A stretch of 64,000 nucleotides of DNA from the NCBI GenBank assembly GCA_965222605.1, contig OZ244960.1, positions 1,984,001-2,048,000 on the forward strand. Reading direction: 5' to 3'. Both the position numbers and the translations under genes were made by a program. This document shows, piece after piece, positions 1 to 64,000 of the stretch. The notes under the pieces were generated by a model. It saw only the letters and a list, made by a program, of their open reading frames with translations, made no database searches and was not told the origin of the DNA. Position 1 is the stretch's first letter; each line of letters begins with the position of its first letter. This DNA is from Candidatus Latescibacterota bacterium (GTDB lineage: Bacteria > Latescibacterota > UBA2968).

Positions 1-375
1 AAGCAAAGCCATCGACTGCTCCATCGGGATCCAGCAGTGAAACCCCACACCCCACACAAACGAATACACCGCCAGCAAAAAAACCGAATCAACCTGGGAG
101 TATGCCATAATGCCCACACCCATAATCATCAGCGAAATCGCAGCGACAACAGGAGGTGCGAACTGCACCATCAGCGCGACAAAAAACGCATTCATAAAAC
201 CCGACACCTCGCGCAGGGCTTCCACATATCCCAATTCGTGCGCTCCGATATTCAGGCGATCAACAACAAAATTGTTGTAAAGCGTCAACTGCACGCCAAA
301 AAAAATCCCCTGCGAAGCAACCGCAAGCGCGAGCAAACGAAAGTCCCGATTCCACTCAGAAATTGGATTATTCAA
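1..375 (-). CDS. MFS transporter, N-terminal part (runs off the window edge)
   Basis: Manual translation from TTG at 375 after an AAGGAGG SD gives MNNPISEWNRDFRLLALAVASQGIFFGVQLTLYNNFVVDRLNIGAHELGYVEALREVSGF..., with several TM helices and no stop before position 1. Confidence 0.8.
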   Translation of the reverse strand, partial: MNNPISEWNRDFRLLALAVASQGIFFGVQLTLYNNFVVDRLNIGAHELGYVEALREVSGFMNAFFVALMVQFAPPVVAAISLMIMGVGIMAYSQVDSVFLLAVYSFVWGVGFHCWIPMEQSMALL

Positions 376-385
376 AAAACCTCCT

Positions 386-1333
386 TTAATTTCCCAATGG
401 CTCCCACACATCGCCAAAAATAGACCGCAACTGCGCCATATCTTCATCCGGCAAAGGTGGGCCGAGAATCGCCTTCACATTTTCTTCCAGATGATCGATA
501 TTTGCCGTACCCGACAGCACCACCCCCATAGCGGGATGCGCATTCACATACTTGTAGCCCGCCGCGGGCAATGACGTAACATCGCCCTTGACCAGCCAAC
601 CCAACGGATCCTCATCTTCCAGCGCGTCTCGCGCAATCAACCCCTTATCCTTCGCATACGCAATGCGTTCTTTGAGCACATCGGGCCGAGCCAATGCCCG
701 CCGAACAGCAACCATGCAAATCACGCCAACATCTCGCTCCTGACACATAGGAAAAACCTCGTGCTCGGGCGTTGGACTCAACAAATTGTAACCCACCATA
801 GCCGTATCGAACAAATCATCCGACAAAGCCATAGAAAACATCTCGTGCTTGTGGTCTTCGGCATACGTCTCACTCACCCCAGTAAAGCCAAACTTCCCCT
901 GATCTTTCAACCTCTCCACCGTGGGCCACAGCCGCTCAATAGCCTCAGAATAATGGTGTGAACGAACACCGTGCCACTGCATCACATCGACATAATCGAC
1001 CTGCAAACGCTTCAAACTGCGCTCAATAGAATCGACGACACCCTCTGGACTCACACGCTCATCATTGCTGTGATGATGGGCGTGAAATTTAGTCGCCAAA
1101 ATATAATCATCGCGCGGCACACCCTTAAGTGCGTTTCCGAGAATCGTCTCACCCTCGCCATACGCAGCAGCCGTATCGAAAAAATTTATACCGAGATCCA
1201 ACGCGCGTTGCACCAATCGATTCACGCCCTCTTGATCGACACCCGTCTTTTGTCCCATTTGCGTAGGCCCACCGCCGCCAATACCAATAATCGAAACCTT
1301 CAAACCCGTGCGTCCCAGTGTGCGATATTTCAT
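386..1333 (-). CDS. Aldo/keto reductase
   Basis: MKYRTLGRTGLKVS, GINFFDTAAAYG, ILATKF and SLKRLQVDYVD motifs; start reassigned to ATG 1333 behind an AAGGAGG SD. Confidence 0.93.
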   Translation of the reverse strand: MKYRTLGRTGLKVSIIGIGGGGPTQMGQKTGVDQEGVNRLVQRALDLGINFFDTAAAYGEGETILGNALKGVPRDDYILATKFHAHHHSNDERVSPEGVVDSIERSLKRLQVDYVDVMQWHGVRSHHYSEAIERLWPTVERLKDQGKFGFTGVSETYAEDHKHEMFSMALSDDLFDTAMVGYNLLSPTPEHEVFPMCQERDVGVICMVAVRRALARPDVLKERIAYAKDKGLIARDALEDEDPLGWLVKGDVTSLPAAGYKYVNAHPAMGVVLSGTANIDHLEENVKAILGPPLPDEDMAQLRSIFGDVWEPLGN

Positions 1334-1433
1334 AAATCCTCCTTTGAATATGGTATCCAATATAGGGCATCGCAACACCCCTCGCCATTGTTTTAACCAA
1401 CCCAAAAATCTCCGACAATCTACGACTGTCGCC

Positions 1434-1462
1434 TTGACAAATCCCACACGTAAAAGTATATT
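1434..1462 (+). promoter_or_regulatory. Sigma70-type promoter of ssb
   Basis: TTGACA-N17-TATATT upstream of ssb. Confidence 0.65.
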
Positions 1463-1531
1463 CGTACTACATATTATACAGGGTCGTGCCATGATCCCTG
1501 AAACGCACTATTTATCCTAAGGAGGCCGCGT

Positions 1532-2014
1532 ATGGCACGAGGAGTCAACAAAGTTATCTTGATCGGCAATTCTGGCGCCGATCCCGAACTTCGATACACG
1601 CCAGGAGGCACAGCCGTATCGAACTTTAGCATCGCCACCAACGAGAGTTGGACCGACAGCAGCGGCGAAAGACAAGAACGCACCGAATGGCATCGCATTG
1701 TGGTGTGGGGCCGTTTGGCCGAAATTTGCAACCAGTATTTGCGCAAAGGCAGCAAAGTCTATATCGAAGGCAAGTTGCAAACGCGCAGTTGGGAAGGGCA
1801 AGATGGGCTAAAGCGCTATACCACCGAAGTGGTCGCCCGCGATATGCAAATGCTCGATACCCGCGGCGAAATGGGAGGTATGGATGGTAGCTATGGCGGT
1901 GGCTCGTCCCAGGGCGGAGGGCAGGCAAAACCACAGTCAAACGCTTCTGCATCGGACGACACGACCGCTTCAGAGCCACCTCCTTATGCCGCAGACGACG
2001 ACCTGCCATTTTAG
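1532..2014 (+). CDS. ssb: Single-stranded DNA-binding protein
   Basis: [13 protein letters not shown]...[13 protein letters not shown]...[16 protein letters not shown], with acidic C-terminal DDDLPF. Confidence 0.98.
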
Positions 2015-2030
2015 GCGCGATACAAACGAC

Positions 2031-2061
2031 AAAGCCCGCACAGAATTGTGCGGGCTTTTTA
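2031..2061. terminator. Bidirectional intrinsic terminator between convergent ssb and creatininase-family genes
   Basis: AAAGCCCGCACA-GAAT-TGTGCGGGCTTTTT. Confidence 0.85.
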
Positions 2062-2072
2062 TTTTCGACTTT

Positions 2073-2101
2073 GTACGGGCGGGTTTCAAACCCGGCCCTA
2101 C
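2073..2101. repeat. GTAG-type REP-like palindrome
   Basis: GTACGGGCGGGTTTCAAACCCGGCCCTAC, overlapping the stop codon of the creatininase-family gene. Confidence 0.6.
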
Positions 2102-2844
2102 TGACCTCTTCCATCCCCATAAATCTTCTGTATAGCATCAACCAGAAAATCTTCGACAACTTGAAAAATCTGCTCGCCCATCTCTGCCGTCGCAGGACGC
2201 GGATCTCCCAACCCCCCGTGCTCGGTATTCTGATCAAAACGCTTGTACAGACGCAAACCCGGAATACTCTCCTGACGGCGCTGACCATCCTTGTGTAAAG
2301 CATCTGTTTTCACCAGATCGGGATCCATCGCCATAATCATAGCAGTTTCACACTCACCCGCATGCCCGGATCCCGTTGTTCCCAGGGTCAGAACATCATT
2401 TATATTTTTATTCGACGGTCCCGCATACGGCGTCGTCGTGTAAAGATCAACATCTTCATGCCTCTCCATAACGCGCTGGCGCAAAACTGAAATATTGGCT
2501 TCATTGCCCCCGTGGCTATTAATCAGAAGAAATTGCGTAAAACCGTGTTCAATCATACAAACGAGAATATCGTTCATAATCGCCAGATGCGTCTCGGACG
2601 ACGCAGAAACCGTACCGGGATACTTCATATGATGCTGCGAATACCCCAGCCACATAACCGGGAGAATAAGCACATCCTCAGACAATCGCTTCTCAATGCG
2701 ATTGACCACTTCCTGAAGAATCATCGTATCGGTAAACACAGGCAAATGCAGACTGTGTTGTTCGAGCGAAGCCACGGATATAATAACCAGCAAATCCCGC
2801 GACAAAGCATCGACATCGGGAGAGGTCATATTGGCGAGAATCAT
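2098..2844 (-). CDS. Creatininase / creatinine amidohydrolase family protein
   Basis: SLEQHSLHLPVFTD, GYSQHHMKYPGT, INSHGGN and GHAGECET motifs. Confidence 0.9.
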   Translation of the reverse strand: MILANMTSPDVDALSRDLLVIISVASLEQHSLHLPVFTDTMILQEVVNRIEKRLSEDVLILPVMWLGYSQHHMKYPGTVSASSETHLAIMNDILVCMIEHGFTQFLLINSHGGNEANISVLRQRVMERHEDVDLYTTTPYAGPSNKNINDVLTLGTTGSGHAGECETAMIMAMDPDLVKTDALHKDGQRRQESIPGLRLYKRFDQNTEHGGLGDPRPATAEMGEQIFQVVEDFLVDAIQKIYGDGRGQ

Positions 2845-2973
2845 AAAAGCTCCTTAAAAGACACGCGATAGAGAAAAAACTATTCCCATTATACCCCTAA
2901 CACACAGCATTGTTTATTCAAATTATTTGTTTTATATTACAAAAACCGACAAAAAAATATCCTGGAGGCACCT

Positions 2974-3960
2974 ATGGAAAGAAAAAAAGCGTTGACACTC
3001 ACGTATAAAGGCGAACCACTGGGCCACTCGCCGGACGACTTTAGCGGCTTGCGTACATCCAATGACGCGATAGATGATCGCGGCGAACTCCACCGCCGAA
3101 TGGCAGACAATGGCTATTTGTTTTTTAAAAATCACCTGAACAAAGATGAGGTATTAGCCGCTCGTCAGGAAGTCATGAACCGACTCATGGGCGCAGGTGT
3201 TTTAGACGAACGGTATCCGGCAATCGACGGCATTGCAGCGTCACAGCGAAAAATTGACGGACGCGCAACCGGATCTTTTATGCCCTTGCTCGCGCGCAAC
3301 AATCCCCCCCTGGACAAAGTAATCCACGAAGGCCCGATTATGTCGTTTTTTGACCTTTTTTTAGGAGGGCCTGCGCGCTATTTTGACTACACCTGGTTTC
3401 GAGTCAAACAGCCCGGACTGCACACCGTCACCAATCCACACTGCGACATCGTCTATATGGGACGCGGAACAAAAAACCTCTACACCGCCTGGGTTCCCTA
3501 TGGCGATGTGCCCTACTATATGGGCGGATTGATGCTGCTCGAAAACTCACACAAATTGCACGACCTGAAAGCGGGATACGGATCAACAGACGTCGATCTG
3601 TACTGCAAAAACAAAGACGATGCCCAGACAATCGTAGAACGCGCACGCGCCGAAGGGCGAAACTTAACCAATCAAGAGCGGGCCTCCGTGCAGTGGAACT
3701 CGACCGGATCTTATTCCTCCGATGCGATTTCCACGCGCAAAAAACTGGGCGGACGCTGGCTGGTATCGGAATACGAAATGGGAGACTTGCTGATATTTTC
3801 AATGCACACCCTGCACTCAAGCTCCGACAACCACTCCAAACAGTACCGCATATCATCCGACACCCGATATCAACTCGCATCGGAACCCGTTGACGAACGC
3901 TGGATTGGCGACGACCCGCCTGCCCATGGCATTCGCGCCAAACGCGGGATGGTGTGTTAA
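2974..3960 (+). CDS. Phytanoyl-CoA dioxygenase (PhyH) family Fe(II)/2OG dioxygenase
   Basis: NGYLFFKN, HCD (HxD), GDLLIFSMHTLH and RISSDTRYQ motifs. Confidence 0.9.
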   Translation: MERKKALTLTYKGEPLGHSPDDFSGLRTSNDAIDDRGELHRRMADNGYLFFKNHLNKDEVLAARQEVMNRLMGAGVLDERYPAIDGIAASQRKIDGRATGSFMPLLARNNPPLDKVIHEGPIMSFFDLFLGGPARYFDYTWFRVKQPGLHTVTNPHCDIVYMGRGTKNLYTAWVPYGDVPYYMGGLMLLENSHKLHDLKAGYGSTDVDLYCKNKDDAQTIVERARAEGRNLTNQERASVQWNSTGSYSSDAISTRKKLGGRWLVSEYEMGDLLIFSMHTLHSSSDNHSKQYRISSDTRYQLASEPVDERWIGDDPPAHGIRAKRGMVC

Positions 3961-4010
3961 ATGAAGTGAGAAGAGAGACGTAAGACGTAAGACGTAAAAA
4001 GACCCCGCCC

Positions 4011-4043
4011 AAAACCCCGAAGAGCTATTCTCCGGGGTTTTTT
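4011..4043 (+). terminator. Intrinsic terminator
   Basis: AAAACCCCG-AAGAGCTATTCTC-CGGGGTTTTTT. Confidence 0.75.
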
Positions 4044-4172
4044 CTCTATTACTCCACTGGTGAATTTAGAGATTGATTAAAATTTCTCGACACAATATAA
4101 TGCACACCCAACGCAAATCAAAGATTCGCGCACCAACGAAAATGTCCCATGATCATTTGAGGAGAAAATCCA

Positions 4173-4754
4173 ATGGCAAAATTGAACGATGCACACCTAT
4201 CCCCAGAAGAACAAGCGGAGGGATTCGCGCCCTTATTCAATGGCAAAGACCTGAACGGCTGGAAAATTATCGGACCGGAAGAAGGCTGGGAAGTCCAAAA
4301 CGGATTAATGGTATGCAATGGCGAAGGCAGAGGATGGATTCGTCCCAAAGCCACATACACAGACTTTGTATTGCGCCTTGACTATCGAAACAGCGCGGGA
4401 GGAAACAGCGGGATATTCCTGCGGACAAGTGAAGAGGGACGCCCCGCCTATCAGGGAATGGAAATACAAATTTACGACGTACCGCACGACCCGCTCAACA
4501 CAAAATCAAATGGCGCGATCTACGATGCGGTCGCCCCCACCGTTGATCCGTCTCACCCAGCGGGGGAATGGAACTCGATCGAAGTATCCTGCCAGGGAAC
4601 AATGGTACACGTCATCATCAACGGGCGCGAAGTCATATCCTGTGACATAAGCAAACATCCAGACCTGAAAGACCGCTTGAAAACCGGATACATCGGCCTT
4701 CAAAACCACCGCAGCCCCATTGACTTTCGCAATGTTCGCATCTTGGTACCGTGA
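4173..4754 (+). CDS. DUF1080 / 3-keto-disaccharide hydrolase family protein
   Basis: LFNGKDLNGW, GGNSGIFLR, EIQIYD, GEWN and GYIGLQNH...FRNVRI motifs. Confidence 0.92.
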   Translation: MAKLNDAHLSPEEQAEGFAPLFNGKDLNGWKIIGPEEGWEVQNGLMVCNGEGRGWIRPKATYTDFVLRLDYRNSAGGNSGIFLRTSEEGRPAYQGMEIQIYDVPHDPLNTKSNGAIYDAVAPTVDPSHPAGEWNSIEVSCQGTMVHVIINGREVISCDISKHPDLKDRLKTGYIGLQNHRSPIDFRNVRILVP

Positions 4755-4762
4755 AAAAACCA

Positions 4763-4878
4763 CTGGATCGCGGCTAAAATCATGCCGCGATGACACACGG
4801 GAGCCTGCCCCGTAGTGACTCTATACAGGGGCACGGGAGCCTGTCCCGTAGTGCCTTTATACGGGAACCGTCCCCTAC
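4763..4878. repeat. Cluster of REP-like elements: a TGGATC..GATGAC palindrome, a 36-bp tandem duplication and a GTAG-type REP end
   Basis: CTGGATCGCGGCTAAAATCATGCCGCGATGAC (4763-4794); CACGGGAGCCTGYCCCGTAGTG at 4796 and 4832; GGGAACCGTCCCCTAC at 4863-4878. Confidence 0.65.
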
Positions 4879-4899
4879 AACACCTGATCACCTGAATAT

Positions 4900-6252
4900 T
4901 TAAGCCTTAAACGCTGTCAGAACCCGATCAAAAGCCTGAGCCGTTTGTTCGATATCCACATCGCTGTGAACAGCAGAAATCACGCCACCGGGCCAGGGCA
5001 TCACATCGACCCCCTCTGCCATCAGACCACAGCGAATCTGGTGAATCTGCTTCATCGAAGCCCCGCCCTTGAGAACTGCATGAGGCACGGTTCCATCGTA
5101 GATATCCGAACATGTGTACGTCTGATCTTCGGACAAAGGCAAAATGTGAAACCCCGAAAACTCGCCATACACAAGCCAATTCATCCCGTGTCTCTGAATC
5201 GCATCATTGAGCGCGTTTCTCAACACCTCGCCATTCCGATTGGCGCGCTCGGTAATCTCATCGTCTGCAACGATCTTAAGCGCAGTCAACCCCGCACGCG
5301 CTGAAACGGGATTGGAATTAAACGTACCCTGGTGTGGCACGCGGTACCTATCATTCCACGAAGCATCGTCGCGATACGTCATCACATCGAGCAAATCCGC
5401 GCGCCCTGCAATTGCGCCACCGGGAAACCCACCCGCTACAATCTTCGCAAAAAGAGCCAAATCGGGCGTCACCCCATAATATTCCTGAGCACCGCCGGGC
5501 GCGACGCGAAAGCCCGTTATCACCTCATCAAAAATAAGCAAAACCCCGTACTCGCGAGTAACCGCGCGAAGCTGGCGCAAAAATTCGCCCTGCGTGGGCA
5601 CACGCCCAAAACTCGCGCCCGTCGGCTCCAGAATAACCGCAGCAATATCATCCCGACTATCGAGCGCCTGCGTGACCTGATCGATATTATTGGGTTCACA
5701 CAACACGGCATTTTCGATATGATCCTCCGTAATACCGCTCGGCGGTGTACCGTCAAAACCGGGCGAAGCACCAAAAGCCACCTGATCGTGCCAACCGTGA
5801 AAATTGGTCGTAAAACGCAAAATCTTAGATTTATTCTGAAAAGCGCGCGCAACGCGCAACCCCAAAAGACTCGCCTCTGTACCCGACGAAGTAAAACGCA
5901 CCTTATCCGCGCACGGCACCATCCGAATAATCTGCTCTGCCCATTCCAGTTCCAACTCGTGCGACGCGCCGTAATGCGTTCCCCTGCTCAACTGCTCCCG
6001 CACAGCTTCGGTCACCTCCGGATGATTATGCCCCAAAATTAGCGCGCCGTGCCCGCCAAAATAATCGATATATTCACACCCATCCACATCCCATTTGCGC
6101 CCACCCTGTGCCCGATCAACAGAAAGCGGATAGGGCATCAGATAGCGCGTATCGTGCGTCACCCCACTGGGAAAAGTCTCGCGCGCCCGCTGGTACAAAG
6201 CGCGTGACTTTGGCGTTCTTGCCATATATTTTTGGACCAACAGATCGCTCAT
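4900..6252 (-). CDS. Class III PLP aminotransferase (glutamate-1-semialdehyde aminomutase-like)
   Basis: WDVDGCEYIDY, ILGHNHPEV, RFTSSGTEA, LLIFDEVITGFR, PDLALFAKIVAGGFPGGA and HQGTF motifs; probable start ATG 6252 (MSDLLVQKY). Confidence 0.9.
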   Translation of the reverse strand: MSDLLVQKYMARTPKSRALYQRARETFPSGVTHDTRYLMPYPLSVDRAQGGRKWDVDGCEYIDYFGGHGALILGHNHPEVTEAVREQLSRGTHYGASHELELEWAEQIIRMVPCADKVRFTSSGTEASLLGLRVARAFQNKSKILRFTTNFHGWHDQVAFGASPGFDGTPPSGITEDHIENAVLCEPNNIDQVTQALDSRDDIAAVILEPTGASFGRVPTQGEFLRQLRAVTREYGVLLIFDEVITGFRVAPGGAQEYYGVTPDLALFAKIVAGGFPGGAIAGRADLLDVMTYRDDASWNDRYRVPHQGTFNSNPVSARAGLTALKIVADDEITERANRNGEVLRNALNDAIQRHGMNWLVYGEFSGFHILPLSEDQTYTCSDIYDGTVPHAVLKGGASMKQIHQIRCGLMAEGVDVMPWPGGVISAVHSDVDIEQTAQAFDRVLTAFKA

Positions 6253-6369
6253 TTTTTGTCCTTTCGGTTTTTCAGTATCTACATAATCTCCCAATACAAA
6301 GATACAGTTCTGAGCATGTGTAGGCAACCACCTTGAGGCTGGGCATTACTGACGTTGTGCTACGCGTGC

Positions 6370-6443
6370 GGGACGGCACAGGGACCGTCCCCTACGATGA
6401 TATTGTGAATCCGACCTGTAGGGGCGACCCCCTGTGGTCGCCC
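6370..6443. repeat. Inverted doublet of GTAG-type REP palindromes (REPIN-like)
   Basis: GGGACGGCACAGGGACCGTCCCCTAC, a 22-nt spacer, then GTAGGGGCGACCCCCTGTGGTCGCCC. Confidence 0.7.
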
Positions 6444-6535
6444 GCTCACCTTTTACCCTTCATTCACACTTGCGCGTATTCACAGACCTTATTATTTTAT
6501 ATAGCTGTATTTGAATCCGTTCAAAAGGAGAACCT

Positions 6536-7255
6536 ATGCATCTTGCGCTGGAGAACAAAGTCGCTATTATTGTGGGAAGCAGTTCGGGAATGGGAAAAGC
6601 GACCGCGCGATCTTATGCCCAGGCAGGTGCCAGCGTAGTACTGGCAGCGCGAAGCAAAGACAAATTAGACGACCTATCAGCAGAAATAGGAGACCGTGCA
6701 ATCGCCTGTGCAACAGACGTGCGGGATATAGCGCAGGTAAACCACTTAATTCAGACGACACTGGATGAATTCGGGCAAATTGATATACTGGTTTACGCCA
6801 CGGGAACAAATATCCCGGACCGCAGCCTTGAAGTATTGACCCACGAAACGTGGGAAATGATGATCGGCACAAATCTAACCGGCGCATTCAACTGCACAAA
6901 AGCGGTTTTGCCCGCCATGCGAAAACAGCAATCGGGCCTCATTATTTATCTCTCTTCCGGATGCGTACAATCGCCCGATGTATCTGGCGTATCTTATCAG
7001 GCATCCAAGCACGGCATGTCGGGACTGGCGCACGGGACATTCAAAGAAGAACAGGAAAACGGCATTCGCACCACAGTAATCTTCCCCGGGTTGTGCGACA
7101 CCCCCATCGTCTTGCAGCGCCCCACCCCCACGCCACCAGAAGTCATGGCCAAAGCATTAAAGCCAGAAGACGTAGCCGATGCATGTCTGTATGTGGCGAC
7201 CACGCCCGCGCGAGCGCGAATACCCGAACTCATTCTTTTACCTGCGGGATTATAA
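6536..7255 (+). CDS. Short-chain dehydrogenase/reductase (SDR)
   Basis: VAIIVGSSSGMG Rossmann motif and YQASK catalytic motif. Confidence 0.93.
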   Translation: MHLALENKVAIIVGSSSGMGKATARSYAQAGASVVLAARSKDKLDDLSAEIGDRAIACATDVRDIAQVNHLIQTTLDEFGQIDILVYATGTNIPDRSLEVLTHETWEMMIGTNLTGAFNCTKAVLPAMRKQQSGLIIYLSSGCVQSPDVSGVSYQASKHGMSGLAHGTFKEEQENGIRTTVIFPGLCDTPIVLQRPTPTPPEVMAKALKPEDVADACLYVATTPARARIPELILLPAGL

Positions 7256-7258
7256 TAT

Positions 7259-7576
7259 TTATTTAGATGATGAGAGTTTTTGTTTCATGCGAGCAACCAC
7301 ATCTGCGCTGAGACCATCTTCTGGCTCAACGCTTTCTCGTTCATCCAGTACTGCTCGAATCTCACCAAAAGATGCGCGACCCAATTTTTCAAGCAAAACG
7401 GCATACGCAACCTTTTGCGAAGCGGTGTCGGATACTGGTCGAACAGTGTAGGCGACTGTAGCTTCACGAGTCAGTGCATAAACAATATATTGATTGAGTG
7501 AAATACCTTCGTGTTTTGCCTGATCGGATAATTGCTTATGAAGAGAATCCGGCAGGCGTAGTGTTAAGCGGCTCAT
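7259..7576 (-). CDS. RHH / HicB-like antitoxin
   Basis: MSRLTLRLPDSLHKQLSDQAKHEGISLNQYIVYAL; 4-bp overlap with the PIN gene. Confidence 0.85.
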   Translation of the reverse strand: MSRLTLRLPDSLHKQLSDQAKHEGISLNQYIVYALTREATVAYTVRPVSDTASQKVAYAVLLEKLGRASFGEIRAVLDERESVEPEDGLSADVVARMKQKLSSSK

Positions 7577-8004
7577 ATCTCTTCTTCTCCTTCTAACAGG
7601 TGTAAGATAGCCTCGACTGGTGTGAAAACTCGAAGCCCCAAAGCGATCCTGGCAGATTGAAAATCTCTCAGGTTGGATGTAATCACGACTGCACCAGCAT
7701 TCATGGCACAGTCAATTACGTGATCATCTCCAGGATCTGGTGAAATGGGACGCCAGGAATAGTAGATCGTAACAAATCTGGCCCGATCCAGAAGCGTTTC
7801 TAAAACTGGTCTCAATTGTTGCCAGCGGTGTGGCGACAGTTGTCGGGAGAGCACTTCCGCATATTCGTAGGCAAGGGCATCTGAGACACATACGTCCAGC
7901 ATTCTGCCCAGCCAGGCATCGATCAACAATCCAGCAGCTCCGCCTTTTTGGGTCAAACCTTCAAAAAGAACATTGGTGTCAATTACGCAAGGAAATTCAC
8001 TCAT
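7573..8004 (-). CDS. PIN-domain toxin
   Basis: VIDTNVL...EY.EVL...DPGDDHVIDCA...ITSNLRDF; acidic catalytic residues intact. Confidence 0.9.
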   Translation of the reverse strand: MSEFPCVIDTNVLFEGLTQKGGAAGLLIDAWLGRMLDVCVSDALAYEYAEVLSRQLSPHRWQQLRPVLETLLDRARFVTIYYSWRPISPDPGDDHVIDCAMNAGAVVITSNLRDFQSARIALGLRVFTPVEAILHLLEGEEEI

Positions 8005-8093
8005 GACACTATTATAGCATCTTATTTAGTGTCATGCAAGCCAGAATATTTCTGAAATATCTTTACAACCTTTCAAAACCTCGGGATATTTCC

Positions 8094-8903
8094 ATGTCAC
8101 AATCTATTCTTGAACCAGAGGATACAAAGCATCTCACACAGGCGCAGGTCGCGCAATTTGTGAATAACGGATTTGTCGTCGTTCCGGGTCTGGTCGATCC
8201 AGACCGTGTGAGCGCGGGACTAAAAGAATTAAAAAATAAAACCAGTATTGTACCCGATGAGTCAAAAACATGGCCTAAAGACAAAAATGGTATGCATGTG
8301 ACTCAGGAAGGCATTGCGATTGATCGGTCGGTGTGTATCTCACCCCAACTAAAAGCCGTCGTACAAGAACTCGCCGGACCGGCTGTCACCTGTGAGCGGG
8401 GATTGTCACCTATATTGCGGTTTCCGCAGTCGGGTATCAAACAGTTTGAACCGGGTGGCGGGCATATCGATGGCACGCGCCAGGGCAACGGCCTCACCGT
8501 ATATCCCACCCATTTTCTTCTGCTGGTAATGGCCTATCTGACAGATACAGACGAACACGACGGAGCCTTCACCGTATGGCCGGGCAGTCCGCGACAGGTA
8601 TTTTCGTGGGCGTATTCCAACAATATTGACCTCGGAGAAAAGTGGCGCACAACGGGCAGCACCGGCGCACCGGACATCCCGCTCAACGATCCAATCCCCG
8701 TTGTCGCACGGGCAGGCGACGTGGCGATATGCCATTATCTAATGGTACACGCCAACTCCGCCAACCGGGGCGACCATGTGCGCGTTGGGCTTCACGGATG
8801 GCTCAAGGCAGTTCCCGAATATCAATATATCCCGAAAACGGGACCGCCCCAAACGGACTGGACCCCGTTGGACTGGATATTGAGAACGGACAATTTACAC
8901 TGA
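8094..8903 (+). CDS. Phytanoyl-CoA dioxygenase (PhyH) family protein
   Basis: LTQAQVAQFVNNGFVVVPGL, GHIDG, GAFTVWPGS and AGDVAICHYLMVH motifs; the start may instead be 8034. Confidence 0.85.
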   Translation: MSQSILEPEDTKHLTQAQVAQFVNNGFVVVPGLVDPDRVSAGLKELKNKTSIVPDESKTWPKDKNGMHVTQEGIAIDRSVCISPQLKAVVQELAGPAVTCERGLSPILRFPQSGIKQFEPGGGHIDGTRQGNGLTVYPTHFLLLVMAYLTDTDEHDGAFTVWPGSPRQVFSWAYSNNIDLGEKWRTTGSTGAPDIPLNDPIPVVARAGDVAICHYLMVHANSANRGDHVRVGLHGWLKAVPEYQYIPKTGPPQTDWTPLDWILRTDNLH

Positions 8904-9022
8904 GAAAGGAGGTCCTTTTAATGCCGAGATCTGATAGTTTTGAAGAAGGAAATTCGAGTCGTTGGCGGGAAAATCCCACACGGGAACATCCTCGTCAAAA
9001 CCACGAACAAAGGAGTTGACAA

Positions 9023-12000
9023 ATGAAGCGAATGTGTTTGTTGAGTATGTTTGTCCTTTGCCTGGTATCTCAAGCTTTTGCAGGTACCACGGGAAGGGTT
9101 GTCGGCGTAATAAAAGACGCCACGGGAGAGGTATTACCCGGCGCAAACATCGTCGTAATAGGCACCCGCTTGGGCGCGACCACAGACGCCGATGGTAACT
9201 ATTTTATCCTCAATGTCCCACCCGGCCTGCTGGAAGTGCAGGCGTCAATGGTGGGATATACAAAGGTCACGCAGACCGAAGTTCGCGTAAAAATTGATCA
9301 AACCACAAAACTCAATTTTACATTGACCGAAGAAACCCTCGAAGCTGCCGAAATATTGGTAGTGGCCGAGCGTCCCCCCGTAGAACTGGACCTCACGGCG
9401 AGCAAGCAGACAATGACGACGATGGACCTGGCATTGAGCTGGGCCAATTCCGTGGAAGAGGCTGTGGAAACCCAGTCTGGCGTAGGGGTTCGGGGAAGTA
9501 TCCGGGGCGGATACGGCTTCACCGCCGCCTATATCATAGATGGGGTGGATGTGCGGGACAGCAACACCCAGTCCAGTTTTGTAGTAACCAATACCTCAGC
9601 CATCCAGGAGATGGAAGTGCTCTCGGGGGGATACAATGCGGAATATGGCCAGGCCAACGATGCGATCATCAACATCGTAACGCGGTCGGCACGAGACCGC
9701 TGGCACTGGAATGCAAAGACGCGCATGCGCCCGCGCGGCAAGTACCATTGGGGCCGCAATATTTACAGCGAGGAAAATGTTGAAAACCAGGTGATCACCA
9801 AAGAGTTTTTCGACAACAACGATATGGGTGCTTCCTGGAATAACTACTGGACAGAACAGGGCCAAAATCCTACACCTGAGTTCAACTGGCAAAAGTACCA
9901 GGAATTCACCACGCCACCGGAAGACATGGGCAATTACGCCGATCTGGACCAGTGGGAGTGGGAAGGTGCTACGTTCGGTCCCATCTCCTCCAATATGGAT
10001 CTGTTGTTAAGCGGCAAGTATTTGCGAGGTGTAACCAAGTGGCCGAGCGTTTTCAAATACAGCCCCGAATGGAGCGTGCTTGCCAAATTGAATTACAACC
10101 TGACCCAGAATACCAGAATCACGGCGTCGTTCAATCACCAGGGCACCGATAACAGCGGTCAGCCCAGGTTGACTTATATGTCGTCCGACGATATGGGCGG
10201 TTCGATGGGGAATCTTCCGTCGGGAGGGATACGAACGCCTTTTCAGAGAGAGAAATGGAATTCGAATGGCAACTCCGTAATTACCGGCAATAACTCGCGC
10301 GTGCCTCCTCCTCAGTATATCCGGACGAATGCGGCAATGTTAAAACTGACGCACGTTTTCAGCCCGCGCACATTTGTGGATTTCCGCATTCAGCACTACC
10401 GAATGGATTACGACGCGCATTACGAGAATCTGGATACGAATCCCGTCTTATTCCAGGATCAACTTGATCGAACCCCGGTGTTTTTGGAACCGACGTGGTT
10501 TCCCAGCAGTCCGGTCAGCACTGGCGGACGGCAATGGCAATGGCCGAGAGATAACGCCAAATTGTTCGCCAATACCTCGCGAACATCGATCAAGTTCGAT
10601 CTGACCAGCCAGGTCAATGAACACAATCTGGTCAAGGCGGGCCTATCATTCGAGCCGCAGTATATCGATACCTGGTACGGTGGGCAGTTTGGATCGGCTT
10701 CGCAACCGTTTAACAAAGTGCCAAACCGGGATTATAGCCCGTGGGATTTCACCGCTTATGTACAGGATCAAATTGAAGCCGAAGGCATGATCGTAAATCT
10801 CGGATTGCGTCTGGACATGTTCAACGCCAACCGGAAGGTAAATTACACCCTGTGGGATCCCTACGCGCTGTCGAGCATCACCGATGGAAATATCGCGGGT
10901 GGGATTCTGTCCTTCGACCCGGAGGGTCCCCATGCCGTTGACACGCCGCTTCAGGTCGCGCTCTCACCACGCGTGGGCATCGCGCATCCCATTACCGCGA
11001 GCACTGTATTGCACTTTATGTACGGGCATTTCAATCAGCGTCCGCCCTGGGTAAAAATTGCCGGAAATAAAGCTATCTGGAACCGCGGGGCACCCTCTGA
11101 TCCGAGCGTTCAACTGCCGCCCAACTACGATGCAAATCCCAACGAGGATTACAACTATATCCACTGGTGGGGCACAGGCGGCAATCCGGAGATCGGATTC
11201 GAAAAGATGATCCAGTATGAGGTTGGATTTGATCAGGACATTGCCGGCACACTTGGGTTGGACGTAACCATGTATTACAAAGATGCCAAGGATCTGACAA
11301 GGCGAGGTTTCCGGCAGGGACGGGAGGAAGAAACCGGCAACAGCTCAACGCTTCAGCTCAATTTGTTTATGGATCCCAACAATCCACAGAAGCAAACGCC
11401 TCAGAGTGGGTTTACCAACCGGGGCGCGTGGTCTATGCAAGGTGCGCGCCTCGATGCCCGCGGCCTGGAATTTGAATTGAGCACCAAACGCTGGCCCCAT
11501 GCACAATTCCAGATCAAGTACGACCTATCCTATTCCAGCACGGGCGCTTATGGTCCCATAAGCCTCTATATTCCCATACCACAACCAGATGGTTCGATTA
11601 AGCAACTCGGACGAGATAGATATCAAGGGTCCGGTGAGAACAATCTCGAATTGTGGAATCCACACAATACCTTAAAGTTCAATGCATTGCTCAGCACGCC
11701 CAGCAACTTTGGCCCGGTGATGGGTAACTGGTTCTTGAATATGCACTACACCTACGCTTCGGCGCAGCGATACACCTATCACCCGCACGAAGATACGAGC
11801 ACCGAGCCGCTGAACCGGTCGTGGGAGCCTTATCACCGCACCAATGCGCGCCTCTCCAAGCGTTTCGAACTGGTGGGTGGAATGAAAGGCGAATTCGCAC
11901 TGGATGTACACAATGTCTTCAACAACAAAATCTTGAAACTGTTCGGCGGACAGGATTTGTTCAACTACATTGAAAAAAGCGAAATGCCCGTGGTAAAAGC

Positions 12001-12118
12001 CTCCTATCTGACGCCAGATGGTGCTTCATCCGAATGGGTAGAGCCGAATCAGTGGACGATTTACCGCCCGGATCTGAACCCGAGAGAGTTGTTCTTCTCG
12101 CTGTCGATTGATTATTAG
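9023..12118 (+). CDS. TonB-dependent receptor with N-terminal carboxypeptidase-regulatory-like domain (cassette 1)
   Basis: Signal peptide, AGTTGRVVGVIKDATGEVLPGANI, plug motif SGGYNAEYGQA, GLRLD, LSPRVGIAHPIT, C-terminal aromatic residue (SIDY). Confidence 0.93.
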   Translation: MKRMCLLSMFVLCLVSQAFAGTTGRVVGVIKDATGEVLPGANIVVIGTRLGATTDADGNYFILNVPPGLLEVQASMVGYTKVTQTEVRVKIDQTTKLNFTLTEETLEAAEILVVAERPPVELDLTASKQTMTTMDLALSWANSVEEAVETQSGVGVRGSIRGGYGFTAAYIIDGVDVRDSNTQSSFVVTNTSAIQEMEVLSGGYNAEYGQANDAIINIVTRSARDRWHWNAKTRMRPRGKYHWGRNIYSEENVENQVITKEFFDNNDMGASWNNYWTEQGQNPTPEFNWQKYQEFTTPPEDMGNYADLDQWEWEGATFGPISSNMDLLLSGKYLRGVTKWPSVFKYSPEWSVLAKLNYNLTQNTRITASFNHQGTDNSGQPRLTYMSSDDMGGSMGNLPSGGIRTPFQREKWNSNGNSVITGNNSRVPPPQYIRTNAAMLKLTHVFSPRTFVDFRIQHYRMDYDAHYENLDTNPVLFQDQLDRTPVFLEPTWFPSSPVSTGGRQWQWPRDNAKLFANTSRTSIKFDLTSQVNEHNLVKAGLSFEPQYIDTWYGGQFGSASQPFNKVPNRDYSPWDFTAYVQDQIEAEGMIVNLGLRLDMFNANRKVNYTLWDPYALSSITDGNIAGGILSFDPEGPHAVDTPLQVALSPRVGIAHPITASTVLHFMYGHFNQRPPWVKIAGNKAIWNRGAPSDPSVQLPPNYDANPNEDYNYIHWWGTGGNPEIGFEKMIQYEVGFDQDIAGTLGLDVTMYYKDAKDLTRRGFRQGREEETGNSSTLQLNLFMDPNNPQKQTPQSGFTNRGAWSMQGARLDARGLEFELSTKRWPHAQFQIKYDLSYSSTGAYGPISLYIPIPQPDGSIKQLGRDRYQGSGENNLELWNPHNTLKFNALLSTPSNFGPVMGNWFLNMHYTYASAQRYTYHPHEDTSTEPLNRSWEPYHRTNARLSKRFELVGGMKGEFALDVHNVFNNKILKLFGGQDLFNYIEKSEMPVVKASYLTPDGASSEWVEPNQWTIYRPDLNPRELFFSLSIDY

Positions 12119-12125
12119 CCGAACA

Positions 12126-12158
12126 ACCGGATGTCGTCGCTAATGCGCGACATCCGGT
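12126..12158 (+). promoter_or_regulatory. Intercistronic stem-loop between TBDR1 and cargo gene (partial terminator or mRNA stabiliser)
   Basis: ACCGGATGTCG...CGACATCCGGT inverted repeat. Confidence 0.55.
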
Positions 12159-12199
12159 CTTAGAATTTCCAATATTTTCAAATAACAAAGGAGTTTCTG

Positions 12200-14269
12200 A
12201 TGAAAGCAATACGCAGGCTTCTCCCACTCTGGGTGATGTGCCTCGTGCTGATGTTACCGGAGGTTGTAAATGCTCAGGTACCCGAAAGCCAACTCGTGGG
12301 CAACAACCCAATCGAGTTTACCGCCGGAAGATTGTGGTGGGGCACGAGTACCGCGGCGAATTACGCAGAGACGGCGATTCCCAACGTCATTTCGTATCCC
12401 GGCTATTACCAGGCCACCGACCACATAGATATGATTGCGCCCTGGATATGGATCAACAATCAGGGGCGGCGGGTCAAGCTCAACTTAACAGAACGAAGCA
12501 TTGTGTCTTTTGGCGGTGCTGTACAGCCCATGGTCAACAATTACAATTACAATTTTGTGGGACCAGGCGGCACCAACGAGGCCGAGCAATGGGGCGAAGG
12601 AATCTTCCAGACGTTCAAAATGGATCCAGCCAGCCCTGCCGATGCAATGGGGGCAATGCAGATCACCACCAAGACAATGGTATGGAGCGTCCCCAGGTAC
12701 GATGACTTTGTTATCCACAAAATCAAGATCAAACATGTGGATGACGTACCCTTTGAAGATTTCTACATGTGTTTTCCCGCTCAGGTGCAATACAACAACG
12801 GTCAGCTTGTAAACAACGCCTTCAAGTTCAAGAACGACATGCAATTCGACTGGGATCCCGAACGGAAAATTTTCATATTCTACGACGATGTACAGTGGCC
12901 CACCACGGAAAGCTCGCCCATTTCGTTTGGCATATTCGAGCCGCCGGGAGACGTGACCGGCGATGGTGGCGATCCGGGCAATATCACCGAGTCGGGATCT
13001 CTGGATCGCAGGCTTTACGAACCAGAAGCCAGGGCGTGGGGCATTCTAAATCTGACTTACAACGGTCAGCCCGAAGAACCCCATTACAATATCCTGGCTG
13101 CGGCTGAATCCGGAACAAGGACAGGCAACTTCGCAGGGAGGATGAGCGATGCTCGCGTACCAGCACGCGAATCCGGGCGTCTGTGGTCTGGGCAAGCCTG
13201 GGAACAGGATTTGCTGGCATTTTCACACGATCAGGAGCGGGCGAATTGGATTGACCTCTGGAACGACCCATCTCGCCCCAAAGACGGATCGGCGGATGGC
13301 AATCTCTTCGAGCGATCCCCCATGTTGTATTCCTACATTGGCCCCTACACTTTTCAGCCCGGCGATGAAATTGAACTGATCATCCTCTATTGTTTTGGCG
13401 AGATGGACCGCAATGTTTCGCAACGCGGCGGATTGCAAGCTGTACAACGATATCAGGCAGAAGGTATTGCCGCGTTGAAGCAAAACTGGGATTCTGCCCT
13501 GGAACTGATCGCCAATAACTACAAGTTGCCCGCCAATCAGTATCCGCCTCCAATCGTGGGTTCGCAGCCATTTGTTGATGACGGATTTCCTAAGCTGGAG
13601 GCTGAAGCATTTGCCGACGCCAGTACCGGGTCGCAGGGCTTTGACTTGACCTGGCAGGCCGTGCCGGACAATTACCAGGATCCGGGCACAGGTGAAAATG
13701 ACTTTGCCGGATATCGGATTTACCGGTCAGAGATTCACATCACTGGTCCCTGGGAACAGCTTGCGGAGATTTCCGCTGCGGAAGCCGCAGCTTATAAGCA
13801 GGGCGATAAGATCGTTTTTCGAGCCGAGACAGATCCCGGTATCCCCTTCCGCTTTGCGGTGACCTCCTACGATACCCGCGGACTGGAAAGCGGCATAACG
13901 GCCTATACGTTTTTCGCTACGGAAGCCCCCAAGGCACCTTCAGATGATATGACCCAGATCCGCGTGGTACCCAACCCATTCCGCCAGCGAAGCGGGTTGC
14001 TGGATGCATCTCAGAACAACCGCCTCGCCTTTGTGAATATTCCGGCCAAATGCACCATCCGGATTTATACATTGGCGGGCGATCTGATAAAAATTATTGA
14101 ACACGACGGTTTTGGCGAAACCACCTGGGGCAGCCAGGCCAATGGCAATTATTTGCAGACGGACTTTTCTGAAAGCCCGGCCGCTGGTCTTTACATCTAT
14201 CAAGTAACCTCTCACGTACCGGGACAAGAAGGCCAGTCTCACGTTGGGAAATTCATGATCATTCGATAA
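12200..14269 (+). CDS. Secreted protein with Fn3-like region and T9SS-type C-terminal sorting domain (cassette 1 cargo)
   Basis: Signal peptide; FAGYRIYRS...FAVTSYD Fn3-like segment; C-terminus IRVVPNPF...TIRIYTLAGDLIK...AGLYIYQV...GKFMIIR. Confidence 0.8.
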   Translation: MKAIRRLLPLWVMCLVLMLPEVVNAQVPESQLVGNNPIEFTAGRLWWGTSTAANYAETAIPNVISYPGYYQATDHIDMIAPWIWINNQGRRVKLNLTERSIVSFGGAVQPMVNNYNYNFVGPGGTNEAEQWGEGIFQTFKMDPASPADAMGAMQITTKTMVWSVPRYDDFVIHKIKIKHVDDVPFEDFYMCFPAQVQYNNGQLVNNAFKFKNDMQFDWDPERKIFIFYDDVQWPTTESSPISFGIFEPPGDVTGDGGDPGNITESGSLDRRLYEPEARAWGILNLTYNGQPEEPHYNILAAAESGTRTGNFAGRMSDARVPARESGRLWSGQAWEQDLLAFSHDQERANWIDLWNDPSRPKDGSADGNLFERSPMLYSYIGPYTFQPGDEIELIILYCFGEMDRNVSQRGGLQAVQRYQAEGIAALKQNWDSALELIANNYKLPANQYPPPIVGSQPFVDDGFPKLEAEAFADASTGSQGFDLTWQAVPDNYQDPGTGENDFAGYRIYRSEIHITGPWEQLAEISAAEAAAYKQGDKIVFRAETDPGIPFRFAVTSYDTRGLESGITAYTFFATEAPKAPSDDMTQIRVVPNPFRQRSGLLDASQNNRLAFVNIPAKCTIRIYTLAGDLIKIIEHDGFGETTWGSQANGNYLQTDFSESPAAGLYIYQVTSHVPGQEGQSHVGKFMIIR

Positions 14270-14281
14270 GCGGAGGCTATA

Positions 14282-15355
14282 ATGAAACGTTGTACATTTA
14301 AATGGACAATAATCCCAATCCTTTTGCTCGTGCTGGGATTTGCAAGCGACGGGTTCGCGCAGCGACGATTCGAAGCAGAAGTGGGATCGGGTGTTGCGCC
14401 CCTGCCCTATAGCCGCGTGGGACGGTCGGGCTGGCAATTTGCCAAATTGCCCACCTCGGCGCGCATGGCGAGTCTGGGCGGTATTGCAACGGTGTTGGGC
14501 AAAGCAGATGCCAACGGCGCATTGACCAATCCCGCCGCGATCTCAGACGTAACAAACATCAGCCTTTCGGGCAGCAGCATGAACTGGATTGCCGACATCA
14601 CCTATTATTCTGGTGCTGTGGTCAAAAATTTTGACCAGTGGGGTGTTTTCGGTCTCAGCATCAGTTCCCTCGATTACGGGGAGATGGTACGCACGGAAAA
14701 CCAGGAACTATTTGGTCCCGGTGGAGAAACCCTGGGCCGCACACAGCCTGTTATAGAAGGATTGGGCACGTTTTCAGGTGGTGACCTCGCCGTGGGCATC
14801 AATTACGCCCGGCGCATCACAGACCGCTTGCAGGTGGGCGGCACGGTGAAGTACTTTCAGGAAAACTTAGACAATGCCACCACCGGCAACTGGGCCGTGG
14901 ATATCGGCACGTACTATCACACCGGAATCAAAAGCTTGAGGCTTGCAATGCTCGGGCAGAATTTTGGCCCCGATACCCAGTTCACCAAATACGACGAACA
15001 GATTCAAATTCCGCCATCGCAAGTGCGAATGCCCATGGTATTCAAACTCGGTGCGGCGATTGATCTGATCGAACAATCAGAGGATCAGCCCCATCTCCTC
15101 ACGGTGGCAACCGAGTTTACGCATCCCAATGACGGCGACGAAAAAATGCACGTCGGTGCCGAATACGGATTGCGAAACATGGCCTATATTCGCGGCGGGT
15201 ACCGATTCAATTACGACGAAGAGGGCCTGACCGCCGGTGGAGGCCTTAATCTGAAACGCGATCAATACGGTATCAGCGTGGATTACGCCTATATCGAATT
15301 TGGCCGTCTGGGTTCAGTGCATGTCGTGACGGTCGGATTTGAATTCGGACAGTAA
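14282..15355 (+). CDS. PorV/PorQ-family outer-membrane beta-barrel (cassette 1)
   Basis: QFAKLPTSARMASLG...NPAAI, LAVGINYARRITDRLQVGGTVKY, VDIGTYYHTG, HVGAEY, YIRGGY and VDYAY motifs. Confidence 0.88.
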   Translation: MKRCTFKWTIIPILLLVLGFASDGFAQRRFEAEVGSGVAPLPYSRVGRSGWQFAKLPTSARMASLGGIATVLGKADANGALTNPAAISDVTNISLSGSSMNWIADITYYSGAVVKNFDQWGVFGLSISSLDYGEMVRTENQELFGPGGETLGRTQPVIEGLGTFSGGDLAVGINYARRITDRLQVGGTVKYFQENLDNATTGNWAVDIGTYYHTGIKSLRLAMLGQNFGPDTQFTKYDEQIQIPPSQVRMPMVFKLGAAIDLIEQSEDQPHLLTVATEFTHPNDGDEKMHVGAEYGLRNMAYIRGGYRFNYDEEGLTAGGGLNLKRDQYGISVDYAYIEFGRLGSVHVVTVGFEFGQ

Positions 15356-15380
15356 GACCGCGTTTGCATCCGTCGTAAAC

Positions 15381-15424
15381 AGGGCGCCTGACGGAGTACA
15401 CTCATCCGTCGGCGCCTTAATTTT
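15381..15424 (+). terminator. Terminator-like hairpin after cassette 1
   Basis: AGGGCGCC-T-GACGGA-loop-TCCGTC-GGCGCCTT; paralogous to the hairpin at 28885. Confidence 0.65.
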
Positions 15425-15439
15425 GTACTACAAAAACTC

Positions 15440-15467
15440 TTGACAGGAGGGATTGAGGAAATATATT
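15440..15467 (+). promoter_or_regulatory. Putative sigma70 promoter for the sulfatase / cassette 2 operon
   Basis: TTGACA-N16-TATATT. Confidence 0.5.
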
Positions 15468-15536
15468 GTCGAAAGTATTAAAATTTATTTATATCATAGA
15501 TTAGTGGTCTTGGAAAAAAGGGCTTATCTGATAGAT

Positions 15537-15612
15537 TGGATCGCAGCTAAAATCATGCTGCGATAATAACCAAAACCTTCTGGATCGCGGCTTAAAACCA
15601 TGCCGCGATGAC
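15537..15612. repeat. Two copies of the TGGATC..GATGAC REP-like palindrome
   Basis: TGGATCGCAGCTAAAATCATGCTGCGAT and CTGGATCGCGGCTTAAAACCATGCCGCGATGAC; same family as 4763-4794. Confidence 0.7.
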
Positions 15613-15633
15613 GGCGCTTTTGATAAGTTTGAT

Positions 15634-15697
15634 TGATGTGTAAGATTAATACATTGATGACGGCTCTGTTAATAGTGATGTGTAAGATTAATACATT
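15634..15697. promoter_or_regulatory. Paired 22-bp direct repeats, putative operator sites
   Basis: TGATGTGTAAGATTAATACATT at 15634-15655 and 15676-15697; core ATGT-N11-ACAT dyad; 42-bp period. Confidence 0.65.
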
Positions 15698-15821
15698 TCT
15701 CATTCAGCTTTGAAAGACCATTCGGAAAGGAGAAAGCCTTTTTGATGAGACAGCCGCGCTACTTAAAGAATGTAAGCGCGGTTTTTTTATTTGAAAATCA
15801 CTTTGTTTGCGAGAAACACCG

Positions 15822-17126
15822 ATGAGTCAAAAACCAAATATACTGATCATCACGAATCACGATTCGGGTCGCCACTTCGGGTGTTACGGGGTAGAAACCG
15901 TGCATACCCCGGCGATTGATGCACTGGCCGCTGACGGGCTGAAATTTGAAAACTATTTTGCAACCGTACCGCTTTGCAGCCCGAGCCGCGGGGCAATGCT
16001 CACTGGTCGCTATCCGCAAAGCACCGGGCTGATGGGATTGACGCACGCGCCCTGGCACTGGGCCCTCAACGAGGGAGAACAGCACCTATCGCACATTCTT
16101 CGCGACGCGGGTTACCACACCGCGCTATTTGGGTTGCAGCACGAAGCCGCCGATGTGCAAACACTGGGCTTTGAGGCATTACACGCCCAGCACCGGGATG
16201 AAGGCGGGCGGTGTACAGCCGATGAAGTTGCACGGGCGACAGCCGAATTTCTAAAAGGAGAAGTTCGCGCGCCTTTTTACGCACAGGTGGGATTCTTTGA
16301 AACACATCGCCCCTTTGACTTCGGAGACGTGACACCCGACGACAGCAAAGGGGTTTTTGTACCGCCCTTCCTGGCCGAAAACGAGACGGTAGTCGCGGAT
16401 CTCGCACATTATCAAGGCGCACTCCGAAAAGCGGACGAAGCAGTGGGAATTATTGCAGAGGGACTTGCCGAAAGTGGCCTTGCAGACAATACCATTATCG
16501 TCTTTACCGTAGATCACGGCATCCCCTATCCCCGGGCAAAAGGCCATGTGTACGATCCGGGATTGTCGATTCCCTTAATCGTGCGATGGCCCAACGGTGG
16601 GATTCAAGGCGGTAAAACATGCGACTGGCTCTTGAGCAATGTGGATTTTCTGCCCACCCTGCTGGACCTGATCGGAGTGCCAATACCCGAAAACGTGCAG
16701 GGCGTGTGTTTTTCCGGTGCTCTCGGAAAAGGCGAAGCCGAGCCGCCGCGAGATGCCATCTTCGGATTTATGCAATCGGGCGAATTGCGCTGCATTCGCA
16801 CAAAACACCACAAGTTGATCCGCAATTTTGAACCCCGCAGGCTATTTGCCACGCCTGTAGATGTATCGGTTTCGGTATCTTCCCGGTGGCCGAACACGGC
16901 ATACCTCGTAACATCGGAAGAATGCCCGGCAGTGCAACTGTTCGATTTGCAAAAAGACCCGAATGAGTTTCACAACGTGGCAGAAGATCCGAATTACGCA
17001 GATGTGCGCGCCGAACTGGACGGACGGTTGTGGGCCTGGCTGGAAGAGGTCGGCGACCCAATCCTGAAAGGCTCGGTGCCCACGCCGTATTACCGCCGAC
17101 TGATGGCCGAAGCCGGACGCGGGTAA
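15822..17126 (+). CDS. Sulfatase (formylglycine-dependent, Cys-type), no signal peptide
   Basis: KPNILIITNHD, TPAIDALA, CSPSRGAMLTGRYP, DHGIPYPRAK and LFDLQKDPNEFHN motifs. Confidence 0.95.
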   Translation: MSQKPNILIITNHDSGRHFGCYGVETVHTPAIDALAADGLKFENYFATVPLCSPSRGAMLTGRYPQSTGLMGLTHAPWHWALNEGEQHLSHILRDAGYHTALFGLQHEAADVQTLGFEALHAQHRDEGGRCTADEVARATAEFLKGEVRAPFYAQVGFFETHRPFDFGDVTPDDSKGVFVPPFLAENETVVADLAHYQGALRKADEAVGIIAEGLAESGLADNTIIVFTVDHGIPYPRAKGHVYDPGLSIPLIVRWPNGGIQGGKTCDWLLSNVDFLPTLLDLIGVPIPENVQGVCFSGALGKGEAEPPRDAIFGFMQSGELRCIRTKHHKLIRNFEPRRLFATPVDVSVSVSSRWPNTAYLVTSEECPAVQLFDLQKDPNEFHNVAEDPNYADVRAELDGRLWAWLEEVGDPILKGSVPTPYYRRLMAEAGRG

Positions 17127-17226
17127 TTTTTTTGAGAGGAGGTGGAAACCGGAACTGAGAAAGATGTCGCGTTTTACAAGCATTCGCAGTTGGAAAACAG
17201 TCTCTGAGACTGAAAGGAGGTTCTGA

Positions 17227-17922
17227 ATGAAAAAAATGGCAGTTGTTATAACCTGTGTGGGGTGCTGTCTGGGATCGTGGCAGACAGCAGACGCTCAGGA
17301 AACAGGACAGTGGGGTGTGGGGGCCTTTGTCGATTATGCCAGACCGACACTGGGGCTGGCCGATAGGTGGGCCGGCGTGCCCAAAGGCGGGATAACGCTG
17401 ACCTACACAGCCAACCCGAAGATCTCGGTAGAAGTGGAATATCACTATTCCCTGTTCGGCGATGGGTCCCTGGAGACGACGCCATTTACCTGGGCGGTAG
17501 ATAAGCGGGATTATGTAAGCCCAAGTGCGGTACACGAGATGCGGATTAACAGTTTTTTGTTAAACACCCTCATCCACTTTCAGGAACGCAGCCGCAATAC
17601 GGGCTTTTCGTCCTATTTCGCGATAGGTACCGGGCTTTACGCTTACCGCACGAAAGTTCAGAACCTGATCTTTCCCGGTCAAGCCGTGGAGCCGCTAAAC
17701 CAGTCGCTACACCTGCCCGATCAGACCGATGTTCGCACGGCACTGGGTGTAAATGTGGGCCTGGGCGGAAGTTTGCCCGTCGGCACACAACTCGCCCTGG
17801 ATGTGCGGACGCGCTATAACGTAATTTTCGGTTACCTGAGGCCGCATCTGGCCTGGGGAATTGCTCAGACCTCGTTCTTTCAAATGCTGGATCTGGGCGT
17901 GGGTCTGAAATACTACTTTTAA
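17227..17922 (+). CDS. Small outer-membrane beta-barrel protein
   Basis: Signal peptide, amphipathic strands (SYFAIGTGLY, LGVNVGLGG, DVRTRYN), C-terminal GLKYYF. Confidence 0.8.
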   Translation: MKKMAVVITCVGCCLGSWQTADAQETGQWGVGAFVDYARPTLGLADRWAGVPKGGITLTYTANPKISVEVEYHYSLFGDGSLETTPFTWAVDKRDYVSPSAVHEMRINSFLLNTLIHFQERSRNTGFSSYFAIGTGLYAYRTKVQNLIFPGQAVEPLNQSLHLPDQTDVRTALGVNVGLGGSLPVGTQLALDVRTRYNVIFGYLRPHLAWGIAQTSFFQMLDLGVGLKYYF

Positions 17923-17934
17923 GAGGAGGTTGCA

Positions 17935-20910
17935 ATGAGAAGACTTGTCTTATTGAGTCCTTTTCTGCTACTCCTGATCTGTCTATGTGCAAGAAATGCC
18001 TGGAGCGGTACAACGGGCAAACTCACCGGCGTGGTAGTAGATCAAAGTGGGGAGCCGCTTCCCGGCGCCAACGTGGTGATCAAAGAAATGCGGCGGGGCG
18101 CGAGCACAGATTCGGAAGGCAGATATTTTATTTTATCCGTGGACCCGGGCACATACCGGGTAGAAGCATCTCTGGTGGGCTATCAGTCCATCGCACAAGA
18201 AGATGTGAAGATGATTGTGGATTTTACCACAACAGTGGATTTCCGCCTGGTGGAAATGGCACTTGAAGGGGCAGAAATCGTAGTTGTGGCCGAGCGGCCC
18301 CTTGTTGAGCCGGACAAGACATCGACCAAATACGTGGTGACCTCCGAGGAGATCGAGGCATTGCCAATGGTGCGCAGTGTATCCGATTTTGCCGAGTTGC
18401 AAGGCGGTGTATCAGTAGATGGCAACTGGACCATCCGGGGTGGAGACGCGCCGGATGCCGCGGTGATTATCGACGGAGTCCGCCTGGTGAACAACGACCT
18501 CAGGGGATTTAACCGGTTTATGGGTGTAAACACCAACGCGATTGAGGAGTTGCAGGTCATCACCGGTGGGATGGAAGCGGAATACGGCAACGCGCAGGCC
18601 GGGATTATCCGGATCGTGACGCGAGACGGCAGCAACACATTGAGGGGCCTGGCAGAATACCGCAACACGCCGCCCTCTAAAAAGCACTGGGGACCAAATA
18701 TCTATGAGCATCCGACCGTGCTTCAACAGGATCTCCCGGACAACGCCTCTTTGCTGGACTACACGAGCACCTCAGGTCACGAGGTAGATCTAAGCCTGTC
18801 CGGACCGCTGGTAGGCGGTCTGCAATTTTTTGCCAGCACCAAGTGGGACGGCAGGGCACCGCGGTTTCCCGGGCCAACAACGCGGGTGCCGTGGAATACG
18901 CAGAATCACATGAAGTTAATCCAGCAGGTCAACCCCAATATGAAAGTGCGTGTAGGAGGTCTTTTTGAGCGGCACAAAGGCTATAACGGCGATTCCCGCG
19001 GCGTTGGAAGCAGCTTCCGCAATTTGTTCCTGCCCGATGATTTTGCCACAGCCGGCCACCGCTGGAACCAGGAAGACCTGATTTATTTGTCTGCTACGCA
19101 CACGATCACTTCTCGCACGTTTTACGAAGTGCGACTTTCGCGTTCGCACAGCAGCATAGAGACGGAGAACGGCCCGGAAGCCACCACAAAGTGGACCAGA
19201 AACGGTTATTTCAATATGGACCGCGCCTTTTTCCGCCCAGAGGATTCGGAGCGGATCCGGTGGAATCTGAAGACGGACATGTCCAGCCAGATAACGCGCT
19301 CCAACCTCATTAAAACGGGTCTGGATATTACGTATTACAACGTGTGGTGGACCTGGATTCAGCATTCCACTGAAGCGAACCGCACCATACGGTTTATCGG
19401 CCAGGACCACACCATCGGCGAAGGGGTGCACCCTCTGGAAATCGCTCTGTACCTGCAGGACCGGATCGAATTTGAAGGCATTGTACTCAATGCTGGCATC
19501 CGGTTGGACCGCTTCGACTTCCGCAGGGACGAACCTCATCCCTACCTGTGGGGAACCACGCCGATGTACGTGGGCCTGTTGCGCTTCCGCAATGCGCCGA
19601 CCGAACCGGCCGAGCCGATGATTCGATGGAGCCCGCGCCTGGGCATCTCCCATCCGATTACCGCAAAGTCAACGCTTCGGTTTTTCTACGGCAAGTTCAC
19701 CCAGCCGTTGCGATTTGATCACTGGTATCAGGAAGAGTGGGATTCCGGCACCACGGATGACCGCAATGGAGACGGCGTGGTGCAGGACTACGAATGGGGC
19801 AGTGGATATGTCAAGACACAGGGCCTGCTCCACGGCCACTCGGCATTCGCGCCTTATGAGCAGACCACGAGTTTTGAAGTGGGACTGGACTGGAACTTCG
19901 TGAGCGACTACGTGCTGAACCTGACCACGTATTACAAGAGCGCGATTGACCAGTCGCGCGCGGGCAGCCAGACCAATTATCGCGACCCATTGAAGAACGG
20001 AAAAAACATCGTGGGACCTTCCCACAGGATGGCCGGGTATTCAGAGGATAGTCGCGGGTTTGAAGTGAGCCTGAAAAAGCGGTTCTCTCACCACTTCGCC
20101 TTCCAGGTGGCATATAACGTGCAGTGGGCCACCGAAGACCAGTCGGGCTGGCGCGGCGCTTCCGCCTTCCCGGACTCGCTATTTTTCGCCAGCGGTCTGT
20201 TCTGGCGGCAGCATACCTACGACCTGAATACCGGTGTGGAGACGCCCGTGCCTATGCCCGAATCCGAGATCCAGAAATTCGGCTCTCAGGCGAACAGGAC
20301 ATTGCGCTCCTGGCAGGCTGGCGAGGTCAGCCTGGCGCCTTTCCGCAAGTCTTTCCCCGATCTGATGTATGAAGCACCCAACGGGGGCAAGATGTGGCTC
20401 TTCATGACGCTTTCGGGCGGTCGTGAATCCAGGCCGCGCATCAACGCAGACCAGCGCGCTTTCGGCAGCATCCAGGTGCTGGTATCCACCCCTGCGGACT
20501 TCGGTCCCACAATCGGGGAGATAAATCCGCTGGGCAATTGGCGCTCAAACATCATCTACCGCCTGGATACGGGTACGCCCTTCCAGTACTCGCCCCCCGA
20601 CGGGCCTACGGTGTGGGCAAATTCCCCGCTGAGGACCCGCGCGGACATGAGTCTGGAACGCAGTTTCCAATTGGGCAACCGCTATGAGGCTGTCTTTTAT
20701 ACGGAAATCAACAATTTGTTTAACACCCAGGACTTGCGCAACAACAACCAGTTCGACAACAATCAGCCTCCTTTCGACTGGATGCAGTGGGGTTTGACCA
20801 CGCCGCGTCCGGGCAATGCGAAATTTGAGCAATACGGAGATGAGCGCGTGTTGAACCGGTATATGGGCGCCCCCCGGCATGTGGCGCTGGGTTTGAGGGT
20901 AAAATTCTAA
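17935..20910 (+). CDS. TonB-dependent receptor (cassette 2)
   Basis: GTTGKLTGVVVDQSGEPLPGANV, ITGGMEAEYGNAQAG, NAGIRLD, WSPRLGISHPIT, C-terminal LRVKF. Confidence 0.93.
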   Translation: MRRLVLLSPFLLLLICLCARNAWSGTTGKLTGVVVDQSGEPLPGANVVIKEMRRGASTDSEGRYFILSVDPGTYRVEASLVGYQSIAQEDVKMIVDFTTTVDFRLVEMALEGAEIVVVAERPLVEPDKTSTKYVVTSEEIEALPMVRSVSDFAELQGGVSVDGNWTIRGGDAPDAAVIIDGVRLVNNDLRGFNRFMGVNTNAIEELQVITGGMEAEYGNAQAGIIRIVTRDGSNTLRGLAEYRNTPPSKKHWGPNIYEHPTVLQQDLPDNASLLDYTSTSGHEVDLSLSGPLVGGLQFFASTKWDGRAPRFPGPTTRVPWNTQNHMKLIQQVNPNMKVRVGGLFERHKGYNGDSRGVGSSFRNLFLPDDFATAGHRWNQEDLIYLSATHTITSRTFYEVRLSRSHSSIETENGPEATTKWTRNGYFNMDRAFFRPEDSERIRWNLKTDMSSQITRSNLIKTGLDITYYNVWWTWIQHSTEANRTIRFIGQDHTIGEGVHPLEIALYLQDRIEFEGIVLNAGIRLDRFDFRRDEPHPYLWGTTPMYVGLLRFRNAPTEPAEPMIRWSPRLGISHPITAKSTLRFFYGKFTQPLRFDHWYQEEWDSGTTDDRNGDGVVQDYEWGSGYVKTQGLLHGHSAFAPYEQTTSFEVGLDWNFVSDYVLNLTTYYKSAIDQSRAGSQTNYRDPLKNGKNIVGPSHRMAGYSEDSRGFEVSLKKRFSHHFAFQVAYNVQWATEDQSGWRGASAFPDSLFFASGLFWRQHTYDLNTGVETPVPMPESEIQKFGSQANRTLRSWQAGEVSLAPFRKSFPDLMYEAPNGGKMWLFMTLSGGRESRPRINADQRAFGSIQVLVSTPADFGPTIGEINPLGNWRSNIIYRLDTGTPFQYSPPDGPTVWANSPLRTRADMSLERSFQLGNRYEAVFYTEINNLFNTQDLRNNNQFDNNQPPFDWMQWGLTTPRPGNAKFEQYGDERVLNRYMGAPRHVALGLRVKF

Positions 20911-20953
20911 CGGCGACAACCTTTTGTTGTCTCAATTACAAGGAGGTAGGACA

Positions 20954-23272
20954 ATGCGATTCAACGCACGTCCAATGTTATGGGGCCTTGTGGGAATACT
21001 GGCGCTGATGCTGTGCGCGCCGAGCATTGTGCAGGCCCAGAGCATGGAATATCTCAACCGGAGCAAGCTGTGGGATGGCGTGGTTGAAAACGGTGGATCC
21101 GGGATGATCTTCAACTACCAGAAGATTTACGAGCGGATCGGCCTGGCTTATCCGGGCATGCTACAGTTGAGCGGTTCGTATGGGGCGCGGAGTACCAAAT
21201 GGTACCAGTCCTCTGGTCAGGGCGTCTGGATTCTCCTGAAAGATGGGGGAACCTACGAGGTGTATTCCAGCGGAGGTCCGCGCTACAACAGCGATGGCGT
21301 TTTCCAGGTAGATTATCCCGCAGATCAGAGAGAAGAGCTGCATCAGGGCTATGACAACCAACCCATCAGCGACGACCCCTCGCTTTTGGAAACGCATGGC
21401 TTGCCGAGTTTTGTACAGCCCAACTACTGGGCCGGCGTGGCGCCGCCGAGTGCGCGTCCCGTAAATATCCACAACTGGACCTATGGGGAATATGCGACCC
21501 CGGATAAGGACAGCTATGGCGAGCAGGTCGTGATCGCCCATTGGCGGGCAGGCGATATTCTGGGCACGCGCAAAGGCCGGGTGTGGAGCCATCCAGATTA
21601 CGACGACTTCATCATTTACGAGTTGACATTCGAGAACGTGGGTGACAAACCCTTGAATGACACGTACTTTGCGATGAACAACATCTTTCGGCCCGCCCAG
21701 CCCGGGCATATTTTTACGGGTGGCTATCCGCTCTGGTATGCCGGAAGCAATACGGCTGCCTATGACGACCACTACAAATACACGGGATCGCCGAGCTATG
21801 TGGGGCCTCCAGGTGTATCTGCCGGGGCCATTGCAAAGGCGCGGATGAGCTACAGCTATGATGGGGATTATCCCCTCAGTCCACACGATGACAGGGGAGA
21901 GCCGCTGGTCAAATCGCGTGAAAGCCCGCTCTATCCGCCGCAGATCGACCGCCCCGAAGGCACGCTGCTGTCGGCCGTGTACATAGGCTTTGCCACCATC
22001 GATGCAGACCCCACCGACGGGTTTGCCCACGAGCCGGATGCGGCGTCTAAGTACGTCGCGCCAAAAGTGGCTGAACAGCCTGTTTCGGTCAATTGGTACC
22101 AGGTGCGCAATCGATCGGACTACGACGACCCGCACGAAGCGCAGCACTCGGACGAGCAGATGTACAACATGATTACGGCCTCAACGCCAGCCGACCCCAC
22201 AGAAGTATCCGCATACGCTCACACCCAGGCCTGGGGACCTTATGATCTGGGACCGGGCGAGAAAGCCAAGGTGGTGACGGCTTATGTGGCTGCTCAGGCG
22301 TCTGGTCACGATAAGTACAAAGACCAGGTTCAGCCCTATGATTGGTACTGGATGTTTGAAGGCAAGAAGGACGAAATCGACCTGGGCGAAGAAGTGCTCT
22401 TTAAGCATCTGGAGAGAGCGCAAAGTGCCTACGAACTGGACTACAACGTGCCCAACCAGCCGCCAGACGTGTACTTCGAGATCCGCAGCAATGCCGACGG
22501 CAACTTTGCCGTGAGCTGGTCTGGCGACGTGATGGATGCGCGCGATCCCGACTACACGGGCGCTGAGGCTCAGGACATAGCTGGATTTCGCGTCTATGTG
22601 TCGCGTCAGGCCTTTTTCGGTCCATGGGATCTGGCCGTCGAGGTAAAAACCGATCCCGCCTCGGGTCCCCTCAACCTGCCCGATGGCGTGACCTATGACG
22701 GTTCTACCAATTTCTTTTCCTGGACAGATACCGAGTCGCTGCCCGGCTTTGCCTATTGGTACATTGTGCGGGCTTTTGACAAGGGCCACGACCACTGGAC
22801 AGGTGCAAATGGCAAAACCTTAGCCGACCTGCCCCCCGATGTGCAGGATAATGTGCGCATGGGCCTGGAAGGCGGACACAGTTCGCAAAACCAGATCAGC
22901 TATCACAACGGCGTCCGCCCCGTGGTGATTTCCAGTTCGGCATTCGACCGCATGGAAGTGCCGATTCAAGTGGTGCCCAATCCATTCCATCTGACGGACG
23001 AGGCCGGCCACTACAAGGCATCTAAAAATATGCGATTCACGGGGTTGCCGCGCCATGCCCGCATCAGCATCTACTCTATATCGGGCAACTTGATCGTCAC
23101 CAAAATCCACAACAACGCATCGCAAGGTGAGGCTGTGTGGAAACAGAACACGATGCATTCGGGCAACGTGACCGAGCGACTCGGCAGCGGCGTGTATTTC
23201 TGGGTGGTGGAGTCCTTAGTTCCGGGCAGTGAAGGCAAGACACAGACCGGCACATTGATGATTATTCGATAA
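20954..23272 (+). CDS. Secreted protein with T9SS-type C-terminal sorting domain (cassette 2 cargo)
   Basis: SD AGGAGG, signal peptide; VWSHPDYDDFIIY (cf. VWSVPRYDDFVIH in cargo 1); IAGFRVY; C-terminus IQVVPNPF...RISIYSISGNLI...SGVYFWVV...GTLMIIR. Confidence 0.8.
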   Translation: MRFNARPMLWGLVGILALMLCAPSIVQAQSMEYLNRSKLWDGVVENGGSGMIFNYQKIYERIGLAYPGMLQLSGSYGARSTKWYQSSGQGVWILLKDGGTYEVYSSGGPRYNSDGVFQVDYPADQREELHQGYDNQPISDDPSLLETHGLPSFVQPNYWAGVAPPSARPVNIHNWTYGEYATPDKDSYGEQVVIAHWRAGDILGTRKGRVWSHPDYDDFIIYELTFENVGDKPLNDTYFAMNNIFRPAQPGHIFTGGYPLWYAGSNTAAYDDHYKYTGSPSYVGPPGVSAGAIAKARMSYSYDGDYPLSPHDDRGEPLVKSRESPLYPPQIDRPEGTLLSAVYIGFATIDADPTDGFAHEPDAASKYVAPKVAEQPVSVNWYQVRNRSDYDDPHEAQHSDEQMYNMITASTPADPTEVSAYAHTQAWGPYDLGPGEKAKVVTAYVAAQASGHDKYKDQVQPYDWYWMFEGKKDEIDLGEEVLFKHLERAQSAYELDYNVPNQPPDVYFEIRSNADGNFAVSWSGDVMDARDPDYTGAEAQDIAGFRVYVSRQAFFGPWDLAVEVKTDPASGPLNLPDGVTYDGSTNFFSWTDTESLPGFAYWYIVRAFDKGHDHWTGANGKTLADLPPDVQDNVRMGLEGGHSSQNQISYHNGVRPVVISSSAFDRMEVPIQVVPNPFHLTDEAGHYKASKNMRFTGLPRHARISIYSISGNLIVTKIHNNASQGEAVWKQNTMHSGNVTERLGSGVYFWVVESLVPGSEGKTQTGTLMIIR

Positions 23273-23290
23273 TGAGGAGGAGGCCAAAAC

Positions 23291-24280
23291 ATGAATAGAA
23301 AGACCCTCTTAATCGGACTGACTATGGCCCTTATGGTCGGGCTTTCGGCCCCTTCCGCATTGGCCGAAGAAGTCAAGTCCGGTTTTCGGCGCACAGCTTC
23401 TACCGGCTTTGGATTCCTGCTGGTGGGGCAGAGCGCTCGGGCCACGGCGATGGGCGAAGCCTATATGCCTATTGCCAACGATATCAACGCGATCTTCTGG
23501 AATCCCGCGGGGCTGGTCGCCATCGAACGCGGGGCTTTTTCCGCCACGTACACGCGCTGGCTGGTCAACTCGAAGCTGTATTCGGGGGCCGTGTCCTATA
23601 ATATCCCATTCGGGACATTGGGCGTCAGCGTCATTTCGTTTGCACCTGAGCAATTTGAAGAGACTACGATCTTCGAGCCACAGGGCACGGGCGAGATGGT
23701 CAACGGCAATGGCACGGCTATCGGGCTTGTATTTGCCAAGCGCCTGACCAATAAATTGTCGTTTGGGTTGGAGATGCGCTACTTGCAGCAGAACCTGCAC
23801 AGAGAACAGATCACCCACGTCGATTTCGGGGTGTCCAGCATGTTTGCCACCGGCTTTGCCAGCAGCCGCATCGGCATGTCGCTGAAAAACTTCGGCGCAG
23901 ACAAAGCCGTCGTGACCGACGATCCATTCCGGATGCCAATGGTATTCAATTTTGGTGCCGCCATGGAAATTATCGGCAATTTGGGCGATCCCATTTCATT
24001 GACATTATCGCTGGTCAATACCTATGATCTGGAGGTAGAGAAAGAGCAGTTCAAAGTGGGCACAGAGCTGTGGTTGCAAAATATGCTGGCCCTGCGCGCG
24101 GGCTATAAGTTCGACAAAGGTCTCTTTGGATACAACAGAGATATCTATAGCTGGTCTATTGGCGCGGGGGTAAAGCAGAGTTTCGCCGGGCGGAGTCTCA
24201 CGGTTGACTTCTCGTATGCGGCCGTGGATGAAGTCGCGTTTTCCGCGCCGCTGCGATTGACACTTAGCGGGACATTCTAA
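23291..24280 (+). CDS. PorV/PorQ-family outer-membrane beta-barrel (cassette 2)
   Basis: FLLVGQSARATAMGEAY...IFWNPAGL, LALRAGY, VDFSY, C-terminal F. Confidence 0.9.
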   Translation: MNRKTLLIGLTMALMVGLSAPSALAEEVKSGFRRTASTGFGFLLVGQSARATAMGEAYMPIANDINAIFWNPAGLVAIERGAFSATYTRWLVNSKLYSGAVSYNIPFGTLGVSVISFAPEQFEETTIFEPQGTGEMVNGNGTAIGLVFAKRLTNKLSFGLEMRYLQQNLHREQITHVDFGVSSMFATGFASSRIGMSLKNFGADKAVVTDDPFRMPMVFNFGAAMEIIGNLGDPISLTLSLVNTYDLEVEKEQFKVGTELWLQNMLALRAGYKFDKGLFGYNRDIYSWSIGAGVKQSFAGRSLTVDFSYAAVDEVAFSAPLRLTLSGTF

Positions 24281-24313
24281 TGCGCTCATTCGCATAAACG
24301 CCCATGCATTTCT

Positions 24314-24350
24314 GGCGGCGGTCCAGTAAGGATAGGGCCGCCGCCTCTTT
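24314..24350 (+). terminator. Intrinsic terminator after cassette 2
   Basis: GGCGGCGGTCC-loop-GGGCCGCCGCC-TCTTT. Confidence 0.7.
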
Positions 24351-24380
24351 ATTGATCGGCTCGATATTAAAGGATCTGTC

Positions 24381-26345
24381 GTGGCGATTTCCGAACGCAC
24401 AACTGAGGCACCAGAAGCAGTTGTAGAACCCCATGGCGTGACGCTCAGGGCCTTTGTCCTGGCAATGATCACCATTGCCGGGGTGTGTCTTTTTGCGACC
24501 TATTACGGGCGGAACTTGATGAAGAGTTTTTTGCCCGTAACCGCATTGCTGCCCCTCGTGGTGTGGATCGGGATCAACACCGCGTTAAAACTGACAGTGC
24601 CCCGATTTGCATTGTCGCGCAGCGAAGTGGTGACGATTTTTGGGATTGTGTGGATGGTATCTACGGTGCCCGCGATCGGATGGGTGGGGTATTTGATCAC
24701 GGATATTTCGGCACCAGCGGCATTTTCCTCACCCGAAAATCGGTTCTGGGAAGTGGCGGGTCAGTACCTGCCCCGGTGGTTATTTATGGATCGGGGCAGC
24801 GAAGTGGTAGAGCGGCTATACGTGGGATTGGGCCACAGAGACGAGATCCCCTGGGCGCACTGGGTCGTTCCGCTGTTCTGGTGGTTTGTGGGAAGTCTGT
24901 CTCTGGTGCTGGCCGGGTTTTTTGCCAGCGTGCTGTTTTACAAACAGTGGCTGATGCACGAGCGCCTATCATTCCCCCTGGCGACCGTACCCCTGGCACT
25001 TTTGGAAGAAACCGAGGGCAGCCGGGTTCCCGACGTGTTCAAAGACTGGGTTTTCTGGATCGGGTTTGCGTGTACAGCCGGCGTGATTTTCTGGAATATC
25101 ACTGGCTATTTTGTCTTGACATTGCCCCGCATCACGATCTACGACCACTGGCTGACCACAGCGGTAGATACGGGACAGTATATCCCCACGATCTATTTGC
25201 GCATTCACCCCCTGATGATGGGTCTGGCCTATTTGTGCCCGCTAAATATTTTAATGAGTTTCTGGTTTTTTTTTCTCGTCAATGCGTTTAAGATGACGGT
25301 GATGAACCGCACGGGCTTTACCATCGGGTTGCAGGGCCAGACAGCCGCTCCCGAAGAGATATTGATGCTGGAGGCTCACGGGGCACTGGTTTTTCTGGTT
25401 ATCTGGTCGGTATGGGTTGCCCGGGACCACCTGAAAGAGACGCTGCAGAAGGCTTTCGGAGACCTGCGCTCACAAGACGATGGGGTGCCGGTATCCTATC
25501 GCACGGCCTGGCTGGGGCTTTTAAGTGCCACGGTTTTTTTTACGGGTTTTTTGCTCTCAATGGGCATCAGTCTGCCCTCGGCAATGGTGCAGATGGGGCT
25601 TCTGTTCATCATCTACTTTGGGGTAACCAAGTTTGCGGCGGCCACGGGCTATGTGTTCCTCGCACCCCAGGGAGAAAAAGGCTGGCAGATTATGAAGGCG
25701 CTCTACGGGACATTAAATATTTCGAGCCGGGATCTGACGGGTTTGATAGTGGTGAGCCGAAATGCCCTTGCCGGCGCGCCAGCCCGCATGCTATCTGTGC
25801 CAGCAATTCCCCATTTTTTTAAGCTCCTGGGCAATGGGCTACAGCGTTCCTGGGCTATCGTGGGCGTGTTGCCCGTTGCCCTTTTGGGAGCATTTGTGGT
25901 GGCCTGTGCCGCACAACTTTACGTATGTTATATGGAAGGCGGATTGAATTACGCCTATATGCCCGACTGGCGACACATGGTCAGACAAGTGTCGCTGATC
26001 GAAGGAACACAGCCGGCGTATTTCGATCTGGACAAAACCATAGTGTGGTTTATAGGTATTGCCGAGGCGGGATTACTGACGCTTTTGGGCATGCGATACA
26101 CAGCCTGGCCAATTCACCCATTCGGTCTGGCTTTTCCAGACAACCGATTTCGCTACGGGTTTGGGATTTTTATCGTGTGGCTGGCCAAGTCATTGACATT
26201 GCGCTTTGGTGGGGTGAGTCTCTACCGCCGATCGCTGCCGTTTTGGTATGGTATTGTGGTGGGATATCTGGTGGGAGTGGGAGCTTCGACAGTGGTAGAT
26301 GCGATCTGGTTTCCATTGAACCGGCATTTCGTACACGGATGGTAA
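24381..26345 (+). CDS. Polytopic inner-membrane protein, DUF6785/DUF6784-like (putative OPT-related transporter), copy 1
   Basis: Many TM helices; SPENRFWE, KQW...ERLSFPLA, WPIHPFG and RFGGVSLYRR..PFWYGIVVG motifs; ends HGW. Confidence 0.75.
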   Translation: MAISERTTEAPEAVVEPHGVTLRAFVLAMITIAGVCLFATYYGRNLMKSFLPVTALLPLVVWIGINTALKLTVPRFALSRSEVVTIFGIVWMVSTVPAIGWVGYLITDISAPAAFSSPENRFWEVAGQYLPRWLFMDRGSEVVERLYVGLGHRDEIPWAHWVVPLFWWFVGSLSLVLAGFFASVLFYKQWLMHERLSFPLATVPLALLEETEGSRVPDVFKDWVFWIGFACTAGVIFWNITGYFVLTLPRITIYDHWLTTAVDTGQYIPTIYLRIHPLMMGLAYLCPLNILMSFWFFFLVNAFKMTVMNRTGFTIGLQGQTAAPEEILMLEAHGALVFLVIWSVWVARDHLKETLQKAFGDLRSQDDGVPVSYRTAWLGLLSATVFFTGFLLSMGISLPSAMVQMGLLFIIYFGVTKFAAATGYVFLAPQGEKGWQIMKALYGTLNISSRDLTGLIVVSRNALAGAPARMLSVPAIPHFFKLLGNGLQRSWAIVGVLPVALLGAFVVACAAQLYVCYMEGGLNYAYMPDWRHMVRQVSLIEGTQPAYFDLDKTIVWFIGIAEAGLLTLLGMRYTAWPIHPFGLAFPDNRFRYGFGIFIVWLAKSLTLRFGGVSLYRRSLPFWYGIVVGYLVGVGASTVVDAIWFPLNRHFVHGW

Positions 26346-26367
26346 CGAGCGATACAGGAGGTGTGTC

Positions 26368-28845
26368 ATGGTGCGTCTTGCATTTGTGGTAATACTGATG
26401 TTCTCCTCGGCAACGGCCTTTGCTATGACCAAAGCGGATTCACTAACCGCGCTGGGTGAAGAGCAGATGGCGACTGGTTTATTCGAAGCGGCAGTCGAGA
26501 CATTTGGGCAATTGGCCAGAGCCAAACCCGAAGATGTCGAGGTGCAAACGCAACTGGGGTATGCGTACTTGAAAGCGAAAAATTACGAGGCTGCCGAGAA
26601 GGCCTTTAAGGCGGCCAAAAAACTGGACAAGACCTTTGTCCCCGCCTATGTCGGGCTGGGGATGGCCTATGTGGAAGGACCGGCAAAGGGTTTGGAAGCC
26701 GTATATCACTTTCGACGCGCAGTGGGGGAAGCCAAACGGTCGACCAAACTCGACCCGGATTACGCGCCGGCCTATCGACTTTTGAGCGAACTCTACGAGC
26801 GGTTTCGAGAGGACCACGAAAAGGCGATCACATACTATTTGCAATACCTGAAACTGGAGCCAGACAACCCGGAGGGGCTTTATTCTTTCGGGCTGGTCTG
26901 CATTCAGGCAGGGCAATACGACAAAATCGAGCGGTATATCATCCCCTATCTGAAGACCCATCCCGACGCCGTCCAGCTCCTGCCTCTAACTGCGCAGAGC
27001 TACTTCTTTCTGGAACATTACCAGGCTGCGCTGGAACATTTTGAGCGTTATTTGCAGCACCAGGACGAGGCGGAGCGGGCGCATTATATCGATATTTCTC
27101 TCGTGGCCTCCGGAAAAGAGCGCCAGGCCTATAAGGCCCTATCCGATGAAGGCGAGCGACAGACCTATCTGAAAGGATTCTGGAGGCGACGGGACCCCGA
27201 TATTCTGACCGGGATCAACGAGCGGATCATTGAGCACTATCGCCGGGTGTGGTACGCGCGGACATTCTTCTCCAAATACGAACAACTCTGGGACAAGCGC
27301 GGGGAGGTCTATATCCGCTATGGAGAACCCGATCACCGCGCCCGGTCTATCGAGCGGCAGGTGCGTGTAAGCCCTGAGGTCGAGGCAGTGCGCACACAAA
27401 TGGCGGTCGATATGTACGGCCCAGAGGCTGCGTACCTGACGTTTAGCGGTCCGGTTTTTCCGGTAAAGGTGCAGCGCGATCCCTATAGCACCAGCGTGAC
27501 ATTCAACGCCCCAGACGAATTGCTCGAAGCAACGCTGGCTCGCCCGGGAGGAGAAGCGCCCGCGTCAAATCTGGACGGGGAAGACGATGTGCTGGTGACC
27601 CAGGCAGAACAGGGGGGCCTGGAGAGCCTCGAAGCCCAGGTATTTCAGGACGTACCTGGCGAATCGGAATTCGTGAACCAGCGCAACGAGGCCTGGCGGG
27701 TGAATCCCCGGTTTGGATTTGAAGATTACGCGCCCGTAACGCTCGACTCAGAATTACAGGCTGTACCCTGGGAGGCATGGACCTACACACAACTCGGGCG
27801 CGGCGTGGAGTTCACCTTTACCGACGAACTCTCCAGCGGTCGATTTGAATTTGCCCCAATGCCAACCACGCCCACAGGAGAACGGGTCATCAGCAAGATC
27901 GGACGCCTGACCGAACACGCCCCAGCAGTGATGTTCGAACGGGTCCAGAACAAGACGCCCGATTATTACCGCCCGGGAATAGGCAAAGCCCCGCTGCACT
28001 TTTTTTACGACCTGGCCGCTTTCCGAGGACCCGGCGAGCAGACCACGCTGGAAGTCTATTACGGCGTGCCACCAGGAGAAGTGAAAATCGGACAAGCAGA
28101 AGAACAGGACTATATCCGGGTACAGGCGGCATTGGCACTGGCCGACGCGGGCCATACGCATATTTACAGAGAAGCCGAGGTCTTTTTGTACGAACGCCCC
28201 CAAAACGAGGGGTTTAGCCGGGCTAAAGGCGTATTTGTGCCCGATGTATTGACACTGAATATTCCGCCGGGCAAATACGAGCTTCAGGTACAACTCAAAG
28301 ATATGAATTCGGGACGGGTGGGGCTTTATAAACAGGCCGTGGATGTGCGGGATTACGCGCAGGAAACGCTTCAGATTAGCGATATTGAACTGGCTTATGA
28401 CATCGGCGAGAAGCCGTCGAACACCCGGTTTTTGAAGGAAGACATCTGGGTCGTGCCAATGCCTTCTCGAGCGTATGCCGGATCGCAAAAGGTTTATGTT
28501 TATTTTGAACTCTACAATTTGAAGCAGGACCCATTTGGTCAGACTCGCTATAAAGTGCAATATCTAATTCGATACAACCCCAGGGCAATATCTGGTATTC
28601 TGGGTTCGGTTGCCACGGGATTGAGCGCGTTTATCAAATACCGCAAACCGCAGGTATCCGTGAGTTATGAACAGGTGGGCACGGATACGCGCACGCGCGA
28701 ATACGTCGAACTGGACTTACAAAAGGTCAAGCGCGGTGTTAATGTGCTGGAGATTCAGATTACGGATCTCGTGAGCGGTGAACAAACCAGTAGAGCGGTG
28801 AGTTTTCAATATGGATCCGCAGATGACGCAGATGAACGCAGATAA
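26368..28845 (+). CDS. TPR + GWxTD-domain protein
   Basis: Signal peptide, TPR repeats, FWRRRDPD..T.INER..EHYRRVWYAR...WDKRGEVYIRYGEPD (degenerate GWxTDRG), C-terminal Ig-like segments. Confidence 0.85.
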   Translation: MVRLAFVVILMFSSATAFAMTKADSLTALGEEQMATGLFEAAVETFGQLARAKPEDVEVQTQLGYAYLKAKNYEAAEKAFKAAKKLDKTFVPAYVGLGMAYVEGPAKGLEAVYHFRRAVGEAKRSTKLDPDYAPAYRLLSELYERFREDHEKAITYYLQYLKLEPDNPEGLYSFGLVCIQAGQYDKIERYIIPYLKTHPDAVQLLPLTAQSYFFLEHYQAALEHFERYLQHQDEAERAHYIDISLVASGKERQAYKALSDEGERQTYLKGFWRRRDPDILTGINERIIEHYRRVWYARTFFSKYEQLWDKRGEVYIRYGEPDHRARSIERQVRVSPEVEAVRTQMAVDMYGPEAAYLTFSGPVFPVKVQRDPYSTSVTFNAPDELLEATLARPGGEAPASNLDGEDDVLVTQAEQGGLESLEAQVFQDVPGESEFVNQRNEAWRVNPRFGFEDYAPVTLDSELQAVPWEAWTYTQLGRGVEFTFTDELSSGRFEFAPMPTTPTGERVISKIGRLTEHAPAVMFERVQNKTPDYYRPGIGKAPLHFFYDLAAFRGPGEQTTLEVYYGVPPGEVKIGQAEEQDYIRVQAALALADAGHTHIYREAEVFLYERPQNEGFSRAKGVFVPDVLTLNIPPGKYELQVQLKDMNSGRVGLYKQAVDVRDYAQETLQISDIELAYDIGEKPSNTRFLKEDIWVVPMPSRAYAGSQKVYVYFELYNLKQDPFGQTRYKVQYLIRYNPRAISGILGSVATGLSAFIKYRKPQVSVSYEQVGTDTRTREYVELDLQKVKRGVNVLEIQITDLVSGEQTSRAVSFQYGSADDADERR

Positions 28846-28884
28846 ATAAGAGAGGGGCTGGGGGCTGGTTTCGCACCATCATTT

Positions 28885-28932
28885 AATAGGCACCTGACGG
28901 AGCGTATCTTATCCGTCGGTGCCTATTTTTTT
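28885..28932 (+). terminator. Intrinsic terminator after the GWxTD gene
   Basis: AATAGGCACC-T-GACGGA-loop-TCCGTC-GGTGCCTATTTTTTT. Confidence 0.8.
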
Positions 28933-28951
28933 CTTGAGCCTTATCAGATAG

Positions 28952-30343
28952 CCCGTAAACCCCATCGGCTTTAGCGATGGTATAAAGAGTGGCTCTACGA
29001 ATCCCTGCTTTCGCAGGGACATGCTTATGGGGTGGTGCAAGAGCGTTGGGGCACAATCATCAAGGGATTGTGGGCGGTGAGTCATTGTGATTCGTCCGCT
29101 CATTCCACCTGCCTGTGCGTCACCGCACGCAGACAGGCGAAAAATGGGTTGACGAAATACGCTCATAAGTGTATATTTTTATTATGCTTAAGTCCTTCAA
29201 ATACAGACTGCGCCAGACGAAGAAACAGGAGAAAATCCTACTGGCTCACATTGAAGAATGTCGCTTGCTGTATAACCAGCTTGTCTGTGCAAGAGTCCAA
29301 GCATGGCAGCAAAAGCATCAGTCTTTGTCCTGCTATGACCAGATAAAAACCATTCCATTGATGAAGAAACAACGACCTGAATTTACGCAAGTGTATAGTC
29401 AGGTGTTGCAACAGGTCGCGGTACGGGTTGATCTTGCATTCAAGGCGTTCTTTCGTCGTGTTAAAGCGCGGGCAAAGACGGGTGAGAAAGCAGGCTTTCC
29501 CAGATACAAAGGTCAGAATCGCTATGATTCTATCACCTATCCTCAGTTTTCCAACGGATGCCGACTGGACGAGAAGGGCTTGCGATTGGGTAAGATAGGC
29601 TGTATTCGGATTGTGCAGCACAGACCCCTTGAGGGTATGCCTAAGTCTTGCACGCTCAGGCGCACAGCCACGGGCAAGTGGTTTGTTACTATCTCTTGTG
29701 ATATAGGCGACGCGCCTGAAAAAACAGACGCTGGTCCCGCCGTTGGCATTGACGTGGGGCTTGATAATTTTGCTATGTTTTCTGACAGAGAGAAGATAGC
29801 CAATCCTCGCTTTTTTCGGAAAGAGGAAAAGGTGCTTGCCAAAGCACAGCGCAAGTGGGACAAAGTGAAAAAAGCGTCGCCAAAGAAACGAGAGAAAGCG
29901 CGTAAAACTGTTGCCAGAGTGCATGAGCGTATCCGTAATAGACGGAATGATTTTGTTCATCAAGAAGCTCGGAAAGTAGTAAATAAGTATGGCTTTATTG
30001 CAACAGAAAAGTTAGACACTAAAAAGATGCAAAAGAATCGTCGCTTGTCAAAAAGCATCTCAGATGCAGCGTGGTCACTGTTTCGGCATTGTCTCGAATA
30101 CAAAGCGGAAGAGGCTGGTATTGGATTCAAGGCCGTTGATCCTGAATACACCTCACAAGATTGCTCTTCTTGTGGGCACCGCGAGAAGAAAGCACTCTCT
30201 GATCGTGTGCATCATTGCAAAAAGTGTGGCTATACAGCAGACAGAGACCTCAATGCTGCGATAAACATATTGACTTTGGGATTACAAAGTCAGGTGGCTT
30301 GACCACCAAGAAGCCCAACTGCTCTACCGTTGGGAGTAATCAC
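28952..30343 (+). mobile_element. IS200/IS605-family element, tnpB-only (IS1341-like), copy 1
   Basis: Left-end hairpin CCATCGGCTTTAGCGATGG, right-end GAAG-CCCAAC..GTTGGG-AGTAATCAC; ends shared with copy 2; left boundary uncertain by a few nt. Confidence 0.88.
29184..30302 (+). CDS. tnpB: RNA-guided endonuclease TnpB
   Basis: HTH KSFKYRL, RuvC GIDVG / ATEKL / DRDLNAAINI, zinc finger CSSCG..CKKCG; ATG 29184 gives the same length as copy 2. Confidence 0.95.
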   Translation: MLKSFKYRLRQTKKQEKILLAHIEECRLLYNQLVCARVQAWQQKHQSLSCYDQIKTIPLMKKQRPEFTQVYSQVLQQVAVRVDLAFKAFFRRVKARAKTGEKAGFPRYKGQNRYDSITYPQFSNGCRLDEKGLRLGKIGCIRIVQHRPLEGMPKSCTLRRTATGKWFVTISCDIGDAPEKTDAGPAVGIDVGLDNFAMFSDREKIANPRFFRKEEKVLAKAQRKWDKVKKASPKKREKARKTVARVHERIRNRRNDFVHQEARKVVNKYGFIATEKLDTKKMQKNRRLSKSISDAAWSLFRHCLEYKAEEAGIGFKAVDPEYTSQDCSSCGHREKKALSDRVHHCKKCGYTADRDLNAAINILTLGLQSQVA

Positions 30344-30403
30344 CGGTCTTTTGCCGTATATACTCCGTATTCGTTTTATATCTCTTCCTTTTTTATTCAA
30401 TTC

Positions 30404-32401
30404 ATGGCTCAATTACAAACGCCTATTCGCGTTGAAACCCCAGATACAGAATCCGAGAACCGGGTCCGCAAGACAGCTGTATTGGCGATGGTAGGTACGC
30501 TGGTATTTGCGTGTGCGATGTCAACTTATGTGGAATTGAGCACGCGATCCGGTCTCCTGGCAATGTCCAATCTGCCAATGACCGTATTATTGCCCTTTGT
30601 ATTCTGGCTTTTGGGCAATTCGGTATTGAAGCGTTTCTGGCCCCAGTTGTCCTTGTCTGCAACAGAGATGCGGGTGCTATTTTGTCTCTTGTGGGTAGGC
30701 GGTTTGTTCGCCGGTTTTAACTGGGCAACGCAGTGGGCCGGCATGATGGCTGCACCGCGTTATTTTGCGTCGCCAGAGAACCGCTGGGAAGAGTTATATT
30801 TTGACGATTTGCCCAACTGGATGCTGCCGTTAGACACTCCGGGTGTAGTCGATGGCTTCTATCAGGGAATATGGTCCGGCGTGCCCTGGGGCGCGTGGTT
30901 GGGACCGATTTTCTGGGCGGGATCTATCGCCCTGGCAATCACGGCCATTGGATTGGGATTAACCGCATTATTTCAAAAGCAATGGGCGCAACACGAGCGC
31001 CTGGTCTATCCCCTGGCCGAAGTATCCCTGGAACTCACCGAAGGATTTGATCGAAAACCGGGTTGGCCTGCCTTTATGCAAAATAAGGCATTTTGGGCGG
31101 GATTTTTTATCGCAGCACTACCCCTTTTGTGGAACATCGGAGAATATTTTATCCCCGATTTTCCACGCATTGCAATTTTTGACCCCATGTTCGGGCGAAC
31201 CGGGCGCAGAGGGGCACCCCTGTCCCGGTATTTGCCACCATTTGCCTTCTCCTATCGCATTCTGCCCACCCTGATGGGATTTACTTTTCTGTGCGATCTG
31301 AACATTCTGTTCAGCATCTGGTCGGTTTATCTCGTAGGACTGGGGGCACAATACGCCATGAATCGCGTGGGGTTCACAGTGGGAATGAGCGGGCAAGAAG
31401 CCGATGCAGGCGTCATTGTGAACCTTTTTTCGAACGGGGCGATGTTGGGACTAACTCTCTGGGCGATATGGGCAGCACGCGGGCATCTGAAACGCGTGTG
31501 GAGACAGGTTCGCAGTCCAGTTGCAGGAGAAGCGTCCGAGACAATGATTCTGTCTCCTCGAGGAACTTTTCTGGTGCTTGCGAGCGGATTGATATATATG
31601 GCATTCTGGCTTTATCAGTCGGGAAATAGCCCATCAACACTGATATTGTGGATGGCGGCATTCTGGATCGGCCTTTTTGTATCGATGAAGCTCGTGGCTG
31701 CCACTGGTTTCGCCTATTTATTTCCCTTTTGGGCAGGTGGAACGACCATACTGGGCGATATGTTTGTGGGCACGCGCAATATGTCCACACCCACGCTGGT
31801 AAGCACGCATATGGTGAATCACCGTTTGCTGGCAGGCTGGCGCGTGCCGACAGCGCTACCCAATATAGACCGGACAATGGCGGGCTCGACAAAGACAAAC
31901 CGATTGATCTGGATCGGCGTTCTTCTCGGAGTGATCATTGGCGCTTCTTATACGGTCTGGCTGTGTTATACCTGGGGCGGTGCCAGCTTTCATTCCTGGG
32001 CATTGGAGGGTTCGGCACGAGAACGGTACAATATTATCGCCGGGGCGGTTGGCGATACAGATCGGTCTGTTCCAGATCTGGAAAAGACCGGCGTGTATTT
32101 GTTGGGTACTCTGGGGGCACTAATATTTGCCGTACTTCAGGCGAGGATCCCCTGGTGGCCCCTCCATCCCATGGGATTAATGGTGATGTATAGCTGGTAC
32201 ATGCGCATTTATATTCTGGACATTTTCTTGGTATGGCTGGCCAAGCTGCTGGTGCTACAATTCGGAGGGATCTTGCTCTACCGGCGGGTGCGCCCGTGTT
32301 GTTATGGGTTAATCGTGGGATTTGTATTTGCGATAGGAATTGCATTCCTCGTAGATGTAATCTGGTTTCCAGACCAGGGGCACGGGATTCACGGGTGGTA
32401 A
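30404..32401 (+). CDS. DUF6785/DUF6784-like polytopic membrane protein, copy 2
   Basis: Paralog of 24381: SPENRWEE, KQWAQHERLVYPLA, WWPLHPMG, FGGILLYRR; ends HGW; probable start ATG 30404. Confidence 0.75.
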   Translation: MAQLQTPIRVETPDTESENRVRKTAVLAMVGTLVFACAMSTYVELSTRSGLLAMSNLPMTVLLPFVFWLLGNSVLKRFWPQLSLSATEMRVLFCLLWVGGLFAGFNWATQWAGMMAAPRYFASPENRWEELYFDDLPNWMLPLDTPGVVDGFYQGIWSGVPWGAWLGPIFWAGSIALAITAIGLGLTALFQKQWAQHERLVYPLAEVSLELTEGFDRKPGWPAFMQNKAFWAGFFIAALPLLWNIGEYFIPDFPRIAIFDPMFGRTGRRGAPLSRYLPPFAFSYRILPTLMGFTFLCDLNILFSIWSVYLVGLGAQYAMNRVGFTVGMSGQEADAGVIVNLFSNGAMLGLTLWAIWAARGHLKRVWRQVRSPVAGEASETMILSPRGTFLVLASGLIYMAFWLYQSGNSPSTLILWMAAFWIGLFVSMKLVAATGFAYLFPFWAGGTTILGDMFVGTRNMSTPTLVSTHMVNHRLLAGWRVPTALPNIDRTMAGSTKTNRLIWIGVLLGVIIGASYTVWLCYTWGGASFHSWALEGSARERYNIIAGAVGDTDRSVPDLEKTGVYLLGTLGALIFAVLQARIPWWPLHPMGLMVMYSWYMRIYILDIFLVWLAKLLVLQFGGILLYRRVRPCCYGLIVGFVFAIGIAFLVDVIWFPDQGHGIHGW

Positions 32402-32613
32402 TACGAAACAAACAAAATCCGTTTGTTTATCAAGTATTTTTTGGGTATTATTTAAAGAGACCATATAGCCATAAGATAATTCTCAAGTAGAAGTCGATAA
32501 CTGCAATATGGTTCTCAAATAAGAAAGCCATCCCATTCTGTTTTACGACATTAAACTCCTGTCTCTAAAGTTTTAGGTTTTCTACCCATCGCAGGCCAAT
32601 AAGGAGATTTACT

Positions 32614-32844
32614 GTGGGATTATTTGATCGCAAAAATCAGCACAAGCAAACAGATAACACAGCATCAGTTGATCATAAAAATCTGTACCGGCAACCACAA
32701 ATCTCTCCCCTTGCTTCATACACACCCGCAGTTTCAGGATTTATAGGTGGCCTGGTACTTGGCAGTCCCTTTGGGCCAGTGGGAATTGCCATCGGAGGTG
32801 CTGTCGGTGTTTTCTGTGGATACAAGGTTGGAAGCAGGGGATAG
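32614..32844 (+). CDS. Small glycine-zipper protein
   Basis: SD AAGGAG + GTG; GFIGGLVLGSPFGPVGIAIGGAVGVFCG GxxxG repeats. Confidence 0.6.
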   Translation: MGLFDRKNQHKQTDNTASVDHKNLYRQPQISPLASYTPAVSGFIGGLVLGSPFGPVGIAIGGAVGVFCGYKVGSRG

Positions 32845-33147
32845 ATGTCGCTTACCATACAAAAAATCGGCCTAATTCTCGGTGCATTACTTTCGATTAT
32901 TTACACCTGTATCGTCTTTTATAAAAAAAAGAAACCTGACCTTCCACAAATCATTACGATCATTATGGCGAGCGTCGGGCTTATGACAGGGATATTTCTC
33001 GGATACACTGCTATCATTTACGATGATACAGCACTTGGAGAACTAAGTGAACACAGGCTACCCGTTTTTGTGGGTGGCATCGCTATTCTTTATATATCTG
33101 TGGATGGTATAGTCAGATGTTTCAGAAAAGCTACGGATAAACAGTAA
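32845..33147 (+). CDS. Small 3-TM membrane protein
   Basis: Abuts the upstream stop; three hydrophobic segments. Confidence 0.6.
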   Translation: MSLTIQKIGLILGALLSIIYTCIVFYKKKKPDLPQIITIIMASVGLMTGIFLGYTAIIYDDTALGELSEHRLPVFVGGIAILYISVDGIVRCFRKATDKQ

Positions 33148-33204
33148 TATCGGAAATGGAAGTACAGGAAGACTTCAAAGCATTTATCTTAGGAGAGGAA
33201 AACC

Positions 33205-33437
33205 ATAGATACGATCTTGCTGATCCTTGCTATAGGCGTTCTGTTTGCGTATCAAGTAGTGGGATATATAAAATGGCGAAAAGGTCAAATGTCTTTCCGT
33301 CGTTTTATAGGTTCTCTTGGTGTTCTCATAGTGTACCCGCATTGTCCTTGCCTTCAAATTGGACCCTGGGGATACTCGTAGCAGCGGTAATCATATTTGG
33401 AATCGCCTCTTTCAGAGACAAGCGCACTCAGGGATAA
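33205..33437 (+). pseudogene. Small membrane-protein pseudogene (ATA start, frameshift)
   Basis: SD AGGAGAGG then ATA-DTILLILAIGVLFAYQVVGYIKWRKG...; the hydrophobic tail WTLGILVAAVIIFGIASF lies in another frame. Confidence 0.45.
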
Positions 33438-33524
33438 CCTGTGGTCGCCTGCAGGGTTTACAAAATTTGATGCACCAAATTTTTAAGGGGATCGATCATC
33501 CGGTCCCCTTTTTTAATATGCGCT

Positions 33525-34682
33525 TCAATGCAAGAGACGGAATCGAAGGTCTCGGAAAGCTGTTTTACATTCCCATACATTCAGCGCAATCGGTCCTGAT
33601 TGATAGCTAAAATCGGTCACCTGATTGACCAGCTTGCCATCAATATATGAAGTAAGAGACGCGCCCCGGGCGGCGATTTGCACATCGTATTCCTGTCCAT
33701 GTTCAATGGGATAGTTGACCACACTGAGCTTTGTTAGTCCCTCGGGAGTGACCTTGCTAATGGCGACAGCCTGCCAGCCCAATAAGAAATCCAGCAAATA
33801 CCAGCACCGTTCGTCTTCGGACATTCTAAAGAAAACCTGAGCATTGCCGCCTGAAATGGGTGTGATGAGAAGCGACAGCTCATAACTTCCCCAGGAAGAA
33901 TCACCTATGATAAGCGGAGAATCGTTGTCACTTGAAGGGTCTGCTTCACCCACGATGCCATCGTCCGTGCGCGTCCAAACCTGATGCAAAGACGCTTCGG
34001 TATGTCCCTTTGCCGGTCGCCAATCTGCCAATCCATCTCCCTCAATCAATTTCTGCCAGTGGATAACCCCTCTCATTCCACTAATGACCCTGCGTCCGTA
34101 ATCTTCCTGGTTTTCACCATCGACAAATGTTCTATTTTCCATGACTAAAAGCCTCCTTTTGAGTTGTTTCCGCGATCTGTGTAACCGACTCTTGACAGTA
34201 CCCACCGGAATACCGAGGATACTGGCAATCTGATTCTGCTGTAATCCAACCAGATAAAAAAGCGTAGTAACCGTCCGATCCGCTGGAGAAAGCAATTTGA
34301 AAGCCCGCTTCAGAGCAGATGCGTACTGTGGCGCCACCGCTTTCTCAGGATGCACAAACTCAAGCTGTTGGTACTCCTGCACCCTTGATAATCCCCGTGC
34401 CTCAAGCGTTCGCTTTCTCACCCATTTGAGAGCCACGTTGCGCGCAATGGTATAAAGCCAGGATGAGAATTTGCCAACATCATCGAGTTGGTTGAGATTC
34501 CGATAGGCGAGAATAAATGTTTCTTGAGTCGCGTCTTCGGTATCATCAGCATCTTGCAGCACAGCCCATATAACGCCAAATACCAGAGATCGGTGCTGGT
34601 TAATCAGGTCGGCAAATGCGCTCTCATCGCCACTACAGGCTTTATCGACCAGGATCTTATCGCCTGATAATAAATCATTCAT
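33525..34682 (-). CDS. ECF sigma factor with a C-terminal DUF1080-like domain
   Basis: EDATQETFILAY, FSSWLYTIARN, IASILGIPVGTVKSRLHRSR; C-terminal LIEGDGLADW...GGNAQVFFR...IDGKLVN...GPIAL..FRDLR. Confidence 0.9.
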   Translation of the reverse strand: MNDLLSGDKILVDKACSGDESAFADLINQHRSLVFGVIWAVLQDADDTEDATQETFILAYRNLNQLDDVGKFSSWLYTIARNVALKWVRKRTLEARGLSRVQEYQQLEFVHPEKAVAPQYASALKRAFKLLSPADRTVTTLFYLVGLQQNQIASILGIPVGTVKSRLHRSRKQLKRRLLVMENRTFVDGENQEDYGRRVISGMRGVIHWQKLIEGDGLADWRPAKGHTEASLHQVWTRTDDGIVGEADPSSDNDSPLIIGDSSWGSYELSLLITPISGGNAQVFFRMSEDERCWYLLDFLLGWQAVAISKVTPEGLTKLSVVNYPIEHGQEYDVQIAARGASLTSYIDGKLVNQVTDFSYQSGPIALNVWECKTAFRDLRFRLLH

Positions 34683-34712
34683 CAGAGTACTCCGATTCGC
34701 GCGTTCATAACA

Positions 34713-34740
34713 ATAGATTCAGTTTTTGGCATAAGGTTCA
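34713..34740 (-). promoter_or_regulatory. Putative ECF-type autoregulatory promoter
   Basis: Minus strand TGAACC-TTATGCCAAAAACT-GAATCT just upstream of the ECF gene. Confidence 0.45.
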
Positions 34741-34814
34741 CGAATTTTTCACAACTCAAGTGCGAAAGAAGCCCCATAAATCAAAAGCATCTCAAGCATT
34801 TCTCTACGATCAAG

Positions 34815-34932
34815 TGTTCATTTTCGGACACCACTGTATCAAAATCGGACACTTTTTAAGACGCTAAAATCAGGTGATTTTTCGTAACCTATTGTTATAT
34901 CAGTATTTGACTTTTTCGGCACAGTTTTTGCT
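34815..34932 (+). promoter_or_regulatory. Sigma54 promoter with tandem enhancer sites and an IHF-like site
   Basis: CGGCAC-AGTTT-TTGCT (GG-N10-GC, 34918-34931); TGT-N10-ACA 34815-34830 and TGT-N11-ACA 34835-34851; IHF-like TAACAATAGGTTA (minus strand, 34885-34897). Confidence 0.72.
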
Positions 34933-34991
34933 TAATAATTGTATAATCCTCAGCTATGCTCAGTAATGGTAAAACACAGTGGAGGCCCAAT

Positions 34992-37427
34992 ATGATCTGG
35001 AATTATCTCACCGTTGGATTCAGAAATCTGCGCCGGCACGCCTTCTATTCACTCCTGAATATCCTCGGATTGGCTGTGGGTATTGCGTGCATGTTATTGG
35101 CGGTATTGTATGTGGGTTATCAGTTTCGTTTTGACCAGCACCACGAAAAGAGCGACCGCATTTACAGAGTCATCCGAAAACTCCAGGATGTCAGCGGCGA
35201 ACGCTACGACCTGGGAACAAAGCCCGTCGCCCCTCATTTGCGCGACAAATTTCCCGAAGTTGAGGCAGTGACCCGGATGCTCGTAAGAGATATGTGGGCA
35301 TCTAACGAAGATCGCGGTTTCAATACGCGCGTTTGCATAACCGATGCGGAGATGTTCGACATTTTTACCCTACCAATGGTGGTCGGCGATCCCAAAACCG
35401 GACTAAACGATCCCCATACCGCGTTTCTCTCCCAGACATTGGCCCACAAATTGTTCGGCGATGAAGACCCGATAGGCAAGACCGTCAATATTCACTACAA
35501 ATGGTTTAAGGGCGATTTTACGGTTACCGGTATCCTGAAGGATCAACCAAAGACATCAAATGACAAGCTACAATTCGATTTTCTCACCACCACATATCCA
35601 CAACCATCGGATAAATATCCAGAAAACCGATGGCGAATACAGGTGTGGGAAGAGTGGCCCTCGACCTGGTTCATCGGACCGTTGCGGACCTATGTATTAT
35701 TACGCCAGGGAGCCGATGTTACTGAACTGCAAAAAAAACTACACGCTTTTGCTGCCGATCACCAGCTTGCCGGTCCTGAACGCTATGATTTCTATTTACA
35801 ACCGCTCGACCGCATCCATTTGTACTCGATGCAAGATTACGGCACCGCGGAGCTCAAAGCCGGGGACATCACGCGCTGCTATATGCTGCTATTCATCGGG
35901 CTGCTGGTGCTGTTGATCGCCTGCATCAATTACATCAATTTGATAACGGCGCGGTCAGCCAACCGGCTGCGCGAAGTTGGCCTGCGCAAGGTCGTGGGTG
36001 CAACGCGGTTGCAATTGATGGGTCAATTTTTGGGCGAGTCCCTGCTCATCGTCTTATTGGCAGGTGTGTTGGCAGTCTTGTTTGCCATCGATGCCCTGCC
36101 CTTTTTTAATAAATTCATGGGTATCGATCTGCATTTGACCGACGCAGGTTCGGCATTCGTCCTGGCACTGTCGCTGTGTGTATTATTGGGCACGGGCCTG
36201 CTCGCCGGAAGCTACCCGGCATTTGTCTTATCGGCATTTGAGCCGGTTCGCGCGTTAAAAGGCACGCTGCAATCTCGGCGCATGGGTTTGAATCAAGTGA
36301 TGGTTGTCCTGCAGTTCGGTGTGGCTGTGGTCTTGATCATCACGACACTGGTGGTGTACAGTCAGCTTGCGTTCGTGCGTAGCAAAGAACTGGGATTTGA
36401 AAAGGAACACACCGTCATTCTGCCGTTCTTTTTGAAAGACCGCGGACTGCGGCCACAGGCGAAAACAATCCTCAATGAATTGCGCGCACAGCCGGGTGTG
36501 TTAAAAGCATCAGCATTTCACCTGACGCCTGGGCAAATCGGTCCAGATAGACGCATTCTGCGCGCCGAAGGGCATGGCGATGAGACATTCAAGTTCTACT
36601 GGAACGGCATTGACGACAGTTATCTCGATCTGTTTGGATTGTCCATTGCATCGGGCAGGAACCTGATTGGTATGCCTGCCTTTCGCCAAATCGACGAGAA
36701 CAAATGGGAAGTTTCCGCGCTGATCAATGAGACAGCCGCGCAGGAACTCGGATGGGACGATCCTGTGGGCAAGTCTTTTTTTTCTACTAATGGCCGGGTT
36801 CAAAGCCGGGTAATCGGCGTGGTCAAGGATTATCACAACCAGTCGCTGCACTATGGCATTGCACCCATGATCTTGCAAAACTCCACCAGTGTGAACCGGA
36901 TTGCCGTACACCTGGCACCCGGGGACCTGAGGGCGCAACTCGCCACGCTGGAAAGCGTGTGGAAGCAGTTTTTGCCAACCCGACCTTTTGAGTATCAATT
37001 CTTCGACGAAGTACTCGATGCGTATTACCGATCGGAGATAACACTGCAAAAGGTATGCGGGATTTTTGCCGCGCTGTCAATTTTTATCAGTTGTTTGGGG
37101 ATGCTCGGATTGATCGCGTTTTCCGTACAACAACGCACCAAAGAGATCGGCATTCGCAAGGTACTCGGTGCTTCGGAGGGGAATATCATTCTGTTGCTAA
37201 CCCGCAATTTTCTGTGGCTAACTATCATAGCCAATGTGATCGGATGGCCGGTAGCGTATTTTCTGATGTCCTCCTGGCTCAATGATTTCGCCTACCGCAT
37301 CGAACTGGGACCACTTATGTTCATTGCCACGGGACTATTGACACTGGGAATTGTGCTCGTGACCGTGGGCGGACAAGCCTGGCGTGCGGCCTGCGCCAAT
37401 CCAGTTGACGCGCTGCGGGATGAGTGA
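34992..37427 (+). CDS. MacB/FtsX-type ABC permease (duplicated-domain, ~800 aa), paralog 1
   Basis: NILGLAVGIAC, DPIGK, LQPLDRIHLY, NLITARS.NRLREVGLRKVVGA, RTKEIGIRKVLGAS, NPVDALRDE; start 34992 after GGAGG. Confidence 0.93.
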   Translation: MIWNYLTVGFRNLRRHAFYSLLNILGLAVGIACMLLAVLYVGYQFRFDQHHEKSDRIYRVIRKLQDVSGERYDLGTKPVAPHLRDKFPEVEAVTRMLVRDMWASNEDRGFNTRVCITDAEMFDIFTLPMVVGDPKTGLNDPHTAFLSQTLAHKLFGDEDPIGKTVNIHYKWFKGDFTVTGILKDQPKTSNDKLQFDFLTTTYPQPSDKYPENRWRIQVWEEWPSTWFIGPLRTYVLLRQGADVTELQKKLHAFAADHQLAGPERYDFYLQPLDRIHLYSMQDYGTAELKAGDITRCYMLLFIGLLVLLIACINYINLITARSANRLREVGLRKVVGATRLQLMGQFLGESLLIVLLAGVLAVLFAIDALPFFNKFMGIDLHLTDAGSAFVLALSLCVLLGTGLLAGSYPAFVLSAFEPVRALKGTLQSRRMGLNQVMVVLQFGVAVVLIITTLVVYSQLAFVRSKELGFEKEHTVILPFFLKDRGLRPQAKTILNELRAQPGVLKASAFHLTPGQIGPDRRILRAEGHGDETFKFYWNGIDDSYLDLFGLSIASGRNLIGMPAFRQIDENKWEVSALINETAAQELGWDDPVGKSFFSTNGRVQSRVIGVVKDYHNQSLHYGIAPMILQNSTSVNRIAVHLAPGDLRAQLATLESVWKQFLPTRPFEYQFFDEVLDAYYRSEITLQKVCGIFAALSIFISCLGMLGLIAFSVQQRTKEIGIRKVLGASEGNIILLLTRNFLWLTIIANVIGWPVAYFLMSSWLNDFAYRIELGPLMFIATGLLTLGIVLVTVGGQAWRAACANPVDALRDE

Positions 37428-37498
37428 ACGGAGAGGCAAAGATTTTGAGGGCATTTTTTTTCATCCACCTGCTCGACTGAAAAAAAGGAGAAGATAAA

Positions 37499-39365
37499 AT
37501 GTATAAAACAATTAAAGTATTTGTTTTTCTGCTCGCCTTTGCACCATTGAATACCGCATTTTCTACTGAGTCCGCGGAAACGGTTTTTAATCAAGGGATT
37601 GATTACCTCTACGAAGGCGAATGGGAAAAAGCCGGCAAGTCATTCAAAAAAGCTATCGAATTAGATCCAAATTTTCAAAAAGCCCATGAATATTACCAGA
37701 ATGTCGAGTTCTTTTTCTTTGAGAGAAAGGAAGAAATACGCACCGAATACAGAGAACGGATCAAAAAAGACCCCCACAATGCTGTTCTATATGTTCTCTT
37801 AGCTCTGTTCTATATGTTCTCTTAGCTCGTATTCTTGATCGGAATTCTGACGAAAGAATTGAATTACTGGAGCAAGCAATAGGTATAGATTCAACCTTTA
37901 CGTCCGCTTATACTCAGTTGCTTTCGGCATACCGTCCGAATTATGAAAAAGCTCAAGATATCCTTTCAAAAGGATTAAAAATCCAGCCCCATTCAATCGA
38001 ATTGATTATGGCACAAGCAGGGTTGTTTGCATCCATGGGAGAACCTGAGCGCGCACAAGACCTGTATCGTAAAATCATCACGTCATATCCAGATTCAATT
38101 GATGCCTGCAGGGCTTATCGCGAACTTGCGTCTTCAGAAGAAAACGACGAAAAAAGAATAGAATTGCTGGAAAAGACGATGACTTTAATGGAACAAACGG
38201 ATTTCGTCTTTACTGATATATATTTGGATTTGTATCAAGCTTATGAAAAAACAAATCCTCAAAAGGCTGTAGATCTGGCCGAAAAAATAACCCAAATCCG
38301 TCCTCCTTTTTTCGATCGCCGGTCACCATTATTCGCATACCAATTTCTCTATGACCACTGGATCAAATCGGATACAACCAAAGCAACAGATGTAGCTGTT
38401 CAGGCTTTGAATTCCAATTCAAGAAACTTCAACATCTATTCATATCTGGGCTTTCAACTTATACAAATAGAAAGAGAGATTCCATTAGCGATCCAATTGC
38501 TTAACAAGGCTAAAAAATTCAATAATCCAGGCCAGTTGTGGGGACGTACTCACGGAAGTGATTACCCGCGCAGCCAAAGCGAATATTCAAAGACCTCTGA
38601 AGAATTGTATGCGTATTATGAAAGTTTGCTTGGACGTGCCAAATTTGTCAAAAAAGATTACACTGAAGCGATTCAGCATTTGTCGTCAGCAATTGGTAAA
38701 ATGGGCGATTCCGCTTTAGATGCTGAAGGCTATTTCTGGATGGGCAGAGCATACGAAAAGATAGAAAAGTGGGATGATGCACTGGTCGCATACGCAAATA
38801 GTTTGGCAGAAAGAGAAGATAAGAATGTGCGTAAGTTTGCCGAGCGTTTGGGAAGCCGAATTACTGGGCTTAAGACATCTGTTCCTGAAAAAAAGTCGTC
38901 ACTATTGATGAACTAATCTCGGAAGCACAGATCAAAAAAAGTATGCCTGCGCCAGATTTCCAGGCGGAGACCCTTAAGGGGAAAAAAGTCTCTTTGTCAG
39001 ACTATCAAGGCAAAGTTCTAATACTTGACTTTTGGGCTACATGGTGTGGACCCTGTTTAGCAGAATTGCCATATTTTCAAGAGTTAGTGAACCTTTACAA
39101 GGACGAACCATCTGTTGCTTTTCTCACAATTAGTCAGGATCGATCCAAAGATGTCGTCCGAAAATTCATGAAAAAAAAGGGTTACACATTTCCCGTTATT
39201 TTTGATACGGGTATGGGCCAACTTTTCGAAATTGAAGGCATTCCCGTCTTAATAGTTATTGACACAGAAGGAAAAATACGATACAGGCATTTTGGATTTG
39301 ATCCCAACAATGTTGACTTCATCCAACTGATGAAGAAAGAGATACAGATCGTCCTGATGAAATAA
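37499..39365 (+). pseudogene. TPR-repeat + TlpA/ResA thiol-disulfide oxidoreductase fusion, split into three ORFs
   Basis: A 23-bp tandem duplication (37782-37827) and an A7 tract (38888-38894) break one continuous frame; the C-terminal ORF 38943-39365 has DFWATWCGPCLAELP. Confidence 0.8.
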
Positions 39366-39466
39366 CCCGGTCGCTTATTGATGCAATACAGAAGCCTTGA
39401 GACGGGGCCTTCTTTCTCCTCACATTATGGCAGTAGTCAAGAATTCCCTTGCAGGAAGAAGACCCA

Positions 39467-40273
39467 ATGGAACATCCATCAAGACACCAGACCACTTTGG
39501 GAGACGATGCGACGTATGGACTTGGCGAAATCACGCTTCAACATCCACCCGAAACGTCTCCTATTACCCCAGCCACTCGTATCTCAATCGAGGCCATCGG
39601 CGTACACAAACACCTGTTTCAAGGCATTGGCATCGATTGGGGATGCGGCGGCGGATGTCTCTCCATCGCTGCCAGTCGGATTCAGGACGTGAACCGCGTG
39701 GTTGGATTTGACATTTCAAAAGACAATATGGCGACAGCCAGCGAGAACGCGCGGTTGAACAAAGTCGAAGCAAAAACCAAATTCATGCGCTCTAACGCCT
39801 TCGAGCCGTTTTCCGATACGGACCGACGTGAATTGGAAAGCCTGAAAGGAAAAGTGAATTTTATATTGGCCAACCCACCGTCCAGTGAGAACGATGACGG
39901 ATTCGAGTTCAGGAGAATCGTTCTGCGCGATGTCAGAGAATTCCTGGTAAGCGGAGGTTGTGTATTCCTCAGTATCTCCTATCAGTACGGCATGCCACGG
40001 ATTACCAATTTGGAGAAAGACGTTCCAGGATTCCATCACGAAGGCGTTCTGGCGACCACGGATTGTGTTCCATTTGATCTTGAGCGATCAGACCTGATGC
40101 ACTGTTTGGAATCATACGCGCTTGAAGAAGACAGAGGTGGACTCGAATACACCTTTTGCAACCCATTGCAACCATCTGAAAGCCTGGACGCACGGGCCTC
40201 TTTGAAGCTATTCAATCAAACGCAGCAAAGCCCCTTATCGAGATGGCAAACCCATCTATTCAGGTATTCCTGA
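39467..40273 (+). CDS. Class I SAM-dependent methyltransferase (HemK/RsmC-like)
   Basis: GIDWGCGGG and ILANPP motifs. Confidence 0.85.
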   Translation: MEHPSRHQTTLGDDATYGLGEITLQHPPETSPITPATRISIEAIGVHKHLFQGIGIDWGCGGGCLSIAASRIQDVNRVVGFDISKDNMATASENARLNKVEAKTKFMRSNAFEPFSDTDRRELESLKGKVNFILANPPSSENDDGFEFRRIVLRDVREFLVSGGCVFLSISYQYGMPRITNLEKDVPGFHHEGVLATTDCVPFDLERSDLMHCLESYALEEDRGGLEYTFCNPLQPSESLDARASLKLFNQTQQSPLSRWQTHLFRYS

Positions 40274-40315
40274 TCAACCTTTTGTAGAATTGAGTTCTCC
40301 AAAGGAGATATTAAG

Positions 40316-42751
40316 ATGTTTCGCAATTATATCCTCATAGCAGTTCGAAACTTGCTCAAGTATAAATTTTATTCCGCTATAAACATCATTGGACTCGGAA
40401 TAGGTATCGCCTCTGTAATCTTGATCATGCTATTTATTCAGGATCAAGATAGCTATGATAGCCAGCATGTGAATCGGGATCGAATTTATCGTGTGATTCG
40501 AGCATATAAGTCTGAAAATGGGGAAAAAGTATATGATTGGAGATTGTCTGGCGCGACAGGCCCTGCACTGGTTCAAGATCTTCCCGAAGTTGAGGCAGCC
40601 GTTCGCACTATGATACGTCGTGAATGGATTCAACACGAGGATAAGATTTTTAATCAAGCCTTTTGCCTCGCCGATCCCAATTTTCTGGATATTTTCACGT
40701 TTCCTCTTATTCGCGGAGATAAAACAGCGTTATTACAACCCAACTCGGTTTTGATAACCGAATCAGCCGCAAAAAAGTTTTTTGGCGAAAAAGACCCAAT
40801 TGGAAAAGTGATCAATGTAGGGGAAGGTTACGTCGAGGGTGATTATACGATTGCCGGTATCATGCGCGATGTCTTAACGCATAGCACATTGCAATTTGAT
40901 TTTCTTTCCTATTCTGTTCACCCAGAATTTACCACCTGGCATGAATGGCGGCCCAGAGCCAGATGGCGTGCGTTTTCCATTTTTGTACTATTGAAAAAGG
41001 ACATTTCTCCAGCCTCTCTCGAATCTAAATTTTCCGCATTCATTGAACGTCATATGGGACGGGAGATTGCCGTAACCATGGAGTATTTCTTACAACCTTT
41101 AGAGGAAGTTTATCTTTATTCCAAACGGGATTACGATCTCAGGCATACGTATGCATCAGAGGGTAAGATACCCCAGGGTAACATCACACAAATTAACACA
41201 GTATTTTTTGCAGCAATTTTTATTTTGCTTATTGCTTGTATCAACTTCACAAATTTGGCAACTGCACGGTCCGCAAACAGGGCCAGGGAAGTTGGCCTTC
41301 GGAAAGTCGTTGGTGCCAGTCGAAAAAATTTGATATGTCAGTTCATAGGAGAATCATCCTTACTGGCAGTTATAAGTTTAATTATTGGCATTAGCATCGT
41401 AGAACTCGCACTTCCAATATTTAATACCTATGCGGGAATCCATCTCTCCCTGGATTTCAACAGTGGTTTAATACTGGAGTTTCTGGGATTGGCTCTATTG
41501 GTAAGCCTTATAGGAGGATTTTATCCGGCGTTTTATTTATCACACTTTCGACCTATAGAAACACTGAGGGGAAGGCTTAATACAGGATCCCGAGGTAAGG
41601 TGCTACGGCAAGCCCTCATCATATTTCAATTTGGGATCTCAATCGTCTTGATTGTTGTGACATTTATTGTGCTCGGACAGGTACACTATATTCAAAATAA
41701 GAACCTTGGTTTCGTCAAAGACCAGGTAATCGCAATGCCGATCTTCTGGGAACATCGCAAATCACCAGACGGCATGAACGATTCCCTGAATAAAAGGTAT
41801 AATATTGTAAAACAAGCATTTTTGCAACATCCGAACATTACCAAAGCCACCATATCGCGTTTTAAGCACGGCATAGATGCGCCTCTTAATTCCTTCAGTG
41901 CTTATCAAGGTGAACAAAACGAGAGGTGGATGCAAATAAACGAGGTTGACGAAGACTTTATTCCGTTTTTTGACATTGAACTAATTGCGGGCCGAAATTT
42001 TTCAAAAAATGCTGTAAGTAACTTTTTTTCAGGAGAACAGGAATATATCCTCAATGAGGCAGCTATTAAGGCACTGGGATGGACAGCACCGATAGGCAAA
42101 AGATTCGGATTTAAAGAGCAGAAATCAGGTGTCGTTGTAGGTGTCGTAAAAAACTATCACACGCAATCTTTGTATGAACCTATTGAACCTATGGTATTAT
42201 GTCCCAGTGATTATGTTGCTAAAATACTCTATCTCAGAGTCTCACCTGAATACTTCGACGAAACAGTAGCATTTATGAAGCAGACTTGGGAACAGTTTTT
42301 ACCTTCGCGTCCCTTCAGTTATACTTTCCTGGATGATGATTTAATGCTGCAATATGAAAATGAACGCCAATTGAGCAAAGCTATTGGTGTGTTCTCTATG
42401 CTGTCCATCTTTATAGCTTGTTTGGGGCTTTTGGGCCTTGTTTCATTTTTGGCCGAACAGAGGAGAAAGGAAGTAGGGATTCGGAAAGTACTGGGTGCGT
42501 CAGAAACCAATATCATCATGTTAATGCTTACAGAGTCTTTTAAGCTTTTTCTAATTGCCTACCTATTGGCAGGACCCATCTCTTATATGGCTATCATGAG
42601 CTGGCTACAAGGATTCGCATATCGCATTGACATGACAATATTTCCTTTCTTAGTAGGCGGAATATGTGCGTTTACGATATCTATATTTTCTGTGATACCT
42701 CAGGTATTGAAAGCTGCTCATATTAATCCTGTGGAGGCATTAAAACATTAA
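40316..42751 (+). CDS. MacB/FtsX-type ABC permease, paralog 2
   Basis: Same signature motifs as paralog 1; ends NPVEALKH. Confidence 0.93.
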   Translation: MFRNYILIAVRNLLKYKFYSAINIIGLGIGIASVILIMLFIQDQDSYDSQHVNRDRIYRVIRAYKSENGEKVYDWRLSGATGPALVQDLPEVEAAVRTMIRREWIQHEDKIFNQAFCLADPNFLDIFTFPLIRGDKTALLQPNSVLITESAAKKFFGEKDPIGKVINVGEGYVEGDYTIAGIMRDVLTHSTLQFDFLSYSVHPEFTTWHEWRPRARWRAFSIFVLLKKDISPASLESKFSAFIERHMGREIAVTMEYFLQPLEEVYLYSKRDYDLRHTYASEGKIPQGNITQINTVFFAAIFILLIACINFTNLATARSANRAREVGLRKVVGASRKNLICQFIGESSLLAVISLIIGISIVELALPIFNTYAGIHLSLDFNSGLILEFLGLALLVSLIGGFYPAFYLSHFRPIETLRGRLNTGSRGKVLRQALIIFQFGISIVLIVVTFIVLGQVHYIQNKNLGFVKDQVIAMPIFWEHRKSPDGMNDSLNKRYNIVKQAFLQHPNITKATISRFKHGIDAPLNSFSAYQGEQNERWMQINEVDEDFIPFFDIELIAGRNFSKNAVSNFFSGEQEYILNEAAIKALGWTAPIGKRFGFKEQKSGVVVGVVKNYHTQSLYEPIEPMVLCPSDYVAKILYLRVSPEYFDETVAFMKQTWEQFLPSRPFSYTFLDDDLMLQYENERQLSKAIGVFSMLSIFIACLGLLGLVSFLAEQRRKEVGIRKVLGASETNIIMLMLTESFKLFLIAYLLAGPISYMAIMSWLQGFAYRIDMTIFPFLVGGICAFTISIFSVIPQVLKAAHINPVEALKH

Positions 42752-42781
42752 ATAACCAACGCTTCAAGATGGGAGGTCAAA

Positions 42782-45193
42782 ATGGTTTTGAGTTATCTCC
42801 GCACATCTTTCCGCAATCTTTTTCGGCACCGCCTTTACACGCTCGTCAACATCCTTGGCCTTGCCGTGGGGATGGCGGCTTGTATCCTCGTTGGTCTGTT
42901 CTTGCAGCACGAGTTCAGCTATGACGCCTATCATCGGGACATAGACCGCATTCATCGCGTGCTAAGGCTTGTACACCCATCAGGTGGCAACCTTCCATAC
43001 TATCCATTCGGCACTCAATATCGGGCTGGCTCCACACTTGTCAATGAATTGCCCGAAATTGAAGATATGACTCACTTCATCACGCGGCCCATGTGGGCTG
43101 GTCTTGAAGATCGCGGCTTCGATGTGCGCGGTACTGTGGCCGATCCCAACTTCCTGCGCTTTTTCACCTTTCCCTTGATCGACGGCAGCCAGCCACCCGA
43201 ATTAACACCTGGAACCGTCTATATCACAGAAAGTTTTGCACAAAAGCTCTTTGGCACCACTAAAGTTATCGGGCGAACGCTCAAGATTTACTACAAGTGG
43301 GTGGAAGGCGACTTCAACATCGGCGGTATTCTCCGCGATCAGCCAGCTACCACGTCGGGTGAGTTTGTGTTTGACCTGTTAGTCACTTATGAGGGAATCC
43401 CCGATTCCGCAGGTCCACCCTGGAGAAGGCAGTGGTCTCCCACAACAAGATTGCTCGTTCTAAAAACCTTTGTTCGGCTCGCGCCTGATGCTTCCCTATC
43501 ATCTCTTCGTCCCAAGCTGGATGATTTTGCACGCCGCCATCTGGGCAATGGCGCTGATCCGCGTGACACCTACGACCTTATGCCTTTGCGTCGTCAGCAT
43601 TTGCATGCCCGACGCGATTTCCAATTGCAGATGGGTGTGTTGGACCAGCAGGACGGCCTTGTGCAGGGGGACATCAACCGCTGCTATGCTTTTGGCCTTG
43701 TAGGGGCAATCATTTTGGCGCTGGCATGTGTCAATTTTGTAAACCTCTCCACAGCACGGGGAGCGAACCGCGCCCTGGAGGTTGGTGTGCGCAAGGCCGT
43801 GGGATCCACACGCGCCCAGCTTGTCACCCAGTTTCTCGGAGAGACTATTCTCCTCGCCGGGATATCGGCTATTTTAGCACTTGCCATTGTCGAACTAACA
43901 CTTCCCATAGTGAATAGCGTACTAATTTCTTCTTTACAAATAAACATCTGGTCCGTCGTTGGTGCTGCATTGCTCGCGCTCTTTGTCGGCCTAACTGCTG
44001 GTGCCTATCCAGCGGTATTCCTATCATCCTTTGTCGCGGCACAAGTCTTAAAAGGATCAGGACAGAAGATCGGCGGACAATCCCAACTCCGGCGAAGTCT
44101 GGTAACTCTTCAGTTTGCCATTTCGGTAGCCCTCGTCATTGGTACCCTCATTGCCTGGCAGCAAACAAACTATATCCGCACACGCGACCTCGGGTTTGCA
44201 AAAGAGGGCTTGATTACAATGCCCCTGCTTAAAGAAGATCGACGCTTGCGTGAGCACTTTGAAAGCATTCGAGACCGTTTTGAAGCAAGTCCCGACGTTC
44301 TGGACGCGACTGTTTCTCAGGCTCCGCCCGGTTATGAAAATAATACTGATCGCTCGCTAATGAGACGGCTGGACCTGACGGATTCCGTGAATGTCCACTT
44401 CTTGTCGGTGGATCATAAATTTACCGAGGTCTATGACATCCCCATCCTCGAAGGCAGGCCGTTGGCCCTAACTGACAAGGACCAATTAAACTTGCTCCTG
44501 AACGAAACAGCCGCTCAGACACTGGGCGGCGTAAAACCGGGTACCGTCCTGCGCGTTTGGGGGAGGGATTTCACTGTCGTTGGTATTTTCAAAGACTTTC
44601 ACAACAGCAGTCTGCACAATCCCGTGCGTCCCTTGATGCTTAGATATCGACCAGATTACGATTATGTCACCGTCAAAGTACGTATGGACAACCTGCCCAA
44701 AACACTGGATTTTCTCGCATCAGTCTGGAAGGATTATGTACCGGCTCACGCCTTCAAATTCCTCTTTGTCGATGAGTTTCTAAACAACTTCTACCGCGGC
44801 GAGATGCGTACCCAGAACGCCTTCACCTATCTTTCGGGCCTGGCCATTTTTGTCGCCTGTCTGGGGCTTTTGGGTCTGATTGCCTATACCACAGAAGTCC
44901 GCACCAAAGAAATCGGTGTTCGCAAGGTCCTTGGTGCATCATCTGGCGATATTCTAATTCTCCTCCTGAAAGAATTTGCGGTGCTCATCATCGTCGCAAG
45001 TCTGCTGGCATGGCCTGCCGCATATCTCTTCACCCGGTCCTATCTCGACCGCTTTGCCTACCGAATTGATCTGGATCCAGGCGTGTTTCTCGCCGGAAGC
45101 CTGCTGGTGCTTTTGATCGCGTTCTGCACCATCAGCTTTCAAGCCGTCCGTGCTGCACGCGCCAATCCAGTTGACGCGCTGCGTTATGAGTGA
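42782..45193 (+). CDS. MacB/FtsX-type ABC permease, paralog 3
   Basis: Same signature motifs; ends NPVDALRYE. Confidence 0.93.
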   Translation: MVLSYLRTSFRNLFRHRLYTLVNILGLAVGMAACILVGLFLQHEFSYDAYHRDIDRIHRVLRLVHPSGGNLPYYPFGTQYRAGSTLVNELPEIEDMTHFITRPMWAGLEDRGFDVRGTVADPNFLRFFTFPLIDGSQPPELTPGTVYITESFAQKLFGTTKVIGRTLKIYYKWVEGDFNIGGILRDQPATTSGEFVFDLLVTYEGIPDSAGPPWRRQWSPTTRLLVLKTFVRLAPDASLSSLRPKLDDFARRHLGNGADPRDTYDLMPLRRQHLHARRDFQLQMGVLDQQDGLVQGDINRCYAFGLVGAIILALACVNFVNLSTARGANRALEVGVRKAVGSTRAQLVTQFLGETILLAGISAILALAIVELTLPIVNSVLISSLQINIWSVVGAALLALFVGLTAGAYPAVFLSSFVAAQVLKGSGQKIGGQSQLRRSLVTLQFAISVALVIGTLIAWQQTNYIRTRDLGFAKEGLITMPLLKEDRRLREHFESIRDRFEASPDVLDATVSQAPPGYENNTDRSLMRRLDLTDSVNVHFLSVDHKFTEVYDIPILEGRPLALTDKDQLNLLLNETAAQTLGGVKPGTVLRVWGRDFTVVGIFKDFHNSSLHNPVRPLMLRYRPDYDYVTVKVRMDNLPKTLDFLASVWKDYVPAHAFKFLFVDEFLNNFYRGEMRTQNAFTYLSGLAIFVACLGLLGLIAYTTEVRTKEIGVRKVLGASSGDILILLLKEFAVLIIVASLLAWPAAYLFTRSYLDRFAYRIDLDPGVFLAGSLLVLLIAFCTISFQAVRAARANPVDALRYE

Positions 45194-45297
45194 ATGGAGA
45201 TGCAAAGATTTCGAGGGCATTTCGATGAACCGCGCTTTACCAAGACCACGACAATACTGGGATGAATACGCATCCAGATTCAAGAAAGGAAACAACA

Positions 45298-46389
45298 ATG
45301 TCACTTGATATTAAAGAAATGCGTATCAGACTCAGCGAATTTCTTGAACACTCGCAGTCCAATCCCTTATCGTCAGATGATTCTCCGTTACGCCAAATGT
45401 GTCTGGAAGTTGAGACTGAAATTGATTCCTGCTTGACGCCAGAGTTAGTTCATTTAGCCGACGACATCTACAGGTATTTGGGACAGGAAGGATTGGAGAA
45501 ACGCATTTCTCTTCATCGAACATATATCGATGCTGCGCCCAATGTAGAGGAGCGATTCTGGTCAAACTGGCATTTGGTTGATACGCTCGCAGTTATGAGA
45601 CGGAACAGCGAAGCAATTGAGGAACAGAACGCATTTTACAAATGGGCGCGTGAGGAATTGACCATTGGTCACATGGTGAAAACCCTGTTTGATAGTACTC
45701 AAGCCAGATGCTGGATAGTAGAAAACCAAGGCGAAGATTGGTTTAAGCTCTACTACAATGTTTTGAGAGAAACGGAATCTGCCCAAATTGACCGGCAGGA
45801 TCTTTGCATATTTATACGTACAGGATCTGAGGTCGCGGCAATGGCAGAGAAATTTCCTGAAGCTATGACGGAAGCCAATCGACTTGACGAGATAAACCGA
45901 GACCCTGAATGGAAGCATTACATACAGTTCTGGCTTGGAGCAATTACGACAAAACTTGAGGTCTATCGCAAGCAGAGCTTTTGGGATCAATATGACCAGC
46001 TTTCTGAGGAAATAATTTCTCTCGTTGAGAGAAATGCCATAAATCCTGAAAAGAAAATATCCGCATCTGATCTTGCCTGGATAGCCCATGATTTGGGTGC
46101 GTGTCTCATGTGGGCAAAAAGATATAAACAAGCCAAAAGGCTTCTGGAAATAGCCATAGAGCAAAATGATAGCGGTGGGTCGCATTTTTTTCTTGCCGCC
46201 TGTATCTGGGCTTCCGAAAAAAATCGAAGTCAGACTTTGTATCACCTGAGATATGCTCAACAAACAACAAAGCGCAATGTTTTAAATCGAGGAGGATATT
46301 ATAAATACTTCCTTGATCTTTCTGAATTTGAAGACGTAAAAGATGATGTGGATTTTCTTGAAGTCTTGGGACAGAGATCAGAAGATTAA
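45298..46389 (+). CDS. Hypothetical all-helical (TPR-like) protein
   Basis: Long ORF, SD AAGGA; C-terminal TPR-like segment AKRLLEIAIE...SHFFLAACIWA. Confidence 0.65.
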   Translation: MSLDIKEMRIRLSEFLEHSQSNPLSSDDSPLRQMCLEVETEIDSCLTPELVHLADDIYRYLGQEGLEKRISLHRTYIDAAPNVEERFWSNWHLVDTLAVMRRNSEAIEEQNAFYKWAREELTIGHMVKTLFDSTQARCWIVENQGEDWFKLYYNVLRETESAQIDRQDLCIFIRTGSEVAAMAEKFPEAMTEANRLDEINRDPEWKHYIQFWLGAITTKLEVYRKQSFWDQYDQLSEEIISLVERNAINPEKKISASDLAWIAHDLGACLMWAKRYKQAKRLLEIAIEQNDSGGSHFFLAACIWASEKNRSQTLYHLRYAQQTTKRNVLNRGGYYKYFLDLSEFEDVKDDVDFLEVLGQRSED

Positions 46390-46474
46390 CCCCCGCCTCA
46401 GTACCAATCTTAGTTGATGAGCATTTAAAAAATGGACGAAAACTTGACAGCCTGCACAGTTTATGGAGGATGTG

Positions 46475-48835
46475 ATGTTCAAGAACTACTTCACAACTGC
46501 GTTGCGTAATTTCTCGCGACAGAAGATGTATTCATTTATCAACATGGCGGGGCTTTCTGTTGGGCTGGCCTGTAGTTTTTTGATCTTTATGTGGATAAAG
46601 CATGAGATTACGTATGACCGATTTCATGAACAGGGCACTCAGATTTATCGGGTGATGCGTAATTTCTCTGCAAATGATAAAATCTATACCTGGTCTTCTG
46701 CTCCCATGCCACTGGCCAACGTGTTAGTAGAAGAATACCCAGAGATTACCCATGCTATTTTAATAACCCGGCAAAGACATCTCTTATCTAAAGGCAATCA
46801 ATTATTTCGAGAAGCTGGTATATATGCCAGTCCTTCTTTTTTTAATGTTTTTACATTCCCACTTTTGCAAGGTGATGCTCGAACGATATTGGCAGAACCC
46901 AATGCCATTGCGATTTCAGAAAAATTGGCTGGTAAATATTTTGGACCAGATTGGGCGAGTCAATCGATTCTCGGGCAAAGTTTGACGGTTGATCATCGCA
47001 AAGAATTTATCATTAAAGCGGTGTTTAGAGATGTACATAGCAATTCCTCTCTGCGTTTTGAATTCGTGCTTCCAATAGAAGATTATGTCGCCGAAAACAA
47101 GTGGCTTGAGCATTGGGGCAATAGCAGTTTGCAACTTTATGTGAAACTGCGAGAGGATACTGCCCTGGAAGATGTAAACACAAAGATCGAGCGTGTCCTC
47201 TTAGACCATTACAAAGGGACAACTGCCACGGTTTTTTTGCACCCCTTGTTGGATATGCACCTGTATTCTAAGTTTAAAAATGGCAAGTCCGTTGGAGGGC
47301 GCATTGAGTATGTGCATATGTTTACATTTGTTGCGCTGTTTATTTTATGCATTGCCTGTATTAATTTTATGAATTTGGCTACGGCGCGATCTACTCAGCG
47401 CGCACGAGAGATTGGCGTTCGTAAAACCATAGGCGCCAGTAAGCGGGAACTCATAGGTCAATTTATGGGTGAGTCGATGTTGATAACGGTTTTTGCCTCA
47501 ATTTTGGCTTTAGGTTTGGTTGAAATTTTCTTGCCTGTATTTAATGGTCTGACACATGAAGAACTTGCACTTGATTGGTTGGATATACACATTTTGCCGG
47601 TCTTTTCAGGTATTACATTAGTAACAGGTCTAATCTCAGGAAGCTATCCGGCGTTTTATTTGTCGGGTTTTAACCCAATCGGCGTATTGCGAGGTTCGTT
47701 GAAATCGGGATCGGGTGCTGTTTTTTTACGCCGAGGCCTTGTGATTTTTCAGTTTGTATTGGCAATTTTGATGATTATTGGCACACTGACGATTTATGAG
47801 CAGATAAATTATATCCTCAGCAAAAATCTGGGACTGGACCGTAAGAATGTGGTGTCTGTTGGTTTGGAAGGGCCAATACAGCAACAATTGGAAACAGTTA
47901 AGCAAGAACTTCTGCGCCAGCCCGGCATTCAAAGCGTGGCGGCATCCAGCCAAAATCCACTATCCGTTAGCCATTCAACGAGCGATCCCAAATGGAATGG
48001 AAAAGACCCAGAGTCCCAAATTGTATTTCACATTATCAACGCCGATTTTGATTTTGTTGAAACTATGAAAATGAAAGTGGTACACGGCAGAGCGTTTTCT
48101 GAGGTGGTTGCAACCGATTCCTCAAATTATGTTGTAAATGAACAAATGGCACATGTGATGGGAATAGACAATCCGATTGGCGAAACTCTGAAATTTTGGG
48201 GAGATGAAGGTGAGATAATTGGCGTGGTTGAAGATTTTCATTTTAGTTCGGTACATACGTCAATTGAGCCGCTGATTATTCGTATTGATCCAGCCTCTTT
48301 CAACAAACTTTATATACGCACCAGGGCAGGGCAAACAGCCGAGGCATTGGCAAATTTGGAAAAGGTTTTCAAAAAATTCAACCCCAACTATCCACTTGCA
48401 TATCGGTTTATGGATGAGGACTTTGAGCGAATGTATCGCAGAGAAAAGATGCTGGGACAATTGACCACCACTTTTGCTGTTTTGGCAATTTTTATCTCTT
48501 GTTTGGGATTGTTTGGTTTGGCGTCTTTTACAGCGGAACAGCGCACCAAAGAGATTGGGATTAGAAAGATATTGGGTGCTTCCGTTACCAATTTGATTTT
48601 ATTGCTGTCTAAAGAGTTTATCAAGTTGGTGGTGATTGCGTTTGTATTCGCCATACCTTTGGCCTATTACTTTATGACAATTTGGTTAAACGCGTTTGCC
48701 TATCGCATCAATATAGGGTTAGAAGTTTTTGTTTTCGCAGGTGGGGCATCATTTATTATTGCTTGGTTGACCGTGAGCTATCAAGCACTCAAAGTAGCCT
48801 CTGCAAATCCTGTCGATGCCCTACGAAATGAATAA
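46475..48835 (+). CDS. MacB/FtsX-type ABC permease, paralog 4
   Basis: MFKNYFTTALRN, CINFMNLATARS, NPVDALRNE. Confidence 0.93.
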   Translation: MFKNYFTTALRNFSRQKMYSFINMAGLSVGLACSFLIFMWIKHEITYDRFHEQGTQIYRVMRNFSANDKIYTWSSAPMPLANVLVEEYPEITHAILITRQRHLLSKGNQLFREAGIYASPSFFNVFTFPLLQGDARTILAEPNAIAISEKLAGKYFGPDWASQSILGQSLTVDHRKEFIIKAVFRDVHSNSSLRFEFVLPIEDYVAENKWLEHWGNSSLQLYVKLREDTALEDVNTKIERVLLDHYKGTTATVFLHPLLDMHLYSKFKNGKSVGGRIEYVHMFTFVALFILCIACINFMNLATARSTQRAREIGVRKTIGASKRELIGQFMGESMLITVFASILALGLVEIFLPVFNGLTHEELALDWLDIHILPVFSGITLVTGLISGSYPAFYLSGFNPIGVLRGSLKSGSGAVFLRRGLVIFQFVLAILMIIGTLTIYEQINYILSKNLGLDRKNVVSVGLEGPIQQQLETVKQELLRQPGIQSVAASSQNPLSVSHSTSDPKWNGKDPESQIVFHIINADFDFVETMKMKVVHGRAFSEVVATDSSNYVVNEQMAHVMGIDNPIGETLKFWGDEGEIIGVVEDFHFSSVHTSIEPLIIRIDPASFNKLYIRTRAGQTAEALANLEKVFKKFNPNYPLAYRFMDEDFERMYRREKMLGQLTTTFAVLAIFISCLGLFGLASFTAEQRTKEIGIRKILGASVTNLILLLSKEFIKLVVIAFVFAIPLAYYFMTIWLNAFAYRINIGLEVFVFAGGASFIIAWLTVSYQALKVASANPVDALRNE

Positions 48836-49036
48836 AAACAAAACAACGAGAGACATTGTCAAATGTTATGGTCACCTTCACCGATCCACACCCATTAGTC
48901 TGTCTCGGTTTAAAATTGCTGGCCTCTTCTCAAAACGCAAAAGGTTTAGGGGAGAGGCCAAAAATTTGAATCACTGGGCAATTTCAGGTGTATGAAATAG
49001 AGAGAAGACTCGAAAATATTAAAGGAGAAAAAACCA

Positions 49037-49594
49037 GTGCCAACTTTCGGAGCCAGTGCAGTAGTTGTCTCAGACGAGCAAGTCCTGCTCATTAAGCGAG
49101 AGGATGTCGAGGTCTGGGCATTACCCGGTGGTGCAATTGATTCAGGAGAATCCGCGGCACAGGCAGCTATACGCGAAGTCAAAGAGGAAACGGGGATCGA
49201 CATTGACCTTGTGCGCCTGGTTGGTATATACTCGAGTCCAAACTGGCGCTCAGGCGGTGACCATGCGATCGTTTACGCGGCCATTCCGAAGAATGACAAA
49301 CCGGTAGCTCAGGTGAACGAGGTTTTAGATGTTGGCTATTTCAGTCCAGATCGGTTGCCCGAACCGTTTACGTGGTGGCATCGTCGAAGAATCGATGATG
49401 CCATGCGTGAGGTCACAGGCGTTTCTTGCGTACAGGACAGAGTATGGACACTAGATCCGAACCTGAGTCGCCGAGAGATATACGACATGTTGACCCGTTC
49501 AGGTTTATCGCCCAGTGACTTTTATGAACAGTATTTCACTAAAATAGGACAACCCGGGGAGAAAATCGAAGTTGACGGTGTTTCAGTTGGATAA
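49037..49594 (+). CDS. NUDIX hydrolase
   Basis: PGGAIDSGESAAQAAIREVKEETG Nudix box. Confidence 0.92.
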   Translation: MPTFGASAVVVSDEQVLLIKREDVEVWALPGGAIDSGESAAQAAIREVKEETGIDIDLVRLVGIYSSPNWRSGGDHAIVYAAIPKNDKPVAQVNEVLDVGYFSPDRLPEPFTWWHRRRIDDAMREVTGVSCVQDRVWTLDPNLSRREIYDMLTRSGLSPSDFYEQYFTKIGQPGEKIEVDGVSVG

Positions 49595-49628
49595 TCAGAC
49601 ACTTTCGAGAAAGGAATAAATAAAACAA

Positions 49629-50462
49629 ATGGCTTCGAAACCTGAACAGTACGCCCCCGATCCAGCTATCCTTGAGTACTACGGGACCTATTATAATGAA
49701 ATTGCCCGATTCAATAAAGGCACCCATCGCCTGGATTACGTGCGCTCGAAACAGATTCTGGAACGGTACTTGCCCCAGGCTCCCGTCAACATCCTCGATG
49801 TCGGTGGCGGTCCAGGTGCATACTCGTCCTGGCTCGCAGAGAAAGGACACAAAGTCCATTTGGTTGATCCCGTCCCTCGACATCTCAAGGAAGCTGAGGA
49901 ACGCGCAAGAAAGAACCCTCTGGAAAGCATCCAGAAGGGCGATGCCCGTAGCTTGAACTGGTCAGACGAAACCATGGACATCGTCTTGCTCATGGGGCCT
50001 CTATATCACCTGACTGAATCCGATGATCGGAAAATGGCACTTCGCGAGGCCAGGAGAGTCCTGAAATCCGGGGGACTTCTATTTGCAGTTGCAATCACAC
50101 GATTTGCATCTCTACTTGACGGACTAAGATCAGGAGCGATCCTCGACCCCGCCTTCCGAGCAATTGTGGCGCGTGACTTGAAGGACGGTCAACATCGCAA
50201 TCCCGAAGAAAGCAAAGATTACTTTACGACTGCCTACTTTCATCGCCCAGAAGAACTGGCTGTCGAAATCACTGAATGCGGATTCACCCAGTGCCAGACA
50301 CTTGCCGTAGAAAGTGCCGCCTGGTTGCTCGGAGACATAGAAGATCAACTGGAAGACTCGGAACGCCGCGAGGTACTTTTTGATGCAATACAGAGACTTG
50401 AGACGGAGCCTTCTCTACTCGGCGTTTCTCCCCACATTATGGCAATGGCCAGGAAACCTTGA
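49629..50462 (+). CDS. Class I SAM-dependent methyltransferase
   Basis: ILDVGGGPGAY, GDAR, DIVLLMGPLYHL and EARRVLKSGG motifs. Confidence 0.92.
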   Translation: MASKPEQYAPDPAILEYYGTYYNEIARFNKGTHRLDYVRSKQILERYLPQAPVNILDVGGGPGAYSSWLAEKGHKVHLVDPVPRHLKEAEERARKNPLESIQKGDARSLNWSDETMDIVLLMGPLYHLTESDDRKMALREARRVLKSGGLLFAVAITRFASLLDGLRSGAILDPAFRAIVARDLKDGQHRNPEESKDYFTTAYFHRPEELAVEITECGFTQCQTLAVESAAWLLGDIEDQLEDSERREVLFDAIQRLETEPSLLGVSPHIMAMARKP

Positions 50463-50483
50463 GTATTTTCATCCCTAAAAATT

Positions 50484-51095
50484 ATGCGTGATGTACATCC
50501 CAACACAAGAGTGATCCTCATCGGAGGATCATCTCACTCCGGAAAGTCTGCCCTATCTGAGTCGATAGCTGCAAATCTGGGATGGAACCGAATCTCCACA
50601 GATACCCTTGCCCGTCATCCCGGTCGCCCGTGGAGACCTGAGCCAGAGAAGGTACCAGACCATGTGGCAGAACACTATCTCTCCCTCTCAGTTGAGGAAC
50701 TGATCAAAGATGTGCTCCATCACTACAGGGTCAATGTATGGCCGAAGGTTGAGGAAATTGTCGCGTCTCACATCAACGATCCTTCCCGAGGAGGATTAAT
50801 CATAGAAGGATCCGCTCTATGGCCCGAACTTGTAGCAACCCTGGACTTCTTCGACAATATTGTCTCATTATGGCTTACAGCAAGTGAGGCGGTTTTTCAG
50901 CAGAGGATTCGCGATGAAAGCCTGTATCATTCGAAGTCGCTTCAAGAACGCAGGATGATCGATAAGTTTCTGGAACGCACGCTCGTCTATAACGCACAGA
51001 TGATAGAGATTGCCAACCAGCATGGGTTCATTCTCGTAGATGTTCTGCAATCCAATGTGGAGGAGCTAACTAAAAGGTGCCTGTCGATACTCTGA
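50484..51095 (+). CDS. P-loop kinase (2-phosphoglycerate kinase-like)
   Basis: ILIGGSSHSGKS Walker A, ISTD, IIEG. Confidence 0.8.
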   Translation: MRDVHPNTRVILIGGSSHSGKSALSESIAANLGWNRISTDTLARHPGRPWRPEPEKVPDHVAEHYLSLSVEELIKDVLHHYRVNVWPKVEEIVASHINDPSRGGLIIEGSALWPELVATLDFFDNIVSLWLTASEAVFQQRIRDESLYHSKSLQERRMIDKFLERTLVYNAQMIEIANQHGFILVDVLQSNVEELTKRCLSIL

Positions 51096-51250
51096 AGTTT
51101 CCTCTGGCAGATATTTGCAAATAGGTTATTTATCATTATATTCAAAAATTGGAGAACCTTGGCCGATTCTACCATCTTTAAAACCAAGGCCCTGCGCGGA
51201 GGGTGGTCGATTCACCCAGTTCAACGGCGCATCCAAGGAGGCACGACGCG

Positions 51251-51517
51251 ATGAAGAGAACATTGACCATTGACTACGGCGACGAGGTCCTGCTGGCCCT
51301 CGGATATACACCCAAGCAGTTCAGCGAAGAGGCCAAGCTCCTCATCGCCATCAAGCTCTACGAGTTGGGCCGTTTGTCCTCGGGGGGGGCAGCCAAGCTG
51401 GCTGGCATTCCCAAACCCTTATTTCTGACAAAGCTCGCCGAATACGGCGTTGATACCTTCCAACTGACCGAGGATGACCTCCAACAGGACTTAGACAGTG
51501 CCCGTCGTCATCTGTAA
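51251..51517 (+). CDS. UPF0175-family antitoxin
   Basis: AIKLYELGRLSSGGAAKLAGIPKPLFLTKLAEYGV; SD AAGGAGG. Confidence 0.85.
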   Translation: MKRTLTIDYGDEVLLALGYTPKQFSEEAKLLIAIKLYELGRLSSGGAAKLAGIPKPLFLTKLAEYGVDTFQLTEDDLQQDLDSARRHL

Positions 51518-51572
51518 TACTTCTCCGATTCAATACCTGTACCAAGCCAACGTGTTGGAACTCTTACCCACA
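51498..51572 (+). pseudogene. DUF3368-type PIN toxin, N-terminal stub only
   Basis: MPVVICNTSPIQYLYQANVLELLP, then fused in frame to an unrelated ORF. Confidence 0.7.
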
Positions 51573-51800
51573 ATGCAAACGAAAATGATTCAAATTCGCG
51601 TTAGTTCTGAAGCCGCTCAAGCCTATGAAATAGCTTCTGAAGCAGAACAGCGCAAGTTAGATGCTCTCCTTAGTCTCAAGCTCAGTGAAGTAGGGCGAGC
51701 GAAAAGGCCTCTTGAAGTAATTATGAGTGAGATTAGCCGTAAGGCACAAGACCGAGGCATGACACCGGAAATTTTGGAGTCCATCCTCAATGAACGGTAG
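51573..51800 (+). CDS. Putative antitoxin
   Basis: IQIRVSSEAAQAYEIASEAEQRKL...ISRKAQDRGMTPEILESILNE, overlapping a downstream PIN stub. Confidence 0.65.
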   Translation: MQTKMIQIRVSSEAAQAYEIASEAEQRKLDALLSLKLSEVGRAKRPLEVIMSEISRKAQDRGMTPEILESILNER

Positions 51801-51858
51801 TACTCGTTATGTTTTTGACACCAATGTGCTTGTGAAGAAAAATATGCGTTCCCGCTGA
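51790..51858 (+). pseudogene. PIN toxin, N-terminal stub only
   Basis: MNGSTRYVFDTNVLV then a stop inside a terminator-like hairpin (51849-51883). Confidence 0.65.
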
Positions 51859-51935
51859 ATAGACTATTTAGCGGGAATTTTTTATTAGTGAGAGACCTGT
51901 CGGCTGACATCTCAACAAAATTAAAGGAACAGACA

Positions 51936-52238
51936 ATGATTTTAGAAGTTGCAATATTGGACGTCACGCCAGGGCGAGAGAAGGAATTTGAAACAGCTTT
52001 TGGTGAGGCGCAAAAAATTATATCGAGTATGGATGGCTACATTTCCCATCAGCTACAGAAATGTCTTGAAAAAGACAGCCGGTACATTCTCCTGGTAAAC
52101 TGGCAAACGCTTGAAGATCATACCATTGGGTTCAGAGGGTCCGAACAGTACCAGGAGTGGCGCAGGCTGTTACATCATTTTTACGATCCATTTCCCGAAG
52201 TAGAGCACTATACGAGCGTTTATGGTGGTGATCAATAA
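51936..52238 (+). CDS. Antibiotic biosynthesis monooxygenase (ABM) family protein
   Basis: MILEVAILDV.PG...W.TLEDHTIGFRGSEQYQEWRRLLHHFYDPFPEVEHY. Confidence 0.9.
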   Translation: MILEVAILDVTPGREKEFETAFGEAQKIISSMDGYISHQLQKCLEKDSRYILLVNWQTLEDHTIGFRGSEQYQEWRRLLHHFYDPFPEVEHYTSVYGGDQ

Positions 52239-52286
52239 TGAGGGAATGCTACTGATTAGACATACTCAACCCCAAGGAGGAAGATC

Positions 52287-53234
52287 ATGTATTCAAGATT
52301 CATTATGAGAACTCTGGGGAGTTTTTCAATTCTCTTTTTTTGTAATACACAAAATATAATGGGGAGTGAGTTGAATATAGCGGCAGAGATCGGAGATACC
52401 ACTAAAGTAAAAAACTTACTAAAAAAAGGCGTAAATATAAATGAGCGAGATAGATTCGGACGAACACCTCTCATTTATGCTGCCCTGAATGGTCATGATC
52501 GCATCATAAAAATGCTACTTGAATCTCATGCTGATATTCATGCCAAAGATCATTTCGACCAAACGGCATTCATTGCAGCAGTCACTGGAGGACATGTGAA
52601 CACCGCTGAAATTTTGCTAAAAAATGGTGCTAATCCATCGGCTCCCAATGGTGAGGATATGCTTCCTATATTTATAGCCTTTGAACGGGAAGACTTCGAA
52701 ATGGTAGATTTATTATTAAAATATGGAATCAAAATCAACACTATAGACAAAAAAGGAAGGACAGTTCTTCAGAAAATTATTGAATCAAATGATGCAGAAC
52801 TCGTGCGAACAATTTTGAGACGTGGCATAGATGAGAGATATATCGTACATCTGGCCGCTGGCGTGGGTGACACAACATTGTTAAAGATATTGTTAAAAAA
52901 TAAAATAGATATTGACAAAAGGGATCCATTGGAAAGAACGCCATTGCTATTCGCTCTATTATATGACCGCACGCAATGTGCTAAAATGCTATTGGACCAG
53001 GGCGCAGACTTTTCGCTTAGAGATAATGATGGTAAAACGCCATTAATGGTGGCTGCAGAACGAAAAAATATCGAAGGCCTGAAAATTCTTCTGCATGCAG
53101 GAGCAGATGTATTCGCACAAGATAATCGGGGCTGGCTTGCTTTAACATACGCAGCATTTGTTGGTAATAGGCATAATAGCGATAAGTGTACAAAACTGCT
53201 CAAATCTGTTATGGAGGATAGAAGGATTAGATAG
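52287..53234 (+). CDS. Ankyrin-repeat protein
   Basis: Multiple ankyrin repeats (GRTPLIYAA, ERTPLLFAL, GKTPLMVAA). Confidence 0.92.
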   Translation: MYSRFIMRTLGSFSILFFCNTQNIMGSELNIAAEIGDTTKVKNLLKKGVNINERDRFGRTPLIYAALNGHDRIIKMLLESHADIHAKDHFDQTAFIAAVTGGHVNTAEILLKNGANPSAPNGEDMLPIFIAFEREDFEMVDLLLKYGIKINTIDKKGRTVLQKIIESNDAELVRTILRRGIDERYIVHLAAGVGDTTLLKILLKNKIDIDKRDPLERTPLLFALLYDRTQCAKMLLDQGADFSLRDNDGKTPLMVAAERKNIEGLKILLHAGADVFAQDNRGWLALTYAAFVGNRHNSDKCTKLLKSVMEDRRIR

Positions 53235-53267
53235 GGACCTGATGGCTTTGATCGAAAGCGCAAAACC

Positions 53268-53768
53268 ATGCAAATCGAAAATATCAAGCACCACCTTGAC
53301 GCCATTGACACGCTATCAGAGGCACAATTTGAACTGTGGGGCCCTCTTACTGGTCGAAACACGTTGGAAGAATATCGCAAGTTACTCCACTTCGCCGCCG
53401 AATCCGAGAGCCTGCCGACCACGCTCGTTGCCGTAGAAAACGCAACCGTCCTCGGCTCGGTAAACGTGCTCGAAAACGATTTGCCACTCCGTCCTGATAT
53501 CGCGCCCTGGTTAGCACAATTATTTGTATTTCCTAATTTTCGAAGTCGGGGTGCAGGCGCATTCCTAATTGCGGGTGCGATTGCAGAGGCGCGCAAGCTG
53601 AACAAATCGATACTCTATTTGTACACATCGGGAACACTTCCGAATTATTACGAGAAACTCGGATGGTCTCGTACGGAAGAGATCGCGTACCTGGACAAGC
53701 GCAGAGTGATAATGGCCTATCCCATCCACAAAAAAAGTCTCCCAACCCACCCCTCCCGCGCAATATAG
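53268..53768 (+). CDS. GNAT acetyltransferase
   Basis: PWLAQLFVFPNFRSRGAG and YYEKLGW motifs. Confidence 0.9.
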   Translation: MQIENIKHHLDAIDTLSEAQFELWGPLTGRNTLEEYRKLLHFAAESESLPTTLVAVENATVLGSVNVLENDLPLRPDIAPWLAQLFVFPNFRSRGAGAFLIAGAIAEARKLNKSILYLYTSGTLPNYYEKLGWSRTEEIAYLDKRRVIMAYPIHKKSLPTHPSRAI

Positions 53769-53847
53769 AAACCCTCTGGCTGATAGAACTGTCAAAAGAT
53801 AAAATCTCCGTCTCAAACGCTATCTATCATTGAAGGGAATAATAGTA

Positions 53848-54339
53848 ATGGATACACACATCAGAGTCAGTACAAAAGCTCTCATTCTTCGAGACAACGC
53901 TATTCTACTCGTGGAATACGATGACGAATCGGGGCTTCATTACAACATGCCAGGAGGCGGTGTCGAGCCGGATGAGACTCTGGAAGAGGGACTTAAAAGA
54001 GAGGTACAAGAAGAGACTTGCGCCGAGGTCGAAGTCGGTCAGCCACTCATCATTACGGAATACGAGCCAAAGAGAAATGCATTCTGGGGAGGAACGCTTC
54101 ACTCACTCACAGTGATCTTCGAGTGCAGGCTCACAGGTGATACAGAACCCCGGATGCCGCAAATCCCGGACCCCAATCAGACAGCGGTCAAATGGATTCC
54201 CCTCGTTGATCTCGAAAAAGTGGAATTACTTCCACACGTTACAGATCACATTCTGGCCTACGCGAACATACAGGGGAATCACTACCCAATTTATCTCTGT
54301 GAACCCATCAACCCCGACAAAGTGCAGAAATACCTTTGA
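53848..54339 (+). CDS. NUDIX hydrolase
   Basis: PGGGVEPDETLEEGLKREVQEET Nudix box. Confidence 0.9.
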   Translation: MDTHIRVSTKALILRDNAILLVEYDDESGLHYNMPGGGVEPDETLEEGLKREVQEETCAEVEVGQPLIITEYEPKRNAFWGGTLHSLTVIFECRLTGDTEPRMPQIPDPNQTAVKWIPLVDLEKVELLPHVTDHILAYANIQGNHYPIYLCEPINPDKVQKYL

Positions 54340-54664
54340 TGTCCTCATAAAAACAAAAGAACGGTTTAGACTATGGCAAAATTTGAAGAATCCCGATGGG
54401 GCGAAACAGAATGAACCGTCCCCATGTGCAAATCGAATCTGAGAACAAAATCTCTACGCTCCTGCACCACCTCGAAAAGATGCTGCCCAAATTTGAAGCA
54501 TTGCCTGGTGTCGTAGGCTTAACGTGGAGATCCATTCTATCCAATTTGTAAACTTGAGGACGATCAACTGATTTTTGATCCCCAGGCGTTTCTCACAATT
54601 GATGAAGACGATATGCATGATTGGCACTATGAAGTCCTGAGGGCTGTGAAAAAAAATCTCAAGA

Positions 54665-55612
54665 ATGATTTCTAAACCACTTGATCGCAATTCGACATGG
54701 CACGGCTTGATAGACGGGAAAATGCCCCCTTTTCCCGCGGCAGTTGTGCTGGATGTCCTCACTCGTTTTGAGATTAAGAATCCAGCCAAGTTAGAAGCAT
54801 GGCCTTTCGGCCCATTTGACATTCTAACTGCCTTTGAATATCGCAATACTCCCTATCTCTTAAAGGGTCGTCATGTCGAACAACGAGGCGTCAAGTCACT
54901 GTTTCAAACACAGGACATACAAAAGCAACTCCTTCAACTGGGCTTTCCCGTATCAGACCTCCTGGCTAATTCCTCCGGCGAAACTCTGGTAGAAGGCCCC
55001 GACTGGCAGGACGAAGGAAACATCTTCTATGAAATTCAGTCCATTCTTTCCGGAGTGCCATTCTCTCCTGATACGCACACAGCTTCCTTAGCAGGAAAAT
55101 TGCTCGGACAACTCCATTTCCTCGGACAGGAAATTCATTCAGATCTCCTGAGCAAGTTTTACTACATTGATACGTTCGTAGATAGATTTCTCAATCAGCT
55201 ACAGGCATTTCTTCAAGATGATAGGAATTTGCAACGTGGGGAAAGCCAGGAAATCAAAGACTCTATATCGCGATTATCGGATGCTTCGACACGTTCTTCG
55301 CTTACGCATCGCTTGACACATGGCGACTTTACACCCGATAATCTTCTGATGAATCAGAGTGAACTTTTCTTGATCGATAATGACGAACTTGGATTTGGCG
55401 CGGCGGCGGTCGATGTTGCGTGGGGACTAACCTATCTATTTGGTCTGAACATCGGATTGGGACAAATCTTCCTGAATGAATACAGAAAGCACGTCCCCGA
55501 ATTTGCCGAAAACGATCTTCTGGCTGTTAAAGACTATCTACTCGCCTTAAACATACAAGCGTACAATGTGTCAGAACTGTTAGATATCCTGCATACATTA
55601 CTCTCTATTTAA
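54665..55612 (+). CDS. Aminoglycoside/choline-kinase-like phosphotransferase (APH family)
   Basis: LLGQLH and THGDFTPDNLL...LIDNDELG motifs. Confidence 0.85.
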   Translation: MISKPLDRNSTWHGLIDGKMPPFPAAVVLDVLTRFEIKNPAKLEAWPFGPFDILTAFEYRNTPYLLKGRHVEQRGVKSLFQTQDIQKQLLQLGFPVSDLLANSSGETLVEGPDWQDEGNIFYEIQSILSGVPFSPDTHTASLAGKLLGQLHFLGQEIHSDLLSKFYYIDTFVDRFLNQLQAFLQDDRNLQRGESQEIKDSISRLSDASTRSSLTHRLTHGDFTPDNLLMNQSELFLIDNDELGFGAAAVDVAWGLTYLFGLNIGLGQIFLNEYRKHVPEFAENDLLAVKDYLLALNIQAYNVSELLDILHTLLSI

Positions 55613-55619
55613 CTAATAG

Positions 55620-56955
55620 CCCGTAAGTTCCATCGGCTTTAACGATGGGGCGCATGGCGGAGGGCTTACGAATCCCTGCTTTCGCAGTGGGCATATCGCT
55701 CAAGGCGATATGGATGCGGTGCGCCAACCAGATTCTTCCTCTATTCCCACGAAAAATGACTTGACATAATATGTTCATAAATATATATTTTTCTTATGCT
55801 TAAGGCCATTAAATACAGGTTGCGCCCAACGAAAAAGCAAGAGAAAGTCCTACTGGCGCACATTGAAGAATGTCGCTTGCTGTATAACCAACTTGTCTGT
55901 GCAAGAGTGCAAGCATGGGAGAAAAAGAAAGAAAGTTTGTCGCGCTATGAGCAACAGGCGACATTGCCAATGCTGAAGCAACAGCGTATATCTTTTTCTC
56001 TTGTATACTCTCAAGTTCTTCAGCAAGTATGCCAGAGAGTAGATTGGGCGTTCAAAGGATTTTTCCGCCGTCTCAAAGAGAGGGCAAAGAAGGGCGAGAA
56101 AGCTGGCTTTCCCAGATACAAGGGTCAGAATCGCTATGATTCTATCACCTATCCTCAGTTTTCCAACGGATGCCGACTGGACGAGAAGGGCTTGCGATTG
56201 GGTAAGATAGGCTGTATTCGTGTTGTGCAACACAGACATCTTGAAGGAGTGCCCAAATCTTGCACAGTCACACGCACGGCTACTGGTAAGTGGTTCGTGT
56301 CTATCTCTTGCGATATTGGTAGTGTGCCAGAAAAACGGGATGATGGCTCTGCCATAGGCATTGACGTTGGCATTGAAAAGTTCGCCGTGTTTTCTGACGA
56401 GACAAAGGTCGCTAATCCTCGCTTTTTTCAAAAAGAGGAAAAGGCTCTTGCCAGAGCACAACGCAAGTGGGACAAAGTTAAAAAAGTGCCGCCAAAAAGA
56501 CGCGAGAGAGCACGTAAGGTTGTTGCCAGAGTGCATGAGCGTATCCGTAATAAGCGACACAATTTTGTGCATCAAGCGTCTCGAAAGATCGTGAATAAAT
56601 ACGGCTTTGTTGCCGTAGAGAAGTTGAAAGTTAAAGCGATGCAAAAGCGTCGCGGTTTGTCTAAGAGTATTTCCGACGTGGCGTGGTCACTGTTTCGGCA
56701 TTGTCTCGGATACAAAGCGGAAGAGGCTGGTATTGGATTCAAGGCCGTAAATCCTAACTATACGTCGCAAGACTGTTCAGCTTGCGGACATAGACAGAAG
56801 AAAGAACTTTCTGATCGTGTGCATCAGTGTAGGCAATGTGGTTATACCACAGACAGAGACCACAATGCTGCGATAAACATATTGACTTTGGGATTACAAA
56901 GTCAGGTGGATTGACCGCCAAGAAGCCCAACTGCTTTAGCGTTGGGAGTAATCAC
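55620..56955 (+). mobile_element. IS200/IS605-family element, tnpB-only, copy 2
   Basis: Left-end hairpin CCATCGGCTTTAACGATGG; right end GAAGCCCAACTGCTTTAGCGTTGGGAGTAATCAC. Confidence 0.88.
55796..56914 (+). CDS. tnpB: RNA-guided endonuclease TnpB
   Basis: RuvC GIDVG / AVEKL / DRDHNAAINI, zinc finger CSACG..CRQCG. Confidence 0.95.
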   Translation: MLKAIKYRLRPTKKQEKVLLAHIEECRLLYNQLVCARVQAWEKKKESLSRYEQQATLPMLKQQRISFSLVYSQVLQQVCQRVDWAFKGFFRRLKERAKKGEKAGFPRYKGQNRYDSITYPQFSNGCRLDEKGLRLGKIGCIRVVQHRHLEGVPKSCTVTRTATGKWFVSISCDIGSVPEKRDDGSAIGIDVGIEKFAVFSDETKVANPRFFQKEEKALARAQRKWDKVKKVPPKRRERARKVVARVHERIRNKRHNFVHQASRKIVNKYGFVAVEKLKVKAMQKRRGLSKSISDVAWSLFRHCLGYKAEEAGIGFKAVNPNYTSQDCSACGHRQKKELSDRVHQCRQCGYTTDRDHNAAINILTLGLQSQVD

Positions 56956-56976
56956 TTTTAGAACTGAGGACATACC

Positions 56977-57216
56977 ATGCCAAACTTAGACCGCATTGAA
57001 ATCAATCCCAAGGTGATGATGGGAAAACCCGTGGTGAGGGGGACGCGCATTCCAGTGGACCTGATTTTGAGAAAACTGGGGGAAGGAGCGTCAGAAGACG
57101 ATTTGCTTGACGCTTATCCCCGGCTCACATTAGAAGATATACGCGCTGCATTGCATTATGCAGCCGCTACACTTGCCCATGAAGAAACGGTTTTTGTAAC
57201 ACCCGTGAGATCGTGA
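56977..57216 (+). CDS. DUF433-family antitoxin
   Basis: RIEINPKVMMGKPVVRGTRIPV...LLDAYPRLTLEDIRAALHYAA. Confidence 0.92.
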   Translation: MPNLDRIEINPKVMMGKPVVRGTRIPVDLILRKLGEGASEDDLLDAYPRLTLEDIRAALHYAAATLAHEETVFVTPVRS

Positions 57217-57220
57217 TCTG

Positions 57221-57580
57221 ATAAATTTTCTCGCCGATGAAAGTTGTGATTTTGCTGTGGTAAGAGCATTGCGGAATGAAGGATATAATGTAATAGCTGT
57301 AGCAGAAGTGACACCCGCAGCAGATGATGAAGATATTATTGGCCTTGCTTACAGTGAGGCCAAAATTCTTTTGACAGAAGACAAAGATTTTGGACGACTG
57401 GTTTATGCCCATGCACATCCTTCAGGTGGCGTAATCTTAATCCGTTTCCCTTCAAATATCCGTCGCACCTTGCCCAAAGTTATTTTGGATTTGGTGCGCG
57501 ATATGAAACAGCGATTAGTGGGTTGTTTTGTTGTCGTTGAACCCGGGCATATTCGTATCAACAGGAGTACTGTTGAATAA
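57221..57580 (+). pseudogene. DUF5615-type PIN toxin with ATA in place of the start codon
   Basis: ATA-NFLADESCDFAVVRALR...DDEDI...LLTEDKDFG; the first canonical start (GTG 57257) lies after the conserved FLADE motif. Confidence 0.65.
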
Positions 57581-57636
57581 GGAGCAAGTCATTTGAAAGC
57601 AGTTGGTAAGTTTCAAATAGGGGTGTTTTATGTTAT

Positions 57637-57822
57637 ATGTTGAATGAATCACCATATAGAAAACCGAATCATGGCATGATCACTGGCCTTGCCGACAAAT
57701 ACTTTGTCGATGTCAAACAGTTGGTGATGGTTGGAGATACAGAAATTGACCAGCAGGCGGCTCAAAATGCCGATATTGGTCGTTTCATTTGGGCCAGGGA
57801 CTTCTTTGAAAGACAAGACTGA
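57637..57822 (+). pseudogene. C-terminal remnant of a HAD-IIIA (GmhB-like) phosphatase
   Basis: RKPNHGMI...MVGDTEIDQQAA..A motif; N-terminal DxD motif absent. Confidence 0.7.
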
Positions 57823-58529
57823 ACTCCTGATGAGAGGAAAAACAAACATGTGGACGCCGGTTGAGACTCAATTTTACGCCAAACAGAACCCCATTGGCAT
57901 AATAAACATCGGAGACTTTCAAAAAGCTCATACAATCCGAACATTTGCTGAAGAGCTAAACCTGGCAGTCAGATTCTATGGAATCGGAACACCGGGTGAT
58001 TTATAGGTCTCATTGCAAACCGCGAAAATATTAACCGAATGTCCCCTACCGAGAAATCATGGATACGATACCCCGCATAGTCAGGATAGAAGCCGATGAT
58101 TCTTACTCTGCCGGCGTCCGACTGGGCGAGAGTCTCGGCCATAGTTTTGGGGCCTACCTTGAAGATTACCTTGCTGCCCGAATTCTGGCAGCGAAGAACT
58201 GTACTAAGTCCTCGGAAACTCATGCTGTAGCGTGGATCAATGCTCTACCCCAGCATATATGTGACAGGTTTCGGGGCCTCTCCAAAGGAAGCGGGATCCC
58301 GTTCGAGCGCATAGCAAACTGGGGTTATCTGGAGATTGCGCTCAGTCAGGGCTGTAGCAGTATCATCTGTCGGTCCAAAGGCAAAATCTGGATTGGTCAC
58401 AACAACGATACCTTTGTACCCGAGCTATGGGGATACATCACCGTCCTGGCGATCAAGGGCCGCATCCCAACCATGTATTTCGGGCTTGCGGGAGATATCT
58501 GGGCGACCGCTGGATTCAATAAGGCGAAG

Positions 58530-59996
58530 GACGATGTGCCTATCTTAGTTGAAATAGTAGAGGCTCCAATGTAAATTGGATACAGCAAATTCACCGCAGA
58601 AAACGCTGTGTCCTCAACCAAAGGAGCCCGTGATGAAAAAAGTATCGCACAACGCCCCCAAAGTCAAGGCCATCCACAAAGACGATGCAACGCCAGAGAC
58701 CCCCCTTGAAGAAGAACTGGGCGCACTGGATACACGCATCGCGTTGATCCAGGCCTTGATCCCATTAGGATTAGACGCCGTGGCAGAAGAATTGCAAGAA
58801 GAAGTGACCCGCTTGGCAGGTCACAGATACACACGCAAAGACACCCAAAACCCCAATCGTCGGTGGGGCAGTCAACAAGGCTCGGTGTATCTAAGCGATC
58901 AGAAAGTGCCCATACCTGTTCCCAGGGTACGTAATGTCGTGACCGAGGAGGAAGTCTCCTTACAGACCTATCATCATCTTCAGCGTCCCCGACATATGGA
59001 TGAAGGGCTGCTCCTTCGTATGATAAAAGGCATTGCCACACGCGCTTATCAAGCCTGTGCTGAGGCGATACCCGAAGCCTTTGGGCTCTCCTCATCTACC
59101 GTATCGAGACGCTTTATCAAGGCGTCGGCACAAAAGTTGAAGCAGTTTCAAAATCGGTCTTTAGCACAGTATGACCTCGTCGCCCTGTTTATAGATGGCA
59201 AGACCTTTGCAGACGAGGAGATGATCATTGCCCTTGGCGTGACCATAAAAGGAGACAAAATCCCACTCGGCTTTATCCAGGCCGCCACCGAGAACGAGCG
59301 CGTCTGTCGGCAGTTTATACGGTCTCTCCTAAAGCGTGATCTGGTCTATCACAAGGGCCTGCTGTGTCTTATTGACGGCTCGAAAGGCTTGTATGCTGCC
59401 CTTACAAAGGCACTTTCTGGCTATGTGGTTATTCAACGTAAAGAGTGGCACAAACGCGAGAACGTCACTTCCTATCTGCCCAAAGGCAAACAAGATGAGA
59501 TCAAAAAGGCCCTCCAAAATGCCTACGATCTGCCCACCTATCGGGAAGCTAAAGCTGCTCTTGATGCCCTTAAACCTGAATTGACTTTGATCAACGAAGA
59601 CGCGACAAAAAGCCTTGAAGAAGGTCTTGAAGAAACCCTGAGCTTACATCGCTTGGGACTCATGCCGCAGTTGAAGCAGTCCTTTCGTACTACCAACTGC
59701 ATTGAGTCCCTTAACTCAATGGTGGCACAAATCACCAGGGATGGTGTACAACGTGTCGCTTTCCAGACACGTTCATGTGAAGCGATGGACAAACTCGAAT
59801 CAACGCACACGCTGGTTGGCCACTGCGCTGTTGGATATTGAACCGCGCTTGCGAAGGGTTAAAGGCTTCCGAAGCCTGCCCACGCTCAGGCGCGCGCTTC
59901 AAAAGGACTTGAAGATAGATACGGACTGGCAAGACGCGCTTGCTGCTGATTGAAACCACCGGCCTCGATTATTTCAACTAAAAATAGGACTTGACC
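58530..59996 (+). mobile_element. IS256-family insertion sequence with an 8-bp target-site duplication
   Basis: AGGCGAAG at 58522-58529 and 59997-60004; imperfect terminal IRs ending TTAGTTGAAAT. Confidence 0.92.
58633..59953 (+). pseudogene. IS256 (Mutator-type) transposase, frameshifted near the C-terminus
   Basis: LFIDGK, LIDGSKGL, WHKREN and RTTNCIESLN motifs; C-terminus HVKRW...RW...EPRLRRVKG in another frame after a 34-nt insert. Confidence 0.85.
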
Positions 59997-60584
59997 AGGC
60001 GAAGCTCTAGCTGCACGTTGACCACTTGCGGGTGACCGATAGGCCAGATAACGGCAAAGTCATTCTACCGACGTATGGCTTCATCGTTGAAGCTCTGGAG
60101 ACGTGTGAAACCATTGATGATGTGCAGGATCTCCTGAACGAAATTGACAGAACAGAAGGTATGATCCTGATCGCTGCGGATGGCAAAACAGATGAAGCAG
60201 CCATCTTTGAATGCTCATGTTCCAAATGGAGACTGGAGAGAGTCAAAACGGATTGGGCCGTGAGAACAAACCACGCCATGATAGGACGAGGGAGCAAAAA
60301 GACAGGAAAGCGACCACTCGACACCTGGAGCAGATACAATCGCCTGGCGCAACTTCTCGAAAACACCTGCAATAGCGGCGGGGACCCAACACCATCGGAC
60401 TTGAAGACATATCTCGCCGACGACGGAGTGGAGCGAAGAAGCGAGGCGTTCGCAACCGCATATTCAGTCGTGGTATGCCCCGCTACCAGCCGGATTGAGT
60501 TCACACTGGGCGGACAACCAGCGGCCAGTTGTGGGAACTGGTCGCATATTGCGTGGCTCTGGCACTAAGAGCTTGCTGGAGATT

Positions 60585-60609
60585 TGTCAACCAAAACGGG
60601 TCAAGTCCA
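60585..60609. mobile_element. Orphan IS3-like terminal inverted repeat
   Basis: Reverse complement TGGACTTGACCCGTTTTGGTTGACA resembles IS3-family ends; no partner or transposase in the window. Confidence 0.4.
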
Positions 60610-60658
60610 ATCAGTTTATAGCGTCGTAGTACTAAAGAAAAAAAAGAAAGGCTACATA

Positions 60659-63058
60659 ATGATCGGTAGATATTTTGTCATTACTTTAAGGCGAACATTC
60701 AGAGATAAAACCTTCTCTTTGATCAATTTAATAGGACTTTCTATTAGCATGGCAAGCGTAATACTCATTATGGTATTTATGTTTAATGAGTTGACCTTCG
60801 ACACCTTCCATAAAAACTCTGATCGCATATTCAGAGTGTTGAGAGAAACTGAATCCTTAGCAGGAGCACCCCAGATTTCACCAGGGACCTCAGGCCTGTT
60901 GGGGCAGAGTTTAGTGGCAGATATTCCTGAAATTGAGAAAGTTACTCGTTTTTTTAGAATTAGCAAAAACTGGGCAACCAACGAAGAGAAGGGATTTTTT
61001 GTAGAATTTTGTGCTGTTGATCAAGAATTTTTGCAGATATTTTCTTTTCCTTTCAAGATTGGCGATCCAACAACCGCATTGAAAGACAAATTCTCTGTCG
61101 TTATAACAGAAGAAACGGCAGAAAAATTTTTCCCCAATGAAAATCCCATTGGTAAAACAATCTCTGTTGATGGCAGGTATTTTGGCGGAGATTATTTTGT
61201 CTCTGGCGTTGTAAAAGATATACCGCAAAACTCCTCTCTGCATTTTGACATATTGACATCTACTGTTCACAATGAAATACCATTGACCGCCTGGGAGAGA
61301 TGGCAACCAAATACATCCTGGCGACCAATCCAGACATTTGTCATGTTGTCTGATGCTGCGTCTCTGAAAAACATAGATACCAAACTTCAGAACCTTTTAA
61401 ATCGTTATATGGGACCTGATGTAAGTGAACGCAATCGATATATTCTCCAACCTCTGGAAAGAATGTATTTATACTCTAACCTTGAATATGGAATTAGAAG
61501 CGGTGGGGACATTACATACGTCTATATTTTTTCGGCAATCGCAATATTTATCGTACTTATTGCCAGCTTTAACTTTGTAAATCTATCTATAGCGCGATCT
61601 TCTGCCAGACTAAAAGAAATTGGCGTGAGAAAAACCGTCGGTGCCCATAAGAGTAGCCTCATTTTTCAATTTATAGCCGAAGCTGTTTTTACGGCATTTT
61701 GTTCTTCTCTTCTGGCCTTTTGTATTGTAGAAATCTCTCTTCCTTATCTGGATAGCTACATAAATCAAGAAGCCAAATTGGAATTCAGCGGACATCTATT
61801 ATTTTTTATAACATTTCTTACAGCCCTTGCTATAGGTACCATATCCGGACTTTACCCTGCGCTTTTCCTGGCATCTTTTCATCCCGTCCAAATACTAAGA
61901 CGTGAACTCCAGTTTAATAACTCTGGAAAATGGCTGAGAAATGGCTCTTTAATTTTTCAATTTGCTGCTTCTGTTGTACTTATCATCAGTACGATTGTCG
62001 TTTATGAACAAATGGCGTTTATTCAAAACAAGGCGTTGGGATTTGATAAAGAGCATATTGTCGTATTACCTCTTTTTACGACTGACCGCTCTCTAAATGA
62101 GCGATATCGAGTTATTAAGCAGGAATTTTTGAAACACCCCAATGTGATCTCTGCATCTGCATCCAATTCTACTATCGCCTGGTTTGGTGGTGCATTCCAT
62201 ACTGTCTATCCCGAAGGTTTTCAAGGTAGCGAATGGCAGATGAGAATATTGGGTGTTGACGAAGACTTTATAGATTTGTATGGGATAACACTGTCAAAAG
62301 GCCGGAACTTTTCAGCGGAGATCCCAGGTGATGCGACAGAAGCTTATATCTTAAATGAAACAGCAGTTGAGCAACTTGGGTGGCAAAATCCGATAGGAAA
62401 ACAGTTCGAATGGGTATATTGGAAGCGAAAGGGCGTTGTGATTGGTATTGTTGAGAATTTTCATAACCGATCTCTCAAAGAACCCATCAGGCCAATTGCT
62501 TTATGTATGTGGCAGCCCAAGTACAATCTTCTTTCTCTAAAAATTAGGGGTGAAAATATCAAAGATACAATGGCTTTTTTGGAGGATCAATGGAGCCGAT
62601 TTATTCCCGACAAACCATTCGAAGCCGCCTTTTTAGATGAACACCTGAACCAGCTATATCAAAATGACATTAAGTTCGGGCGTATATTTGGTGTATTTGC
62701 ATTGCTTGCCATTTTTATCGCCTGTTTGGGCATGTTGGGCATGGTATCTTATGCTTTAGAAAGAAGAACAAAAGAGATTGGAATTCGAAAAATTTTGGGC
62801 GCTTCGGCCTGGCACATTATTGTCCTGATTTTCTCCGAGTTTTTCGGAATCCTTGTTGTTGCTAATTTATTTGCGTGGTTAATTGCATTTCTTTTGATGG
62901 ATAATTGGTTGCTTTCATTTGCTTACAGGATTGAACTGTCACCTCATACTTTTGCCCTGGGAACGCTATTTGCAATTGCAATTACTTTTGCAACTGTAGC
63001 CTGGCATTTGATACAGGCCGCCTCAAAAAATCCCATTGACGAAATAAGATATGAATAG
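60659..63058 (+). CDS. MacB/FtsX-type ABC permease, paralog 5
   Basis: INLIGLSI, NPIGK, LQPLERMYLY, RTKEIGIRKILGAS, NPIDEIRYE. Confidence 0.93.
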   Translation: MIGRYFVITLRRTFRDKTFSLINLIGLSISMASVILIMVFMFNELTFDTFHKNSDRIFRVLRETESLAGAPQISPGTSGLLGQSLVADIPEIEKVTRFFRISKNWATNEEKGFFVEFCAVDQEFLQIFSFPFKIGDPTTALKDKFSVVITEETAEKFFPNENPIGKTISVDGRYFGGDYFVSGVVKDIPQNSSLHFDILTSTVHNEIPLTAWERWQPNTSWRPIQTFVMLSDAASLKNIDTKLQNLLNRYMGPDVSERNRYILQPLERMYLYSNLEYGIRSGGDITYVYIFSAIAIFIVLIASFNFVNLSIARSSARLKEIGVRKTVGAHKSSLIFQFIAEAVFTAFCSSLLAFCIVEISLPYLDSYINQEAKLEFSGHLLFFITFLTALAIGTISGLYPALFLASFHPVQILRRELQFNNSGKWLRNGSLIFQFAASVVLIISTIVVYEQMAFIQNKALGFDKEHIVVLPLFTTDRSLNERYRVIKQEFLKHPNVISASASNSTIAWFGGAFHTVYPEGFQGSEWQMRILGVDEDFIDLYGITLSKGRNFSAEIPGDATEAYILNETAVEQLGWQNPIGKQFEWVYWKRKGVVIGIVENFHNRSLKEPIRPIALCMWQPKYNLLSLKIRGENIKDTMAFLEDQWSRFIPDKPFEAAFLDEHLNQLYQNDIKFGRIFGVFALLAIFIACLGMLGMVSYALERRTKEIGIRKILGASAWHIIVLIFSEFFGILVVANLFAWLIAFLLMDNWLLSFAYRIELSPHTFALGTLFAIAITFATVAWHLIQAASKNPIDEIRYE

Positions 63059-63128
63059 ACATGGAATCAAGGGAAACGACATAATGGGGTTGGTTTGACT
63101 GTCCTTTTTAAAACGCGGAGGGGCATTA

Positions 63129-64000
63129 ATGTTCAAAAACTATCTCGTCATCACGATTCGCCATTTGCTCAAATACAAAATGTACTCAGCGATCAATATT
63201 GTTGGGCTGGGTATTGGCATAGGGTGTGTCATATTGATCGGTCTATTTGTGCAAAACGAGTTGGCCGTTAACACACAACATCCACATACTGATCGCTTAT
63301 ATCGGGTCATTGGTGAGTTTCGATCAGAAAATGGTCAGAAAACATACGACTGGCGCATTTCGGGTGCAGTAGGCCCCACTCTGGCACGCGATTTTCCCGA
63401 AGTTGAAATCTCCACACGAACAATGCTTCGCCAAGCCTGGGTGCAGCATAAAGAGAAAGTCTTGAATCGGGTATTTTGTCTCGCCGACCCGAATTGCCTG
63501 GATATGTTTAACTTTCCAATGATACAGGGTGACAAGTCCGCTCTTTTACAGCATAATTCTGTTTTTATCACCGAATCTATGGCACGCGATTACTTTGGCG
63601 ATCAAGATCCCATCGGCAAAGTGGTTACTGTCGAAGGGGCCTATATCGGGGGCGATTATACTGTCGCGGGTGTGCTTAAAGATTTGCCCAGGCGATCTTC
63701 GATTCGTTTTGACATGCTTTCAGTCTCTGTCTGGCCTGCTTTTCTTTTTCAATACTGGAATGCCTATTTGCCAACAGCACATTGGCGAGGCGGAATCACG
63801 GTCCACGTACGGTTAAAAGAAAACACGGCAGTTGAAAAATTGGCTTTAAAAATACCCGCGATGGTAGAACAGTATATGGGACCGGAAATGGTAGCACGCA
63901 CGACGTATCACTTCCAGCCCATGGATGAAGTGCATTTGTACTCGCGACGCGATTATGGACTTCAGGACGTATTCGACATTCAAGGGCCAGTGATATATGG
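63129..64000 (+). CDS. MacB/FtsX-type ABC permease, paralog 6 (runs off the window edge)
   Basis: Manual translation MFKNYLVITIRHLLKYKMYSAINIVGLGIG...YDWRISGAVGP...DPIGK...FQPMDEVHLYS; most similar to paralog 2. Confidence 0.9.
   Translation, partial: MFKNYLVITIRHLLKYKMYSAINIVGLGIGIGCVILIGLFVQNELAVNTQHPHTDRLYRVIGEFRSENGQKTYDWRISGAVGPTLARDFPEVEISTRTMLRQAWVQHKEKVLNRVFCLADPNCLDMFNFPMIQGDKSALLQHNSVFITESMARDYFGDQDPIGKVVTVEGAYIGGDYTVAGVLKDLPRRSSIRFDMLSVSVWPAFLFQYWNAYLPTAHWRGGITVHVRLKENTAVEKLALKIPAMVEQYMGPEMVARTTYHFQPMDEVHLYSRRDYGLQDVFDIQGPVIY

Follow-up and report, generated by a model that had tools for sequence, protein, structure and literature searches.

The locus analyzed here raises the question of what a TonB-dependent receptor does when its gene is followed by those of a secreted protein and a PorV-type barrel, an arrangement that an earlier note on this DNA had found twice and had read as a candidate uptake system independent of SusC/SusD. 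The window, by which we mean the whole stretch of 64,000 nucleotides that was analyzed, lies in the genome of a sponge-associated Latescibacterota bacterium (6.34 Mb in a single contig, 98.7% complete), and this phylum is indeed the non-Bacteroidota FCB lineage that the note had supposed. Across the whole 6.34-Mb genome we counted 28 receptor-partner-barrel triplets, and we found no description of the module in the literature. The reading that we put forward, and to which we give an even chance of being right, is that each cassette works in uptake much as SusCD does, with a surface partner that the T9SS exports and that a private barrel holds in the way that PorQ holds PorZ.

Both triplets were recovered as open reading frames with exactly the boundaries first reported, all on the + strand. 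Cassette 1 comprises a TonB-dependent receptor of 1031 aa (9023..12118) with a signal peptide, a CarboxypepD_reg domain, a plug and a long divergent barrel ending in Y; a partner of 689 aa (12200..14269) whose Sec signal peptide lacks a lipobox; and a 14-strand-type barrel of the PorV/PorQ family, 357 aa long (14282..15355). Cassette 2 holds the corresponding receptor (991 aa, 17935..20910), partner (20954..23272) and barrel (329 aa, 23291..24280). The partner ORF of cassette 2 opens at a TTG at 20924 (782 aa), but its start is likely the ATG at 20954, which gives 772 aa, because a database protein with 96% identity also has 772 aa. While three genes are thus common to both cassettes, as had been noted, cassette 2 has a fourth that had been left out: its first gene (17227..17922) encodes a small OMP beta-barrel of 231 aa (Pfam OMP_b-brl, 34.1 bits). 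The family of this small barrel has 22 members in the genome, each of them on the strand of a cassette receptor and 0-100 bp ahead of it, so that a small barrel precedes the receptor in 22/28 cassettes, including cassette 2; cassette 1 belongs to a minor clade of 6 cassettes without it. Between the two window copies, the three cassette genes are old paralogues with 24-29% identity (receptors 27%, E 5e-83; partners 24%, E 2e-18; barrels 29%, E 9e-31).

The window receptors have the general features of TonB-dependent receptors, namely a TonB-box-like motif and a plug ahead of a large beta-barrel. CarboxypepD_reg scored 70.3 and 67.8 bits and Plug 27 and 40.5 bits (Plug cut-off 23.9) in the receptors of cassettes 1 and 2, respectively, and EI(L/V)VVAERP can be read in both (AEILVVAERP in cassette 1). 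The last residue is F, W or Y in 26 of the 28 cassette receptors, with L and M in the other two. The genome has approximately 41 receptors with a Plug domain, and the 28 account for some two thirds of them. No barrel family was matched in the window receptors by the Pfam scan, and the PDB sequence matches of the cassette 2 receptor were all weak. Neither receptor belongs to the SusC/RagA family by model TIGR04056, which gave 63.9 bits for cassette 1 and 57.3 bits for cassette 2 against a cut-off of 368.25, in a match restricted to the N-terminal 190 positions in cassette 1 and, for the two together, to model positions 2-207 of 981.

The cassettes resemble SusC/SusD pairs (RagA/RagB) and utilisomes in that the gene of a TonB-dependent receptor adjoins that of a surface partner, and in that the pair is multiplied within one genome, here to 28 units. 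Unlike SusD, however, the cassette partner carries a T9SS-type tail, and none of the 28 partners matches the SusD family. Considering that signal peptides are present and that 27/28 partners have no lipobox, the partner is not a lipoprotein. The absence of a SusD-like lipoprotein that had been noted was borne out for every window ORF scanned; in the whole genome PF14322 has no match, and PF07980 has a single one elsewhere, with an in-frame TAG stop. The label "SusCD-independent" holds for these cassettes, with one lone SusD_RagB-like match elsewhere in the genome. A further difference is that the cassettes need a third gene, for the PorV-like barrel, and often a fourth, for the small barrel.

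The partners are unannotated proteins of secreted type, 690-780 aa in size. That of cassette 1 is laid out as an N-domain of ~440 aa, an Fn3-like domain and a divergent T9SS-type C-terminal domain (CTD) formed by the last ~105 aa (VVPNPF...FMIIR), and no Pfam or NCBIfam family reached its cut-off in it. That of cassette 2 has a signal peptide, an N-domain of ~460 aa, an Fn3-like domain (AGFRVY) that matches 3mpc at E 0.025, and a divergent CTD (VVPNPF...LMIIR), with matches to CHU_C and TIGR04183 that both stay below threshold. The motifs by which the two had been recognized as homologs (VWS.P.YDDF, AG[YF]R[IV]Y and VVPNPF...MIIR) are all present in their pairwise alignment. No fold or ligand-binding family could be recognised in the N-domain, nor did its profile match any PDB sequence; that it binds substrate is therefore proposed by analogy. 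Among 14 long distant relatives of the N-domain, 12 carry a canonical PF18962 tail over its cut-off, and such relatives also bear BNR/sortilin, beta-helix or RCC1 domains, which by their sequence place the N-domain outside the cell in these proteins.

Conservation within the partner is highest in the tail, where mean column identity is 40% (alignment A5), compared with 22% over the full length (A1). Using hhalign, 27 cassette tails (A5) were compared with 10 canonical type-A CTDs from this genome and matched them with a probability of 97% and an E value of 1e-10 over 70 columns; as far as sequence can tell, the partner tail is a divergent T9SS CTD. The description of the partners as CTD cargo thus holds at the level of profiles, while single tails fall short of it, none of the 28 scoring as high as the curated cut-off in any of the CTD models (for type A, 23 bits in TIGR04183 and 27 bits in PF18962). 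TIGR04183 is matched weakly by 5/28 tails (best 18.7 bits), and the type-B model CHU_C (PF13585) likewise by 5/28 (best E 0.0015), with 17.4 bits against a cut-off of 27 in a window partner. Among PDB sequences, nothing matched the profile of the tails. The best single-sequence matches of the tails fall on the CTDs of PorZ and PorU: weak matches to the PorZ model map to its positions ~661-757 of 757, which are its retained CTD, and one match lies on the PorU CTD. RIYTLAG.LV and the ...IVYR end are common to the cassette tails and the tail of the genome's own PorU-like protein, while ordinary cargo tails of the same genome end in LLK.

The downstream barrels are well over the cut-off of the PorV/PorQ family model (NF033709, 90 bits), with 173.5 bits in cassette 1 and 165.9 bits in cassette 2, and 34 places in the genome exceed it. 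A profile of 40 barrels (A6) matches the PorV of F. johnsoniae (6h3i_F) at E 1.5e-27, so that the barrels are true PorV homologs, as had been suggested, but they stay under both equivalog cut-offs (250 bits for PorV NF033710, 220 for PorQ NF033711). The barrel of cassette 1 is nearer to PorQ (110.2 bits, against 39.1 for PorV); that of cassette 2 scored 73.4 for PorV and 54.1 for PorQ, with 37 bits in the Pfam PorV model. The PorV family is FadL-like, the cassette 2 barrel has a sub-threshold match to Toluene_X (25.8 vs 29.7 bits), and the single tails lie below the CTD cut-offs; all of this would suit a FadL-type channel that works beside the receptor and admits a hydrophobic or amphipathic substrate, the tail then being an Ig-like domain unrelated to the T9SS. 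We regard this as very unlikely, in view of the family scores and the match to the solved PorV, the profile-level match of the tails to type-A CTDs and their matches to those of PorZ and PorU, and the canonical CTDs of the N-domain relatives.

A possible route for such cargo is encoded in the genome. The SprA translocon is present (631.7 bits, cut-off 200), as are a PorU-like sortase (316 bits, cut-off 420) and ~14 ordinary type-A cargoes, given by 14 TIGR04183 tails over the cut-off; the best PorV candidate scored 161 bits against 250. Of the T9SS genes that the note had asked after, that of SprA is present, while the GldK/L/M/N motor and ring went undetected with models trained on Bacteroidota. 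GldL, GldM and GldN had no match in the genome, an absence that is not established by these models since the controls matched in no genome, and GldK gave generic FGE-sulfatase-type matches only, without L, M or N beside them.

Two kinds of known system pair a CTD protein with a barrel. In Porphyromonas gingivalis, PorV is reported to keep hold of the CTD of PorU, and PorQ of that of PorZ, and a CTD may be shielded from cleavage by its cognate PorV-like barrel (PMC10202324). The cassettes are like this attachment complex in combining a PorV/PorQ-family barrel with a CTD protein; however, PorQ-PorZ and PorV-PorU are single housekeeping pairs, whereas here 28 private pairs are tied to receptors. 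In the reading put forward here, the cassette tails would be retained. Type-B cargo, in turn, is described as anchored on the surface by an adjacent PorP-like barrel with its CTD uncleaved (PMC9143113). In SprB-SprF and PG1035-PorP, too, the cargo gene adjoins that of its own FadL-type barrel, but the cassette barrels are assigned to the PorV/PorQ family by their NF033709 match rather than to PorP/SprF, the cassette tails match type-A CTDs at the profile level and CHU_C weakly, and the cassettes have no gliding link. The tie of a T9SS-type partner and its private barrel to a TonB receptor is new relative to the type-B systems.

The linkage of the three genes goes far beyond chance. Each of the 28 genes of the partner family is flanked, on the same strand, by a receptor of the subfamily (28/28 paired) on one side and a PorV-like gene on the other; the gap is <=100 bp to the receptor in 26/28 and to the barrel in 27/28. 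The trees of receptor, partner and barrel, whose congruence the note had proposed to check, are congruent across the 28 cassettes (Mantel r 0.93 for receptor-partner, 0.91 for partner-barrel and 0.90 for receptor-barrel, reached by 0/5000 permutations), and r is 0.83-0.88 within the 22-member clade. Any set of genes that is copied as a block should stay linked and diverge in step, and neither property demonstrates a physical complex. Partial correlations lean, weakly, in the expected way, with the N-domain following the receptor given the barrel (0.60, 0/2000 permutations) and the tail following the barrel given the receptor (0.39, 2/2000 permutations), while the crossed pairs gave 0.35 and 0.30. 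Among 66 related loci from other genomes, the contig lets the upstream side be seen in 63, of which 62 have a receptor there, and 64/66 have a barrel downstream, L134 having none; the gene-neighbourhood check thus returned the same order in Gemmatimonadota, Neomarinimicrobiota and KSB1. A missing T9SS core combined with the lack of a predicted CTD-PorV interface, and a triplet order not kept elsewhere, had been named among the observations that would tell against the original reading; of those that could be tested none was encountered, as SprA is present and the gene order is kept across phyla.

What speaks for export and anchoring would hold just as well for a partner that the T9SS delivers to its private barrel as a surface enzyme or adhesin, and that shares an operon with the receptor through a substrate pathway but forms no complex with it; receptor contact is what we infer beyond that. 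In favour of this alternative, which we consider improbable though the strongest of those weighed here, relatives of the N-domain occur in large multi-domain T9SS cargo (beta-helix, BNR) with no receptor link shown, and some partner copies in other genomes stand without a receptor and barrel of their own (a central copy in L116, extras in L123, L126, L127 and L131). In this genome, however, the 28 partners and the 28 subfamily receptors are adjacent one to one, N-domain divergence follows the receptor more than the barrel, and the partners contain no detectable catalytic family.

For the cassettes, we infer the export route, tail retention, barrel binding, receptor contact, direction of transport and substrate as follows. 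The receptor would be the energised import channel. The partner would leave the cytoplasm by its Sec signal peptide and cross the outer membrane via SprA, which would recognise the divergent CTD; its tail would be neither cut off nor transferred to lipid, and the protein would be kept on the surface non-covalently, the uncleaved tail being gripped by the PorV/PorQ-type barrel whose gene comes next. By analogy, the variable N-domain would bind substrate beside the receptor, taking the role of the SusD/SGBP lipoprotein in Bacteroidota. In 22/28 units the small beta-barrel may act as a fourth outer-membrane component, and a DUF6785/6784 membrane protein, in many cases encoded nearby, may move the substrate across the inner membrane.

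The receptor might instead work outward, as for Oar and PopC, and secrete the adjacent partner with assistance from the PorV-like barrel. The cassette receptors and Oar, each of ~1000 aa with an N-terminal CarboxypepD_reg domain, are alike as large TonB-dependent transporters with a secreted protein, and another energised outer-membrane protein would be welcome where no GldL/M/N energy source was found. Oar of Myxococcus xanthus has been reported as tied to secretion of the PopC protease (PMC6434023). The Pfam scan detected no Oar-type barrel family in the window receptors, and the cassette partner differs by its Sec signal peptide, its T9SS-type tail and the PorV-like gene beside it, which together with SprA would form a complete known route. 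Since 28 separate exporters, one for each exported protein, would also be unprecedented, and a polytopic membrane protein often encoded nearby suits import, we rate secretion by the receptor as slightly less probable even than a FadL-type channel.

Sulfatases, sugar-acid enzymes and LacI/GntR regulators are frequent neighbours of the cassettes, which have this in common with SusC/SusD PULs. Taken as a whole, however, the flanks are heterogeneous and therefore indicate no substrate, since they hold sulfatases, PhyH, GFO/IDH/MocA, sugar-acid enzymes, peptidases, regulators and transposases. Between cassettes 1 and 2, the + strand encodes a sulfatase (15807..17126; Pfam Sulfatase 140.4 bits, SGSH_C 73.5 bits), a possible substrate-processing enzyme. 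Downstream of cassette 2 lies a gene for a DUF6785/DUF6784 polytopic membrane protein of 654 aa (24381..26345, +; Pfam DUF6785 274.5 bits, ~11 hydrophobic segments by hydropathy scan). DUF6785 has 56 full-length copies in the genome, 23 within 7 kb of a cassette and 6 of those directly downstream, making the protein a candidate inner-membrane permease loosely linked to the cassettes. Its gene is followed by one for a protein of 825 aa with TPR and GWxTD domains (26368..28845, +; TIGR04514 GWxTD 55.2 bits), a frequent neighbour of DUF6785 genes. In RNA libraries of 3 studies, contigs were found that span the window from 16.4 to 24.5 kb, a presence that does not prove transcription, and in 2 runs all four genes of cassette 2 are bridged by single contigs.

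In line with the earlier note, which had placed two triplets of a TonB-dependent receptor, a secreted protein and a PorV-family barrel in the window, the ORF list and family scans recover both at the same coordinates. In cassette 1, a receptor with CarboxypepD_reg and Plug domains (9023-12118) is followed by an unannotated middle protein of 689 aa (12200-14269) and a PorV/PorQ-family barrel (14282-15355; family model NF033709, 173.5 bits, cut-off 90), and in cassette 2 a receptor with the same two domains (17935-20910) precedes a middle protein of 782 aa (20924-23272) and a second such barrel (23291-24280; 165.9 bits, cut-off 90). The triplet order described for both stands, with the amendment that cassette 2 has a fourth gene, a small OMP beta-barrel ahead of the receptor (17227-17922), which had been omitted. 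Between the two cassettes, the receptors are 27% identical (E 5e-83), the middle proteins 24% (E 2e-18) and the barrels 29% (E 9e-31); judged from these pairwise alignments, the three gene pairs are old paralogues. The motifs that the earlier note had cited are present in the alignment of both middle proteins and, as it had said, the cassettes contain no member of any SusD family. The sole match to PF07980 (SusD_RagB-like) in the genome (G000:C1:3841329-3845574; 33 bits) has an in-frame TAG and adjoins a receptor of 974 aa whose Plug match is strong, and these two genes may be a decaying classical SusC/SusD pair. A promoter and terminator scan gave no excess over shuffled sequence (13 versus 14.4 and 24 versus 21.3), and we drew no conclusion from the strongest hairpin (24455-24485), as it falls within a called DUF6785 frame.

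The host genome is a single contig of 6.34 Mb, and we counted each family over its whole six-frame ORF set with phmmer. This yielded 28 members of the middle-protein family, 28 of the cassette receptor subfamily, 37 PorV-like ORFs and, outside the receptor subfamily, 8 weak matches to unrelated receptors; NF033709 itself matches 40 places in the genome, 34 of them above cut-off. Each of the 28 middle proteins is flanked on its own strand by a subfamily receptor on one side and a PorV-like gene on the other, with a gap of at most 100 bp to the receptor in 26 of the 28 units and to the barrel in 27, and on this linkage we reject chance or an annotation artefact. Nine PorV-like genes lie outside cassettes, the best housekeeping PorV candidate, at C1:1504623-1505687, among them. 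As the genome has 40 Plug-domain matches in total, about two thirds of its receptors belong to cassettes, and the 28 units together occupy about 3% of the genome. The small OMP beta-barrel forms a family of 22, each of which precedes a cassette receptor on the same strand at a distance of 0-100 bp; it is absent from six units, including cassette 1. Two cassettes (G000:C1:552733-559391 and 4050026-4056687) are 98-100% identical at the protein level, which indicates that the family is still duplicating.

The same arrangement recurs in other genomes. Using 8 of the closer partner (middle) protein sequences as queries, and one genome per species, we found 319 stretches encoding partner relatives and retained 66 loci. 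The nearest matches (95-97% identity) are Candidatus Latescibacterota MAGs, and other retained loci are labelled Gemmatimonadota, Neomarinimicrobiota and KSB1. With HMMs of the three families, 62 of the 63 loci that have enough contig to show it proved to have an upstream receptor, and 64 of 66 a downstream barrel, so the triplet order is kept in the synteny survey that the earlier note had proposed. The exceptions include the central copy of locus L116, which has neither receptor nor barrel, and L134, which lacks the barrel. In loci L123, L126, L127 and L131, an additional partner-family gene with neither receptor nor barrel of its own lies a few genes downstream of a full cassette. In these four loci and in L116, two conserved unannotated genes, of ~330-518 aa and ~450 aa, separate the cassette from the second partner-family gene downstream, which in L116 likewise lacks its own receptor and barrel; the layout is an extended form of the operon. 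The label is Neomarinimicrobiota for L127 and L131, and just "uncultured bacterium" for L116, L123 and L126. Within the phylum, the N-terminal domain of the partner (N-domain, ~450 aa) was found in 59 of 151 sampled genomes: all 29 from the host's own family, all 19 from a sister family and only 1 of 64 from another family.

The partner proteins begin with a Sec-type signal peptide, and 27 of the 28 lack a lipobox. Scanning all 28 against Pfam and NCBIfam gave nothing at cut-off, and the weak matches all fall within the last ~100 residues, namely CHU_C (type-B CTD; 5/28), TIGR04183 (type-A CTD; 5/28), PorZ (7/28, aligned to model positions of about 661-757 of 757, the CTD of PorZ) and a single match to the PorU CTD. 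A profile of 27 tails matched one built from 10 of the genome's own canonical type-A CTDs at 97% probability (E 1e-10, 70 columns). The T9SS-type tail proposed for these proteins is recovered at the profile level; singly, the tails stay below the cut-off of every family. The tail is also the best conserved region, with a mean column identity of 40% versus 22% for the whole protein. The cassette tails and the tail of the genome's PorU-like protein have in common RIYTLAG.LV and a basic ...I(I/V)(Y)R end; ordinary cargo tails in the same genome terminate in LLK. Ahead of the tail lies an Fn3-like domain, and the whole-partner profile gave a weak match to 3mpc in the PDB (E 0.025). Against PDB sequences, the N-domain profile had no match at E up to 10 and the tail profile none at E up to 1. 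The N-domain family is large: 1143 cluster representatives match with E no higher than 0.001, and 474 with E no higher than 1e-10. A protein homologue search with the partner returned 13 matches, only two of them named ("fibronectin type III domain-containing protein" and "hypothetical protein"). Among 30 distant N-domain members scanned, 13 have a canonical PF18962 (type-A CTD) tail above cut-off, including 12 of the 14 long members, in which BNR/sortilin, beta-helix or RCC1 domains occur as well; the tails on these distant relatives mark the N-domain as a building block of T9SS-exported proteins.

The T9SS parts present in the genome are SprA (631.7 bits, cut-off 200), a PorU-like sortase of 1896 aa (316 bits versus a cut-off of 420), PorV-like barrels, with a PorV candidate (161 bits versus a cut-off of 250) that adjoins a T9SS-dependent M6-like protein, and 14 type-A tails above the TIGR04183 cut-off. 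Of the sprA and porKLMN genes that the earlier note had listed for checking, only SprA was found. The GldL, GldM and GldN models had no match in the whole genome and were also silent in every control genome, so that absence of the motor is not proven, and the GldK matches were set aside as generic FGE-sulfatase domains, the best one without L, M or N neighbours. At a further locus away from any TonB receptor (L068; G000:C1:4602890-4609629), two PorV/PorQ-family barrels, which score 113.9 and 67.6 bits, are interleaved with unannotated proteins ~310-416 aa long, and these may be further private cargo-barrel pairs.

The most economical model would make the cassette a SusCD-like uptake unit, in which the T9SS would deliver the partner to the cell surface and an uncleaved tail would hold it on its private PorV/PorQ-type barrel. 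We infer each of its elements, that is, export, retention, barrel binding, receptor contact, transport direction and substrate. The model has precedents: one paper describes PorU and PorZ CTDs that are retained, bound by PorV and PorQ, and suggests that cognate PorV-like barrels may shield CTDs from cleavage (PMC10202324), another describes adjacent PorP-like barrels that anchor type-B cargo (PMC9143113), and in the BAM complex of Bacteroidota a surface protein is held by BamG, a barrel of the FadL type (PMC12578637). A rival explanation takes the cassette barrel for a FadL-type channel. A second rival sees the partner as a surface enzyme without receptor contact. Across the 28 units, the distance matrices of the three genes, whose tree congruence the earlier note had wished to see compared, are strongly correlated (Mantel r of 0.93, 0.91 and 0.90, with 0 of 5000 permutations that high), as they are inside a 22-member clade (0.83-0.88). 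The partial correlation of the N-domain with the receptor, with the barrel held constant, is 0.60 (0/2000 permutations), and that of the tail with the barrel, with the receptor held constant, is 0.39 (2/2000), versus 0.35 and 0.30 for the crossed pairs. These values lean toward the prediction of the uptake model, and are a hint only, because related units have a common ancestry and the domains are of unequal length.

A third rival concerns direction, with the receptor transporting outward, as in Oar/PopC. The cassettes are flanked by sulfatases, PhyH dioxygenases, GFO/IDH/MocA oxidoreductases, a heparinase II/III-like protein, sugar-acid enzymes, LacI/GntR/ROK regulators and peptidases, and also by transposases and housekeeping genes, families too mixed for a substrate to be named from neighbours.

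Returning to the uptake model, its broadest form would give several FCB phyla beyond Bacteroidota (Latescibacterota, Gemmatimonadota, Marinimicrobia and KSB1) a modular counterpart of SusCD that is theirs alone. The extracellular substrate-binding subunit of a TonB importer would be a T9SS-exported protein whose uncleaved tail sits in a private PorV/PorQ-type barrel, replacing the lipoprotein in an outer-membrane machine of three or four barrels and partner. In the sponge symbiont, this would provide 28 specificities and most TonB-dependent uptake, and a T9SS without a recognisable PorKLMN motor would mainly assemble nutrient receptors. We put this forward tentatively, at somewhat short of even chances. 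In full-text literature searches, we found no paper on a module of receptor, CTD-tailed partner and PorV-like barrel. The 2015 Latescibacteria genome paper gives vitamin B12 and iron import as the only predicted roles of its Plug proteins; one review confines CTD proteins to Bacteroidota, and another review places the T9SS in the FCB superphylum. If true, our reading would offer a general rule for polymer feeding without SusD in large uncultured groups (Latescibacterota, Gemmatimonadota, marine SAR406/Marinimicrobia and KSB1), in which annotators could count "PUL equivalents". It would also widen the role of the T9SS and PorV-family barrels from secretion and shuttling to permanent transporter building blocks, and extend the idea, from PorZ-PorQ and type-B cargo, of cognate barrels that protect and anchor uncleaved CTDs.

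Parts of cassette 2 occur in 20 public runs, 8 of which are recorded as RNA; four of these 8, all from one study, are labelled sponge metagenome. We compared contigs from four RNA-library runs of three studies, which cover about 16.4-24.5 kb of the window. A contig of 8119 nt spans 16397-24509 and one of 10,799 nt spans 15579-26374, both about 95% identical to the window, and contigs of 99% identity bridge the receptor-partner and partner-barrel junctions. The contigs across cassette 2 are only a hint of expression, since such libraries can contain DNA and a contig does not equal a transcript. In the four runs, contigs cover little or none of cassette 1 (9023-15355), and the uncovered part carries no meaning. 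Ankyrin repeats are typical of sponge symbionts, and the window encodes an ankyrin-repeat protein (52287-53234), which may be set beside the four sponge-metagenome runs.

A DUF6785/DUF6784 protein with ~11 hydrophobic segments has 56 full-length copies in the genome, 23 of them within 7 kb of a cassette (versus about 5 expected from genome share) and 6 immediately downstream of one. The window has two copies (24381-26345 and 30215-32401). A TPR/GWxTD-domain protein often directly follows (e.g. 26368-28845), and the pair looks like a second expanded two-gene module. Between the two DUF6785 genes sits an IS605 OrfB/TnpB-type gene with a Cas12f1-like TNB domain (29169-30302); another such gene lies at 55796-56914, and a Mutator-family transposase at 58576-59841. 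The window further encodes six paralogous permeases of ~800 aa, each with MacB_PCD and FtsX domains, within 30 kb (34956-37427, 40316-42751, 42782-45193, 46463-48835, 60584-63058 and 63129-63998), a conspicuous local multiplication of MacB-like ABC permease components, and no ATPase for them among the window ORFs scanned. Finally, one minus-strand gene (33525-34682) joins regions 2 and 4 of an ECF-type sigma factor to a C-terminal domain of the 3-keto-disaccharide hydrolase (DUF1080) type, an unusual fusion.
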